From an uncultured Clostridia bacterium (GTDB taxonomy: Bacteria; Bacillota; Clostridia; Christensenellales; UBA1242), in assembly GCA_934778205.1 (NCBI GenBank), contig CAKVOD010000003.1, forward strand, positions 109,890 to 173,889: a stretch of DNA of 64,000 bases. The letters run 5' to 3'. The notes below the pieces were generated by a model. The model saw nothing but the letters and a program-made list of their open reading frames with translations, was not told the DNA's origin and ran no database searches. Made by a program: the position numbers and the translations under genes. Shown here in pieces: positions 1 to 64,000 of the stretch. Numbering within the stretch: the stretch's first letter is position 1; the number at the start of each line of letters is the position of its first letter.

Positions 1-342
1 ACAATCGTCTTGTTTTTAGGTTCGCCAAGCGCTTTTATTTCGTCAAAGGTTTTTCTAGCTTGCTCGATGATTGCAGATTTTGTGAAATTTATATTGACAA
101 ATCCGACTCCTGCGATTGTTGCACTTTCAACTATATCTAAATCGTTTAGTTTTTCACAAATTTTACTCGCAAGTTCACTTGGTGTGAAACCAAATTTCTT
201 TGCAAGTGCCATTGCCCCATTGTACTGATATTGCCCAAGTTCTGGGCGACTACTCTCAACAACTTTGACATCACTTTCTATATTGAGTTCCTTCAAAATC
301 GATTGTATTTTTTCTTCAATTGTTTTAATTAATTCTATCATT
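1..342 (-). CDS. argS: Arginine--tRNA ligase, N-terminal part only (gene continues past the left window edge)
   Basis: Absent from the ORF track because it is open at the window edge. Manual reverse-strand translation from ATG (342-340) gives MIELIKTIEEKIQSILKELNIESDVKVVESSRPELGQYQYNGAMALAKKFGFTPSELASKICEKLNDLDIVESATIAGVGFVNINF... This matches the ArgRS N-terminal signature (F/L)G(D/Q)YQxNxAMxLAK ... IAGPGFINI. There is no stop down to position 1. It starts about 20 nt after the serS stop. Confidence 0.7.
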
Positions 343-362
343 TTTAACCTAATTTGTTACAC

Positions 363-1664
363 TCACACCAACTGTCCGTTGACATCTATTTTTTCATAAG
401 GCAAATATTTTTTCAATGCTTCAGGAATCAAAATACTGCCGTCCTCTTGTTGGTAATTTTCCATAACAGCAATAAGGGTTCTACCAACTGGCAAACCCGA
501 GCCATTGAGCGTGTGAATGAACTCGTTTTTCTTTGTTTCACTGTTTTTAAATTTGATGTTTGCGCGTCGCGCTTGAAAGTCAAGGAAATTTGAACAACTT
601 GAAATTTCTCTATAGCGTTGTTGCCCTGGGAGCCAAACTTCAAGGTCATTGCAGTAGCAAGCGCTAAATCCAAGGTCGCCTGTGCAAAGTGCGACGACTC
701 TATAGTGTAGCCCAAGTTTATCCAAAATGCGTTTTGCGCACCCGACAAGGTCCTTAAACTCATCCCACGATTGTTCTGGAGTTGTAAATCTTACCATTTC
801 GACTTTGTCAAACTGGTGTTGACGGAAAATTCCTTTGACGTCCTTGCCCGCGCTACCCGCTTCGACTCTAAAACAATTTGACAAACAACTATATCTAATC
901 GGCAATTCCTCTTGCTTCAAAACTTCGTTGTTGAAAAGGTTTGTCACAGGAACTTCAGCAGTTGGAATCATAAACAATTCCTTGCCATTTGAAACCGTTT
1001 TGAACATATCCTCTTCAAATTTTGGCAACTGTCCTGTCCCTTCCATAATATTTCTACCGACAAGCACAGGTACGCTGACTGGCGTATACCCATTTTCAAG
1101 TGCACAATCGCAAAGAAAATTGCGAATTGCCATTTCAAGGCGGGCGCCTGCTCCCTTCAAAACTGAAAATCTTGCGCCCGAAAGTTTTGCTGCGCGCTCC
1201 ATATCAATGATACCCATTTTTTCGCCCAAAATATGGTGCTCAACTGGCGTGAACGCAAATTCAGGCTTTTGACCGCAGTACTCCAAAACTTCGTTTTCGT
1301 CCTCGTCTTTACCGCGTGGTGTGAAATCCGCTGGTATGTTTGGCATACGCATCATATAGTTTTTGAGTTCGGCTTCAAGCGTACTAAGTTCAGTTTCAAG
1401 CGCTTTGACTTTGTCACTGACTTCAGTCATTTCGGCTTTTATTTTTTCAATTTCTTCAGCGTTTTTTTCTTTTTCGCGCATCAGTTGCCCTACTTTATCC
1501 GCGCCTTTGTTGCGCACGCTTTGCAGTTCTTGACACTCACTGCGCACATCGCTGATTTTTTCGTTGAGGTTCAAAAAATATTCCTTATCAAGGTCAAACT
1601 TTTTGAGCTTCAGTTTTTCAGCATATTCGTCAATGTTCTCTAACATTTTTCTTAGTTCTAACAT
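363..1664 (-). CDS. serS: Serine--tRNA ligase
   Basis: 433-aa ORF. It has an N-terminal coiled-coil arm followed by a class II core (GARFSVLKG, TAEVPVTNL, FRQHQFDKVEMV, LNGSGLPVGRTLIAVMENYQ) typical of SerRS. Confidence 0.95.
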   Translation of the reverse strand: MLELRKMLENIDEYAEKLKLKKFDLDKEYFLNLNEKISDVRSECQELQSVRNKGADKVGQLMREKEKNAEEIEKIKAEMTEVSDKVKALETELSTLEAELKNYMMRMPNIPADFTPRGKDEDENEVLEYCGQKPEFAFTPVEHHILGEKMGIIDMERAAKLSGARFSVLKGAGARLEMAIRNFLCDCALENGYTPVSVPVLVGRNIMEGTGQLPKFEEDMFKTVSNGKELFMIPTAEVPVTNLFNNEVLKQEELPIRYSCLSNCFRVEAGSAGKDVKGIFRQHQFDKVEMVRFTTPEQSWDEFKDLVGCAKRILDKLGLHYRVVALCTGDLGFSACYCNDLEVWLPGQQRYREISSCSNFLDFQARRANIKFKNSETKKNEFIHTLNGSGLPVGRTLIAVMENYQQEDGSILIPEALKKYLPYEKIDVNGQLV

Positions 1665-1672
1665 AATAACTC

Positions 1673-3823
1673 CTAAAATTCTCTATCTAATCTCATTGAG
1701 AGTGCGATTTTGTTTCTTTCAACGTCCACACTCTTAATTTTTACTTTAACTTGGTCTCCTACTTGCACTTCTTCAGATGGATGCTTGATATATCTGTCGC
1801 AAATTTCAGAAATATGCACAAGTCCGTCTTGATGAACTCCTATATCGACAAATACCCCAAAGTCGACAACGTTTCTAACCACGCCGTCAAATACCATATT
1901 TTTTTGCAAGTCGTTGATGTCCATAACATCCGTACGCAAAACTGGTTGTGGCAATGAATCGCGAATATCTCTACCCGGTTTCATAAGTTCCTCAATAATA
2001 TCCTCAAGTGTAGGCACGCCAACTCCACATTCTTCAGCAAGTTTTTCAAGCCCATAATGTTCGGCCTTTTTTCTCAAGAGTTCGACGCCATTATTTTTGA
2101 CATCGTCGTCACTATAACCCAAGATTTTGAGCATTTTTTGCGCTGCTCCATAACTTTCAGGGTGAACAGCGGTGTTGTCAAGTATGTTGTCCGCCCCAAC
2201 GATGCGTAAAAAGCCCGCACATTGCGTATATGCCTTTTCGCCAAACTTTGGAACATTCATAAGTTCGCTACGCGTCTTGAATGCGCCGTGGTCCTTGCGG
2301 TACTCGACAATTTTCTTCGCCGTGCCCATATTAAGTCCTGAAATGCGCGCAAGCAACGGATATGAAGCGGTATTGAGGTCAACGCCAACACTATTGACGC
2401 AATCTTCAACAACGCCATCGAGAACTTGCCCAAGTCTTGCTTGTGGCATATCGTGTTGATATTGTCCAACGCCGATTGATTTTGTGTCAATTTTGATGAG
2501 TTCAGCAAGTGGGTCTTGCAAACGGCGCGCGATGCTTGTCGCACTGCGGACGGTAACGTCGTATTGTGGGAATTCCTCCGTGCCAAGTTTTGAGGCACTA
2601 TATACTGATGCGCCTGCCTCGTTTGTCATTGCATATGTCACTGGTCGGTCAACTTCTTTTAATAGGTTTGCAACAAAAATTTCACTTTCCTTGCTGGCTG
2701 TACCATTACCAATAGAAATCACGTCAATTTTGTATTTATTAATCAAGTCTTTGATTATGGTTTTTGCGCCTTCAATGTCGTTTTGTGGCGGTGTTGGATA
2801 TGCAACTTTGAAATCTAACAAATTGCCGTTTGCATCGACTACTGCAAGTTTGCAACCTGTTCTATACGCTGGGTCAAAACCCAAAACGACTTTACCCTTG
2901 AGTGGCGGTTGCATTAAGAGTGGACGAAGATTGAGTTCAAACATTTTGATTGCTTGTTCGTTTGCAATATCGGTCAAAATATTGCGAATTTCGCGCGCGA
3001 TTGATGTTTCAATCAAGCGAGAATATGAGTCCGCGATAACTTCATCCATAATGTCGCCATAGTCACCGTTTTTCTTTTTGAACATTTCTTTCAAGAACTC
3101 AAGCGAGCGCGCTTCGTCCATTTCAATGTCGACTTTCAAACAATCTTCCTTTTCGCCACGATTGAGTGCAAGTATGCGGTGGCTTGGGATTGTTTCGACC
3201 TTTTCGCTGAATGCCTTATAAACTTCGTATTTTTTTGCTTCTTCATTATCGGTAAGTTTTGATGTAATTTTTGCATATTGCCCAAATAATGTGCGGAGCG
3301 CTTTGCGCATTTCGGCATTGTCGGAAATCATTTCCGCGATGATGTCCTTTGCGCCTGCGATTGCGTCCTCTGGAGTTGCAACTTCTTCGTTTACAAAAGT
3401 TTTTGCGTATTCATTGAGGTCTTGCGTATCGCTTTGCGCAAAAATATAGTCAGCAAGTGGTTGCAAGCCTTTTGCAATTGCCATTGAGGCGCGCGTTTTG
3501 CGCTTTGGTTTGAACGGACGATATATATCTTCGACCTCAGTCATCGTTTTAGCATTATCCAATGCTGTTTGGATTTCTGGCGTCATTTTTTCTTGCTCAG
3601 TGATTAGACGCGCAACTTCTTCCTTACGGTTTGTCAAGTTGCGAAGGTAAGTTAGTCGGTCGGCAAACTCACGCAAAACTTCGTCACTTGCAGAGCCTGT
3701 CATTTCCTTGCGGTAGCGGGCGATGAATGGAATTGTACATCCTTCGTCAATTAGCCCAATTATATTGTTTACGTGGAATTCACTCATCGAAAATTCCTGT
3801 GTTAATGTTTCAACTATTGTCAT
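1673..3823 (-). CDS. tex: Tex-like transcription accessory protein (YqgF/HhH/S1 domains)
   Basis: 716-aa ORF. The N-terminus (IPFIARYRKEMTG) is Tex-like. The C-terminus is an S1 domain (FDGVVRNVVDFGVFVDIGVHQDGLVHISE...VKVKIKSVDVERNKIALSMR). Length and order are typical of Tex/YhgF. Confidence 0.9.
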   Translation of the reverse strand: MTIVETLTQEFSMSEFHVNNIIGLIDEGCTIPFIARYRKEMTGSASDEVLREFADRLTYLRNLTNRKEEVARLITEQEKMTPEIQTALDNAKTMTEVEDIYRPFKPKRKTRASMAIAKGLQPLADYIFAQSDTQDLNEYAKTFVNEEVATPEDAIAGAKDIIAEMISDNAEMRKALRTLFGQYAKITSKLTDNEEAKKYEVYKAFSEKVETIPSHRILALNRGEKEDCLKVDIEMDEARSLEFLKEMFKKKNGDYGDIMDEVIADSYSRLIETSIAREIRNILTDIANEQAIKMFELNLRPLLMQPPLKGKVVLGFDPAYRTGCKLAVVDANGNLLDFKVAYPTPPQNDIEGAKTIIKDLINKYKIDVISIGNGTASKESEIFVANLLKEVDRPVTYAMTNEAGASVYSASKLGTEEFPQYDVTVRSATSIARRLQDPLAELIKIDTKSIGVGQYQHDMPQARLGQVLDGVVEDCVNSVGVDLNTASYPLLARISGLNMGTAKKIVEYRKDHGAFKTRSELMNVPKFGEKAYTQCAGFLRIVGADNILDNTAVHPESYGAAQKMLKILGYSDDDVKNNGVELLRKKAEHYGLEKLAEECGVGVPTLEDIIEELMKPGRDIRDSLPQPVLRTDVMDINDLQKNMVFDGVVRNVVDFGVFVDIGVHQDGLVHISEICDRYIKHPSEEVQVGDQVKVKIKSVDVERNKIALSMRLDREF

Positions 3824-4210
3824 AAATTTCTCCTGTCATTTGAATATCTTATTATAGCACATTTTTTTTAATTTTCCAACTTTTTTCACAAACACATTTA
3901 ACTTTGCTATTTAATAATTTAAACCAAATACATGCATTTTTTTATTTGATAAATCCACAGTATATTGCTATTTGAATTACTTAGAGTCGTGACAAAAAAA
4001 ATAGGTATTAGCCAATGCTGTTTGAAACTAGCAAAAATATAAGTATTTTAATCTACAAAAGATTAAGGTATTTTTTTACACTCTCTTAACTGAAACAAGA
4101 AACAAATATTACTGACGTTATCAAGGATTGTCGCAAATAGCGACATACATTTTAACCTTGACAACAAAGAATATTCGTTTCCCATAATAAAAAATGAAGA
4201 AAAAATAACA

Positions 4211-4255
4211 GCAAAAAGCGAAAGTGTGTTATGTTTACCAACACTTTCGCTTTTT
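4211..4255. terminator. Bidirectional rho-independent terminator (ends the mcrBC unit on the minus strand)
   Basis: 12-bp perfect stem AAGCGAAAGTGT (4215-4226) / ACACTTTCGCTT (4240-4251) with a 13-nt loop. It is flanked by an A-run on the left and a T-run on the right, so a U-tract follows the hairpin on either strand. Confidence 0.6.
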
Positions 4256-4276
4256 GTCTGCTTTAATTTCGTTTGT

Positions 4277-4340
4277 AGGTGAGTGCTTGTCTTCGGTGGA
4301 GCGTAGCGACACCGACTTGTATCAAGACAAGCACTCACTT
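4277..4340. other. Long GC-rich inverted repeat (15 bp perfect, about 17 with flanks) with a nested 5-bp hairpin, just downstream of mcrC
   Basis: GTGAGTGCTTGTCTT (4279-4293) pairs perfectly with AAGACAAGCACTCAC (4324-4338). Inside, CGGTG (4294-4298) pairs with CACCG (4310-4314). No U-tract follows on either strand. Confidence 0.8.
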
Positions 4341-4351
4341 AAATGCCATTT

Positions 4352-5380
4352 TCAATTTTTTATTAAATTATGTTCATCTATAATTTTAAATAATTGTTTT
4401 TTTATATCAATAAAATCACAATTCAAATCTAGGGTCATTGCAGAAATTTTATTACCATCCATTAAGTATGAATTGTTTGGAAAAATTGTTTCATCAGTTT
4501 TAGCATATAACAACATTCCTGAAACTTGCTTTCCATAAGCACTTTTATTTTTTACATATGCAAAAATTTGATATAGATTGTTAGAATGTAGTGTAATCGT
4601 ATCAAATTGTCTTTGTGTTGAATGTTCATAATATTTTGCATCTATAATCAAAACTTTTTCTTTTGTTTCAATCATAATGTCTGATTGCATTGTTGGTAGC
4701 ATAAAGTCATTATCATCATCTAATGCCCATTTGATTTGTGAAGATGCTACTTTTAAACTTGGGCATTCTTTTTTATAAAATTCTAAAATAAACTTCTCAT
4801 ACAATCTACACATTCTTTGCTCATCAATAAAATCATTGATTTTGAATTGTCCATTATTGTTTGATTGAATTAACCCTTTAATAACTAACCAACAAATATG
4901 AATTAACATTTTATAGGTTTGATTGTTTTTATTAAATTGAATTTTCCAGTTAATAGTAAATGGATTTAATTCTTCAACTTCATTAAAATATATCATTAAT
5001 CTTTTAAATTTTTTTTTCCTTTCTAATGAAATATCTGATTTTATCAAAAGTAAACTTGTTGTTTTTATTATTCTATTCAAATATGAGTTTGTTGAAAATT
5101 CATCATATTCGCAAACAAGTTGTTTCTTTTGAATTGCTGAATTTTTTATTGATTCGGTTATATTAAATTTGCCTTTAGGATTACTTAATTGAGATTGTTT
5201 TAAAATATATTCTTTGCCCAAGCCTCTTTTAATTTCTTGAGAAATACCTTTTATTAGAATTTCTGCGAATAAATCCCTTGCATTATCAAAATCTTCAGTT
5301 TCACAAGTTTTATATTTTCCTTGTTGTAAATTCTGAAAAGCATAAGACAGCATATAATATATATTTTTAATTTTTATCAC
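4352..5380 (-). CDS. mcrC: McrC-like nuclease subunit of a McrBC-type modification-dependent restriction system
   Basis: 342-aa ORF overlapping the upstream AAA+ gene by 4 nt. The C-terminal PD-(D/E)xK-type motif ...SDIMIETKEKVLIIDAKYYEH... matches the McrC D...(D/E)xK signature. Very AT-rich. Confidence 0.8.
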   Translation of the reverse strand: MIKIKNIYYMLSYAFQNLQQGKYKTCETEDFDNARDLFAEILIKGISQEIKRGLGKEYILKQSQLSNPKGKFNITESIKNSAIQKKQLVCEYDEFSTNSYLNRIIKTTSLLLIKSDISLERKKKFKRLMIYFNEVEELNPFTINWKIQFNKNNQTYKMLIHICWLVIKGLIQSNNNGQFKINDFIDEQRMCRLYEKFILEFYKKECPSLKVASSQIKWALDDDNDFMLPTMQSDIMIETKEKVLIIDAKYYEHSTQRQFDTITLHSNNLYQIFAYVKNKSAYGKQVSGMLLYAKTDETIFPNNSYLMDGNKISAMTLDLNCDFIDIKKQLFKIIDEHNLIKN

Positions 5381-7053
5381 TTAATTGAACCCCTTAAATT
5401 AAATATCCATTCATTTACTTTAAATTTCTCATCAAACCAATATTCTTTAATAAGTGGTATAAGTTCAAATTCTATAATATCAATCATTTCTTTGTCTGGA
5501 ACATTTTTACTTAAATTGCAGAAATAACTATGACCAATACAGAATCCGTTTCCAAGAGTTTCATCATTAGCAATAACTTCATTTAATCTTTTAACACAAT
5601 TTATTAAATTGCCAAAATTGGGATTTTCTATAGAGTCTTTATAAGTTTTAAATCCTTCAGTATCGAATCCAGGCACTATATCAAAGAAAGCAAATCTTCT
5701 TCTAAGAGCATAGTCTAACATTGCAAGGCTTCTATCGGCTGTATTCATCATTCCAATAATGTATACATTTTTTGGTACAGAGAATTTTTCATTGTTATAA
5801 ATTAATTGAATACTTGTATTTCTTTTGTCGTTCTCAATTAACATAAATAATTCGCCGAATATCTTACTTAAATTGCCACGATTTATTTCATCTATAATAA
5901 AGAAATATTTGTTTTCTTCATCTTTTTCTGCTTCTTTACAAAAATTATAAAACACACCTGTTTTTAATTCAAATCCAGTGGAGTCTGGTCTAAATCCCAT
6001 TATAAAATCTTCATAAGAATAGCTTTGGTGGAATTGTACCATATCAACTCTTTCAATATTTTTTTCACCAATAATTGAATATGCTAGTCTTTTTGCTATA
6101 TAAGTTTTTCCAACTCCTGGAGCACCTTGTAAAATTATATTTTTCTTATTTTCTAATAATCTTACAAGACTGTTATATGATTCAGTTGTCATATATACAT
6201 CACTTAAAAAGTCATCTTTAGTATATGCTGAGTATTTTTGTTCCTTTTCATCTTCTTCTAAGTTATGTTTCTTATCTTCAATCATTTGTTCTTGTTTCTT
6301 TTGTTGGTTTACTTCTTCTGAATATCTCCATGCTTCAAAAGACAATTCATTAAAATCTTTTAACTCACTTTTACCAGCAAACAAATATTCTTTTAATCTT
6401 TCAACAATAGTAAAATATTTTTGTGAGGATATTTTAGGCTCAACATTTGGTAAAGTATTTACCAATTCTGCTGGTAATTTTCCAGATTCATATATATACC
6501 ACTCATTTCTACTATCAAGATTTAAAAATGTATTTGGAGCAATCCAATAAAGTCCCATCGTAATTTTACTATTTCCATTTCCCTTTTTATTAATAACAAT
6601 ATCAAAATAGTAAGACAGTATTTTTCTATTTTCTGCTGTTGCATTTTTAGCATAATTTAATGCACTTTCAAATAAACACCAAAGTTCATCAATATCATTT
6701 TCTGCACGAAGATTTGCAAAATAATAAAAAGTAGCATTTTGATTATTTAAAACAGGAATACTACCAAAGGATGTAGGCAACTTTGCTTGAATATTTAATC
6801 TTTTTGCAAAGTTAGACATTATCTTTAATCTATTATCTTTAGTAATTCCTTTATTAAATAACCCAAAAATTGTAAATGGGTCAATATCTACTAATTTATT
6901 ATCAATTTCTAATGTTGGCATATTTATAGCAGAGTCTTTATATACATTTTCAACAAGAGAAACAAGTTCCTTTCTATTTACTTTGTACTTTAAAAGTTTT
7001 TGAGCAAATTCTTTATAAAAATCAACCCAATCAAATTGTTCTTTACTAAACAT
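5377..7053 (-). CDS. mcrB: McrB-like AAA+ GTPase subunit with a non-canonical ~290-aa N-terminal domain
   Basis: 558-aa ORF. It carries a Walker A motif (ILQGAPGVGKTYIAKRLA), FFIIDEINRGNLSKIFGEL (Walker B / McrB signature) and IIGMMNTADRSLAMLDYALRRRF, all typical of the McrB/5-methylcytosine restriction GTPase family. An extended -10 element (TGTTATAAT, reverse of 7088-7096) lies upstream. Confidence 0.8.
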   Translation of the reverse strand: MFSKEQFDWVDFYKEFAQKLLKYKVNRKELVSLVENVYKDSAINMPTLEIDNKLVDIDPFTIFGLFNKGITKDNRLKIMSNFAKRLNIQAKLPTSFGSIPVLNNQNATFYYFANLRAENDIDELWCLFESALNYAKNATAENRKILSYYFDIVINKKGNGNSKITMGLYWIAPNTFLNLDSRNEWYIYESGKLPAELVNTLPNVEPKISSQKYFTIVERLKEYLFAGKSELKDFNELSFEAWRYSEEVNQQKKQEQMIEDKKHNLEEDEKEQKYSAYTKDDFLSDVYMTTESYNSLVRLLENKKNIILQGAPGVGKTYIAKRLAYSIIGEKNIERVDMVQFHQSYSYEDFIMGFRPDSTGFELKTGVFYNFCKEAEKDEENKYFFIIDEINRGNLSKIFGELFMLIENDKRNTSIQLIYNNEKFSVPKNVYIIGMMNTADRSLAMLDYALRRRFAFFDIVPGFDTEGFKTYKDSIENPNFGNLINCVKRLNEVIANDETLGNGFCIGHSYFCNLSKNVPDKEMIDIIEFELIPLIKEYWFDEKFKVNEWIFNLRGSIK

Positions 7054-7155
7054 AATAATTTTATCCTTTTATTAAATTTCTGCAATCATTATAACATACA
7101 ATCATTAAATTTGTTCCATTTTTGAAAAAAAATTATAAAAGTTATTTCTTTTCAT

Positions 7156-7188
7156 AAAAAAAACGCCTTATCAAACTTAATGATAAAG
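7156..7188 (-). terminator. Rho-independent terminator after the ASCH gene
   Basis: On the minus strand: CTTTATCA-TTAAGTT-TGATAAGG (one G:U pair) followed by T8. It lies between the ASCH stop (7246) and the mcrB start (7053). Confidence 0.55.
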
Positions 7189-7245
7189 TGTCTAATTATT
7201 TCGCTAGTTTCAAAACTGCTAGCCTTTCCAACCTATTTTTAATTT

Positions 7246-7578
7246 TTATAAGTTCACCCAAATTATTGCGCCGTTGGGGTGCTTGTAACTGCGCGGCGTT
7301 GCATAACGTTCAGCGTCGGTCAAAACCCATGCAAAAGTTTTTTTATATGGTAAAAATGATGTATCTTTTATACAATGTTTGCTCTCATTATTTATGTAAT
7401 CTTCTAGCGACAATTCAAGTGAATCAACGAGTTTGCATTTCCCCACGACAAGACCACTGCCACTTTGTATCAATTCTATTTCCCCGCGAATACGCGTGTT
7501 TCTACCGCGAATTTCCCAGATTTTTTGTCCGTCCAAAATATAATCTATCCACGGTTTTTTTATCAATAATGCTTTCAT
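7246..7578 (-). CDS. ASCH (ASC-1 homology, PUA-like fold) domain protein
   Basis: 110-aa ORF MKALLIKKPWIDYILDGQKIWEIRGRNTRIRGEIELIQSG...AWVLTDAERYATP. Size and the pattern I..G.K..E.R...(R)G fit small stand-alone ASCH proteins. An RBS-like AGGGA lies upstream. Confidence 0.65.
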   Translation of the reverse strand: MKALLIKKPWIDYILDGQKIWEIRGRNTRIRGEIELIQSGSGLVVGKCKLVDSLELSLEDYINNESKHCIKDTSFLPYKKTFAWVLTDAERYATPRSYKHPNGAIIWVNL

Positions 7579-7626
7579 TTTCCGTCCCTTTCTTGTATTT
7601 AATCCTTATATTGATAAGTTTTAAAA

Positions 7627-8289
7627 TTATGGTATCAAAATGCCGACAGTTGGAAAAATTAGCGCCATAGATACAAAAAACAGCACCTTTCCTGCCCTTT
7701 TTTGACACCTAAGCATCAAAAATAGTTCAACAATAAATAAAGCAGAATATATTAAAACAAGAAAAATTGATAAGAAATTACTAATTAATGCTTTACCAGT
7801 TGCGCTTGCATTCAATTTGATGAAAAACAACATTATTGCTAGCCCAAATAAAACGCAATGCGTCACAAAGATTGCAATCAACATCGGAAAATCTGTTTTA
7901 CGTTGCTTCATCACATCTTCACCTAGTTTTTTTGTGGGCATAATATCGCTTGTTGCATCATTTTTATTTTGAAGATCTGAAATGATTTGCTCTGCAATTT
8001 CTTCATATTTTGATTTTTTATAATTGTCATTTTCAGGTTCTTGACCATTTTGTTCACCGACATTCAATGTCGTTTGATTCAGCTCTTGTTCACTAACAAC
8101 TTTGTTTGCGACATTGGAATTTTCATCAATTTTATTGTTTGATTCGCTAAAATTTGGCTCGTTCTTACCCTTTTCTTTTGGCTTTATGTATTCGCCGTCA
8201 ATTTCATTTGCACGTTTGTTGTAATCAAAATTATCTACGTTTTTGTTCCAGTCGTTAAAGCCACGACCATTCAAATCTTTTTTTGCCAT
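7627..8289 (-). CDS. Membrane protein: disordered N/E/K-rich N-terminal half and three C-terminal TM helices
   Basis: The track ORF starts at GTG 8298. ATG at 8289 (MAKKDL...) sits 8 nt after AAGGAG, which overlaps the deoC stop. The hydrophobic segments are FPMLIAIFVTHCVLFGLAIMLFFI, LISNFLSIFLVLIYSALFIVELFLML and VLFFVSMALIFPTVGILI. Confidence 0.6.
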   Translation of the reverse strand: MAKKDLNGRGFNDWNKNVDNFDYNKRANEIDGEYIKPKEKGKNEPNFSESNNKIDENSNVANKVVSEQELNQTTLNVGEQNGQEPENDNYKKSKYEEIAEQIISDLQNKNDATSDIMPTKKLGEDVMKQRKTDFPMLIAIFVTHCVLFGLAIMLFFIKLNASATGKALISNFLSIFLVLIYSALFIVELFLMLRCQKRAGKVLFFVSMALIFPTVGILIP

Positions 8290-8294
8290 ATAAC

Positions 8295-8939
8295 TCACTC
8301 CTTTGAAACAAGTGCTACACCACTGCTTGTGCCAATTCGCGTAGCACCTAAACTAATTAATTCTTCTGCAAAGCCTTTTGTTTTAATTCCACCACTTGCC
8401 TTTATCTCAATTGCGTTATGTGCAATTGCTACCATTGCTTTGATATCGTCAACGCTAGCGCCTCGCGTCCCAAACCCTGTGCTTGTTTTTATAAAGTCGG
8501 CGCGAGATGCAACACTTAGTTGCGTTAGTTTTTCGATTTGTTCACGATTTAGATAACAAGTTTCAATAATAACTTTCAAGATTTTCCCATTTGTTATATC
8601 TCGAACCGCCGTAATTTCATTGCTAACATAATCATAATTTCCCGAAAGAACTGCGCCAATATTAATTACCATATCAATTTCGTCCGCACCATTCTCAATC
8701 GCATTTTTTGCTTCAAAAACTTTAGTTTCCGTAGTATTTTGTCCAAGCGGAAAACCAATAACTGTGCAAACTTTGACTTTTGTGCCTTGTAACGCATTTT
8801 TTGCGACACTTACATAACAAGGACTAACACAAACGGCACAAAAACTATGTTCTATTGCTTCAGTGCACAATTTTTGTATGTCACTTGGCGTGGCAGTTGC
8901 TTTCAAAAGCGTATGGTCAATATACTGATTTAATTTCAT
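8295..8939 (-). CDS. deoC: Deoxyribose-phosphate aldolase
   Basis: MKLNQYIDHTLLKATATPSDIQKLCTEA...VCTVIGFPLG...EIDMVINIG...KVIIETCYL...FIKTSTGF...IKASGGI. It is collinear with DeoC, including the Schiff-base Lys context (KTSTGF). The track ORF begins 12 nt earlier at TTG (8951); the ATG start at 8939 aligns with known DeoC N-termini. Confidence 0.9.
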   Translation of the reverse strand: MKLNQYIDHTLLKATATPSDIQKLCTEAIEHSFCAVCVSPCYVSVAKNALQGTKVKVCTVIGFPLGQNTTETKVFEAKNAIENGADEIDMVINIGAVLSGNYDYVSNEITAVRDITNGKILKVIIETCYLNREQIEKLTQLSVASRADFIKTSTGFGTRGASVDDIKAMVAIAHNAIEIKASGGIKTKGFAEELISLGATRIGTSSGVALVSKE

Positions 8940-8999
8940 AAATGTCTTCAATATCCTCCTTTTACACTATTTTATCATACTATATACAATATTCAAAGC

Positions 9000-9023
9000 A
9001 AAAAACAGTGGCTTTAACCACTG
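9000..9023 (-). terminator. Weak rho-independent terminator after the M16 peptidase pair
   Basis: On the minus strand: CAGTGG-TTAAAG-CCACTG followed by TTTTTTG, about 55 nt downstream of the stop at 9080. The stem is only 6 bp. Confidence 0.4.
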
Positions 9024-9079
9024 CTAGAGGCTAATTTAGTTTCGATAACATTGTTCATAAATTCAATTATTACAAATTA

Positions 9080-10366
9080 TTAAAGTAGTTTTTTCTTGAT
9101 TGTTTCAAGGTCATAGACGTCTTTGCTTGTCAAATTGCCAAGTGCGGTAACCCAAATTTTGTTGTTTTTGTTGTTAAACAAGCCGATATAGTCGTTTACA
9201 TCTTCAATTGTTACATTTTTGAGTTCTTTTTTGTAGTCAAGTTCGTCGGTCAAAAAGTTGAGTAAATACTCAAAGTTGACATTGTTTAGCAAATATTTGA
9301 CATAACCAATTTCGTCTTCATCTTTAAAAATTTCAATTTGTTTACGCAAATTAGCAAATTCTTCTTTCGTAATTCCGGATTTGTAACGATTTTGCACTTC
9401 TTTGGAGATTTCATCTATGACTTTATTGACATTATCTTTAGTTGCAACAAAAGCAAAAGTCATAAATGAATTGTATGCAAGTTCACCTATGGACGCCGAA
9501 TACTCATATACTAACCCTTTCTTTCGCAAAGTATTATATAAACCGCCACCTAGCGATAATAATTCACTATAAAAATAGCGACATATGCGATTTTTTGAGT
9601 TGTGAACGCCAAATGGAATTTCAATCGTAATGCGGATGTCTATTTTTTCTTGGTCGAGTTTGATAACTTGCATCTTGCTTGGTTTTTGAGCAACCAAGTC
9701 ATAGTTGAGATCAGGACAATCATTGCAAACCGCGAGATTTTTTTCTATATACTTATTATATAGTTTGACAAATTTTTGCATCGACAATGCCGAGCAAACA
9801 TACATAACAAAATTTTTTGCAATGTAATTTTTCTTTCTAAACTTTTCAAGTTCTTTCTTTGTAACTTTATCAATATCATCGCCCAAAACTTGACAAGATG
9901 TTTTATTGTAATAATTATTGAATAATGTCAAGTGATATGCTGTAACATTGCGCTTGTCACATTCTTTGACTGACATTATTTCGTTGCGGACGACTTCGCG
10001 CTCTTTGTTGATTTCTGCGGTGTTAAACTTTGTATTCAATAATATATCGCTAGCATATTCAAATGCTTCCTCAAAATATGTGTTTGCACGTTTGAACGTG
10101 ACAAGTGTTGAGAATACGCCTGTTTGCGCGTTTACAAACGTTATTCTTGATGAATCTTTATCAATTTGTTCACGCGTACGATTTTTTGTTCCTAAAAACA
10201 AAGTATGTTCCAAAAAATGCGCTGTGCCAGCAACTTCGTCTTGCGCTGCGCCTGCTTTAAACCCCATATGGATGGTTGTAAATTTTTGTCCTTTAATTGT
10301 TTTTAGTATTATTGTTGCGCCATTGTCAAACCTATGTATTTTATAATCTTTCATTAATTTCTCCAT
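9080..10366 (-). CDS. M16 (pitrilysin/insulinase) family zinc peptidase, copy 2
   Basis: 428-aa ORF with an inverted zinc motif HxxEH (GTAHFLEHTLFLGT) near the N-terminus. Its start overlaps the stop of the upstream paralogue by 1 nt. Confidence 0.85.
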   Translation of the reverse strand: MEKLMKDYKIHRFDNGATIILKTIKGQKFTTIHMGFKAGAAQDEVAGTAHFLEHTLFLGTKNRTREQIDKDSSRITFVNAQTGVFSTLVTFKRANTYFEEAFEYASDILLNTKFNTAEINKEREVVRNEIMSVKECDKRNVTAYHLTLFNNYYNKTSCQVLGDDIDKVTKKELEKFRKKNYIAKNFVMYVCSALSMQKFVKLYNKYIEKNLAVCNDCPDLNYDLVAQKPSKMQVIKLDQEKIDIRITIEIPFGVHNSKNRICRYFYSELLSLGGGLYNTLRKKGLVYEYSASIGELAYNSFMTFAFVATKDNVNKVIDEISKEVQNRYKSGITKEEFANLRKQIEIFKDEDEIGYVKYLLNNVNFEYLLNFLTDELDYKKELKNVTIEDVNDYIGLFNNKNNKIWVTALGNLTSKDVYDLETIKKKLL

Positions 10367-11664
10367 TATTCAAAAAGTAATTTGTTTTTTGTTTCTTCAA
10401 GGCTATAGACATCGTCTTCAGTCAAATCGCCCATATAAGAAACATACATTTTATTTTTCTTGTTTAGCAAAATCTTGATATAATCGTTGACATCTTCGAC
10501 TTTAAGTTTTTTGTTTTCTTTGTCCCATTTTTTCAATTTTTTGAATTCGTTTTCAGTAACATATGTGGCAAAGATATTATCCGCAGTGGTCGTAGAACGT
10601 TCGACAGAATAAGATTCGTCGTCGATATAGTGCAAATTTTTCGTTCTTTGCTCAAACATTTCTTGAGACATACCTTCATCAAAAAATTTTTTAAAGTTTT
10701 TGCTCATTACATCAATGACAGACTTACATTTTTCTTTGGTTGTCCTAAATCCCAAAACAGCCTCAGAATTGTAACTATTTGTATAAATGCCAATTCTATC
10801 AAATACGTATACCAAACCATTTTGTCTCAATTCCAAAACAGTTGAACTTGTGAAATCGGTCATCAATGTGTTGATATATGATAGACAGGTTCGATTTTTG
10901 ATGGTATCAAAATTGACATCATAGTAAATAGAAATAAGGCAATCGACAGTTTGTGCGTCATTTGTATATACTTTTACGCTTTCAGGTAAATCGGGATAAT
11001 GAATAGGTTTACAAGAAACAGCGTTTGGGTCACGTGGCAATTTTTCGATAAATCTTTTGCTAAATTCTTTTTTTATCTTCCAAAGTGGCAAATTTGAGAC
11101 TGCCACACATACACATTTTTCAGCAACAAAATGCTTTTTGTGATATGCTTTTATAATTTCACTATTGATTTGATTAATTGAGTCGTGCGTTCCTAAATTT
11201 TTAGGATAATCATATGATGTTGAATACACGTGAGAGTAATGTGACAAGTCTACTTCCCTACTAAAACGCACTTCTTTGCTACTCAATTCTTCTTGGATAA
11301 CACCACGTTCTTTATCAATGCTGGCGTCGTCGAAATTGCTATTCATCATCATATCATAGGCAAGGTCAATTGACTCTTTCAATAATTTATTTGTGCGTAA
11401 ACCGAACAACTCTATATATCTATAATTCGTACCGGCATTAAATTTACAAACCTCTAAAAGTTGATTGTTCACATCTTCTTTTGTCGGGAATGTTTTTGTC
11501 CCATTGAACAACGAATGCTCTAAATAGTGTGCAGTCCCCTCAACTTCGTCATTTAGTGAACCCGCACGAAAAGCATAAATCATTGCAGTACTTTTATAAT
11601 GTTTGATTTTTTTATAAATCAATATAGCTCCGTTGTCAAATTTGACAACTTTTGGTATTCTCAT
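10366..11664 (-). CDS. M16 (pitrilysin/insulinase) family zinc peptidase, copy 1
   Basis: 432-aa ORF with an HxxEH motif (GTAHYLEHSLFNGT). It is a paralogue of the downstream gene. RBS AGGAG lies upstream. Confidence 0.85.
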   Translation of the reverse strand: MRIPKVVKFDNGAILIYKKIKHYKSTAMIYAFRAGSLNDEVEGTAHYLEHSLFNGTKTFPTKEDVNNQLLEVCKFNAGTNYRYIELFGLRTNKLLKESIDLAYDMMMNSNFDDASIDKERGVIQEELSSKEVRFSREVDLSHYSHVYSTSYDYPKNLGTHDSINQINSEIIKAYHKKHFVAEKCVCVAVSNLPLWKIKKEFSKRFIEKLPRDPNAVSCKPIHYPDLPESVKVYTNDAQTVDCLISIYYDVNFDTIKNRTCLSYINTLMTDFTSSTVLELRQNGLVYVFDRIGIYTNSYNSEAVLGFRTTKEKCKSVIDVMSKNFKKFFDEGMSQEMFEQRTKNLHYIDDESYSVERSTTTADNIFATYVTENEFKKLKKWDKENKKLKVEDVNDYIKILLNKKNKMYVSYMGDLTEDDVYSLEETKNKLLFE

Positions 11665-11816
11665 TTTTTATCTCCTAGTATTTTATCAGTCATCTAATAG
11701 CAATAGGTTGCAAGCCCGCCAATAAATACATACCATTATAGTGGAAAATGCCAACGGGAATGAACGAAAGAGCGGATATGTAATTAATACAAATACTGAC
11801 CAAGTAAAGTACAAAT

Positions 11817-11845
11817 ATTATATCACAATAGAAACAAAAAAGCAA
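11817..11845 (-). promoter_or_regulatory. Candidate sigma-A promoter for the M16 peptidase operon
   Basis: Minus strand TTGCTT-17 nt-TATAAT with a TGA extended -10 (TGATATAAT). The -35 lies in the 3' arm of the rplQ terminator. Confidence 0.4.
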
Positions 11846-11870
11846 GGACTCCTGCATTGTCCTTGCTTTT
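11836..11870. terminator. Bidirectional rho-independent terminator closing the ribosomal (alpha) operon
   Basis: 9-bp perfect stem AGCAAGGAC (11841-11849) / GTCCTTGCT (11859-11867) with a 9-nt loop, an A-run before it and a T-run after. It sits about 60 nt downstream of the rplQ stop. Confidence 0.7.
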
Positions 11871-11924
11871 ATTTTCCAATTCACCTGCTTTGAATTGAAC
11901 TTTCAATAAATTTAGTAAATTGAA

Positions 11925-12434
11925 CTAGACAAGTTCAATTCTAACTTTCATTGCACCATCGCCACGGCGTTGTCCAAGCTTAATAATTCTTGTATATCCG
12001 CCACCTTGTCCAGATTCTTCTTTTCTAGAAGCATATTTTGGAGCGTATACATTGAAAATCTTTTCAATCAATGGGTGAGCAACATCTTCAGTACGTGTTT
12101 TGAAGTCTTCTTTCTTTTCGCCTTCCAAACGTTGTTCTTGAACATCGTTGACCATTCCCATAATTTTGCGACGAGCGTTGAGTTTTTTTGCGCCATCGTT
12201 CAACACTTTTCTTGTTGTCTTTTCGCCTTTTTCATTGACATATGGTTTTTCAACTTCGACTGTATCGTTATAGTTGTTTACAGCAAGTGTCAAAACTTTG
12301 TCAGCAAGACGAGAAACTGATTGTGCTCTATCAAGGGTTGTTTCAAGATAACCTTTCCACAAAAAGTCAGTCAACTGCCCACGCAAAATAGCCATACGCA
12401 AATCTGTTCTTTTACCTAATTTGTTTATTGCCAT
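11925..12434 (-). CDS. rplQ: 50S ribosomal protein bL17 (unusually long, 169 aa)
   Basis: MAINKLGKRTDLRMAILRGQ... and ...GGYTRIIKLGQRRGDGAMKVRIELV are classic bL17 termini. It is the last gene after rpoA and carries an internal insertion. Confidence 0.9.
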   Translation of the reverse strand: MAINKLGKRTDLRMAILRGQLTDFLWKGYLETTLDRAQSVSRLADKVLTLAVNNYNDTVEVEKPYVNEKGEKTTRKVLNDGAKKLNARRKIMGMVNDVQEQRLEGEKKEDFKTRTEDVAHPLIEKIFNVYAPKYASRKEESGQGGGYTRIIKLGQRRGDGAMKVRIELV

Positions 12435-12450
12435 TTGTTCTCTCCTTTAT

Positions 12451-13404
12451 TTATTCTTCGTCATCTCTCAATTTGAGCCCAAGGCCATTAATCTTTTCGA
12501 TTACTTCTTCAAGCGATTTTGCCCCGAGATTTTTGACTTTTAACATATCATCTTTTGATTTCTTTACCAAATCTTCAACAGTATTTATATTTGCTCTTTT
12601 CAAGCAGTTGTGACTACGAACTGAAAGTTCAAGTTCATCAATACTCATACTCATAATTTTGGAGTTTTTGTCCTCTTCTGGGCTGACAAGAATTTCAGTG
12701 TTTGCCATATCCTCTACGAGGTCTACAAACAATTGTGTGTGGTCTTGTAAAATCTTACCTGCAAGACTTACAACTTCAACCGCACGTCTTGTGCCATTTG
12801 TGGTAACTTCCAAAATCAATTTGTCGTAACCCATATTGTGTCCAACGCGAGCACCTTCCAAATAAAAGTTCGCGGCTTTTACAGGAGTGAAAATTGAGTC
12901 AACAGCGATGTAGCCGATGCTTTCAATTTCGCTCTTATTTTGAGTTGAAGGTACATACCCGCGTCCACGCGCAACAGTGATTTCCATCTCTAAGTCTGCG
13001 TCATCATCTAGCGTGCATAGATAAAGTTCTGGGTTTTTGCATTCGACATCAATTGGATATTCAATATCTTTTGCTTTCAACACACCTGCGCCCTTCTTGT
13101 TGAGTCTTAATGTTGTTTTAAACTCAGGGTCGTTGCTAGTTGTTGCTAGTGCAATATTTTTGAGATTGAGAATGATATCTGAAACATCTTCTTTCACGCC
13201 CTTAACATTTGAAAATTCGTGCGAAACACCCGCAATTCTTATTGCGACAGGTGCAATACCCGGCAATGAAGCAAGCAAGATTCTTCTAAAACTATTTCCA
13301 AGTGTTGTACCGAATCCTCTTTCAAGCGGTTCGACAATAACTTTTGCAAAACTGCCGTCAGCATTTTCTTCAACTGTGATTTTTGGTTTTTCGATTTGCA
13401 TCAT
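12451..13404 (-). CDS. rpoA: DNA-directed RNA polymerase subunit alpha
   Basis: 317 aa. The N-terminal assembly domain (FAKVIVEPLERGFGTTLGNSFRRILL) and the alpha-CTD (LELSVRSHNCLKRANINTVEDL) are present. Its position between rpsD and rplQ is conserved. Confidence 0.97.
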   Translation of the reverse strand: MMQIEKPKITVEENADGSFAKVIVEPLERGFGTTLGNSFRRILLASLPGIAPVAIRIAGVSHEFSNVKGVKEDVSDIILNLKNIALATTSNDPEFKTTLRLNKKGAGVLKAKDIEYPIDVECKNPELYLCTLDDDADLEMEITVARGRGYVPSTQNKSEIESIGYIAVDSIFTPVKAANFYLEGARVGHNMGYDKLILEVTTNGTRRAVEVVSLAGKILQDHTQLFVDLVEDMANTEILVSPEEDKNSKIMSMSIDELELSVRSHNCLKRANINTVEDLVKKSKDDMLKVKNLGAKSLEEVIEKINGLGLKLRDDEE

Positions 13405-13473
13405 AAACTACAAATCCTCCTAATTATAAAATAGAAAATTGTAAATCGCAATTTTCCATTGCAATTGTTTTTA

Positions 13474-14100
13474 TTATTTACTATAAAGTTCGACAACCAA
13501 GTGTTCTGCAAAGCGCATATCAATGTCATCTCTTTGCGGAAGCGCGTTGATTTTACCTGTCAATGTTTTTGTGTCAAATTCAAGCCATTTTGGAGTTGTA
13601 ATTTTAACCTTTCCAAGTTCTTTGAAAAGTCCATTGTCTGCACGGCCTTCTTTGACTGCGACAACATCACCAGCTGAAACCACGAATGATGGAATGTCAA
13701 CAACTCTGCCGTTGACTGTAATGTGTCCGTGATTTACTATTTGACGGCATTTTGCTCTGCTTTCGCCAAGTCCCATACGATAAACAACATTGTCAAGACG
13801 TCTTTCCAAAAGTTGCAAAAGGTTTTCACCAGTGTTTCCTTTCATACGTTCTGCTGTTTCATATGTGGCGTGGAATTGTTTTTCAAGCAAACCATAATAT
13901 CTCTTAATCTTTTGCTTTTCTCTAAGTTGCAATCCGTACTCACTTTGTTTTTTGCGAGCACTTTGCGCTCCGTGTTGTCCAGGAACTGTTGGTCTACGCT
14001 CCATAGCACATTTGCCACTCAAGCATCTTTCACCTTTCAAGAAAAGTTTGCATCCTTCTCTTCTGCACAAACGGCAATCGGCATCAGTATATTTTGCCAT
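13474..14100 (-). CDS. rpsD: 30S ribosomal protein uS4 (Cys-rich N-terminus)
   Basis: 208 aa, MAKYTDADCRLCRREGCKLFLKGERC...EYGLQLREKQKIKRYYG...: the uS4 sequence and operon position. Confidence 0.97.
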   Translation of the reverse strand: MAKYTDADCRLCRREGCKLFLKGERCLSGKCAMERRPTVPGQHGAQSARKKQSEYGLQLREKQKIKRYYGLLEKQFHATYETAERMKGNTGENLLQLLERRLDNVVYRMGLGESRAKCRQIVNHGHITVNGRVVDIPSFVVSAGDVVAVKEGRADNGLFKELGKVKITTPKWLEFDTKTLTGKINALPQRDDIDMRFAEHLVVELYSK

Positions 14101-14109
14101 AATTTCCTC

Positions 14110-14502
14110 CTATATTCTTCTCTTCTTTGGCGGACGGCATCCATTAAAAGGTATTGAAGATACATCTTTGATTGATGTAACTGCAATTTCCGCATTTCCT
14201 AGCGCTCTAATAGCCGCTTCTCTACCACGACCTGCGCCCTTAACGAATACATCGACTGACCTCAAGCCTTGTTCCTTTGCTGCTTTAACGGCAGTTTCGG
14301 CAACTTGTGCGGCTGCATAAGGTGTATCCTTCTTTGAGTTTCTAAAACCAAGGCTACCAGAACTTGACCAAGAAATAACGTTTCCTTGTTCGTCAGTTAC
14401 TGTTACCATACAGTTATTAAATGTTGATTTGATGTGAACTTGACCCTTGTCAAGATTTTTCGTACTTCTTCTTTTCTTTGTAGGTTTATTAGTTGTTGCC
14501 AT
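14110..14502 (-). CDS. rpsK: 30S ribosomal protein uS11
   Basis: 130 aa, ...[32 protein letters not shown]...[13 protein letters not shown]. Confidence 0.97.
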
Positions 14503-14511
14503 AAATTACTC

Positions 14512-14880
14512 CTATTTCTTACCGCGAGAAACAGTCTTTTTAGCGCCTTTTCTCGTACGAGCATTTGTTTTTGTTCTTTGTCCACGAACAGGAAGTCCAC
14601 GTCTGTGACGAATACCACGATAGCATCCAATTTCTTGTAGACGCTTTACGTTCATCAAAACTTCTGACTTAAGTTCGCCCTCGACTTTTAGGTTTTTGTC
14701 AATATAGTTTCTAATTAGCGTTGCTTCTTCTTCGGTCAAGTCTTTGACACGTGTGTCAGGATTAACGCCAGTTTCTTTCAAAATTTTGTTTGATGTTGTG
14801 CGACCAATTCCATAAATATAAGTCAAACCAATTTCAACTCTTTTCTCTTTTGGAAGGTCGACACCAGCAATTCTTGCCAT
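14512..14880 (-). CDS. rpsM: 30S ribosomal protein uS13
   Basis: 122 aa, [26 protein letters not shown]...[26 protein letters not shown]. Confidence 0.97.
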
Positions 14881-15039
14881 ATTTTCCTCCGATTTTTATT
14901 TTTCTATATGAGCGCAAACTAGACACAAAGGTGGAATTTGTGTAGCCGCGATAGTTTGCGGTGTTTTTGTTTCTTTGTTGCCCATACGTAAATATGCACG
15001 CAAAACAACTTGTTTTATGCTTGCGTACGGGCAATTAAA
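14881..15039 (-). promoter_or_regulatory. Structured 159-nt spacer between rpmJ and rpsM (possible uS4 autoregulatory leader)
   Basis: The minus-strand RNA can fold GCCCGUACG...CGUAUGGGC, enclosing ACGCAA/UUGCGU and AAAAC/GUUUU. Further downstream are CCGC/GCGG and a perfect 7-bp ACACAAA/UUUGUGU stem just before the rpsM RBS GGAGGA. Confidence 0.3.
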
Positions 15040-15153
15040 TTAGCCTTGTACTTGTTTATGCTTTTTGTTTGGGCAAATAACCATAACTTTGCCGTCACGT
15101 TTGATAACTTTGCATTTATCGCACATTGGCTTTACTGATGACCTTACTTTCAT
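15040..15153 (-). CDS. rpmJ: 50S ribosomal protein bL36 (zinc-binding type)
   Basis: Below the ORF-track size cutoff. Manual translation gives [37 protein letters not shown], 37 codons with a CxxC...C....H pattern, sitting between infA and rpsM as in other Bacillota. Confidence 0.9.
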
Positions 15154-15171
15154 TTTCTTTGCTCCTTTGCC

Positions 15172-15405
15172 TTAATTTCTTTTCTTCTTATCACCACGAT
15201 ATGTGATTCTACCTTTATTGATGTCGTAAGGAGATAATTCAACAGTTACTTTATCGCCTTCTAGGACTTCAATATGTCGTTGTGCAAGTCGTCCAGCAAC
15301 ATACGCTTCAATAACGTGTTCATTTGGTAATTTTACCTTGTAAACCGCATTTCGTATCACTTCAACAACTATGCCTTCAACTTCAATTCCTTCACCTCTA
15401 GGCAT
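15172..15405 (-). CDS. infA: Translation initiation factor IF-1
   Basis: MPRGEGIEVEGIVVEVIRNAVYKVKLPNEHVIEAYVAGRL...VELSPYDINKGRITYR: the S1-like IF-1 sequence. GGAGG lies 5 nt upstream of the ATG at 15405 (the track ORF begins 12 nt earlier). Confidence 0.93.
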   Translation of the reverse strand: MPRGEGIEVEGIVVEVIRNAVYKVKLPNEHVIEAYVAGRLAQRHIEVLEGDKVTVELSPYDINKGRITYRGDKKKRN

Positions 15406-15673
15406 CGTTACCTCCATTAAAACTCTTTTTATAGGGATTCAATATCGTTTTGATATCTGAATCGTAAATTTTTTGTCCTTGTTCCAATTTTTGTCTTAAA
15501 TCACTTGAGTTTAGAATGTCTAAATGTTTTGTTCGCTTGCGTTTTGGATTTTCAAGTTTCCTTGAATCTCCATTGACAAGTTCAACAAAATCTTTGTCAA
15601 CCAACTTGTAGACGCAATATACTTTGTTTTTATCACGTCCTGCTTTACTCTTAACAATAGTTCCAACTTCCAT
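15398..15673 (-). CDS. KOW-domain RNA-binding protein (the small conserved ORF found between map and infA in Clostridia)
   Basis: 91 aa, MEVGTIVKSKAGRDKNKVYCV...: a KOW-like G-x-x-V-x-x-x-x-G-R-D-K motif. It overlaps the infA start by 8 nt. Confidence 0.7.
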   Translation of the reverse strand: MEVGTIVKSKAGRDKNKVYCVYKLVDKDFVELVNGDSRKLENPKRKRTKHLDILNSSDLRQKLEQGQKIYDSDIKTILNPYKKSFNGGNDA

Positions 15674-15680
15674 ATAACAC

Positions 15681-16430
15681 CTATAATGTTAAGATTTCAA
15701 CGCCGTTTTCAGTAATCAAAACAGTATTCTCATAGTGAGATGCAGGTAATCCGTCTTTTGTTACTATTGTCCAATCATCGTCGAGCAAAACGATTTCTTT
15801 TTTGCCCATATTAATCATTGGTTCAATAGCAATAGTCATACCAGCATAAAGTTTTGCACCTGTACCAGCTTTGCCATAGTTAGGGACGGAAGGCGGTTCG
15901 TGCAAATTGCGACCAACTCCGTGTCCTTCAAGAAGACGGACGACGCTATAACCATTTGATTCAGCGTGCGCTTGCACCTTCGTGGATATGTCACCGACAA
16001 AATTGCCCGCTTTTATATCCTTGATTCCTTCAAAGAAACTTTCTTCGGTAACCCTAACAAGTTTCCTCTTTTCCTCACTAACTTGGCCAATACAGAAGGT
16101 TCTTGCGGCGTCGCCGTGGAAACCCTTTATATACGCACCAACATCGACCGAAACAATGTCGCCTTCTTCAATGCGACGACTTGCGCTCGGTATTCCGTGT
16201 ACAATTTCCTCATTAATTGACACACACGCGTTTGCGGGATATCCTTGATAATGCTTGAATGAGCATTTTGCGTTGCAAGAATGAATGTAGTCGCGAACAA
16301 TGTCATCGACCATTTTTGTTGTCATTCCAGCGCGGATTTTTTCCTCAACTACTTTTAGTGTATCACCAGTAATTTTACACGCCACTCTCATATGTTCTAT
16401 TTCGCTAGGCGTTTTAATATGAACTTCCAT
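15681..16430 (-). CDS. map: Type I methionine aminopeptidase
   Basis: MEVHIKTPSEIEHMRVACKITGD...DIVSVDVGAYIKGFHGDAARTF...LEGHGVG...TIAIEPMI...YENTVLIT: the MetAP metal-ligand contexts are present. The track ORF begins 27 nt earlier; the ATG at 16430 follows a GAAGGG RBS. Confidence 0.93.
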   Translation of the reverse strand: MEVHIKTPSEIEHMRVACKITGDTLKVVEEKIRAGMTTKMVDDIVRDYIHSCNAKCSFKHYQGYPANACVSINEEIVHGIPSASRRIEEGDIVSVDVGAYIKGFHGDAARTFCIGQVSEEKRKLVRVTEESFFEGIKDIKAGNFVGDISTKVQAHAESNGYSVVRLLEGHGVGRNLHEPPSVPNYGKAGTGAKLYAGMTIAIEPMINMGKKEIVLLDDDWTIVTKDGLPASHYENTVLITENGVEILTL

Positions 16431-16477
16431 TTTACCCTTCTTTATATTATAACACATTGAACAAACTATTTCAAGAG

Positions 16478-17119
16478 TTATCGCTCAATTTCTTGGGTTT
16501 TATCTCTATTAATTGCCCTACAAACTTTTGCAAAGTTTTCATCTATGCCATTGTTTGCATCAATTCTTGTCAACACGCCTTTGTTGTCAAAGTAATCGAC
16601 TATTGGTAATGTTTTTTCAGTGAAAACCTTGAATCTATTAGCAAAAACTTCTTCACTATCGTCACTTCTAACAATCAACTTTGAACCACACTTGCCACAA
16701 ATTTCGCCTGATGCGTCAGCCGTTGTAACATTTCCACAATCGGGACAAATTCTTCTTCTCAAGATGCGACCGAGTAGATTCTCATAGTCAACGTCTAAGT
16801 AGATAACTTTATCTATATTATAGAAATTGTCAAGTTCAATTGCTTCTTCAAGCGTCTTACCAAAACCGTCGAGCAAAACGTTATCTTGATAACGTTCTTG
16901 CGACAATTGGTCTTTCATAACTTCCAAGAGAATATCACTTGGCGCAAGGAACCCCTTGCTAATTGCCTCGTCGATAATTTTCCCGCGCTCAGTTCCCTTT
17001 GCGATTTCCGCACGGAACAAGTCGCCTGTTGAAAGATGCTGAAAACCAAATTTTTCAGTAAGTTTTTGAGACAATGTCCCTTTGCCACTTCCGGGCGCTC
17101 CAATCAATAGAATATTCAT
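16478..17119 (-). CDS. adk: Adenylate kinase paralogue 2 (zinc-lid type; DGFGKT in place of DGFPRT)
   Basis: 213 aa. It has the P-loop GAPGSGKGT, STGDLFR, a Cys4 lid (CPDCG...CGKCG) and VRSDD. It follows the first adk after an 11-nt gap. Confidence 0.85.
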   Translation of the reverse strand: MNILLIGAPGSGKGTLSQKLTEKFGFQHLSTGDLFRAEIAKGTERGKIIDEAISKGFLAPSDILLEVMKDQLSQERYQDNVLLDGFGKTLEEAIELDNFYNIDKVIYLDVDYENLLGRILRRRICPDCGNVTTADASGEICGKCGSKLIVRSDDSEEVFANRFKVFTEKTLPIVDYFDNKGVLTRIDANNGIDENFAKVCRAINRDKTQEIER

Positions 17120-17130
17120 TGTTTAATCCA

Positions 17131-17745
17131 TCAATACATTTTATTTATTATTACGTCAAGTTGTCTATAAATGTCTTTTTGTGAGTCAATAAACTTTACA
17201 ATGCCAAGTTTTTGATAATACTCAATCACGGGCATAGTAAATTTTTGATACTCATTCATACGCGTCAACAAAATCTCTTCAGTATCATCGTTGCGCGCAA
17301 CAAGTTTGGTTTGACATTTGTCGCAAATAGTTGTTCCATTCAATTTTGAATAAACGCTTTTACATTGCGGACAAATCAATCTATTCAAAACTCGTTTTTT
17401 AATTTCCTCTAAACTAGCTTCAAGCACAATTACTAAATCTATTTTAAGGAATTTTTTCATTAATTCCACCGAAATCATACCACGTGGGTACCCATCTAGT
17501 AGAATGTTGTCATAAAGTCCTATTTTTGCCAAATGTTGTTGCAATATATCAGCGGTTATATCTTCCGACAAGATTTTGCCTTGAGATATAACCTCATTGA
17601 TTAATTGCGCATCTCTTGAGTCACCTTTCGCGACTTTGCGCAAAAGGTCGCCCATTGAGATATGCGTCATATTGCATTTTTTTTCAAGATATTCGGAGCA
17701 AGTTCCTTTTCCACTCGCAGGTGGACCAAGTAGAACAATGTTCAT
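17131..17745 (-). CDS. adk: Adenylate kinase paralogue 1 (zinc-lid type; P-loop GPPASGKGT)
   Basis: 204 aa. It has GPPASGKGT, SMGDLLR, LLDGYPRG, a Cys4 lid (CPQCK...CDKCQ) and ARNDD. Its start overlaps the secY stop by 1 nt, the canonical adk position. Confidence 0.88.
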   Translation of the reverse strand: MNIVLLGPPASGKGTCSEYLEKKCNMTHISMGDLLRKVAKGDSRDAQLINEVISQGKILSEDITADILQQHLAKIGLYDNILLDGYPRGMISVELMKKFLKIDLVIVLEASLEEIKKRVLNRLICPQCKSVYSKLNGTTICDKCQTKLVARNDDTEEILLTRMNEYQKFTMPVIEYYQKLGIVKFIDSQKDIYRQLDVIINKMY

Positions 17746-19031
17746 TATTTCAAGAACCCTTTATAATTTCTCATCATCAATTGTCCTTCCAATTGTTTGT
17801 CAAATTCAAGTGCTACTGCAACGACGATGAGCATACCAGTCGCGGTGAACGCATTGACCAACCCACCACTAAATGTTGCATACTTGAACAAGATTGTTGG
17901 AACGATAAACACGAATGTGAGATATATTGCCCCGAAAAATGTTATTCTGTTTGAAATTTTGCTAATGTACTCAGCGGTTGGACGTCCAGCACGTATACCT
18001 GGTATGAACCCACCATTTTGCTGAAGTTGTCTACTTATTTCGTCAGGCTTAAATACCATTCCGCCATAGAAATATGAGAACAACAAAATCAAAATCGCTG
18101 AAGCAATGAAGTAGACTATTGTACCAACACCCATATATTGCGAATACCACAAGTAAGCGCTAGATGACGGCCAAAAGATTTGCATAATGTATTGCGGGAA
18201 CATTATGAAACTCATCGCAAAGATGATTGGCATAACACCGAAGCTATTAACCTTTATAGGAATATTAGTCGATTGCCCCCCATACATCTTTCTACCTTTT
18301 ATTTGCTTAGCATACTGAACCGGTATTTTTCTAACGGACAAATCTACGAATGTCATAAGTGTAAAAATCACCAATAACAATGCAAGGAATATTAAGATAT
18401 CCCAAAGATATTCGATATTTTCGCCCAATCCAGAAAGGCTACCGATTAATGCTGTACCAGCACTTGAGACGATGCCGATGAACACCAAAAGTGAAAGACC
18501 GTTGCCTATTCCTAGGTCAGTGATTTTTTCACCAAGCCACATTGTAAACATAGCACCAGCAATCAAAACCAATACTACGACTGTACCAATGAGCCACAAT
18601 GGTGCTCCACCAAGAGCGTTTTCGTTCAAGATTTTAGATGCACCAAAACCATAAACAATACCGATTGCTTGAATTAATGCCAAGCATAGGGTTACAATTC
18701 TTGTATAAAGAGCAATCTTTTTACGTCCTGTTTCCCCCATTTTTGACAATCTTTGAAGCGATGGCACTGCAAATGTCATTAGTTGCATTATGATTGACGC
18801 ACTGATGTATGGAACGACGCCGAGCGCCAAAAATGCTCCATTAGATAGTGCACCACCAGTTATTGCACTCAACAACGACAAAAAGTCGTTGCTCCCTTCA
18901 AAATAGTTAAATGCTATGCCGGGTATTGGCAACCAACAACCGACTCTATAGATAAGCAAAATCAATAAAGTCAAGAGAATTTTCTTTCTCACGTCTTTGG
19001 CTTTAAAGGCTTCTCTCAAGTTTTCAAACAT
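17745..19031 (-). CDS. secY: Preprotein translocase subunit SecY
   Basis: 428 aa and polytopic, with ...GGALSNGAFLALGVVPYISASIIMQL...GRKKI.. at the canonical position after rplO. Confidence 0.97.
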   Translation of the reverse strand: MFENLREAFKAKDVRKKILLTLLILLIYRVGCWLPIPGIAFNYFEGSNDFLSLLSAITGGALSNGAFLALGVVPYISASIIMQLMTFAVPSLQRLSKMGETGRKKIALYTRIVTLCLALIQAIGIVYGFGASKILNENALGGAPLWLIGTVVVLVLIAGAMFTMWLGEKITDLGIGNGLSLLVFIGIVSSAGTALIGSLSGLGENIEYLWDILIFLALLLVIFTLMTFVDLSVRKIPVQYAKQIKGRKMYGGQSTNIPIKVNSFGVMPIIFAMSFIMFPQYIMQIFWPSSSAYLWYSQYMGVGTIVYFIASAILILLFSYFYGGMVFKPDEISRQLQQNGGFIPGIRAGRPTAEYISKISNRITFFGAIYLTFVFIVPTILFKYATFSGGLVNAFTATGMLIVVAVALEFDKQLEGQLMMRNYKGFLK

Positions 19032-19477
19032 TATAGCACCTCAATACTGCCGCCCGCTTTCTCAATTTTTTCTTGAGCAGATTTTGTGAATTTAGCGGCT
19101 TTGACAGTTAGTTTTTTAGTCAATTCTCCGTTGCCGAGAACTTTTACGCCATAATCTTCAACTTTGCTGATTATGTTTTTATCCAATAACAACTTAGCAT
19201 CAACAACTGAACCATCGTCCAATTTTTCTAAATCGCTAACATTGATAATACTGTATTGTTTTTTGAAATTAGCATTATTGAATCCACGACGAGGAAGTCT
19301 ACGAATCAAAGGCATTTGACCACCCTCAAATCCAAGTCTTACTCCACCGCCACTGCGTGAATTTTGTCCTTTTTGTCCTCTGCCGGAAGTTTTGCCAAGC
19401 CCACTTCCTATACCACGACCAACGCGCTTTGCCTTTTTCGCGGAATTAGGAGCAGGACTGAGTTCGTGTATATTCAT
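19031..19477 (-). CDS. rplO: 50S ribosomal protein uL15
   Basis: 148 aa, ...[48 protein letters not shown]. Confidence 0.97.
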
Positions 19478-19495
19478 TCTCTATGTCCTCCTTCC

Positions 19496-19759
19496 TTAAA
19501 GTTCCTCTACCTTAACAAGGTGCTTAACAGTGAAAATCATTCCACGAATTGCTTCGCTATCCTCAACAACTTTGCTTGTGTTGAGTTTTTTCAAACCAAG
19601 TGCTTCAACAGTTTTGCGTTGATTTGGTTTGCTTGAGCAAGCACTTTTGATTAAAGTAATTTTAATTTCTTTTTTTGCTTTTTTAGGTTTTGAAGTCTTC
19701 TTAGGCTTAGCGTCTGCTACTGCAACTTCGATGTTTTCAACATTTTCTTTGCTTTCCAT
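19496..19759 (-). CDS. rpmD: 50S ribosomal protein uL30 with a ~28-aa acidic/lysine-rich N-terminal tail
   Basis: 87 aa. The core, [54 protein letters not shown], is uL30. It is preceded by [31 protein letters not shown]. Confidence 0.93.
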
Positions 19760-19761
19760 AA

Positions 19762-20412
19762 TTAGTTCTCCTCTACCATATTTTGATTTTTTCCGCGTAA
19801 TTTATTGACTTCGTCAAGTGTTTTGAGGCTCATAAGCGCTTCAAGAGTTGCTTTTACACAATTTTCTTTGTTTGAACTACCATGTAATTTCGTTGTGATG
19901 TCACGAATACCAGCAAGTTCAACAACTGCACGAGCAGCACCACCAGCAATGATACCATTACCATCTTTTGCAGGAAGCAAAATGATTTGGCTTGTACCGA
20001 ATCTGCCTTTAGTTGCGTGCGGAATTGTTGTTCCGTCCATAGCGATTGTGACCAAATTTTTCTTTGCATTCTTGATTGCTTTTTCGACAGCTTCAGATTG
20101 TTCGCGAGATTTTCCGCGACCAACACCGACTTTACCCTTTTTATCCCCAACTACAACGAGTACTGAGAATGTTTGGATGTCGCCACCTTTAACTGACTTT
20201 GAAACTCTGCGTCTTGAAACGACACGGCTTTCCATTTCGTCACGTGGCTTTCTGTCGTCACGACGACGTTTGTCATCGCGTTTGCCAAATTTCTTGTTTC
20301 TATCAAACTTTCCGCCACGTCTATCTTTGTTGTCACCTTTAGGTGCTTCAACAGCGTTTTCAACTACTTCTGGTTGTTCAGCAGTTACTTTAACTTCTTC
20401 ATTATTTTCCAT
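19762..20412 (-). CDS. rpsE: 30S ribosomal protein uS5 with a ~60-aa charged N-terminal extension
   Basis: The core, ...[37 protein letters not shown]...[18 protein letters not shown], is uS5. The ATG at 20412 follows GGAGGAAGTT (the track ORF starts 12 nt earlier). Confidence 0.95.
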
Positions 20413-20423
20413 AACTTCCTCCA

Positions 20424-20792
20424 TTATAGCACCAACCCTGAACTTCTTGCACCGTCAGCAAGTTCTTTTACGCGACCGGTATACAAGTATCCACCGCGGT
20501 CGAAAACTACAGTTTTGATACCCTTTTCAATAGCACGTTCAGCAATAATATTACCAATAACTTGTGCTTGTTCTTTCTTTGTTTTTCCTTTCAATTTGTC
20601 AGCGAGTGCTTTCTCAACAGTAGATGCGCTAGCAAGAGTTACACCACGCGTATCGTCAATGATTTGCGCGTAGATGTGAGTAGTGCTTCTATAAACGTTC
20701 AATCTAGGACGCTCAGCGGTGCCAGAAACCTTGTTTCTAACTCTAAAATGACGAAGCTTTCTCAACTGATTTTTGTTTTCTTTATTAATCAT
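20424..20792 (-). CDS. rplR: 50S ribosomal protein uL18
   Basis: 122 aa, ...[29 protein letters not shown]...[24 protein letters not shown]. Confidence 0.97.
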
Positions 20793-20802
20793 TATCTACT
20801 CC

Positions 20803-21351
20803 CTATTTCTTACCTGCAGTCTTACTGCCTTCTTTCTTAACCACAACTTCGTCCGAATAGCGGATACCGTATAGGTGGTAAGGCTCAACTCTTCTAATGT
20901 CGCGAATTTTCGCTGCGAATTGACCGACTTTTTCTTTGTCTATCCCTTTTACTTCAACTTCAGTAATTGATGGACAACTTGTTGTTACGCCGTCAGCGTC
21001 AAGCACTTCTTTAGGTTTTGAGAACCCGAGTTCGAGAACCAACTTATTACCTTGTTTTTGTGCTTTGAAACCTACGCCGTTTACGATAAGTTTCTTTGTG
21101 AAACCATGTGTGACACCTTCAATCATATTGTTGAGAAGCGTTCTTGAAAGTCCGTGCAAAGCGCGTGCTTCCTTTGAATCATCACAACGAATAACTTTGA
21201 TTGTGTCGCCGTCTTTTTCAAATGAAATTTCTTTGTTAAATTTTCTTTCCAATTGTCCCAGCTGGCCTTTTACAAGGACTACATTGCCATCCTTGAATTC
21301 AACCTGTGTGTTTGCTGGGATAGTGATTGGATGTCTACCGATTCTTGACAT
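20803..21351 (-). CDS. rplF: 50S ribosomal protein uL6
   Basis: 182 aa, MSRIGRHPITIPANTQVEFKDGNVVLVKGQLGQLE...EPYHLYGIRYSDEVV.KKEGK. Confidence 0.97.
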   Translation of the reverse strand: MSRIGRHPITIPANTQVEFKDGNVVLVKGQLGQLERKFNKEISFEKDGDTIKVIRCDDSKEARALHGLSRTLLNNMIEGVTHGFTKKLIVNGVGFKAQKQGNKLVLELGFSKPKEVLDADGVTTSCPSITEVEVKGIDKEKVGQFAAKIRDIRRVEPYHLYGIRYSDEVVVKKEGSKTAGKK

Positions 21352-21366
21352 ATTATTCTCCTCCCA

Positions 21367-21765
21367 TTACCACACATAGGCAATAATTTCGCCACCAAGT
21401 TTGGCTTCTCTTGCCTGTTCATCTGTCATTAATCCTTTGCTAGTCGAAACTATTGCAATTCCAAGCCCATTGAGAACTTTAGGTAAATCTTCTACCCCTG
21501 CATATACACGCAAACCAGGTTTGGAGATTCTCTTAAGTCCGCCAATAACGCTGTGTTTTTTGTCGCTATATTTTAATTCGATAACGATTTCTGGCTTTCC
21601 ATTGTTCTCTTCAACTTTAAAACCGTTGATGAACCCTTCAGCCAATAAAATGTCAGCTATGCTCTTTTTGATTGTAGAACTAGGAATTGTTACTGTTTCG
21701 TGTCTAACCATCAAAGCATTTCTAATTCTTGTGAGCATATCTGCTATTGGGTCATTAGTCGTCAT
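21367..21765 (-). CDS. rpsH: 30S ribosomal protein uS8
   Basis: 132 aa, [38 protein letters not shown]...GGEIIAYVW. Confidence 0.97.
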
Positions 21766-21780
21766 TTTTCATTCTCCTCC

Positions 21781-21966
21781 TTACCAGCTTGCCTTCTTTA
21801 CTCCTGGAATTTCGCCTTTATAAGCCAATTCACGGAAGCAAATTCTGCATATTCCATATTTTCTCAAAACTGCATGAGGACGCCCACAGATAGCGCAACG
21901 AGTATATTCTCTTGTCGAGAATTTTTGTTTTCTTTGTTGTTTTACAACCAACGCTTTTCTAGCCAT
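21781..21966 (-). CDS. rpsN: 30S ribosomal protein uS14, type Z (zinc-binding, 61 aa)
   Basis: [61 protein letters not shown]: a Cys4 short form. Confidence 0.97.
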
Positions 21967-21975
21967 TATTTCCTC

Positions 21976-22530
21976 CTACTTTTTGAAAGGCATACCAAGT
22001 GCTGTAAGCAATGCCTTTGCCTCTTCATTAGATTTTGCAGTTGTTACGAAACAAATATCAAGTCCCCTTACTTTTTCAATATTTTCATAACTGATTTCAG
22101 GGAAAATCAATTGTTCTTTGACACCTAGGTTATAATTTCCTCTGCCGTCAAATGATTTTGTTGATACGCCATCAAAGTCACGGACACGTGGAAGAACTAT
22201 TGATACAAATCTGTCAAAAAATTCATACATATTTGTTCCACGCAAGGTAACCTTTGCGCCAACACTTTGTTTTTCTCTCAATTTAAAGTTTGAAATTGAT
22301 TTTTTTGCCTTTGTAACAATAGGTTTTTGCCCAGAAATTAGCCCTAGTTCTTCAACTGTTTGGTTGAAAGACTTTGAGTTGTCTTTGACATCACCAAGTC
22401 CCATATTTAAAACAATTTTTTCGAGTTTTGGAACTTCATTAATGTTCTTATAGCCAAGTTCAGCCATAAGGTTTTTTCTAACTTCGTTGATATATTTTTC
22501 TTGAAGTCTTGGCATTTCAGTTTTTGCCAT
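21976..22530 (-). CDS. rplE: 50S ribosomal protein uL5
   Basis: 184 aa, ...[19 protein letters not shown]...[18 protein letters not shown]......GLDI. Confidence 0.97.
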
Positions 22531-22556
22531 TTTTTCCTCCTACGGGTTGATTCCTA

Positions 22557-22973
22557 TTATTCTTGAGAACTTTCTTCTGCTTTTACAGCAGGAGCGTCAG
22601 TTTTTTCTGCTTTTGCTTTCGACTTTTCTTTCTTTGCTACTTTTTTTGCTTTAGCAACTTCTAGACTGCCACCGCATTTTTTGCAAGTACGAACTTTCTT
22701 GCCTTCAACAACTGAGTGTGCAACTCTTGTTGCTTTCCCACACACTGGGCAAAGAACCATTACGTTTGATGCATCAATAGGCGCTTCTTCTTTGAAAATT
22801 CCGCCTTTTTCTTGTGCACTCTTTGGTTTTTTAGCCTTTGTCACAATGTTTACTTTTTCAACAAGTACTCTATTATCCTTAGGGTAGGAAACCAAAATTT
22901 TTCCAGTTTTGCCTTTATCTTTACCGGCAATAACGAGCACATTGTCGCCTTTCTTTACGCTTAATTTTGCCAT
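22557..22973 (-). CDS. rplX: 50S ribosomal protein uL24 with an embedded CxxC...CxxC motif and a K/A/E-rich C-terminal tail
   Basis: 138 aa. It has the KOW N-terminus MAKLSVKKGDNVLVIAGKDKGKTGKIL and ..GGIFKEEAPIDASNVMV. These are followed by LCPVCGKATRVAHSVVEGKKVRTCKKCGGSL and a lysine/alanine tail. Confidence 0.95.
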   Translation of the reverse strand: MAKLSVKKGDNVLVIAGKDKGKTGKILVSYPKDNRVLVEKVNIVTKAKKPKSAQEKGGIFKEEAPIDASNVMVLCPVCGKATRVAHSVVEGKKVRTCKKCGGSLEVAKAKKVAKKEKSKAKAEKTDAPAVKAEESSQE

Positions 22974-22984
22974 AATCTCCTCCC

Positions 22985-23353
22985 TTATAGTACCTCTTGA
23001 GCAAGACTTGATATCTTCAAGTAACCTGCGTCACGGATTTCTCTTGCAACAGGTCCGAAAATACGAGTCCCACGTGGTTGTTTATCTTTGTCGATGATAA
23101 CTGCTGCATTGTCGCCAAATTTGATGTATGAACCATCTTCACGGCGCATACCACTAACTGAGCGAACAATAACACATTTGACAACATCGCCTTTCTTTAC
23201 GACGCCACCAGGAGTCGCAGTTTTAACAGATGCTACAATGATGTCGCCAATGTTTCCACTTTTTCTGTGTGAACCGCCAAGAACACGAATGCACATAACT
23301 GTTTTTGCACCAGTGTTGTCAGCAACCTTTAATATTGATTGTGGTTGAATCAT
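22985..23353 (-). CDS. rplN: 50S ribosomal protein uL14
   Basis: 122 aa, [39 protein letters not shown]...RIFGPVARE. Confidence 0.98.
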
Positions 23354-23370
23354 AATTTCCTCCTGATAGA

Positions 23371-23631
23371 TTACTTCTTCTTTTCAATAATTCTGACAAG
23401 TCTGAAGAATTTGTCCTTGCTCAAATGTCTTGTTTCAGCGATTTCGACTCTATCGCCAATTTCACACTCATTGTTTTCGTCGTGAACTTTGTACTTTTTA
23501 GTGCTGTTCATAACTTTACCAACTTTTGAGTGTTTTCTGCTTCTAACTTCAACAACAATGGTTTTATCCATTTTATCGCTTACCACGATACCCTCACGGA
23601 TTTTGCGGTCATTTCTTTGTATGTTTTCCAT
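23371..23631 (-). CDS. rpsQ: 30S ribosomal protein uS17
   Basis: [29 protein letters not shown].....H.K.GK......[32 protein letters not shown] lies 6 nt upstream of the ATG at 23631 (the track ORF begins 15 nt earlier). Confidence 0.95.
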
Positions 23632-23645
23632 CTTAGACCCTCCCA

Positions 23646-23852
23646 TTAGTTATTGCTAGAATTTTGACTTTGTCTTTGTTTCAAGATTGTCAAAACTCTT
23701 GCAATATCCTTTTTGGTGTTATTTATTTGCATTGGATTAGCAAGTTGCCCCGTTGCGTGAGAGAATCTCAAGTTAAAGAGTTCGCTTTTAAGCGCTTTGT
23801 ACTTGTTTTCAAGTTCGTCAGTTGTCAATTCTTTCAAATCTTTTGCTTTCAT
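23646..23852 (-). CDS. rpmC: 50S ribosomal protein uL29
   Basis: 68 aa, [36 protein letters not shown]......K.IAR..T. Confidence 0.95.
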
Positions 23853-24289
23853 TACGCTCTCCCACCTTCTTCATTATTTTGTTCTTCTCTCTTGACAAAT
23901 TTTGTCAATACTGGAAGTTTGTGGCTTGCTAGTCTTAATGCTTCCTTAGCGACTTCTTCAGAAACTCCGCCAAGTTCCATAATAATATTACCAGGCTTAA
24001 CCACCGCTACCCATTGTTCAGGTTGTCCTTTACCGCCACCCATACGAACGCCGAGAGGCTTACTTGTTATAGGCTTGTGAGGGAATATTTTTACCCACAA
24101 TTGCCCTTGTCTTTTCATATAACGGTTTGCAGCGACTCTTATCGCTTCAATTTGGTTGGTTGTTATCCAGCCAGACTCAAGTGCAACAAGTGCATAGTCG
24201 CCATAAGCGATTTTGTTGTTTCTTGTTGCCTTTCCAGTCATTCTACCACGAAATTGCTTTCTGTGTTTCACTCTTTTGGGCATTAACAT
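23852..24289 (-). CDS. rplP: 50S ribosomal protein uL16
   Basis: 145 aa, [19 protein letters not shown].....I.YGDYAL.ALE..WIT..QIEA.R.A..R. Confidence 0.98.
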
Positions 24290-24966
24290 TATTCGTTTCC
24301 TCCCATTTCAGTTGTTTTTTGTGTTCTATTTTTCTTTCCAAGGATGTTTCCTTTATAAACCCAAACTTTAACGCCGACAACACCATATGTTGTGTGTGCG
24401 CTTGCTGTGCCATAATCAATGTCAGCACGCAATGTTTGCAAAGGAAGTGAACCCAAGTGGAAGCTTTCGCTACGGGCAATTTCTGCACCGTTCAAACGTC
24501 CGCCAACTGTGATTTTAACACCCTCAGCACCTGCTTTCATAACGCGAGGCATAACATCTTTGATTGCACGCTTGAATGCAACACGTTTTTCAAGTTGCAT
24601 TGCAATGCCTTCAGCAATAAGTTGCGCATCAAGGTCAACTCTCTTGACATCTTTGATGTTCAAAATGATGTTTTTGCAATCTGTTACTTTAGCAAGGTCT
24701 TTTTTGATTGTTTCAATTCCAGCACCCTTTTGTCCAATCAACATACCTGGACGACCAGTGTTGATGTTGACAATCAACTTTGAATCAGTTCTTTCAATTT
24801 CGATGCTTGAAATGTTTGCATTGTAATATTTAGATTTTAATGCTTCTCTAATTTTCTTATCTTCAAGGAGATTTTTAGCAAAGTCTGCTTTGTCAGCATA
24901 CCATACTGAACTCCAACCCTTGTTGATACCAACTCTGAGTCCATGTGGACTTACTTTTTGACCCAT
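24289..24966 (-). CDS. rpsC: 30S ribosomal protein uS3
   Basis: 225 aa, [24 protein letters not shown]....FA..L.ED.KIR...[12 protein letters not shown]....[13 protein letters not shown]. Confidence 0.98.
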
Positions 24967-24968
24967 AG

Positions 24969-25364
24969 TTACTTTGCCCCTCCTTCTTGTGTTAATTTAA
25001 CTGTGATGTGGCTTGTTCTCTTCAAAATCACATCCATACTTCCACGACCACGTGGGAGTATTCTTTTCAATGTTGGGCCAGCATTTGCATACGCTTCGCT
25101 AACCACAAGTTCATCTCTGCTCATTCCCAAGTTGTTTTCCGCATTTGCAGCAGCACTCTTTACAACTTTGTAAACTTCTTCGCTAGCGCCATTAGGAAGA
25201 TACTTGAGAATTGCGAGGGCTTCATCAACTTTTTTGCCTCTGATTGTGCTAAGTACAAGATTAACTTTTGAAGGACTTATGCGCACATATTTTGCAGTAG
25301 CGCAAGGTCTTTTGTCTTTGTTTTCTGCACGTTTGAGGGCTTTTTCTCTAATTCTTTTTGCCAT
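24969..25364 (-). CDS. rplV: 50S ribosomal protein uL22
   Basis: 131 aa, ...[14 protein letters not shown]...IRGK.V.EAL.IL...P..ASE.V.KV..SA.ANAE.N. Confidence 0.96.
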
Positions 25365-25376
25365 CTATATTTCTCC

Positions 25377-25658
25377 TTACTTACCCTTTTTTGCTGTTTT
25401 GTCGCCAGCATGACCGCGGTATGTTCTTGTAGGTGCAAATTCACCCAACTTGTGTCCTACCAATTCAACAGAACAATATACAGGAATAAATTTTTTCCCG
25501 TTGTGAACAGCGATTGTGTGTCCAATAAATTCTGGATAAATCGTTGATGACCTTGACCAAGTCTTGATGACTTTCTTTTGGCCACTAGCATTCATTTCTT
25601 GAACACGTTTCATCAGTCTTTCTTCAACGAAAGGTTTTTTCTTTAAACTTCTACTCAT
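25377..25658 (-). CDS. rpsS: 30S ribosomal protein uS19
   Basis: 93 aa, [11 protein letters not shown]...L...V...N.....[30 protein letters not shown]....[16 protein letters not shown]. Confidence 0.98.
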
Positions 25659-25669
25659 TTTCTCTCACC

Positions 25670-26494
25670 TTATTTAGCCCTTTTAACTATCAATCTGTTG
25701 GATTTTGTTTTCTTGCGGGTTTTCAAGCCAAGAGCAGGTTTGCCCCATGGAGTCATAGGGTTCTTTCTACCAATAGGTGCTTTACCTTCACCACCACCGT
25801 GAGGGTGATCAACTGGGTTCATAGCAGAACCACGAACTGTTGGGCGAACACCTCTGTGACGATTTGCCCCTGCTTTTCCGACTTTTGTGTTTGAATAGTC
25901 AACGTTGCCGACTTGACCAATTGTAGCACGGCAAGTTGCAAGAACCATTCTCATTTCACCTGAAGGCATTTTGAGTGTTGCGTAGTTGCCTTCCTTAGCC
26001 ATCAAACGCGCACTAATCCCTGCTGAACGCGCGAATTGACCGCCTCTACCTGGGTGCAATTCAATGTTGTGAACAATTGAACCGACTGGGATTTTAGCAA
26101 GTGGAAGTGCATTACCAACTTTGATTTCAGCATTTTCACCGCTCATAACTTCAGCACCAACTGTCAAACCAACTGGAGCGAGAATGTATCTCTTTTCGCC
26201 GTCTACATATTGAAGCAATGCAATGTATGCAGAGCGGTTAGGGTCGTACTCAATAGCAACAACTTTTGCCTTGACGTCGTCCTTATTTCTCTTGAAGTCG
26301 ATGATTCTGTAGTGCTTTTTAGCGCCACCACCTTGGTGACGAACTGTAATTTTGCCTTGATTGTTTCTACCTGCTTTTCTTTTCTTTGTTGCAAGCAATG
26401 ACTTTTCCGGCGTTGTCTTTGTGATTTCCTCAAAGGAAGAAGTAACAATGAAACGCATTGACGGAGTTGTCGGATTATGTCTTTTTACTGCCAT
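25670..26494 (-). CDS. rplB: 50S ribosomal protein uL2
   Basis: 274 aa, ...GRNN.G.ITVRH.GGG.K..YR.IDFKR.....[26 protein letters not shown]...[10 protein letters not shown]. Confidence 0.98.
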
Positions 26495-26507
26495 TATTTT
26501 TTCCTCC

Positions 26508-26813
26508 TTAACTTAGACTCTCAAAGAACTCAATAGCCTTGCTCTCTTTAGTAAGAGTAACGCAAGCCTTTTTGTATTCCGAAGTTGTGATATCAATAGA
26601 CTTTTTCTTCCCTGCTTTGTGTGTCTTTGGTTTTCCAGGCATAACTGCCGTTGTAACCTTTGCAACTTTTACTTTAAAAATTTCTTCTACCGCGTTCTTT
26701 ACGTCAACTTTTGTTGCATTTTTGTCAACGATGAACCAATATTTTTTGCCTTGAATGTCAGCATATGATTTTTCAGACAAAAGCGGTTTTTTAATAATAT
26801 CGTAAGCGTTCAT
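26508..26813 (-). CDS. rplW: 50S ribosomal protein uL23
   Basis: 101 aa, ..[14 protein letters not shown].......KY.F.VD..A.K..VK.AVEEIF.VKV..V.T. Its position between rplD and rplB is conserved. Confidence 0.95.
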
Positions 26814-27439
26814 TATGCCTTATAAGCCTCCTCGATAGATTTGATGGCTTCTTGCGTAAGAATAAGTTTATTTGTTGCAACAATTTGGTAAACATTTAAC
26901 AAATCGCTGTCGCAAACATTAACTTTAGGAATGTTTCCGCTTGCACGGCTAACACTCTCATCGCTTCCCTTTAAAACAACAAGCGCACTCTTATTGACTT
27001 TGAAGTTGTCCAAAACCTTTTTCATTTCTTTAGTTTTTGGAGCGTTCAATTTCAATTCGTTTACAACAATAATGTCATTTTGAGCGAGTTTTGTGCTAAT
27101 AGCACTGATGAATGCTGCTCTCTTCATTTGTTTGTTGATTTTTTGTGAGAAATCGCGTGGCTTTGGTGCAAATACAACACCACCACCTCTCCATTGTGGA
27201 CCCTTTGTAGAACCGTGACGAGCACGACCTGTTCCCTTTTGTCTCCAAGGTTTCTTTGCGTGTCCGCGAACTTCGCTACGTGTGAGCGCGCTCTTTGTGC
27301 CTTGACGTTGATTTGCAAGATATGCTTTAACAACTTGGTGAATCAACGCTTCATTGTATTCAGCGCCAAAAACTTCGTCGCTAAGTGTCAATGTCCCTGC
27401 TTTAGCACCTGTCATATCGAATACATCTATTTTTGCCAT
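26813..27439 (-). CDS. rplD: 50S ribosomal protein uL4
   Basis: 208 aa, ...V.AYLANQRQGT...LTRSEVRG..KKPWRQKGTGRARHGS...PQWRGGGVVF.PKPRD. Confidence 0.98.
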   Translation of the reverse strand: MAKIDVFDMTGAKAGTLTLSDEVFGAEYNEALIHQVVKAYLANQRQGTKSALTRSEVRGHAKKPWRQKGTGRARHGSTKGPQWRGGGVVFAPKPRDFSQKINKQMKRAAFISAISTKLAQNDIIVVNELKLNAPKTKEMKKVLDNFKVNKSALVVLKGSDESVSRASGNIPKVNVCDSDLLNVYQIVATNKLILTQEAIKSIEEAYKA

Positions 27440-27449
27440 AGTTTTCTCC

Positions 27450-28082
27450 TTATGCCTTTACAGCGTCTTTTAGTGTCACCAATGCACCGCGTGCACCTGG
27501 GACAGCGCCCTTAACCAAAATGAGGTTGCGTGCTGTGTCGACTTTTACAACTGTTAGATTCAAAACAGTTTTTCTAACGTTTCCGTATTGCCCTGGCATA
27601 TGACGTCCTGGACGAACTCTAGCCACTGCAGTACTTGCACCGAGTGAACCAACTGCTCTATGAACCTTGTTTCCACCATGAGTATTTCTTTGGTGATGAG
27701 CATTCCATCTCTTAATCATACCACTGAATCCGTGACCTTTTGAAAGTGCGCTTGCATCAACAACTTCGTCAGCGTTAAAAATGTCGCATTTGATTTCTTG
27801 ACCAACTTTGTATTCGCTAGCGTTTTCAAGTCTGAATTCACGAAGATATTTCTTTGGTGTGATTTCTGCTTTTTTGAAGAGCCCCATTTCTGGTTTATTC
27901 ACAAGCTTTTCTCTTTTGTCTTCAAAGCCAACAACGATTGCATTGTAGCCATCAGTTTCAACAGTTTTAACTTGCGCAACATAACACGGGCCCGCTTGAA
28001 TGACTGTTACAGGAATTACAGTTCCGTTGTCTGCGAAAACCTGTGTCATACCCAATTTTTTTCCTAAAATTGCTTTTTCCAT
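27450..28082 (-). CDS. rplC: 50S ribosomal protein uL3
   Basis: 210 aa, [15 protein letters not shown]...G..IPVTVI.AGPC.V.QVKT.E.DGYNA...SKGHGF.G.IKRWN.... Confidence 0.98.
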
Positions 28083-28100
28083 AATTCTCTCCTTACTAAA

Positions 28101-28409
28101 TTAGAGCTTTATCTTGATATCGACACCGGCTGGCAAGTCAAGTTTTGTCAAACTATCGACAACCTTTGATGATGGACTGTAGATATCAATCAAGCGTTTG
28201 TGTGTTCTGATTTCAAATTGCTCACGTGAGTCTTTGTACTTGAACGGAGCTCTTATGATTGTTACGACTTCCTTTTGTGTTGGAAGTGGAATCGGGCCAG
28301 AAATTTGAGCACCCGATTTCTGCGCTGCATCGACTATTTTATTAGCAGCCGCATCAATCAAGTTGTGGTCATATGATTTCAACTTGATTCTAATTTTTGT
28401 TGTTGCCAT
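28101..28409 (-). CDS. rpsJ: 30S ribosomal protein uS10
   Basis: 102 aa, ..[20 protein letters not shown]...[11 protein letters not shown]......[21 protein letters not shown]. Confidence 0.98.
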
Positions 28410-28625
28410 AAATTGTTTCCTCCTATCCTAATCTACTTTCGGCAAGAAAATTTTTTATTTTTAATACACTTGCCCGTGTGTATCTTATCTGTGAATTAAA
28501 AAAAATAAAAAATTATGTAATAGATTAGTCGCCTAAATTTTTCTAGACATTTGTCCATTGAAATTCTCCACTAAGACTAGCATCTTAGCAGTAACTTCCA
28601 ACTTCATCCCATTCACAGTGTTTAG

Positions 28626-28654
28626 ATTATACTCTATTTACAAAGAAAAGTCAA
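28626..28654 (-). promoter_or_regulatory. Near-consensus sigma-A promoter of the S10-spc-alpha cluster
   Basis: Minus strand TTGACT (reverse of 28649-28654), a 17-nt spacer, then TATAAT (reverse of 28626-28631). This leaves a leader of about 210 nt before rpsJ. Confidence 0.7.
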
Positions 28655-28714
28655 CCCTTTTGACAAAGTTTTTCAAAAAAAATACAACATTTTTTTTATG
28701 CCCGTTTTTGCGCT

Positions 28715-28748
28715 AAAAAAGGCACACAATCAAACTGATTGCGTGCCT
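28715..28748 (-). terminator. Rho-independent terminator after the 228-aa gene
   Basis: On the minus strand: AGGCAC-G-CAATC-AGTTT-GATTG-T-GTGCC followed by TTTTTT, about 80 nt downstream of the stop at 28830 and upstream of the S10 promoter. Confidence 0.65.
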
Positions 28749-28829
28749 AATACTTTGCGCATTAATTGCTAATTACTACCTCAAAACCACTCTCGTCTAA
28801 GGTGCGAAAGAACTTCACTACTCAACATA

Positions 28830-29516
28830 CTACAGCGTAAAGAATTTTACCGTATTTTGCATTTTGCTCTCTAACGCGCTTGCCTTTTCTTTGTTTGTGT
28901 ATTGTGCAACGAGCCAACTACCTGCGATTGGTCCAAATACGGTGCAGGCAACTGTTAGTTTTGCTCCATACCATATTAGATTTGCAAAGGCGAGTTTTCT
29001 AGACATAGTGGGTTTATCTTTATCATTCTTTTTATAACCTTTCATATCGCACATTTCAGCAATGAAATCTCTAATTGGGGTTTTTGACTCTTTTTCTTTT
29101 TTGTGCACATTCAAATTAATTTTGTTATCCTTATCAAAATTATCGGGCTCGAAATCGAACGCATCTTGGCTTGGATATTTCATAGACGATGGTGAATACG
29201 GCGCAATAGATTGCTCGACACTTGAATCTAACGCTGGTTCGGGCTTGCTTTCAGACTTCGTTTCTTTCTTTTCTCCTGCGTCTTTTTCCTGCGTATCAAC
29301 GCCCTTTTCCGATTCCTTATCATCTTTTTTATCAGCGCCGTTCTCTTTCTTCTTTTCTTCAGTGCTCTTTTCTTCAGTGCTTTCAGTTTTCCCCGCATCC
29401 TTTTTCCCGTCCACTGGTGGGTCAACTGGTGTTACTGGAGGTTTTGGTGGTTCAGGCGGAGTCATTGTTCTCTCTTCGCCCAAATCTTTCTTCTTCTCTT
29501 CTTTTACATCTGCCAT
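28830..29516 (-). CDS. Hypothetical protein: Pro/Lys/Glu-rich low-complexity N-terminal ~170 aa and a hydrophobic segment near the C-terminus
   Basis: 228-aa ORF with a strong RBS (AGGAGG) and an MADVKEEKKKDLGEE...PPEPPKPPVTPVDPPVDGKKD... tract. The hydrophobic segment near the C-terminus is LTVACTVFGPIAGSWLVA. It is the third gene of a coupled operon. No family recognised. Confidence 0.6.
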   Translation of the reverse strand: MADVKEEKKKDLGEERTMTPPEPPKPPVTPVDPPVDGKKDAGKTESTEEKSTEEKKKENGADKKDDKESEKGVDTQEKDAGEKKETKSESKPEPALDSSVEQSIAPYSPSSMKYPSQDAFDFEPDNFDKDNKINLNVHKKEKESKTPIRDFIAEMCDMKGYKKNDKDKPTMSRKLAFANLIWYGAKLTVACTVFGPIAGSWLVAQYTNKEKASALESKMQNTVKFFTL

Positions 29517-29528
29517 TTTTCAGTCCTC

Positions 29529-29729
29529 CTATTTTTTATTGATGAAATCGTTTAGTTTCTTTATTAGTTCATTTAAGTCAATTCCGTGGACTGCTGCGGC
29601 TTCTTCCAAAGTTTCCATTGAACCCATCGGGCAAGCAAAACAGTGCATCCCAAAGCCCATAAAAATTTCAGCAGTTTCTGGAGAGATTTCCAACACATCT
29701 GCGATTCGCATATCTTTGTTTATTTCCAT
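29529..29729 (-). CDS. DUF1858-type small protein (hybrid-cluster-protein-associated redox disulfide protein family)
   Basis: 66 aa, MEINKDMRIADVLEISPETAEIFMGFGMHCFACPMGSMETLEEAAAVHGIDLNELIKKLN. The CxxCP motif, length and flanks are typical of DUF1858. Its ATG overlaps the upstream stop (TAATG). Confidence 0.7.
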   Translation of the reverse strand: MEINKDMRIADVLEISPETAEIFMGFGMHCFACPMGSMETLEEAAAVHGIDLNELIKKLNDFINKK

Positions 29730-30556
29730 TATAGTTCATTTCCTTGTTCATTGTTTTTCATTTTTTCAAGACTGTGCTTGTATTTTGCAACCATCTCGTT
29801 ATAGAATATGTTGTAATATTCTTTGTCTACTGAATAGCCGATAGGGTCGCGCGCGCCGTCATCATAATCATAGTTGTAGATAGGTTTATAACCCATAACC
29901 TCGTTAAGTCCGTCCATATTTTTTTTCAAGATATCAAAGTGCTTAAAGAATGTTTGTTTTGTAAAGATTTGCAAATCTTTTGCGGAATTGAAATACAAAT
30001 CTCTTACACGTTCAAAATATGGCAAATATCCATTAATAGCAAAGGAATTTAAAACTTTAGGCTCTAACAATTTATTGTCATATTGCGCGATGTTGCTGAG
30101 TTCTTTGATTCTTGATGCAAGTCCGTGGTCTATATCCCAAACATAGATGTACCTCAACATTTCGTTTAAGTCTTGCATATCGTATTGAATATACTCATTG
30201 CGTTCTTCTTGAGTGAGTTCCTGCCCGAGGTGCATTTTGAATCTAATACAAATTTGTTTGTTTAGGTTCAGCATTTCCTCGTGCGTGATTGTTGCGAGCA
30301 ATAATGTTTGATTCAATAATATGTAATATTCTTCCGCCTTCAAAATTGATTTCAACATCCCTTGTGGCGAACCGCATCTTTCAAATTCTTCGAGCGCTTC
30401 AATTGTGCTAGGAATTTTCACTTTGTAAATTCTCTTAAGCGCATCTAAAACTTCAAACGAATCCTTGACCGAATCGGCTTCCAAACGCGCCTTTTCTCTT
30501 TCAGTCATAAGTACTTTCAAAATTTGGTCTCTCTCTGATTTAAATCTAAATGACAT
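29729..30556 (-). CDS. Hypothetical protein (275 aa, predicted soluble, helical)
   Basis: Long ORF with an RBS (AGAGGGA) and its own consensus promoter. No motif I can assign to a family. Confidence 0.6.
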   Translation of the reverse strand: MSFRFKSERDQILKVLMTEREKARLEADSVKDSFEVLDALKRIYKVKIPSTIEALEEFERCGSPQGMLKSILKAEEYYILLNQTLLLATITHEEMLNLNKQICIRFKMHLGQELTQEERNEYIQYDMQDLNEMLRYIYVWDIDHGLASRIKELSNIAQYDNKLLEPKVLNSFAINGYLPYFERVRDLYFNSAKDLQIFTKQTFFKHFDILKKNMDGLNEVMGYKPIYNYDYDDGARDPIGYSVDKEYYNIFYNEMVAKYKHSLEKMKNNEQGNEL

Positions 30557-30576
30557 TTCATCCCTCTTTTTGATAT

Positions 30577-30604
30577 ATTATACCAACTTTTTGGAATTTG
30601 TCAA
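30577..30604 (-). promoter_or_regulatory. Consensus sigma-A promoter for the 275-aa/DUF1858/228-aa operon
   Basis: Minus strand TTGACA (reverse of 30599-30604), a 16-nt spacer, then TATAAT (reverse of 30577-30582), preceded by TGG (extended -10). Confidence 0.7.
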
Positions 30605-30796
30605 GACGCATTTGCAATTTTGTTGTATTTTCTATTATAAATAGACGCATTTTGTACTGACGCGGTCAATGTGCACTCTCACACATAATAAACCGCGTAC
30701 CCTTCCGGCAAGGCTCGCCTTGACCGCAAATTTGGTTGTCGTCTCACAACAACATACACGCATTAATCAACACACACACCTGTGTCGTCTGACACT

Positions 30797-30841
30797 CTCC
30801 GCTTCAGCGAACATTGCATTTCCGCTTTCGGTCGAAATGAC
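30797..30841. repeat. Copy A of a conserved ~45-nt GC-rich intergenic element (copy B at 45790-45835)
   Basis: CTCCGCTTCAGCGA-N10-TCCGCTTTCGGTCGAAATGAC. Copy B reads CTCCGCTTCGGCGA-N11-TCCGCCTTCGGTCGAAATGAC. They share an identical 15-mer, TTCGGTCGAAATGAC, in the same orientation. Confidence 0.75.
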
Positions 30842-30889
30842 GATAAACTTAAGTTCTTTGCCATTAATTTGATACTTTCAAAGGAATCA

Positions 30890-31819
30890 CTAACTCAAAA
30901 AGCCGTTTATGATAAAGTCTTCCGCTTCTTTCTCGTTCAAGCCAAGTGTGAGCAGTTTTTCTAATTGCGCGCCTGCGATTTTACCAATTGTTGCTTCGTG
31001 GATAAGTCGAGCGTCGCTTGAGAGTGCGGAAATTTGCGGAATTGCAATAATTTGTGCTTTGTTTAGCAAAATTGCGTCGCATTCAACGTGCCCAAAACAT
31101 TCGCACACACCTGTAACGTTTGAATGAAACTCTTGATTCGATTCATCTTTTGCAACGGCGCGCGACGTGATTTTTGTAGAAGCACCCGCGCCAATCAACT
31201 TAACGTCAAACACTGAGGAGGCAAATTGCGACTTTTGCGTCAAAATCTTTTCATTGACAATAAAGGTTGCTTTATCTTTTAATTCGCCTTTTGTTGTACG
31301 AATTGCGTAGTCGACGCCCTCAAGTTGCAAAGTATCCATAATCATTGTTGCACCCTCGTCTAGAAACACTTGCGTGAGCGGGCTGAGGTTCTTTTTTCCG
31401 ACGCTTTGCCCGTGCCCATAATGCTTTTCGACGTACTTGACGCGCGCGCCTTTTTCAAGGTAAAAAGTATGAATACCATTGTGCGACGAATCGTGTTGAG
31501 TGTGATTGTGAATGCCACAACCCGCGACTATGACTATGTCAGCATTTTCGCCGATGTGAAAGTCGTTGTATACCTCATCATTCAATCCACCTTCAGTCAA
31601 AATGACGGGTATATATGCCGACTCGTTTTTTGTGTTTGGCTTGACATATATATCAATTCCTGTGCCGTTTTCCTTTGGTACGATTTCTATATTTTCAGAA
31701 TTGACGCGTTCAACACCCTTGCCATTGAGACGCAAGTTATGCGCCCCTTGCGGAAACTCTGTGATGTCCGCAATCTTTTGCAATATTTCTGTTTTTATTT
31801 TTTCAATATCTTCAACCAT
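30890..31819 (-). CDS. sufD: SufB/SufD-family Fe-S cluster assembly protein (short, 309 aa)
   Basis: The C-terminal signature ...SSDARLIHEATIGKIAGAQLEKLLTLGLNEKEAEDFIINGFL is typical of the SufB/SufD beta-helix proteins. It lies immediately downstream of sufC. Confidence 0.75.
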   Translation of the reverse strand: MVEDIEKIKTEILQKIADITEFPQGAHNLRLNGKGVERVNSENIEIVPKENGTGIDIYVKPNTKNESAYIPVILTEGGLNDEVYNDFHIGENADIVIVAGCGIHNHTQHDSSHNGIHTFYLEKGARVKYVEKHYGHGQSVGKKNLSPLTQVFLDEGATMIMDTLQLEGVDYAIRTTKGELKDKATFIVNEKILTQKSQFASSVFDVKLIGAGASTKITSRAVAKDESNQEFHSNVTGVCECFGHVECDAILLNKAQIIAIPQISALSSDARLIHEATIGKIAGAQLEKLLTLGLNEKEAEDFIINGFLS

Positions 31820-31857
31820 ATTATTCCTTATTATATATACGCTGTGAAAATCAAATT

Positions 31858-32523
31858 TTAATCGGCGTCTAACGCTCCTAGCATTTCATCGCGCGCACCA
31901 TATTTTTCAATCTTGCCGTCTTTCATCAAAATAATTTCGTCGGCAAGTTTCATAACTCTTTCTTGGTGGCTGATTACAATCATTGTTCTTTCGCTGTTGC
32001 GAAATTCAGAGAACACATTGCTGAGATTGTTAAAACTCCAAATGTCTATACCCGCCTCAGGCTCATCAAATATCCCGACGGATATATCACGGAGCAAAAC
32101 GCTTGCAAGTTCAATGCGCTTGAGTTCGCCCCCCGAAAGTGTTGTATTAAGTTCGCGATATAGATATTCGCTTGGCTCAAGCCCGACTTTTCGCAAAACG
32201 CTTTCAAAGTCTGGCAAGGTTTTGCCTGAAATCCTTAAGATATCTATGACGCGTACACCCTTGAATGTGACAGGTTGTTGGAACGCAAACCCCATTCCCA
32301 AATGCGCGCGCTCGTCAATTGACTTGCCCGTTATGTCCTGCCCGTCTAGCGTAATTTTCCCGTCCGCTTTATATAGTCCCATAAGGCACTTTGCAAGCGT
32401 AGATTTGCCTGCGCCGTTGTGTCCCGTGATTACATAGAACTTTCCCTTTTTAAACTCAAAATCAATACCTTTCAGTATTTCTTGACTTCCTACTTTGTAT
32501 GATAAATTTTCAATTTTTAACAT
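31858..32523 (-). CDS. sufC: Fe-S cluster assembly ATPase SufC (ABC-type)
   Basis: MLKIENLSYKVGSQEILKGIDFEFKKGKFYVITGHNGAGKSTLAKCLMG...LSGGELKRIELASVLL...IFDEPEAGIDI. The ATG at 32523 follows GGAAGGG (the track ORF begins 12 nt earlier). Confidence 0.85.
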   Translation of the reverse strand: MLKIENLSYKVGSQEILKGIDFEFKKGKFYVITGHNGAGKSTLAKCLMGLYKADGKITLDGQDITGKSIDERAHLGMGFAFQQPVTFKGVRVIDILRISGKTLPDFESVLRKVGLEPSEYLYRELNTTLSGGELKRIELASVLLRDISVGIFDEPEAGIDIWSFNNLSNVFSEFRNSERTMIVISHQERVMKLADEIILMKDGKIEKYGARDEMLGALDAD

Positions 32524-32708
32524 TTTCCCTTCCATTTGATGACTAAAATGCTATTGCACGCAATATTTTTCTCTACTGTCATTTTCATATTTATTATACC
32601 AAATTTTTCTTGTAAAATGCAATTGTTTTATATAAAATTGTTGCAATGTATGAATTTTGTTTTATTTATTCTAAACTGACCAAAACTTAAGCAAAAGCCA
32701 CTGACAAC

Positions 32709-32750
32709 AAAAAAGAATAGAAACCGCTTTCGCAATTTCTATTCTTTTTT
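32709..32750. terminator. Bidirectional rho-independent terminator after the giant ORF
   Basis: GAATAGAAA (32715-32723) pairs with TTTCTATTC (32736-32744), with an inner GC/GC pair. It is flanked by an A-run and T6 and sits about 25 nt downstream of the stop at 32773. Confidence 0.7.
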
Positions 32751-32772
32751 GTCTAACAATGAATATTGTGAA

Positions 32773-34530
32773 CTAACTATGTTTCCACACTGGTTTTAAA
32801 GTTGTATTTGAGTCAATTTTGATACTGCTAGAGTCATAGGACCCGTCATAAACATTTTTGACTTCATTTGCCCAACCTGTCGTTTTAAAATTGTATTTTG
32901 GACCACCATATGTTACTGAACATGTTGCCACATAATCACTAAACAAAAGGTCAGTTCCACGTTTTATTCTTGTTTTGTTTGTATTGTTTGTGTTTGAAAC
33001 GCTAGAATAACTATGTTTCTTCCCGTTTGATACCCACCAACTTGGTTTTGTCCACGCGGTATTGTCAAATGTGACTGTGCACCATTGCGTTTCAGTCCAA
33101 ATTGCGATGTATTCACAATTGCCGTTTGGCGTTATTGACGCGTTTGTTGTGATTGTAGTTTCGCGTAGTTTATAACCGCCAAATGCGTATTCGCTTGTAT
33201 ATGAGCCATAATCTTTTGAAAGCATTGCGTATTGTGGAAGTGCTACGCTTGAACCTTCATAAAGTTCATATGTTTGCGAGTATGAATCTGTCAAACTAGA
33301 TGTGTATTGAGATGAAACTTTGACACTGTATTTATTTCTCAAATACCACGTGCTGTCGGCTGAAACGATAAAGTTGTCAACCTTTGTGTTTTCGTCAAAG
33401 TTTGCACTTGTATAAACTAATGTCGAATCGTTGTATGCGTCAAATGCTGACATTTCAACAACTGTTCCGCCGACAACGACTTCGTCATAGATAGTCGCGC
33501 CTGCATTGATAACTTTGAGTGAATAGATTGTTTCTACCTTTTCGTCCCATTTAGCGTATAGATATGCTCCATTTTCTGGCATTTGCGAAGCATTAAATAT
33601 CGTACCGTCGACAAAGTTTTGAGTTGTGAACCAGTCCACAAATGTGCGTATTGTTCTTGTGTGGCTTGCTAGGTCGTCTATAACTTGCGTATCGTAGTTT
33701 GGAAGCGTTATGCTTTCGCCCACTACTGCCATTATTGTATCGACTTTTGTTTCGCCGTCAAACAATGTTAATGTTTGCTTTGAAACAATCAAATCCCACT
33801 TTGCGTACAAATCAAAACTTTCGTTTGGCATCGAATTACTTTCAAACAATGTTTCAATTTCATATGTGTTTGACTTAAACCACCCGTCGAACTCATAAAG
33901 TGAGTATGACGTAGCTGTCGAAACTTCTTTGTTATCAAGGCTCGAAAGCACTATTTCGTCGCCATAAAAACCAGAGATTGTGCGAACAATTTGATCGCCG
34001 TAAATAAAGTTGATTGTTTGCTTTTGGTAGTTGCTGACAACTTCCCACTTGGCGTACAAAGTTAAGTTTTGACTTGGCATTGAAGTTGCTTCAAACTTAG
34101 TGCCCTCGTCAAATGTTTCGCTTGTATACCAACCAACAAAACGATATGTCGTCTTTTCTGTATCAGTTATAACAACTCTATCTTCGTAAGTTGGAAGTTC
34201 TATTGAATAGTTTTCATATTCATTGATGCTTGCAACGTCCGCTCCGCCGTTCGTGACAAATGTCAGCGTGTACATATTGACGCGGTCAACCGCCGTCCAT
34301 TTTGCGTATAATTTTGTGTCGTGTCGTGGCATTTTGTTGCTTGTAAACTCTGTGCTGTCGTCGAATGTCGGCGTAGTATACCAGCCGTCGAAACGGTAGG
34401 TTGTTTTTGTATTGCCATCGATAACTTCACGATTTGAATAAGTTGGCAAGTTGAGTTTTGCACTCGGCGCGCTTGTGATATTTGATACCGCTACACCGCC
34501 GTTCGTTTCAAAGCTCATTGTGTATGAAAC
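32773..34530 (-). repeat. Coding region for 6-7 Listeria-Bacteroides-type (Flg_new-like) repeats at the C-terminus of the giant protein
   Basis: Four clear copies: YTMSFETNGG...TYRFDGWYTTPTFDDSTEF...TKLYAKWT, YTLTFVTNGG...TYRFVGWYTSETFDEGTKF...LTLYAKWE, ...LYEFDGWFKSNTYE...FDLYAKWD and ...FVDWFTTQNFVDGTIF...AYLYAKWD. Two to three degenerate copies follow. Confidence 0.75.
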
Positions 34531-37500
34531 TGTTTTTTGACATTTCCAGTCGTTTTCACTTGCCGTCCATTCTGCGCCCTCTTCATAAGCATATGAGTTT
34601 GCATAAGTATAGACACTGCTTAAGTCAAGAGATTTACCTATATCAACAAGTTTCATATTGTTGCTTTCAAGGTTCATATTGACACCACCAGCAAGTGGCA
34701 TTACCATTTGCATAGAAATGTCGGTCACGTATTCTTTTTGCGCTGACTCAACAAATGACGGCTTTATGCTGATTGATATTGAATCAAGTTTGTCATCATT
34801 TGAAATTTCTTTCAAATTGAGTTTTACATTATAACTACCATTATTGTTGTTATAATCAAGCAAAACGTTGCCCATATTGATAGGATTTTGTCTATTCTTT
34901 GCCTTTTCCATTGACTCATTGATGGCACTCATAATTGAGTCCGTGAACCCTGTCATATATTGTAGATAATACATTGCATCGTCAAGGAACGTAGTGTAAT
35001 GAACCATTGTTTTCTTTTCATAAAGGCGTGAACCTTTTACTTTTGCAACGTGTTCCGTTCTGTGGATATAAACATTTTCATCCACGTAATAGATATTGAT
35101 ATATCTATCTTGCGACTTGTATATCCCGTTGATTCCGTCACCTACGACAAACTTAACATCATTGTTTACGCCTTCGACTGACGGCATCGGTCCGATGAGT
35201 GCTTTAATCACTGGGCGCTTGTCGACAAGTTTGATTTGAATGTCGATTGGAATGTGCCAGTCAATATTTATGCCAATAATTGTCATTTTGACGTCAAGTG
35301 TTGCTGTGATGTGATAGTCGTTGAGTTCTGACGTATTGATGACGCCCTTCAACAAGTCACTGATACTACTAATATCAAAGTAGTTGCCCTCAATTGCTGG
35401 AACTTCCTCAAAATTAACAAAGTCAATGTTGAGATTAAAGTATTCACTAGATGTGACACCTGTATAAATGTTGTTGAGGTCGAAATGGCTGAGTTTGCCG
35501 TTTGTTGTGCCAATATTCAATGTCATTGTTTGAGCATTTTCGTTGCCACTAATCTTTTTGCCGTCAAGGCAAATCGTAACCGCGCCGTTTGAATAGTTGA
35601 TGCTTTCAACAATTTTTAGCATTGCGAACGGATCGCCAAAGTCGAGCGTTGGCATTGCGCCTTTGATGTTGTCAAAATTCATATCGCCAAAGTCGACATC
35701 TCCAAAAATTCCCAAATCATTGATATCATAGCCGAACACTGCCAAAATTATGCCCGCGATTTCTTTGATGTTTGTTTTGTGAATTTTTAATTTGAGTCCA
35801 CTATAGTTTACATAGAAGTATGTGCCGTCAAAATCAAGTGTAACCGCAATATCTTTTTCGCCGTGGAGCGTTGCATTGCCGTGGAACAATTTTTGCGCGT
35901 TGCTAATGTCGAGGCTTGCATTGATTGAACCATCAAAACGCATCGTTTGCCCGTTATATACTTGCGTACTTGCGTTGACTGTATATTTTTGCGCGTTCAA
36001 TGTGTCGATGACGCATTGAATTGTATTCAACAATTCTTCAATCGTTGCATAGTCTTGCCCGTTGATTTGTGCGAGTTTGACCGCCTCACTTGTCGCGACG
36101 ATTGAAACATTCGCTTTAACTGATTCAAAGTCAGCAACAATGTTCAAAATCTTTGAAATATCAACGCGAATATTGCCTGACGCGATGTTCATATCAAACA
36201 CATTTTGTTTTAATGCGAAAGTGCCGAAAGTTGAAAGGTCTAGCTTTTTGATTGTGTCAATAACCTCATCAAAACTCATATCACTTGTGCTTGTTTTGAT
36301 GTTTCCAAAGTATGGAAGTTCAAACCCTAAGTTAAAGTTTTTGTTGAGGAAGTCGACGACCATATTGCCTTCGACATTGCTTTCCGTTGGCGCAACTAAG
36401 TTTGCACCAAAATTGCGGTTTGCAAAGTCAACAATTTGCAATAAATCTTTTTCGACAAACTGAACTTTCAAGTTTGCAAAGTCAATATAAATTGTACTAC
36501 CACGCACGTGAATTGTGACAGAAAGTCCTTTAAATTCTGCTACCAAATCTACTTTGATTTTATCATTATAATCGATGCTCAAACTTGCATCAAGGGTTTG
36601 GTCGTAGCCAAGCAATTTTGCACTAACTTGTGCGTCAAGTGCAATTGCTTTTGTGCGATATACTTGCAAAATTCTGCTACATACTGGTAGAATATCGGTA
36701 ACTTTACTGTAATTTTCAACAGTTATGTTGCTAATTTCAAAATTATTTACAATTTCAAGTTTTGCGCTAATTTTCCCATATACAACACTAATTGTTTGAA
36801 TATTGCTATTTGCAAATGAAAGTACTGCATTCACAAGACTTGTTTCAATATTAATTTCATCTAAGCCGTTTTGACTAATTGATTTAATGAATGTATTAAT
36901 ATCAAAATCAATATTAGTATTTGTGTCAATTGTGACGCCAAATTCTTTTTCCGCCCACTCTAAAATTGCATCAATTTCGCTGAGTGCGACTTGAACTTTC
37001 ATTCCGTCAATATTTGCATAAACGACGCCATTTTGTAGATCAATAATGATTGTTTTTTCAAATGCTACAAGCGTTGCACTAACTCTTAAGTCAGCAATAT
37101 TTTGCGTTCGCATAAATGTTTTGAAGTCAACGCTTGCGTTGCCCGCAAAGTTCATTGTGTCATAGGTAAAGTCAAATGTAAAAGCAACTTTGCCATTATT
37201 TACAATTGAATAGATTGAACTTGCTTTTTCGATGACGCTTGAAAGTGGCAAAAATTCGTCCACATTTTCAATTACGATTGCTTGTTTGCCAATGTTTTGA
37301 GTCAATGAAACTGCGATGCCGTCATATTCAATACTTGCAACAAACCCATTTTCAAGGCTCAATTGCAAAATTAAATCCTTATAAGTGATTTGCAAGTTTT
37401 TGTCATTCACAAGTTCAAAGATGATGTCACTAAAGTGAATATTGTCAAGACTAATTTCATTTTGTGAAGTTTTGTCAATTGTAATGCAAAATTCACGGCA

Positions 37501-40500
37501 AACTAGGTCGATAATGTCACTTATTTCATTGAATCCAAACTTGTATTTTAGTCCGCTGATTTCAAGATATACAATATTATCTATCATAGTTGCTGAAACT
37601 TTTTGATTGAACAAAATCGTATTCAATTGAATGCCAAAACTATTGATGACATAGTCAATTGTGAGTTCACCCACAAGTTTTTCAATTTGTGGCGCAGAAA
37701 CCGTCATTGTTCCAAACATTCCTGACAAATACCCATCGATAAACGGCTCAATGAATGGCAAGAACGTGATTATGTCAAAGTATCCGCTCGTGCTTGTGTC
37801 AATGTCGCAAGGTGCATTTGCAAATTTTGCTACGATGCTTGCATAGTCATTGATTGAAACGCTTGCGCCATTTAATGTGTTATTTTTGCAATCGGCAACA
37901 ACATTAATTTCGCCACTTGCAAGTCTGTTTAGGTCAATACCAAATTTTGTTAGGTCGATGCCAGCAAAATCGAGTCCAAAGTCTTTCAAGTCAAAGTTTG
38001 AAACCCTTGCAGTTATTTTTTCGCCGTCATACCCTAAGCGCAACTTTTTCAAATACTTTTCAACAAGTGCTTTATCAAATGTTACATTGATTTGTGGCGC
38101 GTTTGTTTGGCTGTCGCCCATTGCCCTATTGATAAGTGCAACGACTTTGTCAATGTCGTTTAGACTAAACTTGATTTTCATTCCGTCAAAGTTTGCATAT
38201 ACAACATTTTCAAGCAATTTCACGTCAAGATTTTTGCCGAGAATTTGCGCCGAAACTTGCGCTTGCAAGCCCGCTTCGCTATAATTTACAAGCCCACTAA
38301 TTGAGTATTCGCCTACATTGAAATTAATTTCAGCAAAAATTTGCTTTTGAGATGTGATATTAATAATGTTTTTGATGAGTTCGACAAGGTTTTCTGCTTT
38401 GACATAGTTTTCGCTCAAAGCAACATCATTGTAGTTTTCGACTGCATTAAACGTTACATTTGCCCTTGCATAATTGCAAACAAGTGAAACATTTGAAATT
38501 AGGTCATCCTTTCTTGTTATGTCAAGAGAAATATTTTTTAGGTTTTTAATATTTTTAGCCCCAACTGACAAAGTATTGTTGTCATACCCTAATGTTAGAC
38601 TTGAAATTGCGCACTTTATGTAATCAATGATTTGTTGTTGTGAGATTTCCGCATTCATTTGGATTTTCCCAAAACTTTCGATTGTGGCACAAATATTAAT
38701 GTCTTGATATGAAACATATATTATGTTATCAACAAGCGCAACTGTGAGCGTATCTCCCAAAATTTCAGTGCTTGCATCAAACTTGATGTTTCCGCCATTG
38801 TAACTATAATTATAATTGATGACAAAGTGCAATTCTTCAGGCGTGATTCCGTCAATTGGCACAACTCCGTCCATAATTTGCAAGCCAATTTGCCCGCTGA
38901 CTGCGTTGCTCTTTATAGTCGCAATCGCGCTGTCAACTACATTCAAAATGTCGTTGATGTCAACAAACTCACACGCTGGTTTTGTGACAACGACTGTGTC
39001 CGTGTGCATCGACACTTCAAGACTCAAACTGTCAATGTTGATTTTGTCAATGTTCAAATCGTTGATTTCAATTTCAGCGCCCATTATGGTTTTTGCAAAA
39101 TTGAGTGTCAACCCGATTTTGCCAACTTGAATGCTTGCACTATTGCTTGAAACTTCAATTGTGTTGACAAAACTTAGGTCGCTGACATTTAGTGCGCTTG
39201 CAACTGTTTTCAAAATATCTACTACATTTTTAGCGCTGATATTTGGTGTTTGCGCGTCTATTTTGCCAAAGTTGTTTTCAATAAAAGCAATAATTTTGTC
39301 TAATTCATTGACATTTGCGCTAATTGCAAGTTCCCCTACTGTGACATAGATTGTGTTGTCAATGTATGTGACACTAATTGTAGTGCCGTATATAATAAGG
39401 CTTATATTCGCTTTAATGTTTCCGTCCGTGATTGAAATTTTGTAGTCAATATTTGCTTCAATTGCTTGATTGTTGACGTTTGCTTTCAAAATAGCAGTTC
39501 CGCTAAAATTGTTTGCCTTGATTGTATTCAAAATAGGCTCAACAACTGGCAACAATTGCATAATATCAACATATTCATCTTTATTTGTGACATCTATTCG
39601 ATTTTCATTTGCGACAAAGTCGATTGTAAACAATTCCGCGCCACTCTTTGTGAGTTTTGCGCCACTGAAATTGTCGTTTTCGATTTTAAATGAAACTTCA
39701 TAATCATCATACGTTGCGCTAAATTTTTCGCCTGTATATGCTAGGTATAACTTATTGATGATTCCAAATATTTTGTTGGTGTCAATTGTTATGTTTGGCA
39801 TTTGAGGCATTACCACATTGAGCGTTTTCAAAAGATCTTGAACTTTATCAATATCGCTGAGAGCAAACTTTATATTTGCGCCGAGTGCTGAAACATATAC
39901 AACATTATCGACAAACACAAAGTTTATTTTGTATTCGCCATATGTTGCAACCGCTGTTACTGCGATATTTTTGTCGACAATATTAATTTGACCGCTAACA
40001 CTTACGCCCTCATAGTTTGCCACGAAATTTGCAAAAATTCCGTCCTTTGCATAATTTGCAAAATTCTTTGCGACCTGAATAAGTTGCATCGCATCGATAT
40101 AGTCATCGGTTACAATTGTTTTTTGTGCAAACTCTTTATATTCAAATGTTGTTTCAATTGAATAATCTTTATATTCCGCAAATAGTTTTGCAATTTTCCC
40201 GTCGCGGAGTTCGATATTCGCGCCAAACTCGCCGTTGATTAATGCAAAAATATTGTCGTTTATTTCAATTGATGTGTTTGAAATGATACCTAGCGCTGTT
40301 TTTAGAACGATATATATTGTTTGTTTTTGTTCTTCAGTCAACTCAATTTTGAGAATTTGTTTGATGCTATTCAAGTTGATTTCATCAAAGTCGATATTCT
40401 TAAGATTATCAAGCGCATCATTTACATTGTCAAATTTGTTGTCAATTCCAAACTCAGTCATTAATGCTTTGAGCGTTTGCTCGCTAATTTTTATTTTGAT

Positions 40501-41973
40501 GCCTTGGTATGAAACATAAGCCACATTGTTTTGATATGTAAAATCAAAATCATTTTCGCCAACTTTAGTGTTCAAATTCAAGTAAATGTTCCCGAAATTA
40601 TATGCGTAATTTACATTCGCGCGTGCTACATACTCATTGACTTTGAGCGTTGCAACTGCGTTCACATCGTTTGATTTGAACGTCGCAAGCGTCGCGTTTG
40701 AAAGGTCGTCAACATTTGAAAGCGTTAAGTACTTGCCTGTTGGCTCGCTAATTGCAGGAATATTGGAGTAGTTGAAAGTGCACTCAACCGCATAGCCTTT
40801 ATACGAAACTCTTGCGCTTGCAATCTTTGAGTTTTCAGTTTGAACATTCAATTTAATGTCGTCATATTCAAATGACAAACCGCCGTTTTCATCGACTACG
40901 ATTTGATTTAAGAATTGGAGTGTAAGTTTTGAAAAATCAATAGTTTTCAATTTTTGAATGAGTGCACCGATTGCTTCTTGCTTCTCAATTTGTTCAAAAT
41001 CGAACTTTCCACCGACAAACTCCTTAAGTTTTGCAATGTCGCCCTTGTCACATTTAATACCAAGTGCACCGATGTTGGCGTATATAGCGTTTCCAAAGTA
41101 TTTAACTGCAAAATCGTTTTCAGCAATTGTTGTTTGCAAAAGCATATTTGTTTTGTCAAATGTAAGTTTGCTTTCAAGTCCCAAAACGTCGACTGTTGCC
41201 GTGAATGGGGTTTGAATAGTGTTCAATAGTGATGCCAAAACCGCAAATTGTTTTGATGCCTCAGCGTATGTGCTGTGGTCGTTTGGTTTTGTCAATCCCA
41301 GCATCTCATCTTTTGTTTCAAGCGCAACTTTAGGCTCGACCGTGAAATTGCCGAATGCGATTTTAGGGATATCTACACTTTTTATATCATACTCAGTGTC
41401 GGTTTTGATGATAATATCGCCGACAGGAGTGTTCATCTTCAATAGAATTTCCGTTTCGCCCTTTTCCTCGACAATATTTTGCATCAAACCCATTAGCGCA
41501 TTTATGTCAAGCAAACTTGAAATGTCGACTTCAGGCAAAACTCCCGAAAGTGCTGAGCCCACAATTTTGACAAGTCCGCCGATGTCGTCAGTTGTCGCTT
41601 GATATCTCGCACCCAAAAGGTCGACATAAATTTTCCCGTCGACAAACGCAAAACTGATTGCGAGACTTTCGCCGTCCCTTTCAATGTTCACATTGCCCGC
41701 AAGGTTAAAGGCGGAAAAACCACTCACTAAGTCCATTTGCAGATTGAGCGAAACATTCGCAAGTAATTCATCATTCTCTTTGAGAACAAATTCTCCGCCC
41801 GCCGTCAGTGCTTTAGCGTCCATAAGATTGCCGACAACCTTGTCAAACGCCGACTGCTCGGCTGGCTGTACTGCGCGCGATGGCGCTGTTTGGTCTGTGA
41901 ACAGAAAAACTCCACCCACACCCGACATCAACATAACAATGTATGTCAAAAAATATACTAAAAATTTTCTCAT
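32773..41973 (-). CDS. Giant (3066 aa) N-terminally membrane-anchored surface protein with ~11-12 diverged ~190-aa modules, then Listeria-Bacteroides-type repeats
   Basis: Longest ORF in the window. It has an RBS (AGGGGA) and an N-terminal hydrophobic helix (FLVYFLTYIVMLMSGVGGVFLF). A hallmark motif, (D/E/G)N(V/I)(V/I)Y(V/A)...G..(I/L)K(F/I).L.(D/E)ID(K)(V/I), recurs about every 190 residues. The C-terminal ~585 aa carry repeats ending Y(R/E)F.GW(Y/F)....F......MP......LYAKW. Confidence 0.9.
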   Translation of the reverse strand: MRKFLVYFLTYIVMLMSGVGGVFLFTDQTAPSRAVQPAEQSAFDKVVGNLMDAKALTAGGEFVLKENDELLANVSLNLQMDLVSGFSAFNLAGNVNIERDGESLAISFAFVDGKIYVDLLGARYQATTDDIGGLVKIVGSALSGVLPEVDISSLLDINALMGLMQNIVEEKGETEILLKMNTPVGDIIIKTDTEYDIKSVDIPKIAFGNFTVEPKVALETKDEMLGLTKPNDHSTYAEASKQFAVLASLLNTIQTPFTATVDVLGLESKLTFDKTNMLLQTTIAENDFAVKYFGNAIYANIGALGIKCDKGDIAKLKEFVGGKFDFEQIEKQEAIGALIQKLKTIDFSKLTLQFLNQIVVDENGGLSFEYDDIKLNVQTENSKIASARVSYKGYAVECTFNYSNIPAISEPTGKYLTLSNVDDLSNATLATFKSNDVNAVATLKVNEYVARANVNYAYNFGNIYLNLNTKVGENDFDFTYQNNVAYVSYQGIKIKISEQTLKALMTEFGIDNKFDNVNDALDNLKNIDFDEINLNSIKQILKIELTEEQKQTIYIVLKTALGIISNTSIEINDNIFALINGEFGANIELRDGKIAKLFAEYKDYSIETTFEYKEFAQKTIVTDDYIDAMQLIQVAKNFANYAKDGIFANFVANYEGVSVSGQINIVDKNIAVTAVATYGEYKINFVFVDNVVYVSALGANIKFALSDIDKVQDLLKTLNVVMPQMPNITIDTNKIFGIINKLYLAYTGEKFSATYDDYEVSFKIENDNFSGAKLTKSGAELFTIDFVANENRIDVTNKDEYVDIMQLLPVVEPILNTIKANNFSGTAILKANVNNQAIEANIDYKISITDGNIKANISLIIYGTTISVTYIDNTIYVTVGELAISANVNELDKIIAFIENNFGKIDAQTPNISAKNVVDILKTVASALNVSDLSFVNTIEVSSNSASIQVGKIGLTLNFAKTIMGAEIEINDLNIDKINIDSLSLEVSMHTDTVVVTKPACEFVDINDILNVVDSAIATIKSNAVSGQIGLQIMDGVVPIDGITPEELHFVINYNYSYNGGNIKFDASTEILGDTLTVALVDNIIYVSYQDINICATIESFGKIQMNAEISQQQIIDYIKCAISSLTLGYDNNTLSVGAKNIKNLKNISLDITRKDDLISNVSLVCNYARANVTFNAVENYNDVALSENYVKAENLVELIKNIINITSQKQIFAEINFNVGEYSISGLVNYSEAGLQAQVSAQILGKNLDVKLLENVVYANFDGMKIKFSLNDIDKVVALINRAMGDSQTNAPQINVTFDKALVEKYLKKLRLGYDGEKITARVSNFDLKDFGLDFAGIDLTKFGIDLNRLASGEINVVADCKNNTLNGASVSINDYASIVAKFANAPCDIDTSTSGYFDIITFLPFIEPFIDGYLSGMFGTMTVSAPQIEKLVGELTIDYVINSFGIQLNTILFNQKVSATMIDNIVYLEISGLKYKFGFNEISDIIDLVCREFCITIDKTSQNEISLDNIHFSDIIFELVNDKNLQITYKDLILQLSLENGFVASIEYDGIAVSLTQNIGKQAIVIENVDEFLPLSSVIEKASSIYSIVNNGKVAFTFDFTYDTMNFAGNASVDFKTFMRTQNIADLRVSATLVAFEKTIIIDLQNGVVYANIDGMKVQVALSEIDAILEWAEKEFGVTIDTNTNIDFDINTFIKSISQNGLDEINIETSLVNAVLSFANSNIQTISVVYGKISAKLEIVNNFEISNITVENYSKVTDILPVCSRILQVYRTKAIALDAQVSAKLLGYDQTLDASLSIDYNDKIKVDLVAEFKGLSVTIHVRGSTIYIDFANLKVQFVEKDLLQIVDFANRNFGANLVAPTESNVEGNMVVDFLNKNFNLGFELPYFGNIKTSTSDMSFDEVIDTIKKLDLSTFGTFALKQNVFDMNIASGNIRVDISKILNIVADFESVKANVSIVATSEAVKLAQINGQDYATIEELLNTIQCVIDTLNAQKYTVNASTQVYNGQTMRFDGSINASLDISNAQKLFHGNATLHGEKDIAVTLDFDGTYFYVNYSGLKLKIHKTNIKEIAGIILAVFGYDINDLGIFGDVDFGDMNFDNIKGAMPTLDFGDPFAMLKIVESINYSNGAVTICLDGKKISGNENAQTMTLNIGTTNGKLSHFDLNNIYTGVTSSEYFNLNIDFVNFEEVPAIEGNYFDISSISDLLKGVINTSELNDYHITATLDVKMTIIGINIDWHIPIDIQIKLVDKRPVIKALIGPMPSVEGVNNDVKFVVGDGINGIYKSQDRYINIYYVDENVYIHRTEHVAKVKGSRLYEKKTMVHYTTFLDDAMYYLQYMTGFTDSIMSAINESMEKAKNRQNPINMGNVLLDYNNNNGSYNVKLNLKEISNDDKLDSISISIKPSFVESAQKEYVTDISMQMVMPLAGGVNMNLESNNMKLVDIGKSLDLSSVYTYANSYAYEEGAEWTASENDWKCQKTVSYTMSFETNGGVAVSNITSAPSAKLNLPTYSNREVIDGNTKTTYRFDGWYTTPTFDDSTEFTSNKMPRHDTKLYAKWTAVDRVNMYTLTFVTNGGADVASINEYENYSIELPTYEDRVVITDTEKTTYRFVGWYTSETFDEGTKFEATSMPSQNLTLYAKWEVVSNYQKQTINFIYGDQIVRTISGFYGDEIVLSSLDNKEVSTATSYSLYEFDGWFKSNTYEIETLFESNSMPNESFDLYAKWDLIVSKQTLTLFDGETKVDTIMAVVGESITLPNYDTQVIDDLASHTRTIRTFVDWFTTQNFVDGTIFNASQMPENGAYLYAKWDEKVETIYSLKVINAGATIYDEVVVGGTVVEMSAFDAYNDSTLVYTSANFDENTKVDNFIVSADSTWYLRNKYSVKVSSQYTSSLTDSYSQTYELYEGSSVALPQYAMLSKDYGSYTSEYAFGGYKLRETTITTNASITPNGNCEYIAIWTETQWCTVTFDNTAWTKPSWWVSNGKKHSYSSVSNTNNTNKTRIKRGTDLLFSDYVATCSVTYGGPKYNFKTTGWANEVKNVYDGSYDSSSIKIDSNTTLKPVWKHS
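35393..41898 (-). repeat. Coding region for ~11 tandem, strongly diverged ~175-215-aa modules of unassigned family
   Basis: The hallmark segments are spaced about 190 aa apart: DGKIYVDLLGARYQ, GNAIYANIGALGIKCDKGDIAKL, NNVAYVSYQGIKIKISEQTLKAL, DNVVYVSALGANIKFALSDIDKV, DNTIYVTVGELAISANVNELDKI, DNIIYVSYQDINICATIESFGKI, ENVVYANFDGMKIKFSLNDIDKV, DNIVYLEISGLKYKFGFNEISDI, NGVVYANIDGMKVQVALSEIDAI, GSTIYIDFANLKVQFVEKDLLQI and GTYFYVNYSGLKLKIHKTNIKEI. Boundaries are approximate. Confidence 0.65.
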
Positions 41974-41992
41974 TATTTTCCCCTACTCTCAA

Positions 41993-42892
41993 TCACTTTG
42001 TGACTGGAATAACATTTTCTCTCCCATATTCAAAATCTTCTCTCAATATGCCTGTACAGCCCGCATTGACGCCCATATAGTTGACGGTATATTTTTCGTA
42101 TGTGTCAATTGAAATGAATCTAAACGATTCGTCAACAACACAAGTCAAGGTCACAGTTTCAAACGTAGGATAGTTTGGCAATTGCGAAATATTTTTCATT
42201 TGCTTGACGTAGTTCAATACGCCCAAAATTGCATCTAGTTCAATGACAATTTCATATGCCTTGCTACCATTCTCAAGCGTGATTGCTTTTGGAACTGCTG
42301 TTTTGTTCAAAACTGTTTTACTTGAAACAATGTATGGTATAAACGACGTTATCGGCACACCGTTGACTTCGTGAAAATCATTTAGCGCGCGGTCGCCCTT
42401 ATCTTTCCAATTGGCAGTCAGTTGCTCAGTTATTCCCGATGCTGTGTAATAGCGGAGCGAGTTTGCTCCATCGGTGTAGTAATCGCGCTCGCCTACACTC
42501 TTGATACCTTTACTGATACTCTCTTTGTAGTACTTCCCGTCCTCATACGCCTTTACACTCAAAACCAATTGGTCTTTTATCGTCTTTACTTTACCTGTTC
42601 CATATATATAGACGCTACCGTGCGTGAACAAACGCTGTTCTGCAATCTCAAAAACTTCATACGCCTTGAATGCGGACGGCGCTTTCCCTTCCGCGCGTTG
42701 AGAGAGTGCTTTTGCGTCGTCACGCAACTCCGCCTCTTTGTACTGCGAATAATCTACTTGTGGCGCTCCGATGAAAAAACCACCGACAAATATTCCGCTC
42801 AAAATGCCTGCGATTGACACAAAAATTAGTGCAATTATGCTTTTCTTTGTGAATTGAAAAGGTATTCTTTCCTTTGTTTTGTTTCTACTCAT
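41993..42892 (-). CDS. Hypothetical signal-anchored extracytoplasmic protein (299 aa), first gene of the giant-protein operon
   Basis: It has a basic N-terminus followed by a helix (IIALIFVSIAGILSGIFVGGFFIG), and the remainder is predicted to be outside the cell. Its stop lies 20 nt before the start of the giant ORF. No family recognised. Confidence 0.7.
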   Translation of the reverse strand: MSRNKTKERIPFQFTKKSIIALIFVSIAGILSGIFVGGFFIGAPQVDYSQYKEAELRDDAKALSQRAEGKAPSAFKAYEVFEIAEQRLFTHGSVYIYGTGKVKTIKDQLVLSVKAYEDGKYYKESISKGIKSVGERDYYTDGANSLRYYTASGITEQLTANWKDKGDRALNDFHEVNGVPITSFIPYIVSSKTVLNKTAVPKAITLENGSKAYEIVIELDAILGVLNYVKQMKNISQLPNYPTFETVTLTCVVDESFRFISIDTYEKYTVNYMGVNAGCTGILREDFEYGRENVIPVTK

Positions 42893-43007
42893 ATGTTGGG
42901 TTGCCCCTTTAATTTATTTTCCGCGACTTTCTTTCTTGCGGATAGATTTGTTTTTATATTGCTCCGCTGACTTGTAATCAGCAGGTGATGGTTGCTATAA
43001 AAAAAGC

Positions 43008-43031
43008 ATATATAATATTAATATTATATAT
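43008..43031. promoter_or_regulatory. Perfect 24-bp AT palindrome directly downstream of the operon promoter (operator or 5'-UTR hairpin candidate)
   Basis: ATATATAATATT|AATATTATATAT is perfectly self-complementary over 43008-43031. It starts about 12 nt downstream of the -10 box at 43043-43048. Confidence 0.5.
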
Positions 43032-43042
43032 ACTATTGAATA

Positions 43043-43071
43043 ATTATATAATTTTCTACAAATAAAGTCAA
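43043..43071 (-). promoter_or_regulatory. Consensus sigma-A promoter of the 299-aa + 3066-aa operon
   Basis: Minus strand TTGACT (reverse of 43066-43071), a 17-nt spacer, then TATAAT (reverse of 43043-43048). Confidence 0.7.
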
Positions 43072-43114
43072 TAACTTTTGGAATAATTACTAAAATTTGT
43101 GCATATAACTATAA

Positions 43115-44317
43115 TTATTTTTGTGGTTTCCTACGTTTTTTTGCGCCTTTGTGAACTATTTTATAAATCACGCCAGTCTTGATTTTGATGACACCAAACG
43201 GGCAAAGTTCTTGACAACAAAAACAGCGAATACATTTGTCATAGTCAATTTTGGCAATTCTTTTCCCGTTTTTGCCCTCGACCATTGAAATTGCTTTGAC
43301 AGGGCAATGCTCGGCGCACTTTCCACACCCACGACAAAGTTTGTGGTTGATTTTAGGGCGTTGCGTCATTATGTTATGTACAAATTTTTGCAAGCATTGT
43401 GGCACAAAATTTGCGTAAGGCTTTTCAACATTAGGTGTAATTTTTTCAAAGTCTTTGACAACAAATTTTTCGACATTTTCGCCCACGATTTCGACATTAT
43501 AATCATCAACAAAACCGCGTGCAAGCCCTTTCGTGATTGTTGGCATTTTGTCTAGGTCTGCATTGATAAGTTTGACACTGACGACATCTAACGCAAGGGC
43601 GTTGCTTGACGCCAAAATTGCCCCCACTTTTCGCGGTGAACCATTGCTTGGACCTTCCCCCTCCATTGCCAAAACGGCATCACAAACATTGAGGCAAAGT
43701 TTCGAGCCAAAATATTCGTGAATGTCGTACAAAAAGTCGCAAAAAGTATCAATTTCCCTATATTTTCCGTGCATTTCAACTTTTGTAAGCCCCGGAATTG
43801 CTCCAAACATATTTTTGACTGCGTTTGTAAAGCCCGCAAAAGCGTGCGTTTTCAACTTTGATGCATTTATAATGACGTCCGCATCGTATAGAGTTTGCAA
43901 AACATCGAACTTTTTGCCAACAACACCGTTCGGGTTGTCCACTGATACGAAATCAAAATTTTCATTCAGTTCAAACCCATATTCCCCCGCTATGTCCACA
44001 AGTCCACTTGCTTTGTAAATGCCGTTCATATATCCCGATGTGAAAGGCCCGCCCGCACTGTCGACAACGACGACATTTGCACCTACTTCTTTGCATAGCC
44101 TGCCTATTGCAGAAACAACCGTCGGGTGTGTCGTCGCGCACTTTTCAGGCGTCGCTTTCATTAGTAAGTTTGCCTTGATTGCAACGCGTTGCCCTGCTTT
44201 GACAAACTTTTCAATGCCCCCCAATTTGTCAATCGAACTTTTGACCGCCTCAAAAACCTTATCTTCATCATAATCATCGCACCCCACAAGCGAAACAATT
44301 TTTTCCATATACTCCAC
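43115..44317 (-). CDS. DUF362 domain protein with a C-terminal 2x[4Fe-4S] ferredoxin domain
   Basis: 400 aa. The N-terminal two-thirds resemble DUF362 (..VAIKANL......E...TTHP.VV.A......E.GA.V.V.DS). The C-terminus has CRGCGKCAEHCP and CIRCFCCQELCP cluster motifs. Confidence 0.75.
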   Translation of the reverse strand: MEYMEKIVSLVGCDDYDEDKVFEAVKSSIDKLGGIEKFVKAGQRVAIKANLLMKATPEKCATTHPTVVSAIGRLCKEVGANVVVVDSAGGPFTSGYMNGIYKASGLVDIAGEYGFELNENFDFVSVDNPNGVVGKKFDVLQTLYDADVIINASKLKTHAFAGFTNAVKNMFGAIPGLTKVEMHGKYREIDTFCDFLYDIHEYFGSKLCLNVCDAVLAMEGEGPSNGSPRKVGAILASSNALALDVVSVKLINADLDKMPTITKGLARGFVDDYNVEIVGENVEKFVVKDFEKITPNVEKPYANFVPQCLQKFVHNIMTQRPKINHKLCRGCGKCAEHCPVKAISMVEGKNGKRIAKIDYDKCIRCFCCQELCPFGVIKIKTGVIYKIVHKGAKKRRKPQK

Positions 44318-44373
44318 CTTTATATTAATTTTTATTGTTTGAAAACATAAATACTATGTTATCATTTTTTAAT

Positions 44374-44408
44374 AAAAAAATCAACCTAGTGAACCCACTA
44401 AATTGATT
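44374..44408 (-). terminator. Rho-independent terminator after the 326-aa surface-protein gene
   Basis: On the minus strand: AATCAA-TT-TAGTG-GGTT-CACTA-GG-TTGATT followed by T7, about 25 nt after the stop at 44435. Confidence 0.7.
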
Positions 44409-44434
44409 TAAGCAATTATTTGTTTTATTTAGAA

Positions 44435-45415
44435 CTAAATCACAATTACACTAGAGGACGCACCGCCACTAAACTTTAGTGTTATGTTTGCGTCGGTTTT
44501 AGAAACGGTGTAACTAAACTTATTTTTGTTTGCCGTGTCTTGCGTGCAATCTCCTGTGACGGTCATTGACCACATATATGGTTTGCTAACAAGTATTGAG
44601 TAGTTTTCGCCGACCGATTGCGTCAACACAATCTCCTTGCCACTTGTCGCGACTATTTGGCTCTGAACCATGTCACCATTTATTAGATACAATATTACAC
44701 CATTGCCACTTGCGCCTGTGACTGTAATATTGATTGTTATTACGCTTTGTACTTTTGTCCATTTGCCATAAAGAGGAATCGTATCATCATACCCCGTCGT
44801 ATCAAACGCTGCACTCAAACTTGATAACGCCGTGTCGCTGCAATCCGCTTTTGTGTACCAACCCTCAAACTTATATTTTGCTCGACTTGGCAAAACTAAT
44901 TGCGTTTCAGTACCTGTTGTGTACTCTTGTGGTGGCGTCGCCGACCAATCAGAATCAAGCATATCACTATTTATTAAGTCGCCCGTATAGTTATATGTAA
45001 TTGTGTAAGTCGTAGACGCAATCAATACAAGTTCAATATGAATCTGAATCCACGAATTCCCGTCAAATGTCTCACACCACACATGATCGGCATCATATTC
45101 TTTACCGTCATCCAAGTCTTTCCATTTGTATGTGTCTGTCACACCATTAAGCATAATAGTAAATGGTATGCGAACAGCCTCATTCATATAATATAAATAA
45201 TCTCCATTACTATCACTTCCTGAGCTTTGATAGTGAAATGAAATATATTCGGAATTAGTAGGACTCAAAACAATATTGTCTTTATATTTAAGTGCGCCGT
45301 AAATATAAACATTAGTTCCGCCTCCCACCGCTCTAATATTGCTGTCATAAAAGCGATAAGCAGGAATTAACAAAAAGAGCATATTAACAACAAAAAGCCA
45401 TACTAATACTAGCAT
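44435..45415 (-). CDS. Surface protein paralogue (326 aa as annotated): hydrophobic N-terminus, one Listeria-Bacteroides-type repeat, shared C-terminal domain; 5' end appears decayed
   Basis: The ORF starts directly at a hydrophobic helix (MLVLVWLFVVNMLFLLIPAY) with no RBS. It contains ...KYKFEGWYTKADCSDTAL...IPLYGKWT. The reading frame stays open 170 nt upstream of the ATG without a start codon. See the finding on the G12 tract. Confidence 0.6.
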   Translation of the reverse strand: MLVLVWLFVVNMLFLLIPAYRFYDSNIRAVGGGTNVYIYGALKYKDNIVLSPTNSEYISFHYQSSGSDSNGDYLYYMNEAVRIPFTIMLNGVTDTYKWKDLDDGKEYDADHVWCETFDGNSWIQIHIELVLIASTTYTITYNYTGDLINSDMLDSDWSATPPQEYTTGTETQLVLPSRAKYKFEGWYTKADCSDTALSSLSAAFDTTGYDDTIPLYGKWTKVQSVITINITVTGASGNGVILYLINGDMVQSQIVATSGKEIVLTQSVGENYSILVSKPYMWSMTVTGDCTQDTANKNKFSYTVSKTDANITLKFSGGASSSVIVI

Positions 45416-45576
45416 AGCGCGGGAAAGCGAATTTAATTTAGTTTTGTAACATATATTTTTGTTGCTTCTATTGTTTTTTGTCGAAGTGCAATTTTTGCCA
45501 CTTTGCAGAAATGTGCTAGTATCTTGCTGTTTTTGGCATGTACCATTATTATTTTGAGGGGTTATCAGGCAATTTT

Positions 45577-45627
45577 TTACATCACATTATACCCCCCCCC
45601 CCCTAGCAATTTTGTTCTAAAAATCAT
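45577..45627 (-). pseudogene. Relic translation start of the surface-protein gene: RBS + ATG + 16 codons running through the G12 tract
   Basis: AAGGAGATAAAATATT-ATG ATT TTT AGA ACA AAA TTG CTA GGG GGG GGG GGG TAT AAT GTG ATG TAA. RBS, ATG and TAGAACAAAA align with the 5' end of the gene starting at 60910 (GGGAGAAATATT-ATG AAA ATA GAA CAA AAA GGA GGT GTG GGT...). Confidence 0.5.
45592..45603. repeat. C12/G12 homopolymeric tract
   Basis: Twelve consecutive C on the plus strand (G12 on the coding minus strand), in an otherwise AT-rich intergenic region. TATAAT follows it immediately on the minus strand. Confidence 0.95.
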
Positions 45628-45712
45628 AATATTTTATCTCCTTGTTCTTTGACTTTTCACGTATATTTTACCACTATTTGCGATTTTTATCAAATGTTTT
45701 TCATATATTTAT

Positions 45713-45750
45713 GAAAAAAAGTTGCAAAATTCTGCAACTTTTCTTATTTT
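45713..45750. terminator. Bidirectional rho-independent terminator downstream of ileS
   Basis: AGTTGCA (45720-45726) pairs with TGCAACT (45733-45739) around a 6-nt loop. A7 lies on the left and a T-rich run on the right; on the minus strand the hairpin is followed by T7. Confidence 0.65.
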
Positions 45751-45789
45751 TTTTAGGATTTTATTTGATTTCGCTCTTCCGGGAGATTT

Positions 45790-45835
45790 CTCCGCTTCGG
45801 CGAGGGCTAACGCCTCCGCCTTCGGTCGAAATGAC
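45790..45835. repeat. Copy B of the conserved GC-rich intergenic element (copy A at 30797-30841)
   Basis: CTCCGCTTCGGCGAGGGCTAACGCCTCCGCCTTCGGTCGAAATGAC. It lies between the ileS stop (45903) and the terminator at 45713-45750, that is, inside the ileS 3' UTR if read on the minus strand. Confidence 0.75.
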
Positions 45836-45902
45836 AGTGGGTAGTGTTCCTATCCACGCTCAGCGCACTGATGAGATATGAGTTTCAAACCACTGTATAT
45901 GG

Positions 45903-48900
45903 TTATCTTTTTAGTTTTGCGGAAACTTTGTATCCGCGAAGGTCAAATTCGCGCGACATGTCGCAATCGGAAAGCAAAGTCATTTGACTCAAGGTTTCCT
46001 TTTCAATCGTGGACTTTTCGTCGTCGATGATTGACTGCATATAGTCGTCGGCACTTGATAGGTCGACAAAAATTCTGTCCGCTACATCAAAGCCTGCGTC
46101 TTTGCGGGCAACTTGGAGTGAGCGCAAAAGTTCACGCAAGATGCCTTCTTTTTCAAGTTCGGCGGAAAGTGAGGTATCAATTGCAACATTGATTGTTTCA
46201 ACGTCCGCTTTGATATTGTCATTGAACACATTAGTAATATCAAACATATTCTTTTCAAAGTCGACGTCAAAGTCACCGAGTTTGACGGCTTCATTGACAT
46301 CAAGTTTTGTCAAAATTTCTTTTGTTTGCTCAGGTGTCAATTTTGATATGAACTCTTTTGCTTCGTTGACTCTATTTTTGAGTTTTGCCCCTGCTGTTTT
46401 GAAGTTTAGGTGCAATACGCGTGTGCAGAGCGAATCAAAGTTTGGAAGATATTCAATTTCTTTAACATTGAGTTCGTTCTTGATAATTTGTTCAAAATCT
46501 TTACAAATGTCTTGCATATCGGTGTCAATATAAAGTGTTTTGATTGGTTGTTTTACTTTGATTTGTGCTTGGTTGCGCAAACTCAATGCAATTGTGATGA
46601 TTTCTCTCACTTTTTCACATTCAAGTAGTATTTTTTCATCGACTGCCAAATTTACTGGGAAGTCGCTCAAAAGCACGCTTTCTTCCGCTTGCCCATATTT
46701 TCTCACGAGGTTTTGCCACGTATATTCGGTCATAAACGGAATAATTGGCGCCATAACTTGTGTGATTGTTTTGATTGCGATGTAGAGGCTGTTATATGCG
46801 TCTACCTTGTCTTGTTCAAATCCGTCTTTCCAGAATCTACGACGACAAATTCTAATATAGAAATTGGAAACGTCGTCCATACACTTTTCAAATTCTTTTA
46901 TTACTGATACGGTATCGTTTGCATCATAGCGCTCGGACGCATAGTTTGCAAACGAATTAACGCGGGAAATTAGCCATTTGTCCATAAGGTTTGCACTTGT
47001 AAATTCGCCACTGCATTGTGGTTTATCGATTTCAGCATAGGTATTGAAGAACACAACTGCGTTGTGATATTGTAGTGTTTTTCTTCTTGCTTCCTCGCAA
47101 AGTGACATTGAAAAACGTACATCGTTTGAGGTTGGCGCACCTGCAAAGAGGTAACGGACAGCATCTGCCCCCAACTTTTCGGCAACTTCTTCAAACTGAA
47201 CTGAATTTCCTGAAGATTTCGAGAACTTGCTACCGTCCTCAGCAACGACTGCGCCATAACTCAAAACCTTTTCATACGGCGCGCGCCCAGTGAGCGTGAC
47301 GCTCATAAACAGCAATGAATAGAACCACAAGCGAATTTGCTCGCGCATTTCCATTACCACTTCAGCTGGGAATTGCTTTTCCCATTCCTTGCGATTTGTG
47401 AAGTAACCCAGTGTTGTGAAAGGCACAATGCCTGCGTCAAGCCAAACGTCACCGACTTGCGTTACGCGTTTAACTTTTTCGCCACAGCAAGGACAAACAA
47501 TTTCGATATCGTCGACATATGGGCGGTGCAATTCCTTGAGGTTGCTAAGGTCACGACCGCTCAACTTTTCCAAGTCCGCTTTACTTTCAACAACAGTTAG
47601 GTGACCGCATTTTTGACAAGGATAGAATGGGAGTGGCAAACCATAGTAGCGACTGCGCGAAATGTTCCAATCGCCCATATTGTTGAGCCAATCTTCCATA
47701 CGTTTTCTTGTATATTCTGGTTGCCAATCGACATTTTTGACTGCCTCCAAAAGTTGTGGGCGAATTTCGTCGGTTTTTATGTACCATTCGCGCACAAGGC
47801 GGAAGAATACTTGTGTTTTACATCTCCAGCAAATAGGATATTTGTGTGTGTGCATTTCGGTTTTGAAGAACTTTCCTTGTTTCTTGAGTTCCTCAAAAAT
47901 CTTTGGCGCGACGTCGGAGGCGTTGATTCCAGCAAAAATACCGTAATCTTCCAAAAGTTCGCCGTTGTCGTTGATAGGACAAATTGCAGGCAAGTCGTAT
48001 TTTTTGCCGAGTTCAAAGTCCTCAGCACCGCACCCCGGTGCGATGTGGACGACGCCTGAACCTTCGTCCGCGACGACTTCGTCCCACGCGATGACTTTGT
48101 GTTCTACGCCTTGTTGACATTTAAGTTCTGGGAAAAATGTTTCATAATGTAGCCCCAAAAGTTTGTCGCCTTTGAATTTGTCGATTACTTTGCGGTCTTT
48201 TGGCATATGAGGTAGCGCATTTTTTGCCAAAACTATTGGACGCACGCCCCCTTCATATTCGACTTTGACATACTCAAGTTCAGGATTGACTGCTAGTGCG
48301 ACGTTGCTAGTGAGCGTCCACGGCGTAGTTGTCCAAACCAAAATGTCAAAATCTTCTTCGACAACTTTTGCTTTTGCAAAAATTGTTTCGTGTTCTACTT
48401 CTTTATAAGAACCCGTCATTTCGTGTTCGGAAAGCGAAGTTCCGCAACGCGGACACCACGGCATCGGGCGGTCAGATTGCGTAATCCAGCCACGGTCGTG
48501 ACAAACTTTCAAAAAGTGCCAGATGCCTTCAATATTTTCATCCGTTTTCGTATAATATGAGTTATCCCAATCCATCCACTGCCCAAGTCGCTTGCTTTGC
48601 TCGGTGATGACTTTTGAGAATTTATCGACGCGTGCGACACACGCGCTTGTGAACTTGTCCATACCAAGTTTTTCAATGTCACGCTTATTTTTGAAGCCGA
48701 GTTCTTTTTCAACTTCGACCTCAACCCAAAGCCCTTGCCCGTCAAATCCATTGCGGTAGTGGCAGGAATACCCGCGCATACCTTTGTACTTTAGGTATGC
48801 GTCTTTTAGCGTTCTACCCCAGCAGTGGTGCAAACGCATACTGTTGTTGGCTGTGATTGGTCCGTCCAAAAAACGATAGGCAGTGCGCCCCGCGTTCTTT

Positions 48901-48983
48901 TTTTGTAGTTTTTTGAAGCAATCATTATCTTGCCAAAATTTGAGCATCTCAAGTTCTTGCTCAACAAATTTATTTTCGTCCAT
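45903..48983 (-). CDS. ileS: Isoleucine--tRNA ligase, long (type 2-like, 1026 aa) form with a non-canonical HIGH region
   Basis: It carries the editing-domain signature WTTTPWTLTSN, KMSKS as KFSKS, and a CP1/anticodon-binding layout and length typical of IleRS. The HIGH position reads GPITANNSMRLHHCWGRTLKD. Confidence 0.9.
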   Translation of the reverse strand: MDENKFVEQELEMLKFWQDNDCFKKLQKKNAGRTAYRFLDGPITANNSMRLHHCWGRTLKDAYLKYKGMRGYSCHYRNGFDGQGLWVEVEVEKELGFKNKRDIEKLGMDKFTSACVARVDKFSKVITEQSKRLGQWMDWDNSYYTKTDENIEGIWHFLKVCHDRGWITQSDRPMPWCPRCGTSLSEHEMTGSYKEVEHETIFAKAKVVEEDFDILVWTTTPWTLTSNVALAVNPELEYVKVEYEGGVRPIVLAKNALPHMPKDRKVIDKFKGDKLLGLHYETFFPELKCQQGVEHKVIAWDEVVADEGSGVVHIAPGCGAEDFELGKKYDLPAICPINDNGELLEDYGIFAGINASDVAPKIFEELKKQGKFFKTEMHTHKYPICWRCKTQVFFRLVREWYIKTDEIRPQLLEAVKNVDWQPEYTRKRMEDWLNNMGDWNISRSRYYGLPLPFYPCQKCGHLTVVESKADLEKLSGRDLSNLKELHRPYVDDIEIVCPCCGEKVKRVTQVGDVWLDAGIVPFTTLGYFTNRKEWEKQFPAEVVMEMREQIRLWFYSLLFMSVTLTGRAPYEKVLSYGAVVAEDGSKFSKSSGNSVQFEEVAEKLGADAVRYLFAGAPTSNDVRFSMSLCEEARRKTLQYHNAVVFFNTYAEIDKPQCSGEFTSANLMDKWLISRVNSFANYASERYDANDTVSVIKEFEKCMDDVSNFYIRICRRRFWKDGFEQDKVDAYNSLYIAIKTITQVMAPIIPFMTEYTWQNLVRKYGQAEESVLLSDFPVNLAVDEKILLECEKVREIITIALSLRNQAQIKVKQPIKTLYIDTDMQDICKDFEQIIKNELNVKEIEYLPNFDSLCTRVLHLNFKTAGAKLKNRVNEAKEFISKLTPEQTKEILTKLDVNEAVKLGDFDVDFEKNMFDITNVFNDNIKADVETINVAIDTSLSAELEKEGILRELLRSLQVARKDAGFDVADRIFVDLSSADDYMQSIIDDEKSTIEKETLSQMTLLSDCDMSREFDLRGYKVSAKLKR

Positions 48984-48991
48984 AATTTCCT

Positions 48992-50782
48992 CTATTTATC
49001 AAGCAAAACTGCTTTTATTCTACGAACATTTGCAGAACTGCTTTCTTCCTTTTTGATTTTGAATTTTACAAGTTCTCTTGTGTTGTTTACGTGTGGCCCA
49101 CTGCAAATTTCTTTGCTATATTTGCCGATTGTATAAACGGATACTTTATCTCCATATTTGTTATCAAACAACCCGATTGCGCCACTATGTTTTGCCTCGT
49201 CGGGTGTCATTTCTTCACGAATGACGTCGACACCTTCGGCAATGATTGAATTGACATAATCTTCAATTTCTTGCAATTCCTCAGGCGTGAGTTTGCGCGA
49301 AAAGTTGAAGTCGAAACGCAATCTTTCAGGAGTTATGTTGCTACCCATTTGGTGGACGTCGTCCCCCAAAAACTTTTTGAGCGCTGAATGCAACAAGTGT
49401 GTTGCGGTGTGAAGTTTGATTGTTTCGGGGTCGTGGTCGGCAAGCCCTGACTTAAAGACAGCTTGGTTTGCACCGCGCGACTCCTCTTTGTGGTGTTCTA
49501 GCAATTCTTCAAACGCTTTGTCATCGACCTTTATGTTATGCTCCTCAGCAAGTTCTTGCGTAATCTCAAGTGGGAAGCCGAATGTATCATACAACTTAAA
49601 GACAAGTTCGGTTTTTAGATATCCATTTTCAATATTATTTTCATCTTCAATATATTCGTTGAAAACCTTTAGCCCTTGTGAAAGCATTTTACTGAATTTG
49701 TCTTGCTCTGCTCTAAACTTTGCCAAAATCTCGTCCTTTGTAAAGTTCCATTCAGGCGCAAGCCCTGTATTTTCCATATTGTCAATCGTTTTGCTTGCGA
49801 TTGTTTCAAACATATCGTCGCCTGCCTCGATTGTTCTCAAGTGGCGCAATGCTCTGCGCATAAGACGGCGCAAAATGTAGCCCGCTTTGACGTTTGACGG
49901 CTCAACTTTCGCGTTCAAAATAATGACGCTTGTTCTAATATGTTCGCAAATAATGCGCAAACTGCGCTCGTTAGGGTTCTTTGAATTTTCGCGAAGATAA
50001 TTCATAATGTCGACAAAAATTTCAGTATCATAGACTGTGTCAAGACCGTTGAGTGTCAAGAGCATTCTTTCAAGTCCTGAGCCTGTGTCGACGGAGTTAA
50101 ATTTCAACTTGCTGTATGTTTTGTCAAGGTTTTTATAGTATTGCATAAACACGCCCGCGTTCCAAATCTCAAGATACCTTTTCTTTGTGTCGAAAAAGCC
50201 TGATTTTTCGTAACTTTCGCCGTGTTCGTCGCCTGTGTCATAAAAGACTTCGGTGCAAGGACCGCAAGGACCTTCCCCGTCGCCCATACTCCAAAAGTTG
50301 TCCTCAAATGGTAGTTTTATGATGTGCGATGGGTCAATGCCGACTTTTTCCCAAATGCCCGCGCTTTCTTCGTCCGCTGGAAGTCCTAGCGCTTCATCTC
50401 CGCTAAAGACTGTTGCATAAAGTTTTTCTTTTGGAATCTTGAAGCCCTCAGTCAATAACTTGAACGCATAACTAATTGCGCCCTTTTTGAAGTAGTCACC
50501 GATTGACCAACTGCCAAGCATATTGAAACTCGTCAAGTGGTGACGGTCGCCGACTGACTCGATGTCGTTTGTGCGAATGCAAGTTTGCACATTGCACATA
50601 CGCTTGCTGACTGGTTGTTCCTCGCCCGTAAAGCACTTTTTGATTGGCGCCATACCCGCGTTGATAAATAGTAGCGTTGGGTCGTTTTCAGGCACAATGC
50701 TTGAATTTTTTATTCTTGTGTGACCGTTTTCAGTAAAAAAGTTGATAAACGTGTCCAAAATTTGTTTTGCAGTGTATTTCAT
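48992..50782 (-). CDS. alaS: Alanine--tRNA ligase, short form (597 aa) ending after the editing domain
   Basis: MKYTAKQILDTFINFFTENGHTRIKNSSIVPENDPTLLFINAGM...RHHLTSFNMLGSWSIGDYFK is the AlaRS class II core. The editing motifs HTATHLLH and CSGPH are present. The ATG at 50782 follows AGGAGAG (the track ORF starts 75 nt earlier). Its stop is 8 nt before the ileS start. Confidence 0.88.
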   Translation of the reverse strand: MKYTAKQILDTFINFFTENGHTRIKNSSIVPENDPTLLFINAGMAPIKKCFTGEEQPVSKRMCNVQTCIRTNDIESVGDRHHLTSFNMLGSWSIGDYFKKGAISYAFKLLTEGFKIPKEKLYATVFSGDEALGLPADEESAGIWEKVGIDPSHIIKLPFEDNFWSMGDGEGPCGPCTEVFYDTGDEHGESYEKSGFFDTKKRYLEIWNAGVFMQYYKNLDKTYSKLKFNSVDTGSGLERMLLTLNGLDTVYDTEIFVDIMNYLRENSKNPNERSLRIICEHIRTSVIILNAKVEPSNVKAGYILRRLMRRALRHLRTIEAGDDMFETIASKTIDNMENTGLAPEWNFTKDEILAKFRAEQDKFSKMLSQGLKVFNEYIEDENNIENGYLKTELVFKLYDTFGFPLEITQELAEEHNIKVDDKAFEELLEHHKEESRGANQAVFKSGLADHDPETIKLHTATHLLHSALKKFLGDDVHQMGSNITPERLRFDFNFSRKLTPEELQEIEDYVNSIIAEGVDVIREEMTPDEAKHSGAIGLFDNKYGDKVSVYTIGKYSKEICSGPHVNNTRELVKFKIKKEESSSANVRRIKAVLLDK

Positions 50783-50993
50783 TCTCTTTTTTTCTCTCCT
50801 AATTTTCAATACTTTGGCGCAAAGCGCATAAGGGCAAACATTTTGTTTGCGTGACACAAATCAAATCACAACCCGCAAAGCAAAAAGATTAGCGTTTTAC
50901 TTTGTGAAAAATTGCAACATATAATGTGACTTTGGTTGCACCAAAATAAATACAATGCACCCGCGATTTGGCGCACGGGTGTAACTTATCAAT

Positions 50994-51022
50994 ATTTTAC
51001 AACATTACGACGTTTTTGTCAA
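50994..51022 (-). promoter_or_regulatory. Candidate sigma-A promoter of alaS-ileS
   Basis: Minus strand TTGACA (reverse of 51017-51022), a 17-nt spacer, then TAAAAT (reverse of 50994-50999). This leaves a leader of about 200 nt. Confidence 0.55.
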
Positions 51023-51217
51023 ACACTCTAGCACATATTATATAAAGTTCATTGCCAAAAATTTTCTTAAGTTGTTAAAATGACGTCCTAAGAATAGCAC
51101 ATTAAAAATTCACATCAACAAATATTTCCTTTATAACTGTTTTTACCACGACATATCTAGTTACAAGCAAGATATGGAATTGATTAAAGATTTCAAGAAT
51201 ATTACGCAAAAAGAAAA

Positions 51218-51259
51218 AGATGCTATTTTAGTTCTGCTCAAAAAATAGCATCTTTTTTT
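51218..51259 (+). terminator. Orphan rho-independent terminator upstream of the M1 peptidase gene
   Basis: 12-bp perfect stem AGATGCTATTTT (51218-51229) / AAAATAGCATCT (51242-51253) with a 12-nt loop, followed by T6. The only plus-strand ORF upstream is a 24-codon fragment (51174-51248). Confidence 0.6.
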
Positions 51260-51318
51260 GTAAAACTGGTAGTCTAAATCAAGCGCTACATTCATATTTA
51301 ATAGATAAGGAGAAATCT

Positions 51319-52836
51319 ATGTCTAAAAAAATACGATTGACGATTTGGAGCGCGGTGATACTTTGTGTAGTTGCGCTCATTTGCACGTTTGCGTTTTCGT
51401 CATACAAGGCGAACTCAGTTGTGTTGCGCGCTAGCAAGGAGGCAAACAACTACACGATTAATGCAATTTATAATGATGACACAAAAAGTTTGTTTGCGAC
51501 ACAGAGCGTGGACTACAAAAACACGAGTACGGACACTTTGAACAGTGTTAGTTTTCACTTGTACGCTAATGCGTTTCGCGACGGCGCGCAATTTAAGCCT
51601 GTTGGCGCGCTGACAAGCGAGGAGGCATACCCAAACGGCGAAAGTTTTGGCGGAATCACGGTCAAAAATGTCAAGGTCAACAACAAGGAAACGACTTTTG
51701 AGATTGGTGGCAAGGACAAGGATATTTTGATTGTGCCGATTGCGACGCAATTATTTCCTAACTCGCGCGCGACTATTTCGTTTGAATTTGATGTCAATTT
51801 GCCAAATATTCGCCACAGGTTTGGCTACACTGACAAGGCGGTCAATCTTGGCAATTTTTACCCGATAGCATGCGTTTACAAAAACGGCGCGTTTGACACG
51901 AGTCCATATAGTTATAATGGCGACCCCTTTTACTCCGATGTTTCAAATTACAAGGTAACTCTCACGTGTGCAGACGATTTTGTTGTTGCAAGCACGGGCG
52001 AAGCAAAGTCGAACTCCGCAAAGGACGGCAAGGTGGAACACGTGTTCACTGCCCTTGCGGTGCGTGATTTCGCGATGGTTTTGTCGCGCGATTTTAAAGT
52101 TTTGACGGGCAAGGCTGGCAAGACGGTTGTTAGTTATTATTCATACAAAGATGAGAACGCGGAAAAGTCACTTGAGACGTCGATAAAATCGGTCAATACC
52201 TTTAATAAACTTTTTGGCGAGTACCCTTACAATACGCTTGCGATTGTTGAAACGAGTTTTGTGCACGGCGGAATGGAATTTCCAAACATTGTGTATATTT
52301 CCGACGACTTGTCAAGTTATGAGGAATACACAAATGTGATTGTTCACGAAATTGCGCATCAGTGGTGGTATGGCGTGGTTGGCGACAATCAAAATGTTGA
52401 CGGCTGGATAGATGAGGGGCTGGCGGAATATTCTTGCATTCTTTTCTATGAAAACAACCCTGATTATCAAGAAACACGCGACAAGATTATTTCGAGTGAC
52501 CTAAAGTCGTATGTTTTATTTGTTGAGGTTTACGGCGATTTGTTTGAAAACTTTGACACGTCGATGACGCGCGCACTTACTGAATACAAGACTGAACCTG
52601 AATATACATATATGGCATATGTAAAATCGGTGCTGATGCTTGACAACATTCGCAACGTGGTTGGCGACAACAAGTTTATGTCTGCACTCAAAGATTTTTA
52701 TCGCGACAATGCAATGAACTTTGCGACGCGCGAAACTTTTATTCTTGCGTTTGAAAACGCGAGCAAGATGCCTTTGCGCGCGTTGATTGATTCTTGGCTT
52801 GACGGCAAAATCGTCATCACATCCGATGTGGCATAG
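51319..52836 (+). CDS. M1-family (gluzincin) metallopeptidase with an N-terminal signal/anchor
   Basis: 505 aa. It has RBS AAGGAG, an N-terminal helix (IWSAVILCVVALICTFAF), and a zinc motif HEIAHQWWYGVVGDNQNVDGWIDEGLAEY (HExxH-18-E). Confidence 0.85.
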   Translation: MSKKIRLTIWSAVILCVVALICTFAFSSYKANSVVLRASKEANNYTINAIYNDDTKSLFATQSVDYKNTSTDTLNSVSFHLYANAFRDGAQFKPVGALTSEEAYPNGESFGGITVKNVKVNNKETTFEIGGKDKDILIVPIATQLFPNSRATISFEFDVNLPNIRHRFGYTDKAVNLGNFYPIACVYKNGAFDTSPYSYNGDPFYSDVSNYKVTLTCADDFVVASTGEAKSNSAKDGKVEHVFTALAVRDFAMVLSRDFKVLTGKAGKTVVSYYSYKDENAEKSLETSIKSVNTFNKLFGEYPYNTLAIVETSFVHGGMEFPNIVYISDDLSSYEEYTNVIVHEIAHQWWYGVVGDNQNVDGWIDEGLAEYSCILFYENNPDYQETRDKIISSDLKSYVLFVEVYGDLFENFDTSMTRALTEYKTEPEYTYMAYVKSVLMLDNIRNVVGDNKFMSALKDFYRDNAMNFATRETFILAFENASKMPLRALIDSWLDGKIVITSDVA

Positions 52837-52841
52837 GCTGT

Positions 52842-53390
52842 TCATTTGCCGAAAAAGTTGTTGATGATTTCCACAAGTTTTGATTTGTAGTGAATGTTTT
52901 TGCTACCATCGTCCACACCGCCGACAAAGCACATTGGCGGATAGACGACACACCACCAGTTGTTGCCTTGACCTGTGCCGAGATTTAATATTAGTGCGTC
53001 ATAAAACCCACTTTCAAGCACAAGGTCGTCATATTGGCGGGTTGGAAACTTTTCTTTGCACACGCGCGCTGAGGAACTATAGTTATATCCTTCGCGTTTC
53101 AAGACGGCGTTTGCTACATTTTCGATAAGCGGTAAATTATTTTCGATAATTTCAACCGCTTTTTCTTTTGTCGTGGCGTCGACAAGCAATGGTGTCAAGG
53201 CGTCGACGACTGCACTTTTGACTTCGTATTTTACGAGTTGGTCGCATTCGTTATTGCTGTTTGCGCGGATATGTATTCTCAAATAGTCGGCTTTGTCGAG
53301 CCCTGCACTTTGTGGCTGAAATCCGCACACTGCCACGATGATTGCCACGAGTACTACTGCGCTTGCTATGATATAATTTACTGCGTTCAT
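52842..53390 (-). CDS. spoIIR: Stage II sporulation protein R
   Basis: 182 aa with a signal anchor. LRIHIRANSNNECDQLVKYEVKSAVV... and NWWCVVYPPMCF match the SpoIIR family signatures. Confidence 0.88.
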   Translation of the reverse strand: MNAVNYIIASAVVLVAIIVAVCGFQPQSAGLDKADYLRIHIRANSNNECDQLVKYEVKSAVVDALTPLLVDATTKEKAVEIIENNLPLIENVANAVLKREGYNYSSSARVCKEKFPTRQYDDLVLESGFYDALILNLGTGQGNNWWCVVYPPMCFVGGVDDGSKNIHYKSKLVEIINNFFGK

Positions 53391-53440
53391 ATTTTCACCT
53401 TCACGCCTATTATTGACACATACTATAACATTTATACGTG

Positions 53441-53748
53441 CGATGGCGCACTGCCACAGGTATTGTCAGTACAAGCAAATAATCGTCACGGACGGCGTGC
53501 GATTGTGCTTTCTATACGTATTTATTCTCGATGCGGTGGCAAGCGCCACTGGTGCAGGTACTGTCAGTACAAGCAAGTTGCTTATGAGGGCGACGCATTG
53601 CTATTCTTTCTAAATGTTTCGGTTCTCGATGGGTGGCAAAAGCCAAAGTTGCAGGTACTATCCCTACAAGCAAATAATCCTCACAGACGGCGTGCGATTG
53701 TGCTTTCTATACGCGTTTGTTCTCGTTGAGGTGGCGCACTGCCACAAG
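53441..53748. repeat. Tandem array of ~3.2 units of a ~97-bp repeat upstream of dinB
   Basis: The units are 53441-53530, 53531-53628 and 53629-53725, plus a partial unit to 53748. Each begins (C)GATG(G)-GTGGC..GCCAC hairpin-AGGTA(C/T)TGTC..TACAAGCAA and ends ..TTTCTA(T/A)A..TTT..TTCTCG. Units 1 and 3 share about 60 nt with only about 5 mismatches. Confidence 0.85.
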
Positions 53749-53790
53749 AGTTTTATTTTTTTAAAAATAGATATTTTTTTCTAAAAACGC

Positions 53791-53819
53791 TTGAACTTTT
53801 GTTCTAATTGTGCTATTAT
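53791..53819 (+). promoter_or_regulatory. dinB promoter overlapped by a LexA (Cheo) box
   Basis: TTGAAC (53791-53796), a 17-nt spacer, then TATTAT (53814-53819), preceded by TGC (extended -10). GAACTTTTGTTC (53793-53804) matches the Gram-positive SOS box core GAAC-N4-GTTC. Confidence 0.6.
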
Positions 53820-53950
53820 ATAAAAAATAATTAAAACAAATTTTCTATATAATACTTTTGTTATTTTGAAAATTCTACAAAAATTAAAAGTCATTGATTA
53901 TTATACAAAGTTTTTTGTTGCAACAAAATACGCGCCATATTGGAGAAAAA

Positions 53951-55186
53951 ATGAGAACAATTTTACACAGCGATTTGAACAATTTTTATGCATCGGTTGA
54001 GTGTCGTCGTAATCCGCTTTGGAAAGAATATCCACTTTGCGTGTGTGGCGACCCACGCGACAGGCACGGCATTGTGCTTGCAAAGAACTATATTGCAAAG
54101 AATATGGGCATCAAAACTGGTATGGTGCTGTGGCAAGCGCGTCAAATTTGTCCAAGCATCATATGTGTTATTGCAAACTTTGATGAATACATTGATTTTT
54201 CGCGCAGAGTCCGTGCGATTTATGAAGATTATACTGACCGCATCGAACCATTTGGGATTGATGAAGCGTGGCTTGATGTAACGGAGAGCAAGGCGCTATT
54301 TGGCGATGGCGCAAGCATTGCAAACGAAATTCGCGAGCGAATCAAGAAAGAAATTGGCATCACGGCGTCCGTGGGTGTTAGTTTCAACAAAATTTTTGCA
54401 AAACTTGGTTCGGATATGAAAAAACCCGACGCGACGACGATAATCACGGCGAAAAATTTCAAGGAAACGATTTGGGCGTTGCCCGTTGCGACACTTTTAT
54501 ATGTTGGCAGAGCGACAAACAAGAAAATGCACAATCTAGGAATTGAAACGATTGGCGACCTTGCAAACGCTAATCCTGACTACTTACGTTCAAAACTTGG
54601 CGTTTGGGGCAAGACACTTTGGGAGTTTGCAAACGGGCTTGACAATTCACCTGTCAAAAAGGTTGGACAAAGTAGCATCATAAAATCGGTGGGCAACAGT
54701 ATGACTGCACCGCGCGACATCGTGACGCCTGAACAGGCGCGCGTCGTTTTGACCGTGCTTGCGGAGTCTGTTGCTAGTCGTATGCGAAAATATGGCGTGG
54801 GCAAAGGTCGCGTTGTTTCGGTTTGGATGCGCGACAATGTGCTTGGAAGTTTTGTGCGACAACAAAAGTTTTTGACGCCGACAAGCAATTCGTTTGATAT
54901 CATTCATCGCGCAATGGCGATTCTCACAAAATATTATGATTTTTCGCTACCATTGCGCAGTTTAGGCGTTTCGGTCAGCGAGTTCGAAAGCGATTTTCAA
55001 CAACTCAGCCTTTGGGACACTGCCGATGAAACCAAAAAACAACAAGATTTGGCGGTTGAACAGATACGCAAGAAATATGGTTTTTCTTCCATTTCACGCG
55101 CAAACATTTTGTTCGAGTCCAAACTCATTGGCTTGGATATTGAAAACTCGCACACCATTCACCCTATGAGTTACTTCCGCGGGTAA
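53951..55186 (+). CDS. dinB: DNA polymerase IV (Y-family translesion polymerase)
   Basis: MRTILHSDLNNFYASVECRRNP...IVLAKNY.AK..GIKTGM....A...CP......ANF..Y...S......IY..YTD.IEPFGIDEAWLDVT: the classic DinB N-terminus. GGAG lies 5 nt upstream of the ATG at 53951 (the track ORF starts earlier at an alternative codon). Confidence 0.92.
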   Translation: MRTILHSDLNNFYASVECRRNPLWKEYPLCVCGDPRDRHGIVLAKNYIAKNMGIKTGMVLWQARQICPSIICVIANFDEYIDFSRRVRAIYEDYTDRIEPFGIDEAWLDVTESKALFGDGASIANEIRERIKKEIGITASVGVSFNKIFAKLGSDMKKPDATTIITAKNFKETIWALPVATLLYVGRATNKKMHNLGIETIGDLANANPDYLRSKLGVWGKTLWEFANGLDNSPVKKVGQSSIIKSVGNSMTAPRDIVTPEQARVVLTVLAESVASRMRKYGVGKGRVVSVWMRDNVLGSFVRQQKFLTPTSNSFDIIHRAMAILTKYYDFSLPLRSLGVSVSEFESDFQQLSLWDTADETKKQQDLAVEQIRKKYGFSSISRANILFESKLIGLDIENSHTIHPMSYFRG

Positions 55187-55187
55187 A

Positions 55188-55609
55188 GACCCGCCACTGC
55201 AGGTACTGTCCCTACAAGTAAATTACTTTCGTAGACGGCAATCTTTATTCTTTCTATAAATGTTTGTTCTCGACGGTGATAGCACCGCGGCTATGGCTAC
55301 TTTCCCTACGTCTAAGTACCTTTAGTGGACGGCAAATTAATTGCTTTCAATGCGCTGTTGTTCGCGCGGATAGCGCACGACCATATGTTATTACTGCGAG
55401 GACATAAAAAAATAGAAAGGATAAAGAGTATCGTTGATTAAAGCTATTTAGGCGTACTGACAGTACCCACGGTGGCGGAACTATCCCCGCTAGTACACAC
55501 AGCCGTGCGCTATCGTTTTGAGTGGCAACAAATATAAAAAGAACAGCAAGAATGCCGTCCTCAATAACAAATTAGACGTACTGACAATACCCACAACCGT
55601 GCGCTATCG
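55188..55609. repeat. Same ~97-bp repeat family filling the whole dinB/dnaI convergent spacer: ~2 direct units, then ~2.5 inverted units
   Basis: Direct units are at 55188-55272 (GCCACTGCAGGTACTGTCCCTACAAGTAAAT...TTTCTATAAATGTTTGTTCTCG) and 55273-55366 (degenerate). The inverted units at ~55401-55478, 55479-55515 (partial) and 55516-55609 read on the other strand as CGATAGCGCACGGTTGTGGGTATTGTCAGTACGTCTAAT... Confidence 0.8.
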
Positions 55610-56542
55610 CACACGTCGGCGCAAGTCGGAGTTATTTAAGTCAAATTTCAGTGCGTTGCCACTCATAACAAGACGCGAAGCAAGTCTATCGCCGTAACGT
55701 TCCATAAATTCTTCAGTCTTCAAGTTGGTCGAAATAATCGTCAACTTGTTTTTCATAATGCGCACATCAATAATATTTTGCATATATTCAAGCGAAATGT
55801 TTTGATAAATTGGCTCCGTACCCAAGTCGTCTATAATCAAAACATCGCAATCAATGAAAATTTGTTGCATCAAATTTTTTGTGTCAAACGAGCCTAAGTG
55901 CCATTCCAAAAGATTTTGCGAAAGTTCAAACGCAGGCATAAAACAGACCGCCACATTTTGATTCAATAATTCGTTTGCGACACATTCAAGAAAAAACGAC
56001 TTGCCCGCCCCCACTTCGCCACGAACAATGATGACGGGAACATTGAATTTTCCTTCGCCCGCAACAATTTTTTCGCCAAGTTTGAGCATTTTTTCGCCAA
56101 ATTCAGGTTTATCATAAATCTTTGGTTCAAAATCTTTGAACGTATGCGTCATTGAATTTCCCATATTGCTGTTTTGGAAAAGTGCGCGCGTAAGTTTGTT
56201 TTGAAAACAAGAACAACGCGTATTGCCAACAAAACCCGTGTCATTGCAAAGTTTGCAACTATAGTTTGGGCGAATATCTTGTAGCGTCAAGCCCATTTTT
56301 TGCAAAATCTCGGCGCGCTTGTTTTTCGCAGTCTTGATGCTCTCATCAACTTCCGCCGTCGATTTCCCCTCAAACTCTTGTTTTGCCTTTTCAATAATTA
56401 AACCGCGAATTTCTTTATCAATTGCTTCAAAATCTTTATTTTGTAGCGCTTTAAAATATCGAACATCCGCCAAATGTTCGGCGTCCTGCCTATTCGTCAA
56501 AATTTCGTTCAAGATTTTGTTTTCTATTTCTATTTTGTTCAT
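55604..56542 (-). CDS. dnaI: Primosomal helicase-loader ATPase DnaI/DnaC family
   Basis: 312 aa. The N-terminal zinc-binding region is CKLCNDTGF...CSCF. The AAA+ core has IIVRGEVGAGKSFFLECVANEL and LIIDDLG. It lies downstream of the DnaD-type dnaB, as in Bacillus. Confidence 0.85.
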   Translation of the reverse strand: MNKIEIENKILNEILTNRQDAEHLADVRYFKALQNKDFEAIDKEIRGLIIEKAKQEFEGKSTAEVDESIKTAKNKRAEILQKMGLTLQDIRPNYSCKLCNDTGFVGNTRCSCFQNKLTRALFQNSNMGNSMTHTFKDFEPKIYDKPEFGEKMLKLGEKIVAGEGKFNVPVIIVRGEVGAGKSFFLECVANELLNQNVAVCFMPAFELSQNLLEWHLGSFDTKNLMQQIFIDCDVLIIDDLGTEPIYQNISLEYMQNIIDVRIMKNKLTIISTNLKTEEFMERYGDRLASRLVMSGNALKFDLNNSDLRRRVR

Positions 56543-56556
56543 TTATTTATCTCCAC

Positions 56557-58011
56557 TCAAATGAAATTATCTATATTATTAAACACGCCGTCAAGTTCTT
56601 CTTTTGTATACTCGCGATGACGGATTGCAATGTTTGATTTTCCTTTCCCAGTTTGCGTTGCTGATTTCGATGTCAATTTGTTTGCTTGTTCTTTCGCTTT
56701 TTCGACGCTGTCAACGCCGTTTTCTTTCCATTCAGATAAAACTTTGTTTAGATACTGCATCGGTTGCGCTTTGTCTTTCGCTAGGCTTGCGCCAAACATA
56801 ATGATTTCGTGGCAAAGCCCCCAACTATATGTCCACGTACGATAAAAATCTCTATCCCACGACGTCACGTTTCTCATCAGCCCGCACTCGGTCAAAACTT
56901 CTTTGATTGTGCTGTCCGTTTTGATTGAGTTCTCAATTTGTTGATTGAGGCTGTCAAGCGTGACAATGCCGTGCGCATAAAACTTGTTGATTGCCCCGTT
57001 GACTCCCTCAAGTGTTCTAATCGAGTTTTTGAAGCAGTTGTTTGCAATGGCAAGCAGTGTTTGTTCGTCGTACCCCTTTGCAAGCCACGGCTGAACATAG
57101 TTTGTAATGACGGGGTCAAGATTATCATAATATACGCCAATCGACTTTGTGATTGCTTTTGCAAGTTTTATGATATTGTCGCGCTCACTCTCAAAACTGT
57201 CAATTTCTTTCACTGAATACAACTTCAATTCAAAATAGTTGAGCAATTTTGAATCTAGTCTATAAATTGTTGGACTTATGTGAATGTTTTTCGCGACAAA
57301 CAATATGACATTATGTTCAAAGCCGAGTTCTTCCGTCCACTTCTTGTAGAACTGTCTGTCCTCAAATGTTGCTTTTCTTTTGCTCTTAAGCGCTTTGACA
57401 ACTTCGCTGACTTTGTCAAGTGACTGCTCAAATTCCTCAATCTTTTTGCTGACATCTTCTTCAGTGTGCGCCCCCTCTTGCGCCCAGTTTTTTGCAACGG
57501 TTGTTATGTACTTATAGCCCACGCTACCGCCCTTTTGACTGACGCAAAATTTTGCAATCAACAAAAATGCAGAAGTTTCAATGTGGTATTCCTCCATCGT
57601 TTCATAGTATGCGCTATACTCGTTTGGCAAAATCATTGCCCCTGACTTTATGTCCTGCATCATCAAATTGAAATCTTCATACTTTGATTTGCTCCACTTG
57701 TGGTTTTGTGAAATTGCGTTTTTGAGCGGATACAACATTACTTGGCACGGGTCGCCATACAAATGCAACAGTCCCTCATTTTCCCAATATTTGAGTGCGT
57801 TCATAACATCTAGTTCCGCCATATTCAAGATTTTGCAAATCTTTTCAAGGTCATTGTCGGGGCTGTCGCCATTGCTCGACAAATACAAGCAATATACATA
57901 GACTTTGACAAAGTCACTTTGTGCGTACGGCAAATAGTCGTTTATAAAAATATTGTCAATTTCAGTTTTTGAATTTTCAATGAAGTCGCTTGATTGCTTT
58001 ATGAATGCCAT
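56557..58011 (-). CDS. dnaB: Replication initiation/membrane attachment protein (Bacillota DnaB, DnaD-domain family)
   Basis: 484 aa. It has repeated DnaD-like domains (...LFVAKNIHISPTIYRLD..; ...IMFGASLAKDKAQPMQYLNKVLSEWKENGV.SVEKA). The size and the dnaB-dnaI gene pair are typical. Confidence 0.75.
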   Translation of the reverse strand: MAFIKQSSDFIENSKTEIDNIFINDYLPYAQSDFVKVYVYCLYLSSNGDSPDNDLEKICKILNMAELDVMNALKYWENEGLLHLYGDPCQVMLYPLKNAISQNHKWSKSKYEDFNLMMQDIKSGAMILPNEYSAYYETMEEYHIETSAFLLIAKFCVSQKGGSVGYKYITTVAKNWAQEGAHTEEDVSKKIEEFEQSLDKVSEVVKALKSKRKATFEDRQFYKKWTEELGFEHNVILFVAKNIHISPTIYRLDSKLLNYFELKLYSVKEIDSFESERDNIIKLAKAITKSIGVYYDNLDPVITNYVQPWLAKGYDEQTLLAIANNCFKNSIRTLEGVNGAINKFYAHGIVTLDSLNQQIENSIKTDSTIKEVLTECGLMRNVTSWDRDFYRTWTYSWGLCHEIIMFGASLAKDKAQPMQYLNKVLSEWKENGVDSVEKAKEQANKLTSKSATQTGKGKSNIAIRHREYTKEELDGVFNNIDNFI

Positions 58012-58149
58012 TGTTTTGTCCCCTTTGCTTTTCGCATTGAATATGTCACAAATTTGTTATTGTTTATTATAACATATAAAAACATTTTTCACAACAATTT
58101 TTGCAAAGCATAGTTGAATATTGCATATACAACGATAATATAATAGAAT

Positions 58150-58788
58150 ATGGTAAAGTTTGATTTTCGTAGGTCGATGAACGAAATGGCATTTAACCTC
58201 AAAGACCATTTTGCACGCTTCAAGAAAATGTACATAGTTTTTTTGTTGATTATGTTATTGGGACTCATAACAGGTATGCTGACCGCTTTCAAGTACACAG
58301 GGCAAATTACCGTCCAGCACCTAAATGACAATGTGCTTGTCGGTTTTCTTGAGGAAAAAGTAAGCGCGTTTAGCCTACTTTTCAAGCGAATATTTGCTTT
58401 TTGTATATTGTTTTTTATAATTATAGCGATAAACTTCAAAAAATTCACGTGTTTTTTAAACTTTTTTCTCATTTTGTATGAAAGTTATTTGCTCGGCTTA
58501 AATTCCGCCATATTCATAATGCTGTTCAACATCAGTGGAATAATCAATGTTTTCCTTGTCTATCTTCCTTGTCACCTCATATCGCTTGTTGCGCTAATGG
58601 GGTTATGCACCGTCTTTTGCAGTTCGTGTTTTTCGCTGTGTCGCTACCGCGAAAGTATTTTCAGCCAATTTTTCTGGCAACAAAACGGACGCTCAATTGT
58701 CACATTTCTGCTTATTGCCATTTTCGCATTTTTGCTTGAAATGTTGTTGCTCCCGTCCTTTTGTTCCGCGTTTTTCATTGTCAAATAA
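58150..58788 (+). CDS. Polytopic membrane protein, SpoIIM-like (stage II sporulation protein M / DUF95 family)
   Basis: 212 aa. The architecture and motifs parallel B. subtilis SpoIIM (..KDHF....K.YIVFLLIMLLGLITG.., ..VYLPCHLISLVAL.., ..LLEMLLLPSF). The true start may be an internal ATG (MNEMAF or MAFNLK). Confidence 0.5.
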   Translation: MVKFDFRRSMNEMAFNLKDHFARFKKMYIVFLLIMLLGLITGMLTAFKYTGQITVQHLNDNVLVGFLEEKVSAFSLLFKRIFAFCILFFIIIAINFKKFTCFLNFFLILYESYLLGLNSAIFIMLFNISGIINVFLVYLPCHLISLVALMGLCTVFCSSCFSLCRYRESIFSQFFWQQNGRSIVTFLLIAIFAFLLEMLLLPSFCSAFFIVK

Positions 58789-58795
58789 AAAACTC

Positions 58796-58844
58796 AAAAA
58801 GAGTGCTTGCACCCCTATGTCGGGTGCTTTAGCACTCTTTAAAA
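58796..58844. terminator. Strong bidirectional terminator between convergent genes
   Basis: AAAGAGTGCT (58798-58807) pairs with AGCACTCTTT (58831-58840), extended by GCACCC/GGGTGC. It is flanked by A- and T-runs. Confidence 0.75.
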
Positions 58845-58873
58845 TTACAATGTATACTGTGGTTGATTGTTTC

Positions 58874-59521
58874 TTATACCACAACGCAGTTTTTCCACGA
58901 GCCGTCACCTGTCAATTCGAATGATAAGTTCATTGCGTTTTTAGTGTCTGTCGAAATTTCGTAGCACGCAAAGTTGGTTGGCGCGAGTGTTGCGCCGTCC
59001 AAAAGTACTGTCAATCGACTTCCAAATGGTCTTGTGGCAAGTATTTTGTATGTTTTCTTTTGCTCTAAAGCAACACTAATTGAAATTGTACCTGATACAC
59101 AACTATATTCGGCAATGCACTCATTCCCGTCCATAACTGTAAGCATAAGCAAACTGTTTACCGCACTGTTTGTGGCTGTTAAATTTAATATTGTGCCCGC
59201 CGATTCAACATTTGCTTGAACGCGCACCGCTTTACTTAAATTTGACACGGTTACAGTTAGTTTTCCACCACTGTACGTATAACTATAATCACAGTACCCT
59301 TCACTTGCCAGAGACCCGCGCCCGCTCGCGCTGCTCGCGGTTATTGTTTTGGTGCCCGTTTCTGTAATCAAGTCAAATGAAGTTATTTGGTATTTGCTGG
59401 TGTCAATAGCCGCGTACTCAACCGTACGTGTACCTTTTGTTGTGTCACTTGAGTTTTTTACAACATAATTTGAATAATTGTATTCACTAAGGATTGTTTG
59501 ATACGCCGCCTTTAATGACAA
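58874..59521 (-). CDS. C-terminal segment of a surface protein (in frame with, and separated by one TAA from, the ORF 59669-60910)
   Basis: The track start is a TTG with no RBS. The frame is open all the way up to the TAA at 59669-59671. The C-terminal ~100 aa (..LMLTVMDGNECIAEYSCVSGTISISVALEQKKTYKILATRPFGSRLTVLLDG..) resemble the C-terminus of the 44435-45415 product. Confidence 0.55.
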   Translation of the reverse strand: MSLKAAYQTILSEYNYSNYVVKNSSDTTKGTRTVEYAAIDTSKYQITSFDLITETGTKTITASSASGRGSLASEGYCDYSYTYSGGKLTVTVSNLSKAVRVQANVESAGTILNLTATNSAVNSLLMLTVMDGNECIAEYSCVSGTISISVALEQKKTYKILATRPFGSRLTVLLDGATLAPTNFACYEISTDTKNAMNLSFELTGDGSWKNCVVV

Positions 59522-59668
59522 GCTTGCGCTTGTGGCGTCGTTATAGCCAGACTTAACGCTGGCAGATACCTTACAGAGCTGCTGCTCTGCAAGGGAATCA
59601 AGAGAGAGATGGAGCGCAACGCGAACGCCGTTGCAGTTGTTGACATTATTGCTGCTATTGTTACCATT

Positions 59669-60910
59669 TTAGTTGATTTCGCGCGCGAAATGGTTACTGT
59701 TAGAATTGCCAGAACGCAGCCACGCCCAGGAATTTATTACTCTATCATACCCGTTCATTCTCCATAAGCCTGTGCGACCGTTAGTTGTACATTTCACAAA
59801 AGTATAGTTCCCTTCACCGTCTTCTTCTCCATTATACACAACCAAGTCATCATCTTTTGTTAAATCAGTCTCTTGTGCTTGGTCATTAACATTCCACACC
59901 CACGATAGTTCCGTATCTTCTTTCTCCCATTCATTTGTGGTCTTATTCTTTACTGAGAATACCTCATATCCACTTGGTATCCATAATAAGTCACTGACAT
60001 TATCTAAGCCATTTGTTATACTATAACTTGTGCTACCGTCTGAATCGGGTTGGTTAGCAGTGCTTTGCCAACTGCTTGGTACATCTTTTGGTGCGACCAG
60101 ATATGATGTGCCATACTTTGTTGATACTTGACTTTCTAGTGAGTTTGTTCCTGTGCTAACAAAGTCACGCAAAAGACTTTTCCCTGACTTTGTGGCGTTT
60201 GAGTTAGTCGAACTAGCAATATTAGTTTGACTTGTTAAATAATTATTGCACGTCGTACCGCTCACATACACATCAAATTGCGATTCCGTTTTGTACTGGC
60301 TGTTCATATAAAGTGTAAGGACGTCACTTGTGTCGTCCATTGAGCGATATACTACTTGCCACTGTACTGCTTTGTCGTTTGCGTCAATAATTGTGTCGCC
60401 GTATAGTGTGACAAGCAATTGCGCAAAGTTGCGGCTTGTATCACTATCTAACTTGCCAAAATCTTCGCAAGTTAGTGCGGTATATGCGCTTCCAGAAATT
60501 GGCGTTGTGTTATTTTCTGTTACGCCGTTCCACACGGTTGTTGAATTGATATAGGAAAGCAAGTCATACAGCACTTCCCCATCCACAGTATTATTGCCCG
60601 TGAACAATGGCTTGCTTGCCGTGTTCACTTGCACCCACGGCGCATTTGTAAATTCTCCGTCGTTTACTTGCCCCGCATCTAGCGGCGCTGTTTTTTTGAA
60701 ATTGAATATTGGTGTCATAGCTAAAACTAGCCCTATACAAATCGACAAAAGCCACAAAAGCATATGCTTTGCAGAATCGAACTTGCTCTGTCTAGTTTTG
60801 CACTTTGTTTGGGTATACTGTTGTTTTTCACAGTTAAGTGTACTAAAATAATGCCTTAAACTGTTATTTTTACAACTTCTACCCACACCTCCTTTTTGTT
60901 CTATTTTCAT
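59669..60910 (-). CDS. Signal-anchored surface protein (413 aa up to an in-frame TAA); the C-terminal part is tentatively DUF6273-like
   Basis: RBS GGGAG lies upstream. A basic cytoplasmic N-tail is followed by a helix (MLLWLLSICIGLVLAMTPIF). The extracellular S/T/N-rich region has ..DLLWIPSGYEVF...GLWRMNGYDRVINSWAWLRSG, reminiscent of the (L/F)LLS..E...WWLRS pattern. Confidence 0.7.
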   Translation of the reverse strand: MKIEQKGGVGRSCKNNSLRHYFSTLNCEKQQYTQTKCKTRQSKFDSAKHMLLWLLSICIGLVLAMTPIFNFKKTAPLDAGQVNDGEFTNAPWVQVNTASKPLFTGNNTVDGEVLYDLLSYINSTTVWNGVTENNTTPISGSAYTALTCEDFGKLDSDTSRNFAQLLVTLYGDTIIDANDKAVQWQVVYRSMDDTSDVLTLYMNSQYKTESQFDVYVSGTTCNNYLTSQTNIASSTNSNATKSGKSLLRDFVSTGTNSLESQVSTKYGTSYLVAPKDVPSSWQSTANQPDSDGSTSYSITNGLDNVSDLLWIPSGYEVFSVKNKTTNEWEKEDTELSWVWNVNDQAQETDLTKDDDLVVYNGEEDGEGNYTFVKCTTNGRTGLWRMNGYDRVINSWAWLRSGNSNSNHFAREIN

Positions 60911-61018
60911 AATATTTCTCCCTTGTATTCACATTTTTGTCCTAAAGAAAAAACCTACTACATAACCCCTTGCAGCGTGAATTATTCTCTAAGTACAATC
61001 CTATGATAATACAAGTTT

Positions 61019-61047
61019 AGTATACCCAAAATTTTGTTTTTAGTCAA
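61019..61047 (-). promoter_or_regulatory. Near-consensus sigma-A promoter for the surface-protein gene at 60910
   Basis: Minus strand TTGACT (reverse of 61042-61047), a 17-nt spacer, then TATACT (reverse of 61019-61024), immediately after the glmM stop. Confidence 0.65.
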
Positions 61048-61064
61048 ATGTTTTTGTATGCTTT

Positions 61065-62405
61065 TCACAAAAGTTGCAAAATTGTTTTGTGGAGATAGGT
61101 TGCTATGTCGTTTATCAGTGTTTCGTCCTCGCCCTCGACGAGTATGCGTATTTTGTTTTCTGTACCGCTGGCGCGCACGACCAGCCGACCGCCGTCGCTG
61201 AGCAAGGTTTGTGCGCGGTCGACTGCGTCGAGCAATTTTTCGCTCTTCAAAACTTCGTTTTTGTCCTTGTTTTGGACTGGCACGTCAATTTCGATAGCGG
61301 GGTAGATTTGCAAATCTTGCAATATTTCTTGAGGAGTTTTGTTTAAAATCTTTAATAATTTCAACATATACAATGCACTGTATATGCCGTCGCCTGTTTT
61401 GGCAAAGTCACTAATGATTATATGCCCCGCTTTTTCGCCACCTAGTGGAAGTTTTTCATTTTGCAGGCAAATGCTGACATTTTTGTCGCCGACTTGAACA
61501 CGCTTTACTGTTATTCCGCGCTTATTTAGTGAATGTTCGACGCCAAAATTTGTCAATATGGTTGCAACTAATGTATTGCCATAGAGGACGCCCATTTCTT
61601 TCATAAGAACTGCAAGCGTGTACATAATTTTGTCGCCGTCCACAATTCCGCCGTCGTTTAGCACGCATATGACGCGGTCGCCGTCCCCGTCAAAAGCAAA
61701 CCCGATGTCGAATTTTCCAAGTTTGATTGAATTTTGCAAAAATTCGGGGTGCAATGCACCGCAATTTGTGTTGATATTAATTCCGTTTGCGGTGTTATTG
61801 AACGCCACAACTTTGGCATTCAGTCGTTTGAACACTTCCTCGGCGCACGCGCAACACGCGCCATTTGCACAATCGAGTGCAACATTATAGTTTGACAAGT
61901 CTATATTGATGTTGTTTGCTATCTTTTCAATATACTTTAGGCGCAAATTTTCATCTACTGTATATTCCCCCATTTTGTCAAACGTTTGCAAGCCAAAATC
62001 TGTTTGGTTTTTTAAAACATACTCAAGTTTTTTGATGCTTTCATCATTTAGTTTGTTGCCCGTTGTGTCAAATATTTTAATTCCGTTATATTGTGGCGGA
62101 TTGTGCGATGCTGTAATCATCACGCCAAAATCAAACTCATTTGCAAGCACGCTGACTGCGGGCGTAGGCAAAATGCCAGCGTCGATGACGTCTGCACCGT
62201 GTGCAAGTGCGCCCGCTATGAGTGCGTGTTTGACAAAATCGGTGCTTGTGCGCGTGTCGCCTGCAATCATAATTCGTGGGCGGTGCAAGGAATTTTTATT
62301 TTCGCTTGCCAACACTGCAAGCGCTTTGCCGATATTGTAACAAAGTTTTGGGGTCAAAAACTCCCCCGCAATCCCGCGTATTCCATCTGTTCCAAATAAA
62401 TTCAT
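61065..62405 (-). CDS. glmM: Phosphoglucosamine mutase
   Basis: MNLFGTDGIRGIAGE...GVMITASHNPPQYNGIKIF...FAFDGDGDR...GGEKAGHII...RASGTENKIRI: all four phosphohexomutase motifs are present. The ATG at 62405 follows GGAGAG (the track ORF starts 81 nt earlier). Confidence 0.93.
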   Translation of the reverse strand: MNLFGTDGIRGIAGEFLTPKLCYNIGKALAVLASENKNSLHRPRIMIAGDTRTSTDFVKHALIAGALAHGADVIDAGILPTPAVSVLANEFDFGVMITASHNPPQYNGIKIFDTTGNKLNDESIKKLEYVLKNQTDFGLQTFDKMGEYTVDENLRLKYIEKIANNINIDLSNYNVALDCANGACCACAEEVFKRLNAKVVAFNNTANGININTNCGALHPEFLQNSIKLGKFDIGFAFDGDGDRVICVLNDGGIVDGDKIMYTLAVLMKEMGVLYGNTLVATILTNFGVEHSLNKRGITVKRVQVGDKNVSICLQNEKLPLGGEKAGHIIISDFAKTGDGIYSALYMLKLLKILNKTPQEILQDLQIYPAIEIDVPVQNKDKNEVLKSEKLLDAVDRAQTLLSDGGRLVVRASGTENKIRILVEGEDETLINDIATYLHKTILQLL

Positions 62406-62615
62406 ATTCTCTCCAAAATTTGATATTATAAAGTAAACTATGTATTTGGTTTTGTTGTTGTGATAAAATTTTTGACTTTTTGTCATTATACAAATTGTAA
62501 GCGCATATAATATCCATTAACAAATTTATTTGGCGCAGGTAAAAAAAAATAAATATTTACTTGTATTTTAACGCAAAATATAGTACAATGTTTATAGTAA
62601 ATTAAGGAGAAAATT

Positions 62616-64000
62616 ATGGAAATCGCTACAATAGTCACAATTGCTCTCAACGCGCTGTTTGCGTTGTGCATAATTCTAGGCTTTCTGTGGGGGCTAAAAC
62701 GCGGATTAAAGAGTTCGGCAATGCGCATCGGTTTCATTGCTGGTTGCTTGATACTCGCGTTCTTCATAGCAATGCCTGTGACAAGTTCAATTACCAATAT
62801 GGACATATCATCTATTTATACTTACACTGACCCTAATGGTATTGTTCACAAGACGCCGAGCGACATTATTGCAAATGCTGTTGCTAATATTTCGCCCGAT
62901 GTCAAGGAAGCATATGACAATAGTGAAAGTTTGAGGGCGCTCATTGATGCTTTGCCTCAAATGATTATTCAAAGCATTGTCTTTGTAATTCTTTTCTGGT
63001 TATTAAAACTCATCACTTGGCCAATTTTTGCAATTATTGCAAAAACATTATGGGGCGAGAAAAAACAAAAGAAGTCTAAGGAACAACAGCCAAAAACTGT
63101 GCAAAGTGGCAGGGTTATTGAAAACGGCAACACGCGACCTACACCTAAAAAGAAAGTGAAAAAATATAGGTGGGCAGGTGCTACTATTGGCACTTTGCAA
63201 GGACTTTTGATTGCGTTCTTTACCCTACTACCTGTGGCGGGGTTCTCAAGCATCGTCAAAAATATTGACAAGCAAGCGAGCGTATCGGCAGAAACTACCA
63301 ACACGAATAATGACAACGACCTCAAACCGCTTGGACAAATGTTGCGCGAAAATCTTGGAGATGACCCTGTCAACGCGCTCATTGCGTACGACAAAACTGC
63401 GCTCGGCGTGATTTGTGGGTGGACGGGCATTGATGGCGTGGCATTTGATATACAAACTTCCGCTAAGATCAATGGAAAGACGACAAATTTGCGAAAAGAA
63501 GTCAATGCGCTAAGCAACGCTTACAATGAAGCGTCAAAAATCAAGAGTTTTGACCTTTCAAAAATGGATTTTGACACGGTTCAAAAATTGTTTGACTATT
63601 TGATTTCGTCCCCAAGCCTTTCAAGCATTGCGGACGAATTGATGCCTTATTATATTAACAAGACTATCAAAGAATCCAACGACATTGACCCAACGCTAAA
63701 AGAACTTTTGACGATGTATGTTGACGCATACGGCACGCCAAAGATTGACGAACTTCGCGACGACATTGGACACATTTGCACGGCGTTGAAGATTATCCAA
63801 AGCAACGACATTTTTGCTTATGTTGAAAATGCTAATCCGTTTGATTTTTATGAATTTGTGAAAATTATCGAAGCCAACGACGAAAAGAACCCGTTGCGCG
63901 ACATATTCGCTGAGGTTACGCAGTCGACAACAACTCAAAAGATTTTCCAAACATTCATAAATTATGGTTTGAAATCGCTTGGAGATGAAGTTTCAAAGGC
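62616..64000 (+). CDS. Large membrane protein with a CvpA-like N-terminus (open at the right window edge)
   Basis: Absent from the track because there is no stop inside the window. AAGGAG (62604-62609) precedes ATG 62616. Manual translation gives MEIATIVTIALNALFALCIILGFLWGLKRGLKSSAMRIGFIAGCLILAFFIAMPV..., which continues without a stop to 64000. The G..RG....(R)......L.AFF.A pattern resembles CvpA. Confidence 0.6.
   Translation, partial: MEIATIVTIALNALFALCIILGFLWGLKRGLKSSAMRIGFIAGCLILAFFIAMPVTSSITNMDISSIYTYTDPNGIVHKTPSDIIANAVANISPDVKEAYDNSESLRALIDALPQMIIQSIVFVILFWLLKLITWPIFAIIAKTLWGEKKQKKSKEQQPKTVQSGRVIENGNTRPTPKKKVKKYRWAGATIGTLQGLLIAFFTLLPVAGFSSIVKNIDKQASVSAETTNTNNDNDLKPLGQMLRENLGDDPVNALIAYDKTALGVICGWTGIDGVAFDIQTSAKINGKTTNLRKEVNALSNAYNEASKIKSFDLSKMDFDTVQKLFDYLISSPSLSSIADELMPYYINKTIKESNDIDPTLKELLTMYVDAYGTPKIDELRDDIGHICTALKIIQSNDIFAYVENANPFDFYEFVKIIEANDEKNPLRDIFAEVTQSTTTQKIFQTFINYGLKSLGDEVSK

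What the first reader, a model, noticed from the sequence alone, without database searches (positions are those of the whole stretch)
32773..42892. Two-gene operon encoding a 3066-aa membrane-anchored protein built from ~11-12 ancient copies of an unassigned ~190-aa module, tipped with Listeria-Bacteroides repeats
A 299-codon ORF (41993-42892) sits 20 nt upstream of a 9.2-kb ORF, and both follow one consensus promoter. Each product begins with a single hydrophobic helix, so both are predicted to be anchored with the bulk outside the cell.

After its anchor, the large protein repeats one architecture 11-12 times with a period of about 175-215 residues. Each copy opens with a segment like (D/E)xYxD(I/A)xxL(L/I)xxV. 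Each has a central hallmark such as DNVVYVSALGANIKFALSDIDKV, ENVVYANFDGMKIKFSLNDIDKV, NGVVYANIDGMKVQVALSEIDAI or DNIVYLEISGLKYKFGFNEISDI. Each ends in a beta-rich second half.

The copies are far diverged at the nucleotide level, with no long DNA repeats. That argues for an old internal amplification rather than an assembly artefact.

I cannot place the module, or the 299-aa partner, in any family from memory. The final ~585 residues switch to 6-7 Listeria-Bacteroides-type repeats (..Y.F.GW.....F......MP.....LYAKW). I see no LPXTG, SLH or choline-binding motif, so the N-terminal helix seems to be the only anchor.

Inference: a very long extracellular fibre or rod presenting the repeat tip, with a dedicated co-expressed partner. 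This is the largest block of unexplained coding capacity in the window.
Basis: partly seen in the sequence, partly recalled or inferred. Interest (0 to 1): 0.72.

Follow-up and report, generated by a model that had tools for sequence, protein, structure and literature searches.

The report
Giant chain of LolA-like domains
An uncultured spore-forming gut Clostridium carries a two-gene operon: a small membrane-anchored protein and a 3066-residue membrane-anchored giant, both built from the half-barrel fold bacteria use to carry lipids (LolA/LprG), with twelve copies end to end in the giant; this pair defines a large, unnamed family whose function is unknown.

Summary
ORFs 41993-42892(-) (299 aa) and 32773-41973(-) (3066 aa) form a discrete two-gene unit between a sigma-70-like promoter and a strong terminator hairpin. 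The giant has one N-terminal TM helix, 11 full diverged ~190-aa modules, and a better-conserved ~295-aa twelfth "cap" module. It then carries 4 clear Listeria-Bacteroides repeats, not 6-7.

No Pfam, NCBIfam or PDB sequence match exists for the module or the partner. AlphaFold2 models of both nonetheless match the LolA/LolB/LprG/RseB half-barrel fold (Foldseek prob 1.0, TM 0.4-0.5). The predicted topology is the fold's 6+5 strands with a helical lid.

A profile search finds 761 clusters, the best 150 listed all being 1240-6215 aa proteins. These share one plan: TM, then 5-17 linker-less modules, then cap, usually then Listeria-Bacteroides repeats. The partner gene sits immediately upstream in 26 of 28 loci, whatever the flanking genes.

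Best reading (about 0.45): a membrane-anchored, wall-spanning rod that displays binding repeats, with the partner docked at its base. Main rival (about 0.25): a relay for hydrophobic cargo. Function is inferred, not shown. This is a new variant of a known fold superfamily.

The parts
43043..43071 (-). Sigma-70-like promoter TTGACT-17-TATAAT, about 150 nt upstream of the partner's start codon
   Evidence: Best match in the region (11/12), located in the intergenic space. This is a consensus match only; similar matches are near chance frequency in this AT-rich DNA.
41993..42892 (-). Partner gene, 299 aa. Basic cytoplasmic N-terminus, one TM helix, then a ~250-aa extracytoplasmic LolA/LprG-like half-barrel domain.
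   Evidence: ORF. No Pfam or NCBIfam hit. AF2 pLDDT 84, pTM 0.79. Foldseek top hits LprG, LolA-superfamily NE2245, RseB, EPD-BCP1 and LolB. 27 homologues at 28-98% identity.
42767..42844 (-). Partner TM helix (aa ~17-42), containing an invariant GxxxG (G33, G37)
   Evidence: Sequence. G33 and G37 are invariant across 24 homologues down to 23% identity.
32773..41973 (-). Giant gene, 3066 aa
   Evidence: ORF. The identical protein is found on at least 8 independent contigs.
41896..41964 (-). Giant N-terminal TM helix (aa 4-26), acting as a signal-anchor
   Evidence: Only hydrophobic segment found in the protein. 63-94% identical in orthologues whose middle modules are 21-38% identical.
41302..41871 (-). 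Module 1 (aa 35-224), LolA-like
   Evidence: Module HMM. Better conserved than modules 2-4.
40747..41292 (-). Module 2 (aa 228-409)
40219..40773 (-). Module 3 (aa 401-585)
39610..40137 (-). Module 4 (aa 613-788)
39022..39615 (-). Module 5 (aa 787-984); modelled
   Evidence: The AF2 two-module model gives helix, 6 strands, helical lid, 5 strands. Foldseek hits are LolA, LolB, RseB and LprG.
38443..39012 (-). Module 6 (aa 988-1177); modelled
37894..38442 (-). Module 7 (aa 1178-1360)
37285..37830 (-). Module 8 (aa 1382-1563)
36715..37299 (-). Module 9 (aa 1559-1753)
36094..36750 (-). Module 10 (aa 1742-1960)
35413..36099 (-). Module 11 (aa 1959-2187)
   Evidence: 44-88% identical in orthologues.
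34534..35418 (-). Terminal cap (aa 2186-2480): a divergent, enlarged twelfth module. Apart from the TM helix, it is the best-conserved part of the protein.
   Evidence: Its first 68 positions match the module HMM. Matched in 149 of 151 family representatives in an iterated search, most over nearly its whole length at about 1e-105 (126 at <1e-30). 50-92% identical in orthologues.
33544..34542 (-). Four Listeria-Bacteroides (Flg_new) repeats, aa 2478-2810
   Evidence: Pfam PF09479 E 1.4e-25 and TIGR02543 E 3e-19. Four copies at about 1e-40 each with a self-built HMM.
32776..33543 (-). C-terminal 256 aa with at most two degenerate repeat-like segments. Absent from the 52% and 37% orthologues.
32706..32753 (-). 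Intrinsic terminator: 22-bp hairpin followed by a U-run, 20 nt after the giant's stop codon
   Evidence: dG -27.6 kcal/mol, z -8.8, 0 of 200 shuffles as stable

Best explanation
The operon encodes a two-protein envelope structure built from the LolA/LprG half-barrel fold.

- **Shown or directly predicted:** Both proteins are inserted N-in/C-out by a single TM helix. The giant's extracytoplasmic part is a linker-less series of 11 LolA-like modules. It is closed by a conserved twelfth cap module and followed by four Listeria-Bacteroides repeats.
- **Inferred mechanism:** The chain forms a semi-rigid rod some tens of nanometres long. It is rooted in the membrane, crosses the Gram-positive wall and displays the binding repeats at the cell surface, as an adhesin-type fibre.
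- **Inferred partner role:** The partner docks at the membrane-proximal end through a TM-TM contact and its LolA-like ectodomain against module 1. This would stabilise or assemble the base.
- **Inferred role of the middle modules:** They act mainly as spacers whose number sets the reach of the rod.
For: **Architecture**
- One TM helix in each protein, with basic residues before it.
- 11 modules plus a cap.
- Module envelopes abut without linkers: median gap -6 aa, and 93% of 1097 junctions across the family are within 15 aa.
- The modelled junction is ordered (pLDDT 77-89) while the lid loops are not (pLDDT below 50).

**Fold**
- The AF2 models show 6 strands, a helical lid, then 5 strands. 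This is the LolA-superfamily definition given in PMC6363788.
- Foldseek top hits are almost all LolA, LolB, RseB, MucB and LprG at probability 1.0.

**Tip**
- Flg_new repeats are present, and 103 of 126 family tails carry the repeat motif.
- Repeat number and C-terminal extension differ between close orthologues: 4 repeats plus 256 aa here, 2 repeats in the 52% and 37% orthologues. That pattern suits a fast-evolving binding end.
- Module number varies from 5 to 17 in the 151 representatives analysed and falls to 1-5 in the short, tip-less versions, as expected for a spacer.

**Partner linkage**
- The partner is immediately upstream on the same strand in 26 of 28 loci with unrelated flanks. It is the only other gene family conserved across those loci.
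- The partner's TM helix has an invariant GxxxG.
- The giant's TM helix and module 1 are more conserved than modules 2-4.

**Expression**
- Sigma-70-like promoter and terminator bracket the pair.
- The host is an endospore-former (SpoIIR), which I take to be monoderm. A wall is therefore expected to be there to cross.
Against: - No experiment, localisation or expression data exist; every member found comes from a metagenome or an uncultured-organism assembly.
- Short relatives end at the cap and have no binding repeats (L018, L021, L023, L024, L032). Display of a tip therefore cannot be the core function.
- Typical stalk repeats of adhesins are homogenised and similar to one another. Here the modules are 12-36% identical to each other and are conserved one-to-one between orthologues, which suggests position-specific roles.
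- A dedicated partner that is better conserved than the giant itself (52-98% in its own clade against 33-84%) is not a usual adhesin feature.
- The LolA superfamily is best known for binding hydrophobic ligands.
Rod geometry, module-module contacts and the partner-module 1 contact are all inferred.
- TM-scores to solved LolA-type structures are only 0.4-0.5.
Confidence: 0.45

Rival explanations
1. Hydrophobic-cargo relay. The serial LolA-like pockets, or a groove formed between them, would pass lipids, lipoglycans or lipoprotein acyl chains through the aqueous wall, either outward or inward as scavenging. The TM-anchored LprG/LolA-like partner would load or unload cargo at the membrane, and the cap and repeats would dock at the far end. 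The logic resembles LptC-LptA-LptD, LolA to LolB, or LprG-Rv1410, but with the links fused into one polypeptide.
For: - Both proteins have the LolA/LprG fold. The unifying property of that superfamily is hydrophobic-ligand binding in the curved sheet under a mobile lid (PMC6363788).
- The predicted lid loops are the low-confidence, presumably mobile, parts of the model.
- The single-domain, membrane-anchored partner is strictly linked and highly conserved.
- The two ends (TM helix with module 1, and module 11 with the cap) are the most conserved parts, while the middle is least conserved.
- Modules keep individual identity between orthologues.
- Tip-less minimal versions exist.
Against: - No transporter or ATPase is conserved next to the pair across loci.
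- No second membrane is known as a destination in a spore-forming Clostridium, which I take to be monoderm.
- Solved LolA-type domains have closed pockets rather than through-grooves, and no coordinates were available to test continuity.
- LolA-like proteins of monoderm spore-formers studied so far (GerS, SsdC) act through protein contacts, not lipid carriage.
Confidence: 0.25
2. Envelope scaffold or regulator. As with GerS (activator of the amidase CwlD) or SsdC (ring-forming spore-shape factor), the LolA-like domains would act as protein-binding platforms. They would organise or measure wall-building or wall-cutting enzymes across the thickness of the wall, possibly during sporulation.
For: - Known LolA-like proteins of endospore-forming monoderms have such roles, and the host encodes SpoIIR.
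- The cassette sits among housekeeping genes (IleRS, Suf, S10 ribosomal operon) and keeps that position from 100% down to 37% identity. That pattern suits a core envelope function.
- Minimal versions of 2-5 modules would not project far beyond a wall.
- The partner has many invariant polar residues (Q108, K114, Y213, N227, Y228, Q231, E266, Y268, C279), which suggests a specific interface.
Against: - The promoter match is of the vegetative sigma-70 type, not a sporulation sigma consensus.
- No wall enzyme is conserved beside the pair.
- The surface-type binding repeats at the tip of most members are hard to explain for an intramural scaffold.
Confidence: 0.15
3. Ordinary repetitive surface protein with no functional link to the upstream gene. 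On this view the fold match is a low-TM coincidence.
For: - TM-scores are only 0.4-0.5.
- There are no sequence-level hits to any LolA-type family.
- The module model has a mean pLDDT of 75.
Against: - Top Foldseek hits for two unrelated sequences (module and partner; hhalign finds no relation) converge on the same superfamily at probability 1.0.
- The strand and lid topology matches the published fold definition.
- Gene adjacency is conserved in 26 of 28 loci across different genomic contexts.
Confidence: 0.05

Closest known systems
LolA / LolB lipoprotein carriers (CATH 2.50.20; superfamily SSF89392)
   Same: About 180-190 aa. Predicted 11-strand curved sheet split 6+5 with a helical lid. 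Best Foldseek matches at probability 1.0.
   Different: No sequence-profile match. Here 12 copies are fused head to tail in one TM-anchored polypeptide of a spore-forming, presumably monoderm, Clostridium. There is no LolCDE transporter and no outer membrane.
Mycobacterial LprG (with MFS pump Rv1410) and LppX
   Same: LprG is the best structural match for the partner. [quoted passage not shown]
   Different: The partner is tethered by a TM helix, not a lipid anchor. Its operon mate is a poly-LolA giant, not a transporter. There is no sequence similarity.
RseB / MucB
   Same: Among the top structural hits for the two-module model. They are two-domain proteins with a LolA-like large domain.
   Different: They are soluble periplasmic anti-sigma regulators of Gram-negatives, with two domains rather than twelve. 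No sequence similarity.
GerS (C. difficile) and SsdC (B. subtilis), LolA-like proteins of endospore-formers
   Same: Same fold superfamily and the same kind of host, a monoderm spore-former. They show that the fold can serve protein-protein functions.
   Different: They are single-domain lipoproteins or membrane proteins. No tandem arrays, no partner-giant cassette and no binding repeats.
Lpt trans-envelope bridge (LptC-LptA-LptD) and AsmA-like proteins (TamB, YhdP)
   Same: Shared logic only: an N-terminal TM anchor, a serial or elongated beta-rich structure reaching away from the membrane, and a small TM-anchored first link of the same fold. This comparison rests on established knowledge, not on a test here.
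   Different: The fold differs (beta-jellyroll or beta-taco groove against LolA half-barrel). Those systems link two membranes of diderms. No AsmA, TamB or OstA Pfam hit was found.
Listeria-Bacteroides repeat (Flg_new / InlB B-repeat) surface proteins
   Same: Four clear repeats at the C-terminal end, above the Pfam and TIGRFAM thresholds.
   Different: The repeats make up only about 11% of the protein, and the rest is unrelated to internalins. The anchor is an N-terminal TM helix rather than LPXTG or GW modules.

Membership tests
LolA/LolB/LprG fold superfamily (CATH 2.50.20, SSF89392) | 11-stranded antiparallel curved sheet made of sub-sheets beta1-6 and beta7-11, joined by a lid loop or helices that pack on the concave face (definition from PMC6363788) | tested here: met
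   Predicted, not experimental. Module 5: helix, 6 strands, 2 lid helices, 5 strands. Module 6 has the same plan. The partner has 6 strands, a lid, then 5 strands.
LolA/LolB/LprG fold superfamily (CATH 2.50.20, SSF89392) | Structural similarity to solved members | tested here: met
   Foldseek against the PDB returns LolA, LolB, RseB, MucB, LprG, NE2245 and EPD-BCP1 at probability 0.96-1.0 and E of 1e-5 to 3e-3. TM normalised to the target is only 0.25-0.50 and rmsd 6-18 A (about 6-10 A for the single-domain LolA, LolB and LprG matches), so similarity is moderate.
LolA/LolB/LprG fold superfamily (CATH 2.50.20, SSF89392) | Hydrophobic ligand pocket under the lid | not testable with these tools
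Pfam/NCBIfam sequence families of the LolA type (LolA, LolB, LppX_LprAFG, MucB_RseB and related DUFs) | Profile match above the curated threshold | tested here: not met
   No LolA-type family matches the whole proteins or any of 50 individual modules. PDB sequence-profile searches also return no LolA-type structure, only a few unrelated hits at E >= 0.01.
Listeria-Bacteroides repeat proteins (PF09479 / TIGR02543) | Repeat matches above the gathering threshold | tested here: met
   89.6 bits against a cut-off of 27, and 69.1 bits against 20.95. Four copies found.
Sortase-anchored (LPXTG) Gram-positive adhesins | C-terminal LPXTG motif, hydrophobic segment and basic tail | tested here: not met
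   No LPXTG, no C-terminal hydrophobic segment and no Gram_pos_anchor hit.
Wall-binding module proteins (SLH, choline-binding, GW, LysM) | Presence of such domains | tested here: not met
   No Pfam hit at E <= 0.01 apart from Flg_new.
Bridge-like lipid transfer proteins (AsmA-like: TamB, YhdP) | Continuous beta-taco groove; AsmA, DUF490 or TamB profile match; two membranes to bridge | tested here: not met
   No such Pfam hit. The fold search returns LolA-type domains instead. The host encodes SpoIIR, so I take it to be a monoderm endospore-former. Absence of an outer membrane was not tested directly.
The new family defined here (partner plus poly-LolA giant cassette) | TM anchor, linker-less modules, conserved cap, and a TM-anchored partner gene immediately upstream | tested here: met

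The most novel reading that the evidence does not exclude
Monoderm gut Firmicutes may possess a previously unrecognised trans-wall conduit. A single polypeptide of 3-19 fused LolA-like lipid-carrier domains would be fed by a membrane-anchored LprG-like loader. It would move lipids, lipoglycans or lipoprotein anchors between the cytoplasmic membrane and the cell surface or a bound target. This would be a Gram-positive, covalently linked counterpart of the Lpt and Lol pathways.
Probability: 0.2. Interest if true: 0.9.

Novelty: new variant of a known kind. Interest (0 to 1): 0.68.

Why it matters
The LolA fold is known from single-domain carriers and regulators. A membrane-anchored chain of a dozen such domains, always paired with a single-domain relative, has no description in the literature I could search. 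It has no Pfam or NCBIfam model, and none of the five protein clusters checked carries a source name.

The family is nonetheless large: 761 clusters at 50% identity, all found so far in gut and rumen metagenomes or uncultured-organism assemblies. In this lineage it occupies 9-10 kb beside core housekeeping genes.

If it is a fibre, it defines a new stalk type and a new anchoring scheme for surface proteins of uncultured Clostridia. If it carries hydrophobic cargo, it bears on an open question: how monoderm bacteria move lipid-anchored molecules through a thick wall. Either way it gives a concrete, testable target, and its sequence profiles could annotate hundreds of giant "hypothetical" proteins.

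Tried and rejected
**Searches that found nothing**
- Pfam and NCBIfam on the whole proteins, and Pfam on 50 single modules: no family apart from Flg_new.
- PDB sequence-profile searches with module and partner alignments: only chance-level hits.
- hhalign of the partner profile against the module profile: no detectable relation. The partner is therefore not simply a detached module at sequence level.
- Foldseek against viral structures: nothing meaningful.
- Literature searches for tandem or giant LolA-like proteins: no paper found.
- Source names for the proteins: none.
- Search for a third conserved neighbour such as a transporter or wall enzyme across 28 loci: none. One apparent family was only a generic HTH match.

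**Technical failures**
- The first two-module alignment used overlapping module pairs and MAFFT staggered them (A2). I redid it with disjoint pairs (A4).
- A word-index search with the cap region returned nothing, although the region is part of P0001. I treat this as a tool limitation. The cap's conservation was established locally instead.

**Readings considered and rejected**
- Sliding-clamp and TbpB Foldseek hits: TM about 0.1 and probability 0.3-0.6, an artefact of querying with two beta-rich domains.
- Cleavable signal peptide for the giant: the hydrophobic core is about 20 residues long and conserved, which fits a signal-anchor better. This is a judgement from the sequence; no predictor was available.
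- Broken ORF in L011: a run of N in the record.
- Mobile element or assembly artefact: rejected because of conserved synteny among housekeeping genes and the many independent assemblies.

Full report
**1. What is in the sequence**

Two ORFs lie on the minus strand at 41993-42892 (299 aa) and 32773-41973 (3066 aa). They are 19 nt apart, and each has a purine-rich ribosome-binding site.

The best sigma-70-type match in the region is TTGACT-17-TATAAT at 43071-43043. It lies in the 222-nt intergenic space upstream of the small gene. Consensus matches are close to chance frequency in this AT-rich DNA, so this is supportive rather than decisive.

Twenty nt after the giant's stop codon there is a 22-bp hairpin followed by a U-run (32753-32706). 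Its folding energy is -27.6 kcal/mol with z = -8.8. The simple terminator scan had missed it. The pair is therefore a discrete two-gene unit.

Flanking genes are housekeeping:
- Upstream: isoleucyl-tRNA synthetase (IleRS), a small Flg_new protein and a DUF362 Fe-S protein.
- Downstream: SufC-like and SufBD genes, then the S10 ribosomal operon.
- Elsewhere in the window: SpoIIR, DnaB_2/DnaI-type replication genes and GlmM.

The host is therefore an endospore-forming Firmicute. The nearest genome records are gut or rumen MAGs labelled "Clostridia bacterium".

**2. The repeat**

Chunk-wise BLAST of the giant against itself gives 36 significant pairs within aa 81-2239, with E down to 5e-11. Offsets are about 150-220 aa or multiples of that.

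An HMM built from five modules detects the other six at E of 1e-5 to 4e-10 before any retraining. After iteration it delimits 11 full modules (aa 35-2187) and a partial twelfth match.

- The opening xYxD...L helix.
- The central NxxYVxxxGxKIK hairpin followed by a helix.

Identity between modules is 12-36%. At DNA level the longest direct repeat is 56 nt at 71% identity. The amplification is ancient.

After the modules come:
- A ~295-aa cap (aa 2186-2480). Its start matches the module, and it contains a recognisable version of the hallmark.
- Four clear Listeria-Bacteroides repeats (aa 2478-2810; Pfam E 1.4e-25, TIGR02543 E 3e-19).
- 256 further residues with at most two degenerate copies.

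No LPXTG motif, no Pfam wall-anchor domain hit and no second hydrophobic segment is present.

**3. What the module and the partner are**

Neither matches any Pfam or NCBIfam model, whether scanned whole or module by module. Neither matches any PDB sequence by profile search.

AlphaFold2 models gave the following:

| Model | MSA | pLDDT | pTM |
|---|---|---|---|
| Modules 5-6 | 25 disjoint module pairs | 75 | 0.63 |
| Partner | 21 homologues | 84 | 0.79 |

- Each module is predicted as an N-terminal helix, six strands, a helical segment, then five strands.
- The partner ectodomain has the same 6 + lid + 5 plan.
- This is the published definition of the LolA fold: an 11-stranded curved sheet of sub-sheets beta1-6 and beta7-11, joined by a lid that packs on the concave face (PMC6363788).

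Foldseek against the PDB gave, for the module, RseB, LolA (several species), MucB, LolB, LprG and BFA1. For the partner it gave LprG, the LolA-superfamily protein NE2245, RseB, EPD-BCP1 and LolB. Probabilities were 0.96-1.0.

TM-scores normalised to the targets are only 0.25-0.50. I therefore treat the assignment as fold-superfamily level with moderate confidence. Two points strengthen it:
- Two sequences with no detectable mutual similarity (hhalign) converge on the same superfamily.
- The predicted topology agrees with the published definition.

The least confident parts of the module model are the lid loops (pLDDT below 50). The module-module junction is confident (pLDDT 77-89).

**4. The family**

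A word-index search found only 12 relatives of the giant and 27 of the partner. An exhaustive HMMER search with a 49-module profile found far more:
- 761 clusters at E <= 1e-3.
- 593 clusters at E <= 1e-10.
- 299 clusters at E <= 1e-30.
- The best 150 are all 1240-6215 aa.

Analysis of 151 representatives showed:
- 128 have an N-terminal hydrophobic helix, and none has a C-terminal one.
- Modules start at a median of residue 48, and there are 5-17 per protein.
- Module envelopes abut: the median gap is -6 aa, and 93% of 1097 junctions lie within 15 aa.
- 149 match the cap; in those inspected the full-length match scores about 1e-105 after iteration, far better than any ordinary module.
- 103 of 126 tails beyond the cap contain the repeat motif.

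Within the window's own clade the module count is fixed at 11 plus the cap, from 84% down to 37% identity. One relative (P0007/L012) has a recent three-module duplication, and more distant relatives have 7-11 modules.

Region-wise identity to orthologues shows a gradient:

| Region | Identity to orthologues |
|---|---|
| TM helix | 63-94% |
| Cap | 50-92% |
| Module 11 | 44-88% |
| Module 1 | 39-92% |
| Modules 2-4 and 9 (least conserved) | 21-84% |

**5. The gene pair**

In loci recovered through the giant, the ORF immediately upstream is a partner homologue (HMM E of 1e-40 to 1e-148). This holds even where all other neighbours differ (L004, L005, L006).

A genome-collection scan with the partner profile found 26 loci, all MAGs or uncultured-organism assemblies.
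- In all but three, the next gene on the same strand is a member of the giant family. Two exceptions (L017, L020) have unrelated downstream genes, and in L029 the contig ends at the partner gene.
- All-against-all clustering of neighbours across 28 loci found only these two families shared across contexts.
- Shorter versions exist in "Bacilli" and "Erysipelotrichaceae" MAGs and some "Clostridia" MAGs. They are about 970-1500 aa, with a TM helix where detected (3 of 5), 2-5 modules, then the cap, and no binding repeats.

The core of the system is therefore partner plus TM-modules-cap, and the repeats are an add-on.

The partner is better conserved than the giant (52-98% in its own clade against 33-84%). 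Its TM helix carries an invariant GxxxG, and its ectodomain has many invariant polar residues.

**6. How it probably works**

Shown or directly predicted:
- Both proteins are type II membrane proteins with their bulk outside.
- The giant is a linker-less series of LolA-type half-barrels with a conserved distal cap and a variable binding tip.
- The two genes are an obligate pair.

My leading inference (about 0.45) is a semi-rigid rod that spans the wall and displays the repeats. The partner would stabilise or assemble the base, and module number would set the reach. The evidence in favour:
- Prevalence of the tip across the family.
- Rapid variation of the tip between close relatives.
- Variable module number.
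- Ordered junctions between modules.

The main rival (about 0.25) is a relay for hydrophobic cargo. The evidence in favour:
- The known biochemistry of the fold.
- The LprG-like anchored partner.
- Conservation concentrated at the two ends.
- One-to-one conservation of modules between orthologues.
- The existence of tip-less versions.

The evidence against it:
- No transporter is conserved in the neighbourhood.
- There is no obvious destination membrane.
- Solved LolA domains have closed pockets.

A third reading (about 0.15) is a protein-binding scaffold for envelope enzymes, by analogy with GerS and SsdC in spore-formers. The vegetative-type promoter and the surface-type tip weaken it.

I could not inspect model coordinates. 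Rod geometry, pocket continuity and the partner-module 1 contact therefore remain untested.

**7. Comparison with known systems, and novelty**

By fold, both proteins belong with LolA, LolB, LprG and RseB. By sequence they belong to no described family.

Known members of that superfamily are single-domain, or two-domain in the case of RseB. Full-text searches returned no description of tandem arrays or of this cassette, and none of the five clusters checked carries a source name.

The system is not an LPXTG adhesin and not an AsmA-like or Lpt bridge; the defining features of those were tested and not met.

I class it as a new variant of a known kind: a known fold and a known tip repeat in a new architecture and gene pairing. 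It defines a sizeable unannotated family of gut Firmicutes.

Noticed in passing
window 4001-8000 (ORFs 4352-5380 and 5377-7053, minus strand): Low-GC island (26-29% against about 39% elsewhere) encoding a McrBC-type restriction system: a McrBC component and an AAA_5 GTPase-like subunit. Probably horizontally acquired.
   Followed up: partly
window 44435-45415 (-): A 326-aa protein with an N-terminal hydrophobic helix and one weak Listeria-Bacteroides repeat, two genes upstream of the operon. It is present in the identical locus L001 but replaced by a MarR gene in the 37% orthologous locus L003, so it is not part of the cassette.
   Followed up: partly
window 52842-53390 (-): SpoIIR (E 8.5e-41), which marks the host as an endospore-forming Firmicute.
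   Followed up: no
window 28830-30556 (-), ORFs of 275 aa and 228 aa with a DUF1858 gene between them: Two conserved ORFs with no Pfam or NCBIfam hit lie between the Suf genes and the S10 ribosomal operon. They are syntenic in L001 and L007, and partly in L003.
   Followed up: no
L012 (protein P0007, 3185 aa): This orthologue has 14 modules plus the cap. Three consecutive modules recur about 584 aa downstream with near-identical HMM scores. That indicates a recent internal three-module duplication relative to the 12-module P0009.
   Followed up: partly
L025:9755-18107, with similar arrangements likely in L026-L033: In these Erysipelotrichaceae-type loci the partner homologue (about 400 aa) is followed by two consecutive ORFs of about 1200 aa. 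They have no Pfam hits and only 1-2 weak module matches. This may be a split or duplicated short form of the system.
   Followed up: partly
L005:1-7935: In this distant locus the cassette lies a few kb downstream of genes resembling a dlt (lipoteichoic acid D-alanylation) cluster: AMP-binding, a 76-aa carrier-like ORF, MBOAT and a 327-aa ORF. It is followed by a 1497-aa M60-like/beta-helix protein. This is a single case and is not conserved elsewhere.
   Followed up: no
L026, L027, L033: Records labelled Bacteroidales, Paludibacteraceae and Parasutterella carry loci syntenic with those labelled Erysipelotrichaceae or plain "bacterium" from the same study. The taxon labels of these bins look unreliable and may reflect mis-binning.
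   Followed up: no
L011:14382-14481: A run of N splits the giant ORF in this record into pieces of 1182 and 1297 aa. This is a gap or masked stretch, not a real disruption.
   Followed up: yes
window 34534-35418 (cap region) used as query: The word-index protein search returned no hit at E <= 1e-5, even though this stretch is part of P0001, which is in that database. This looks like a tool limitation rather than biology.
   Followed up: no
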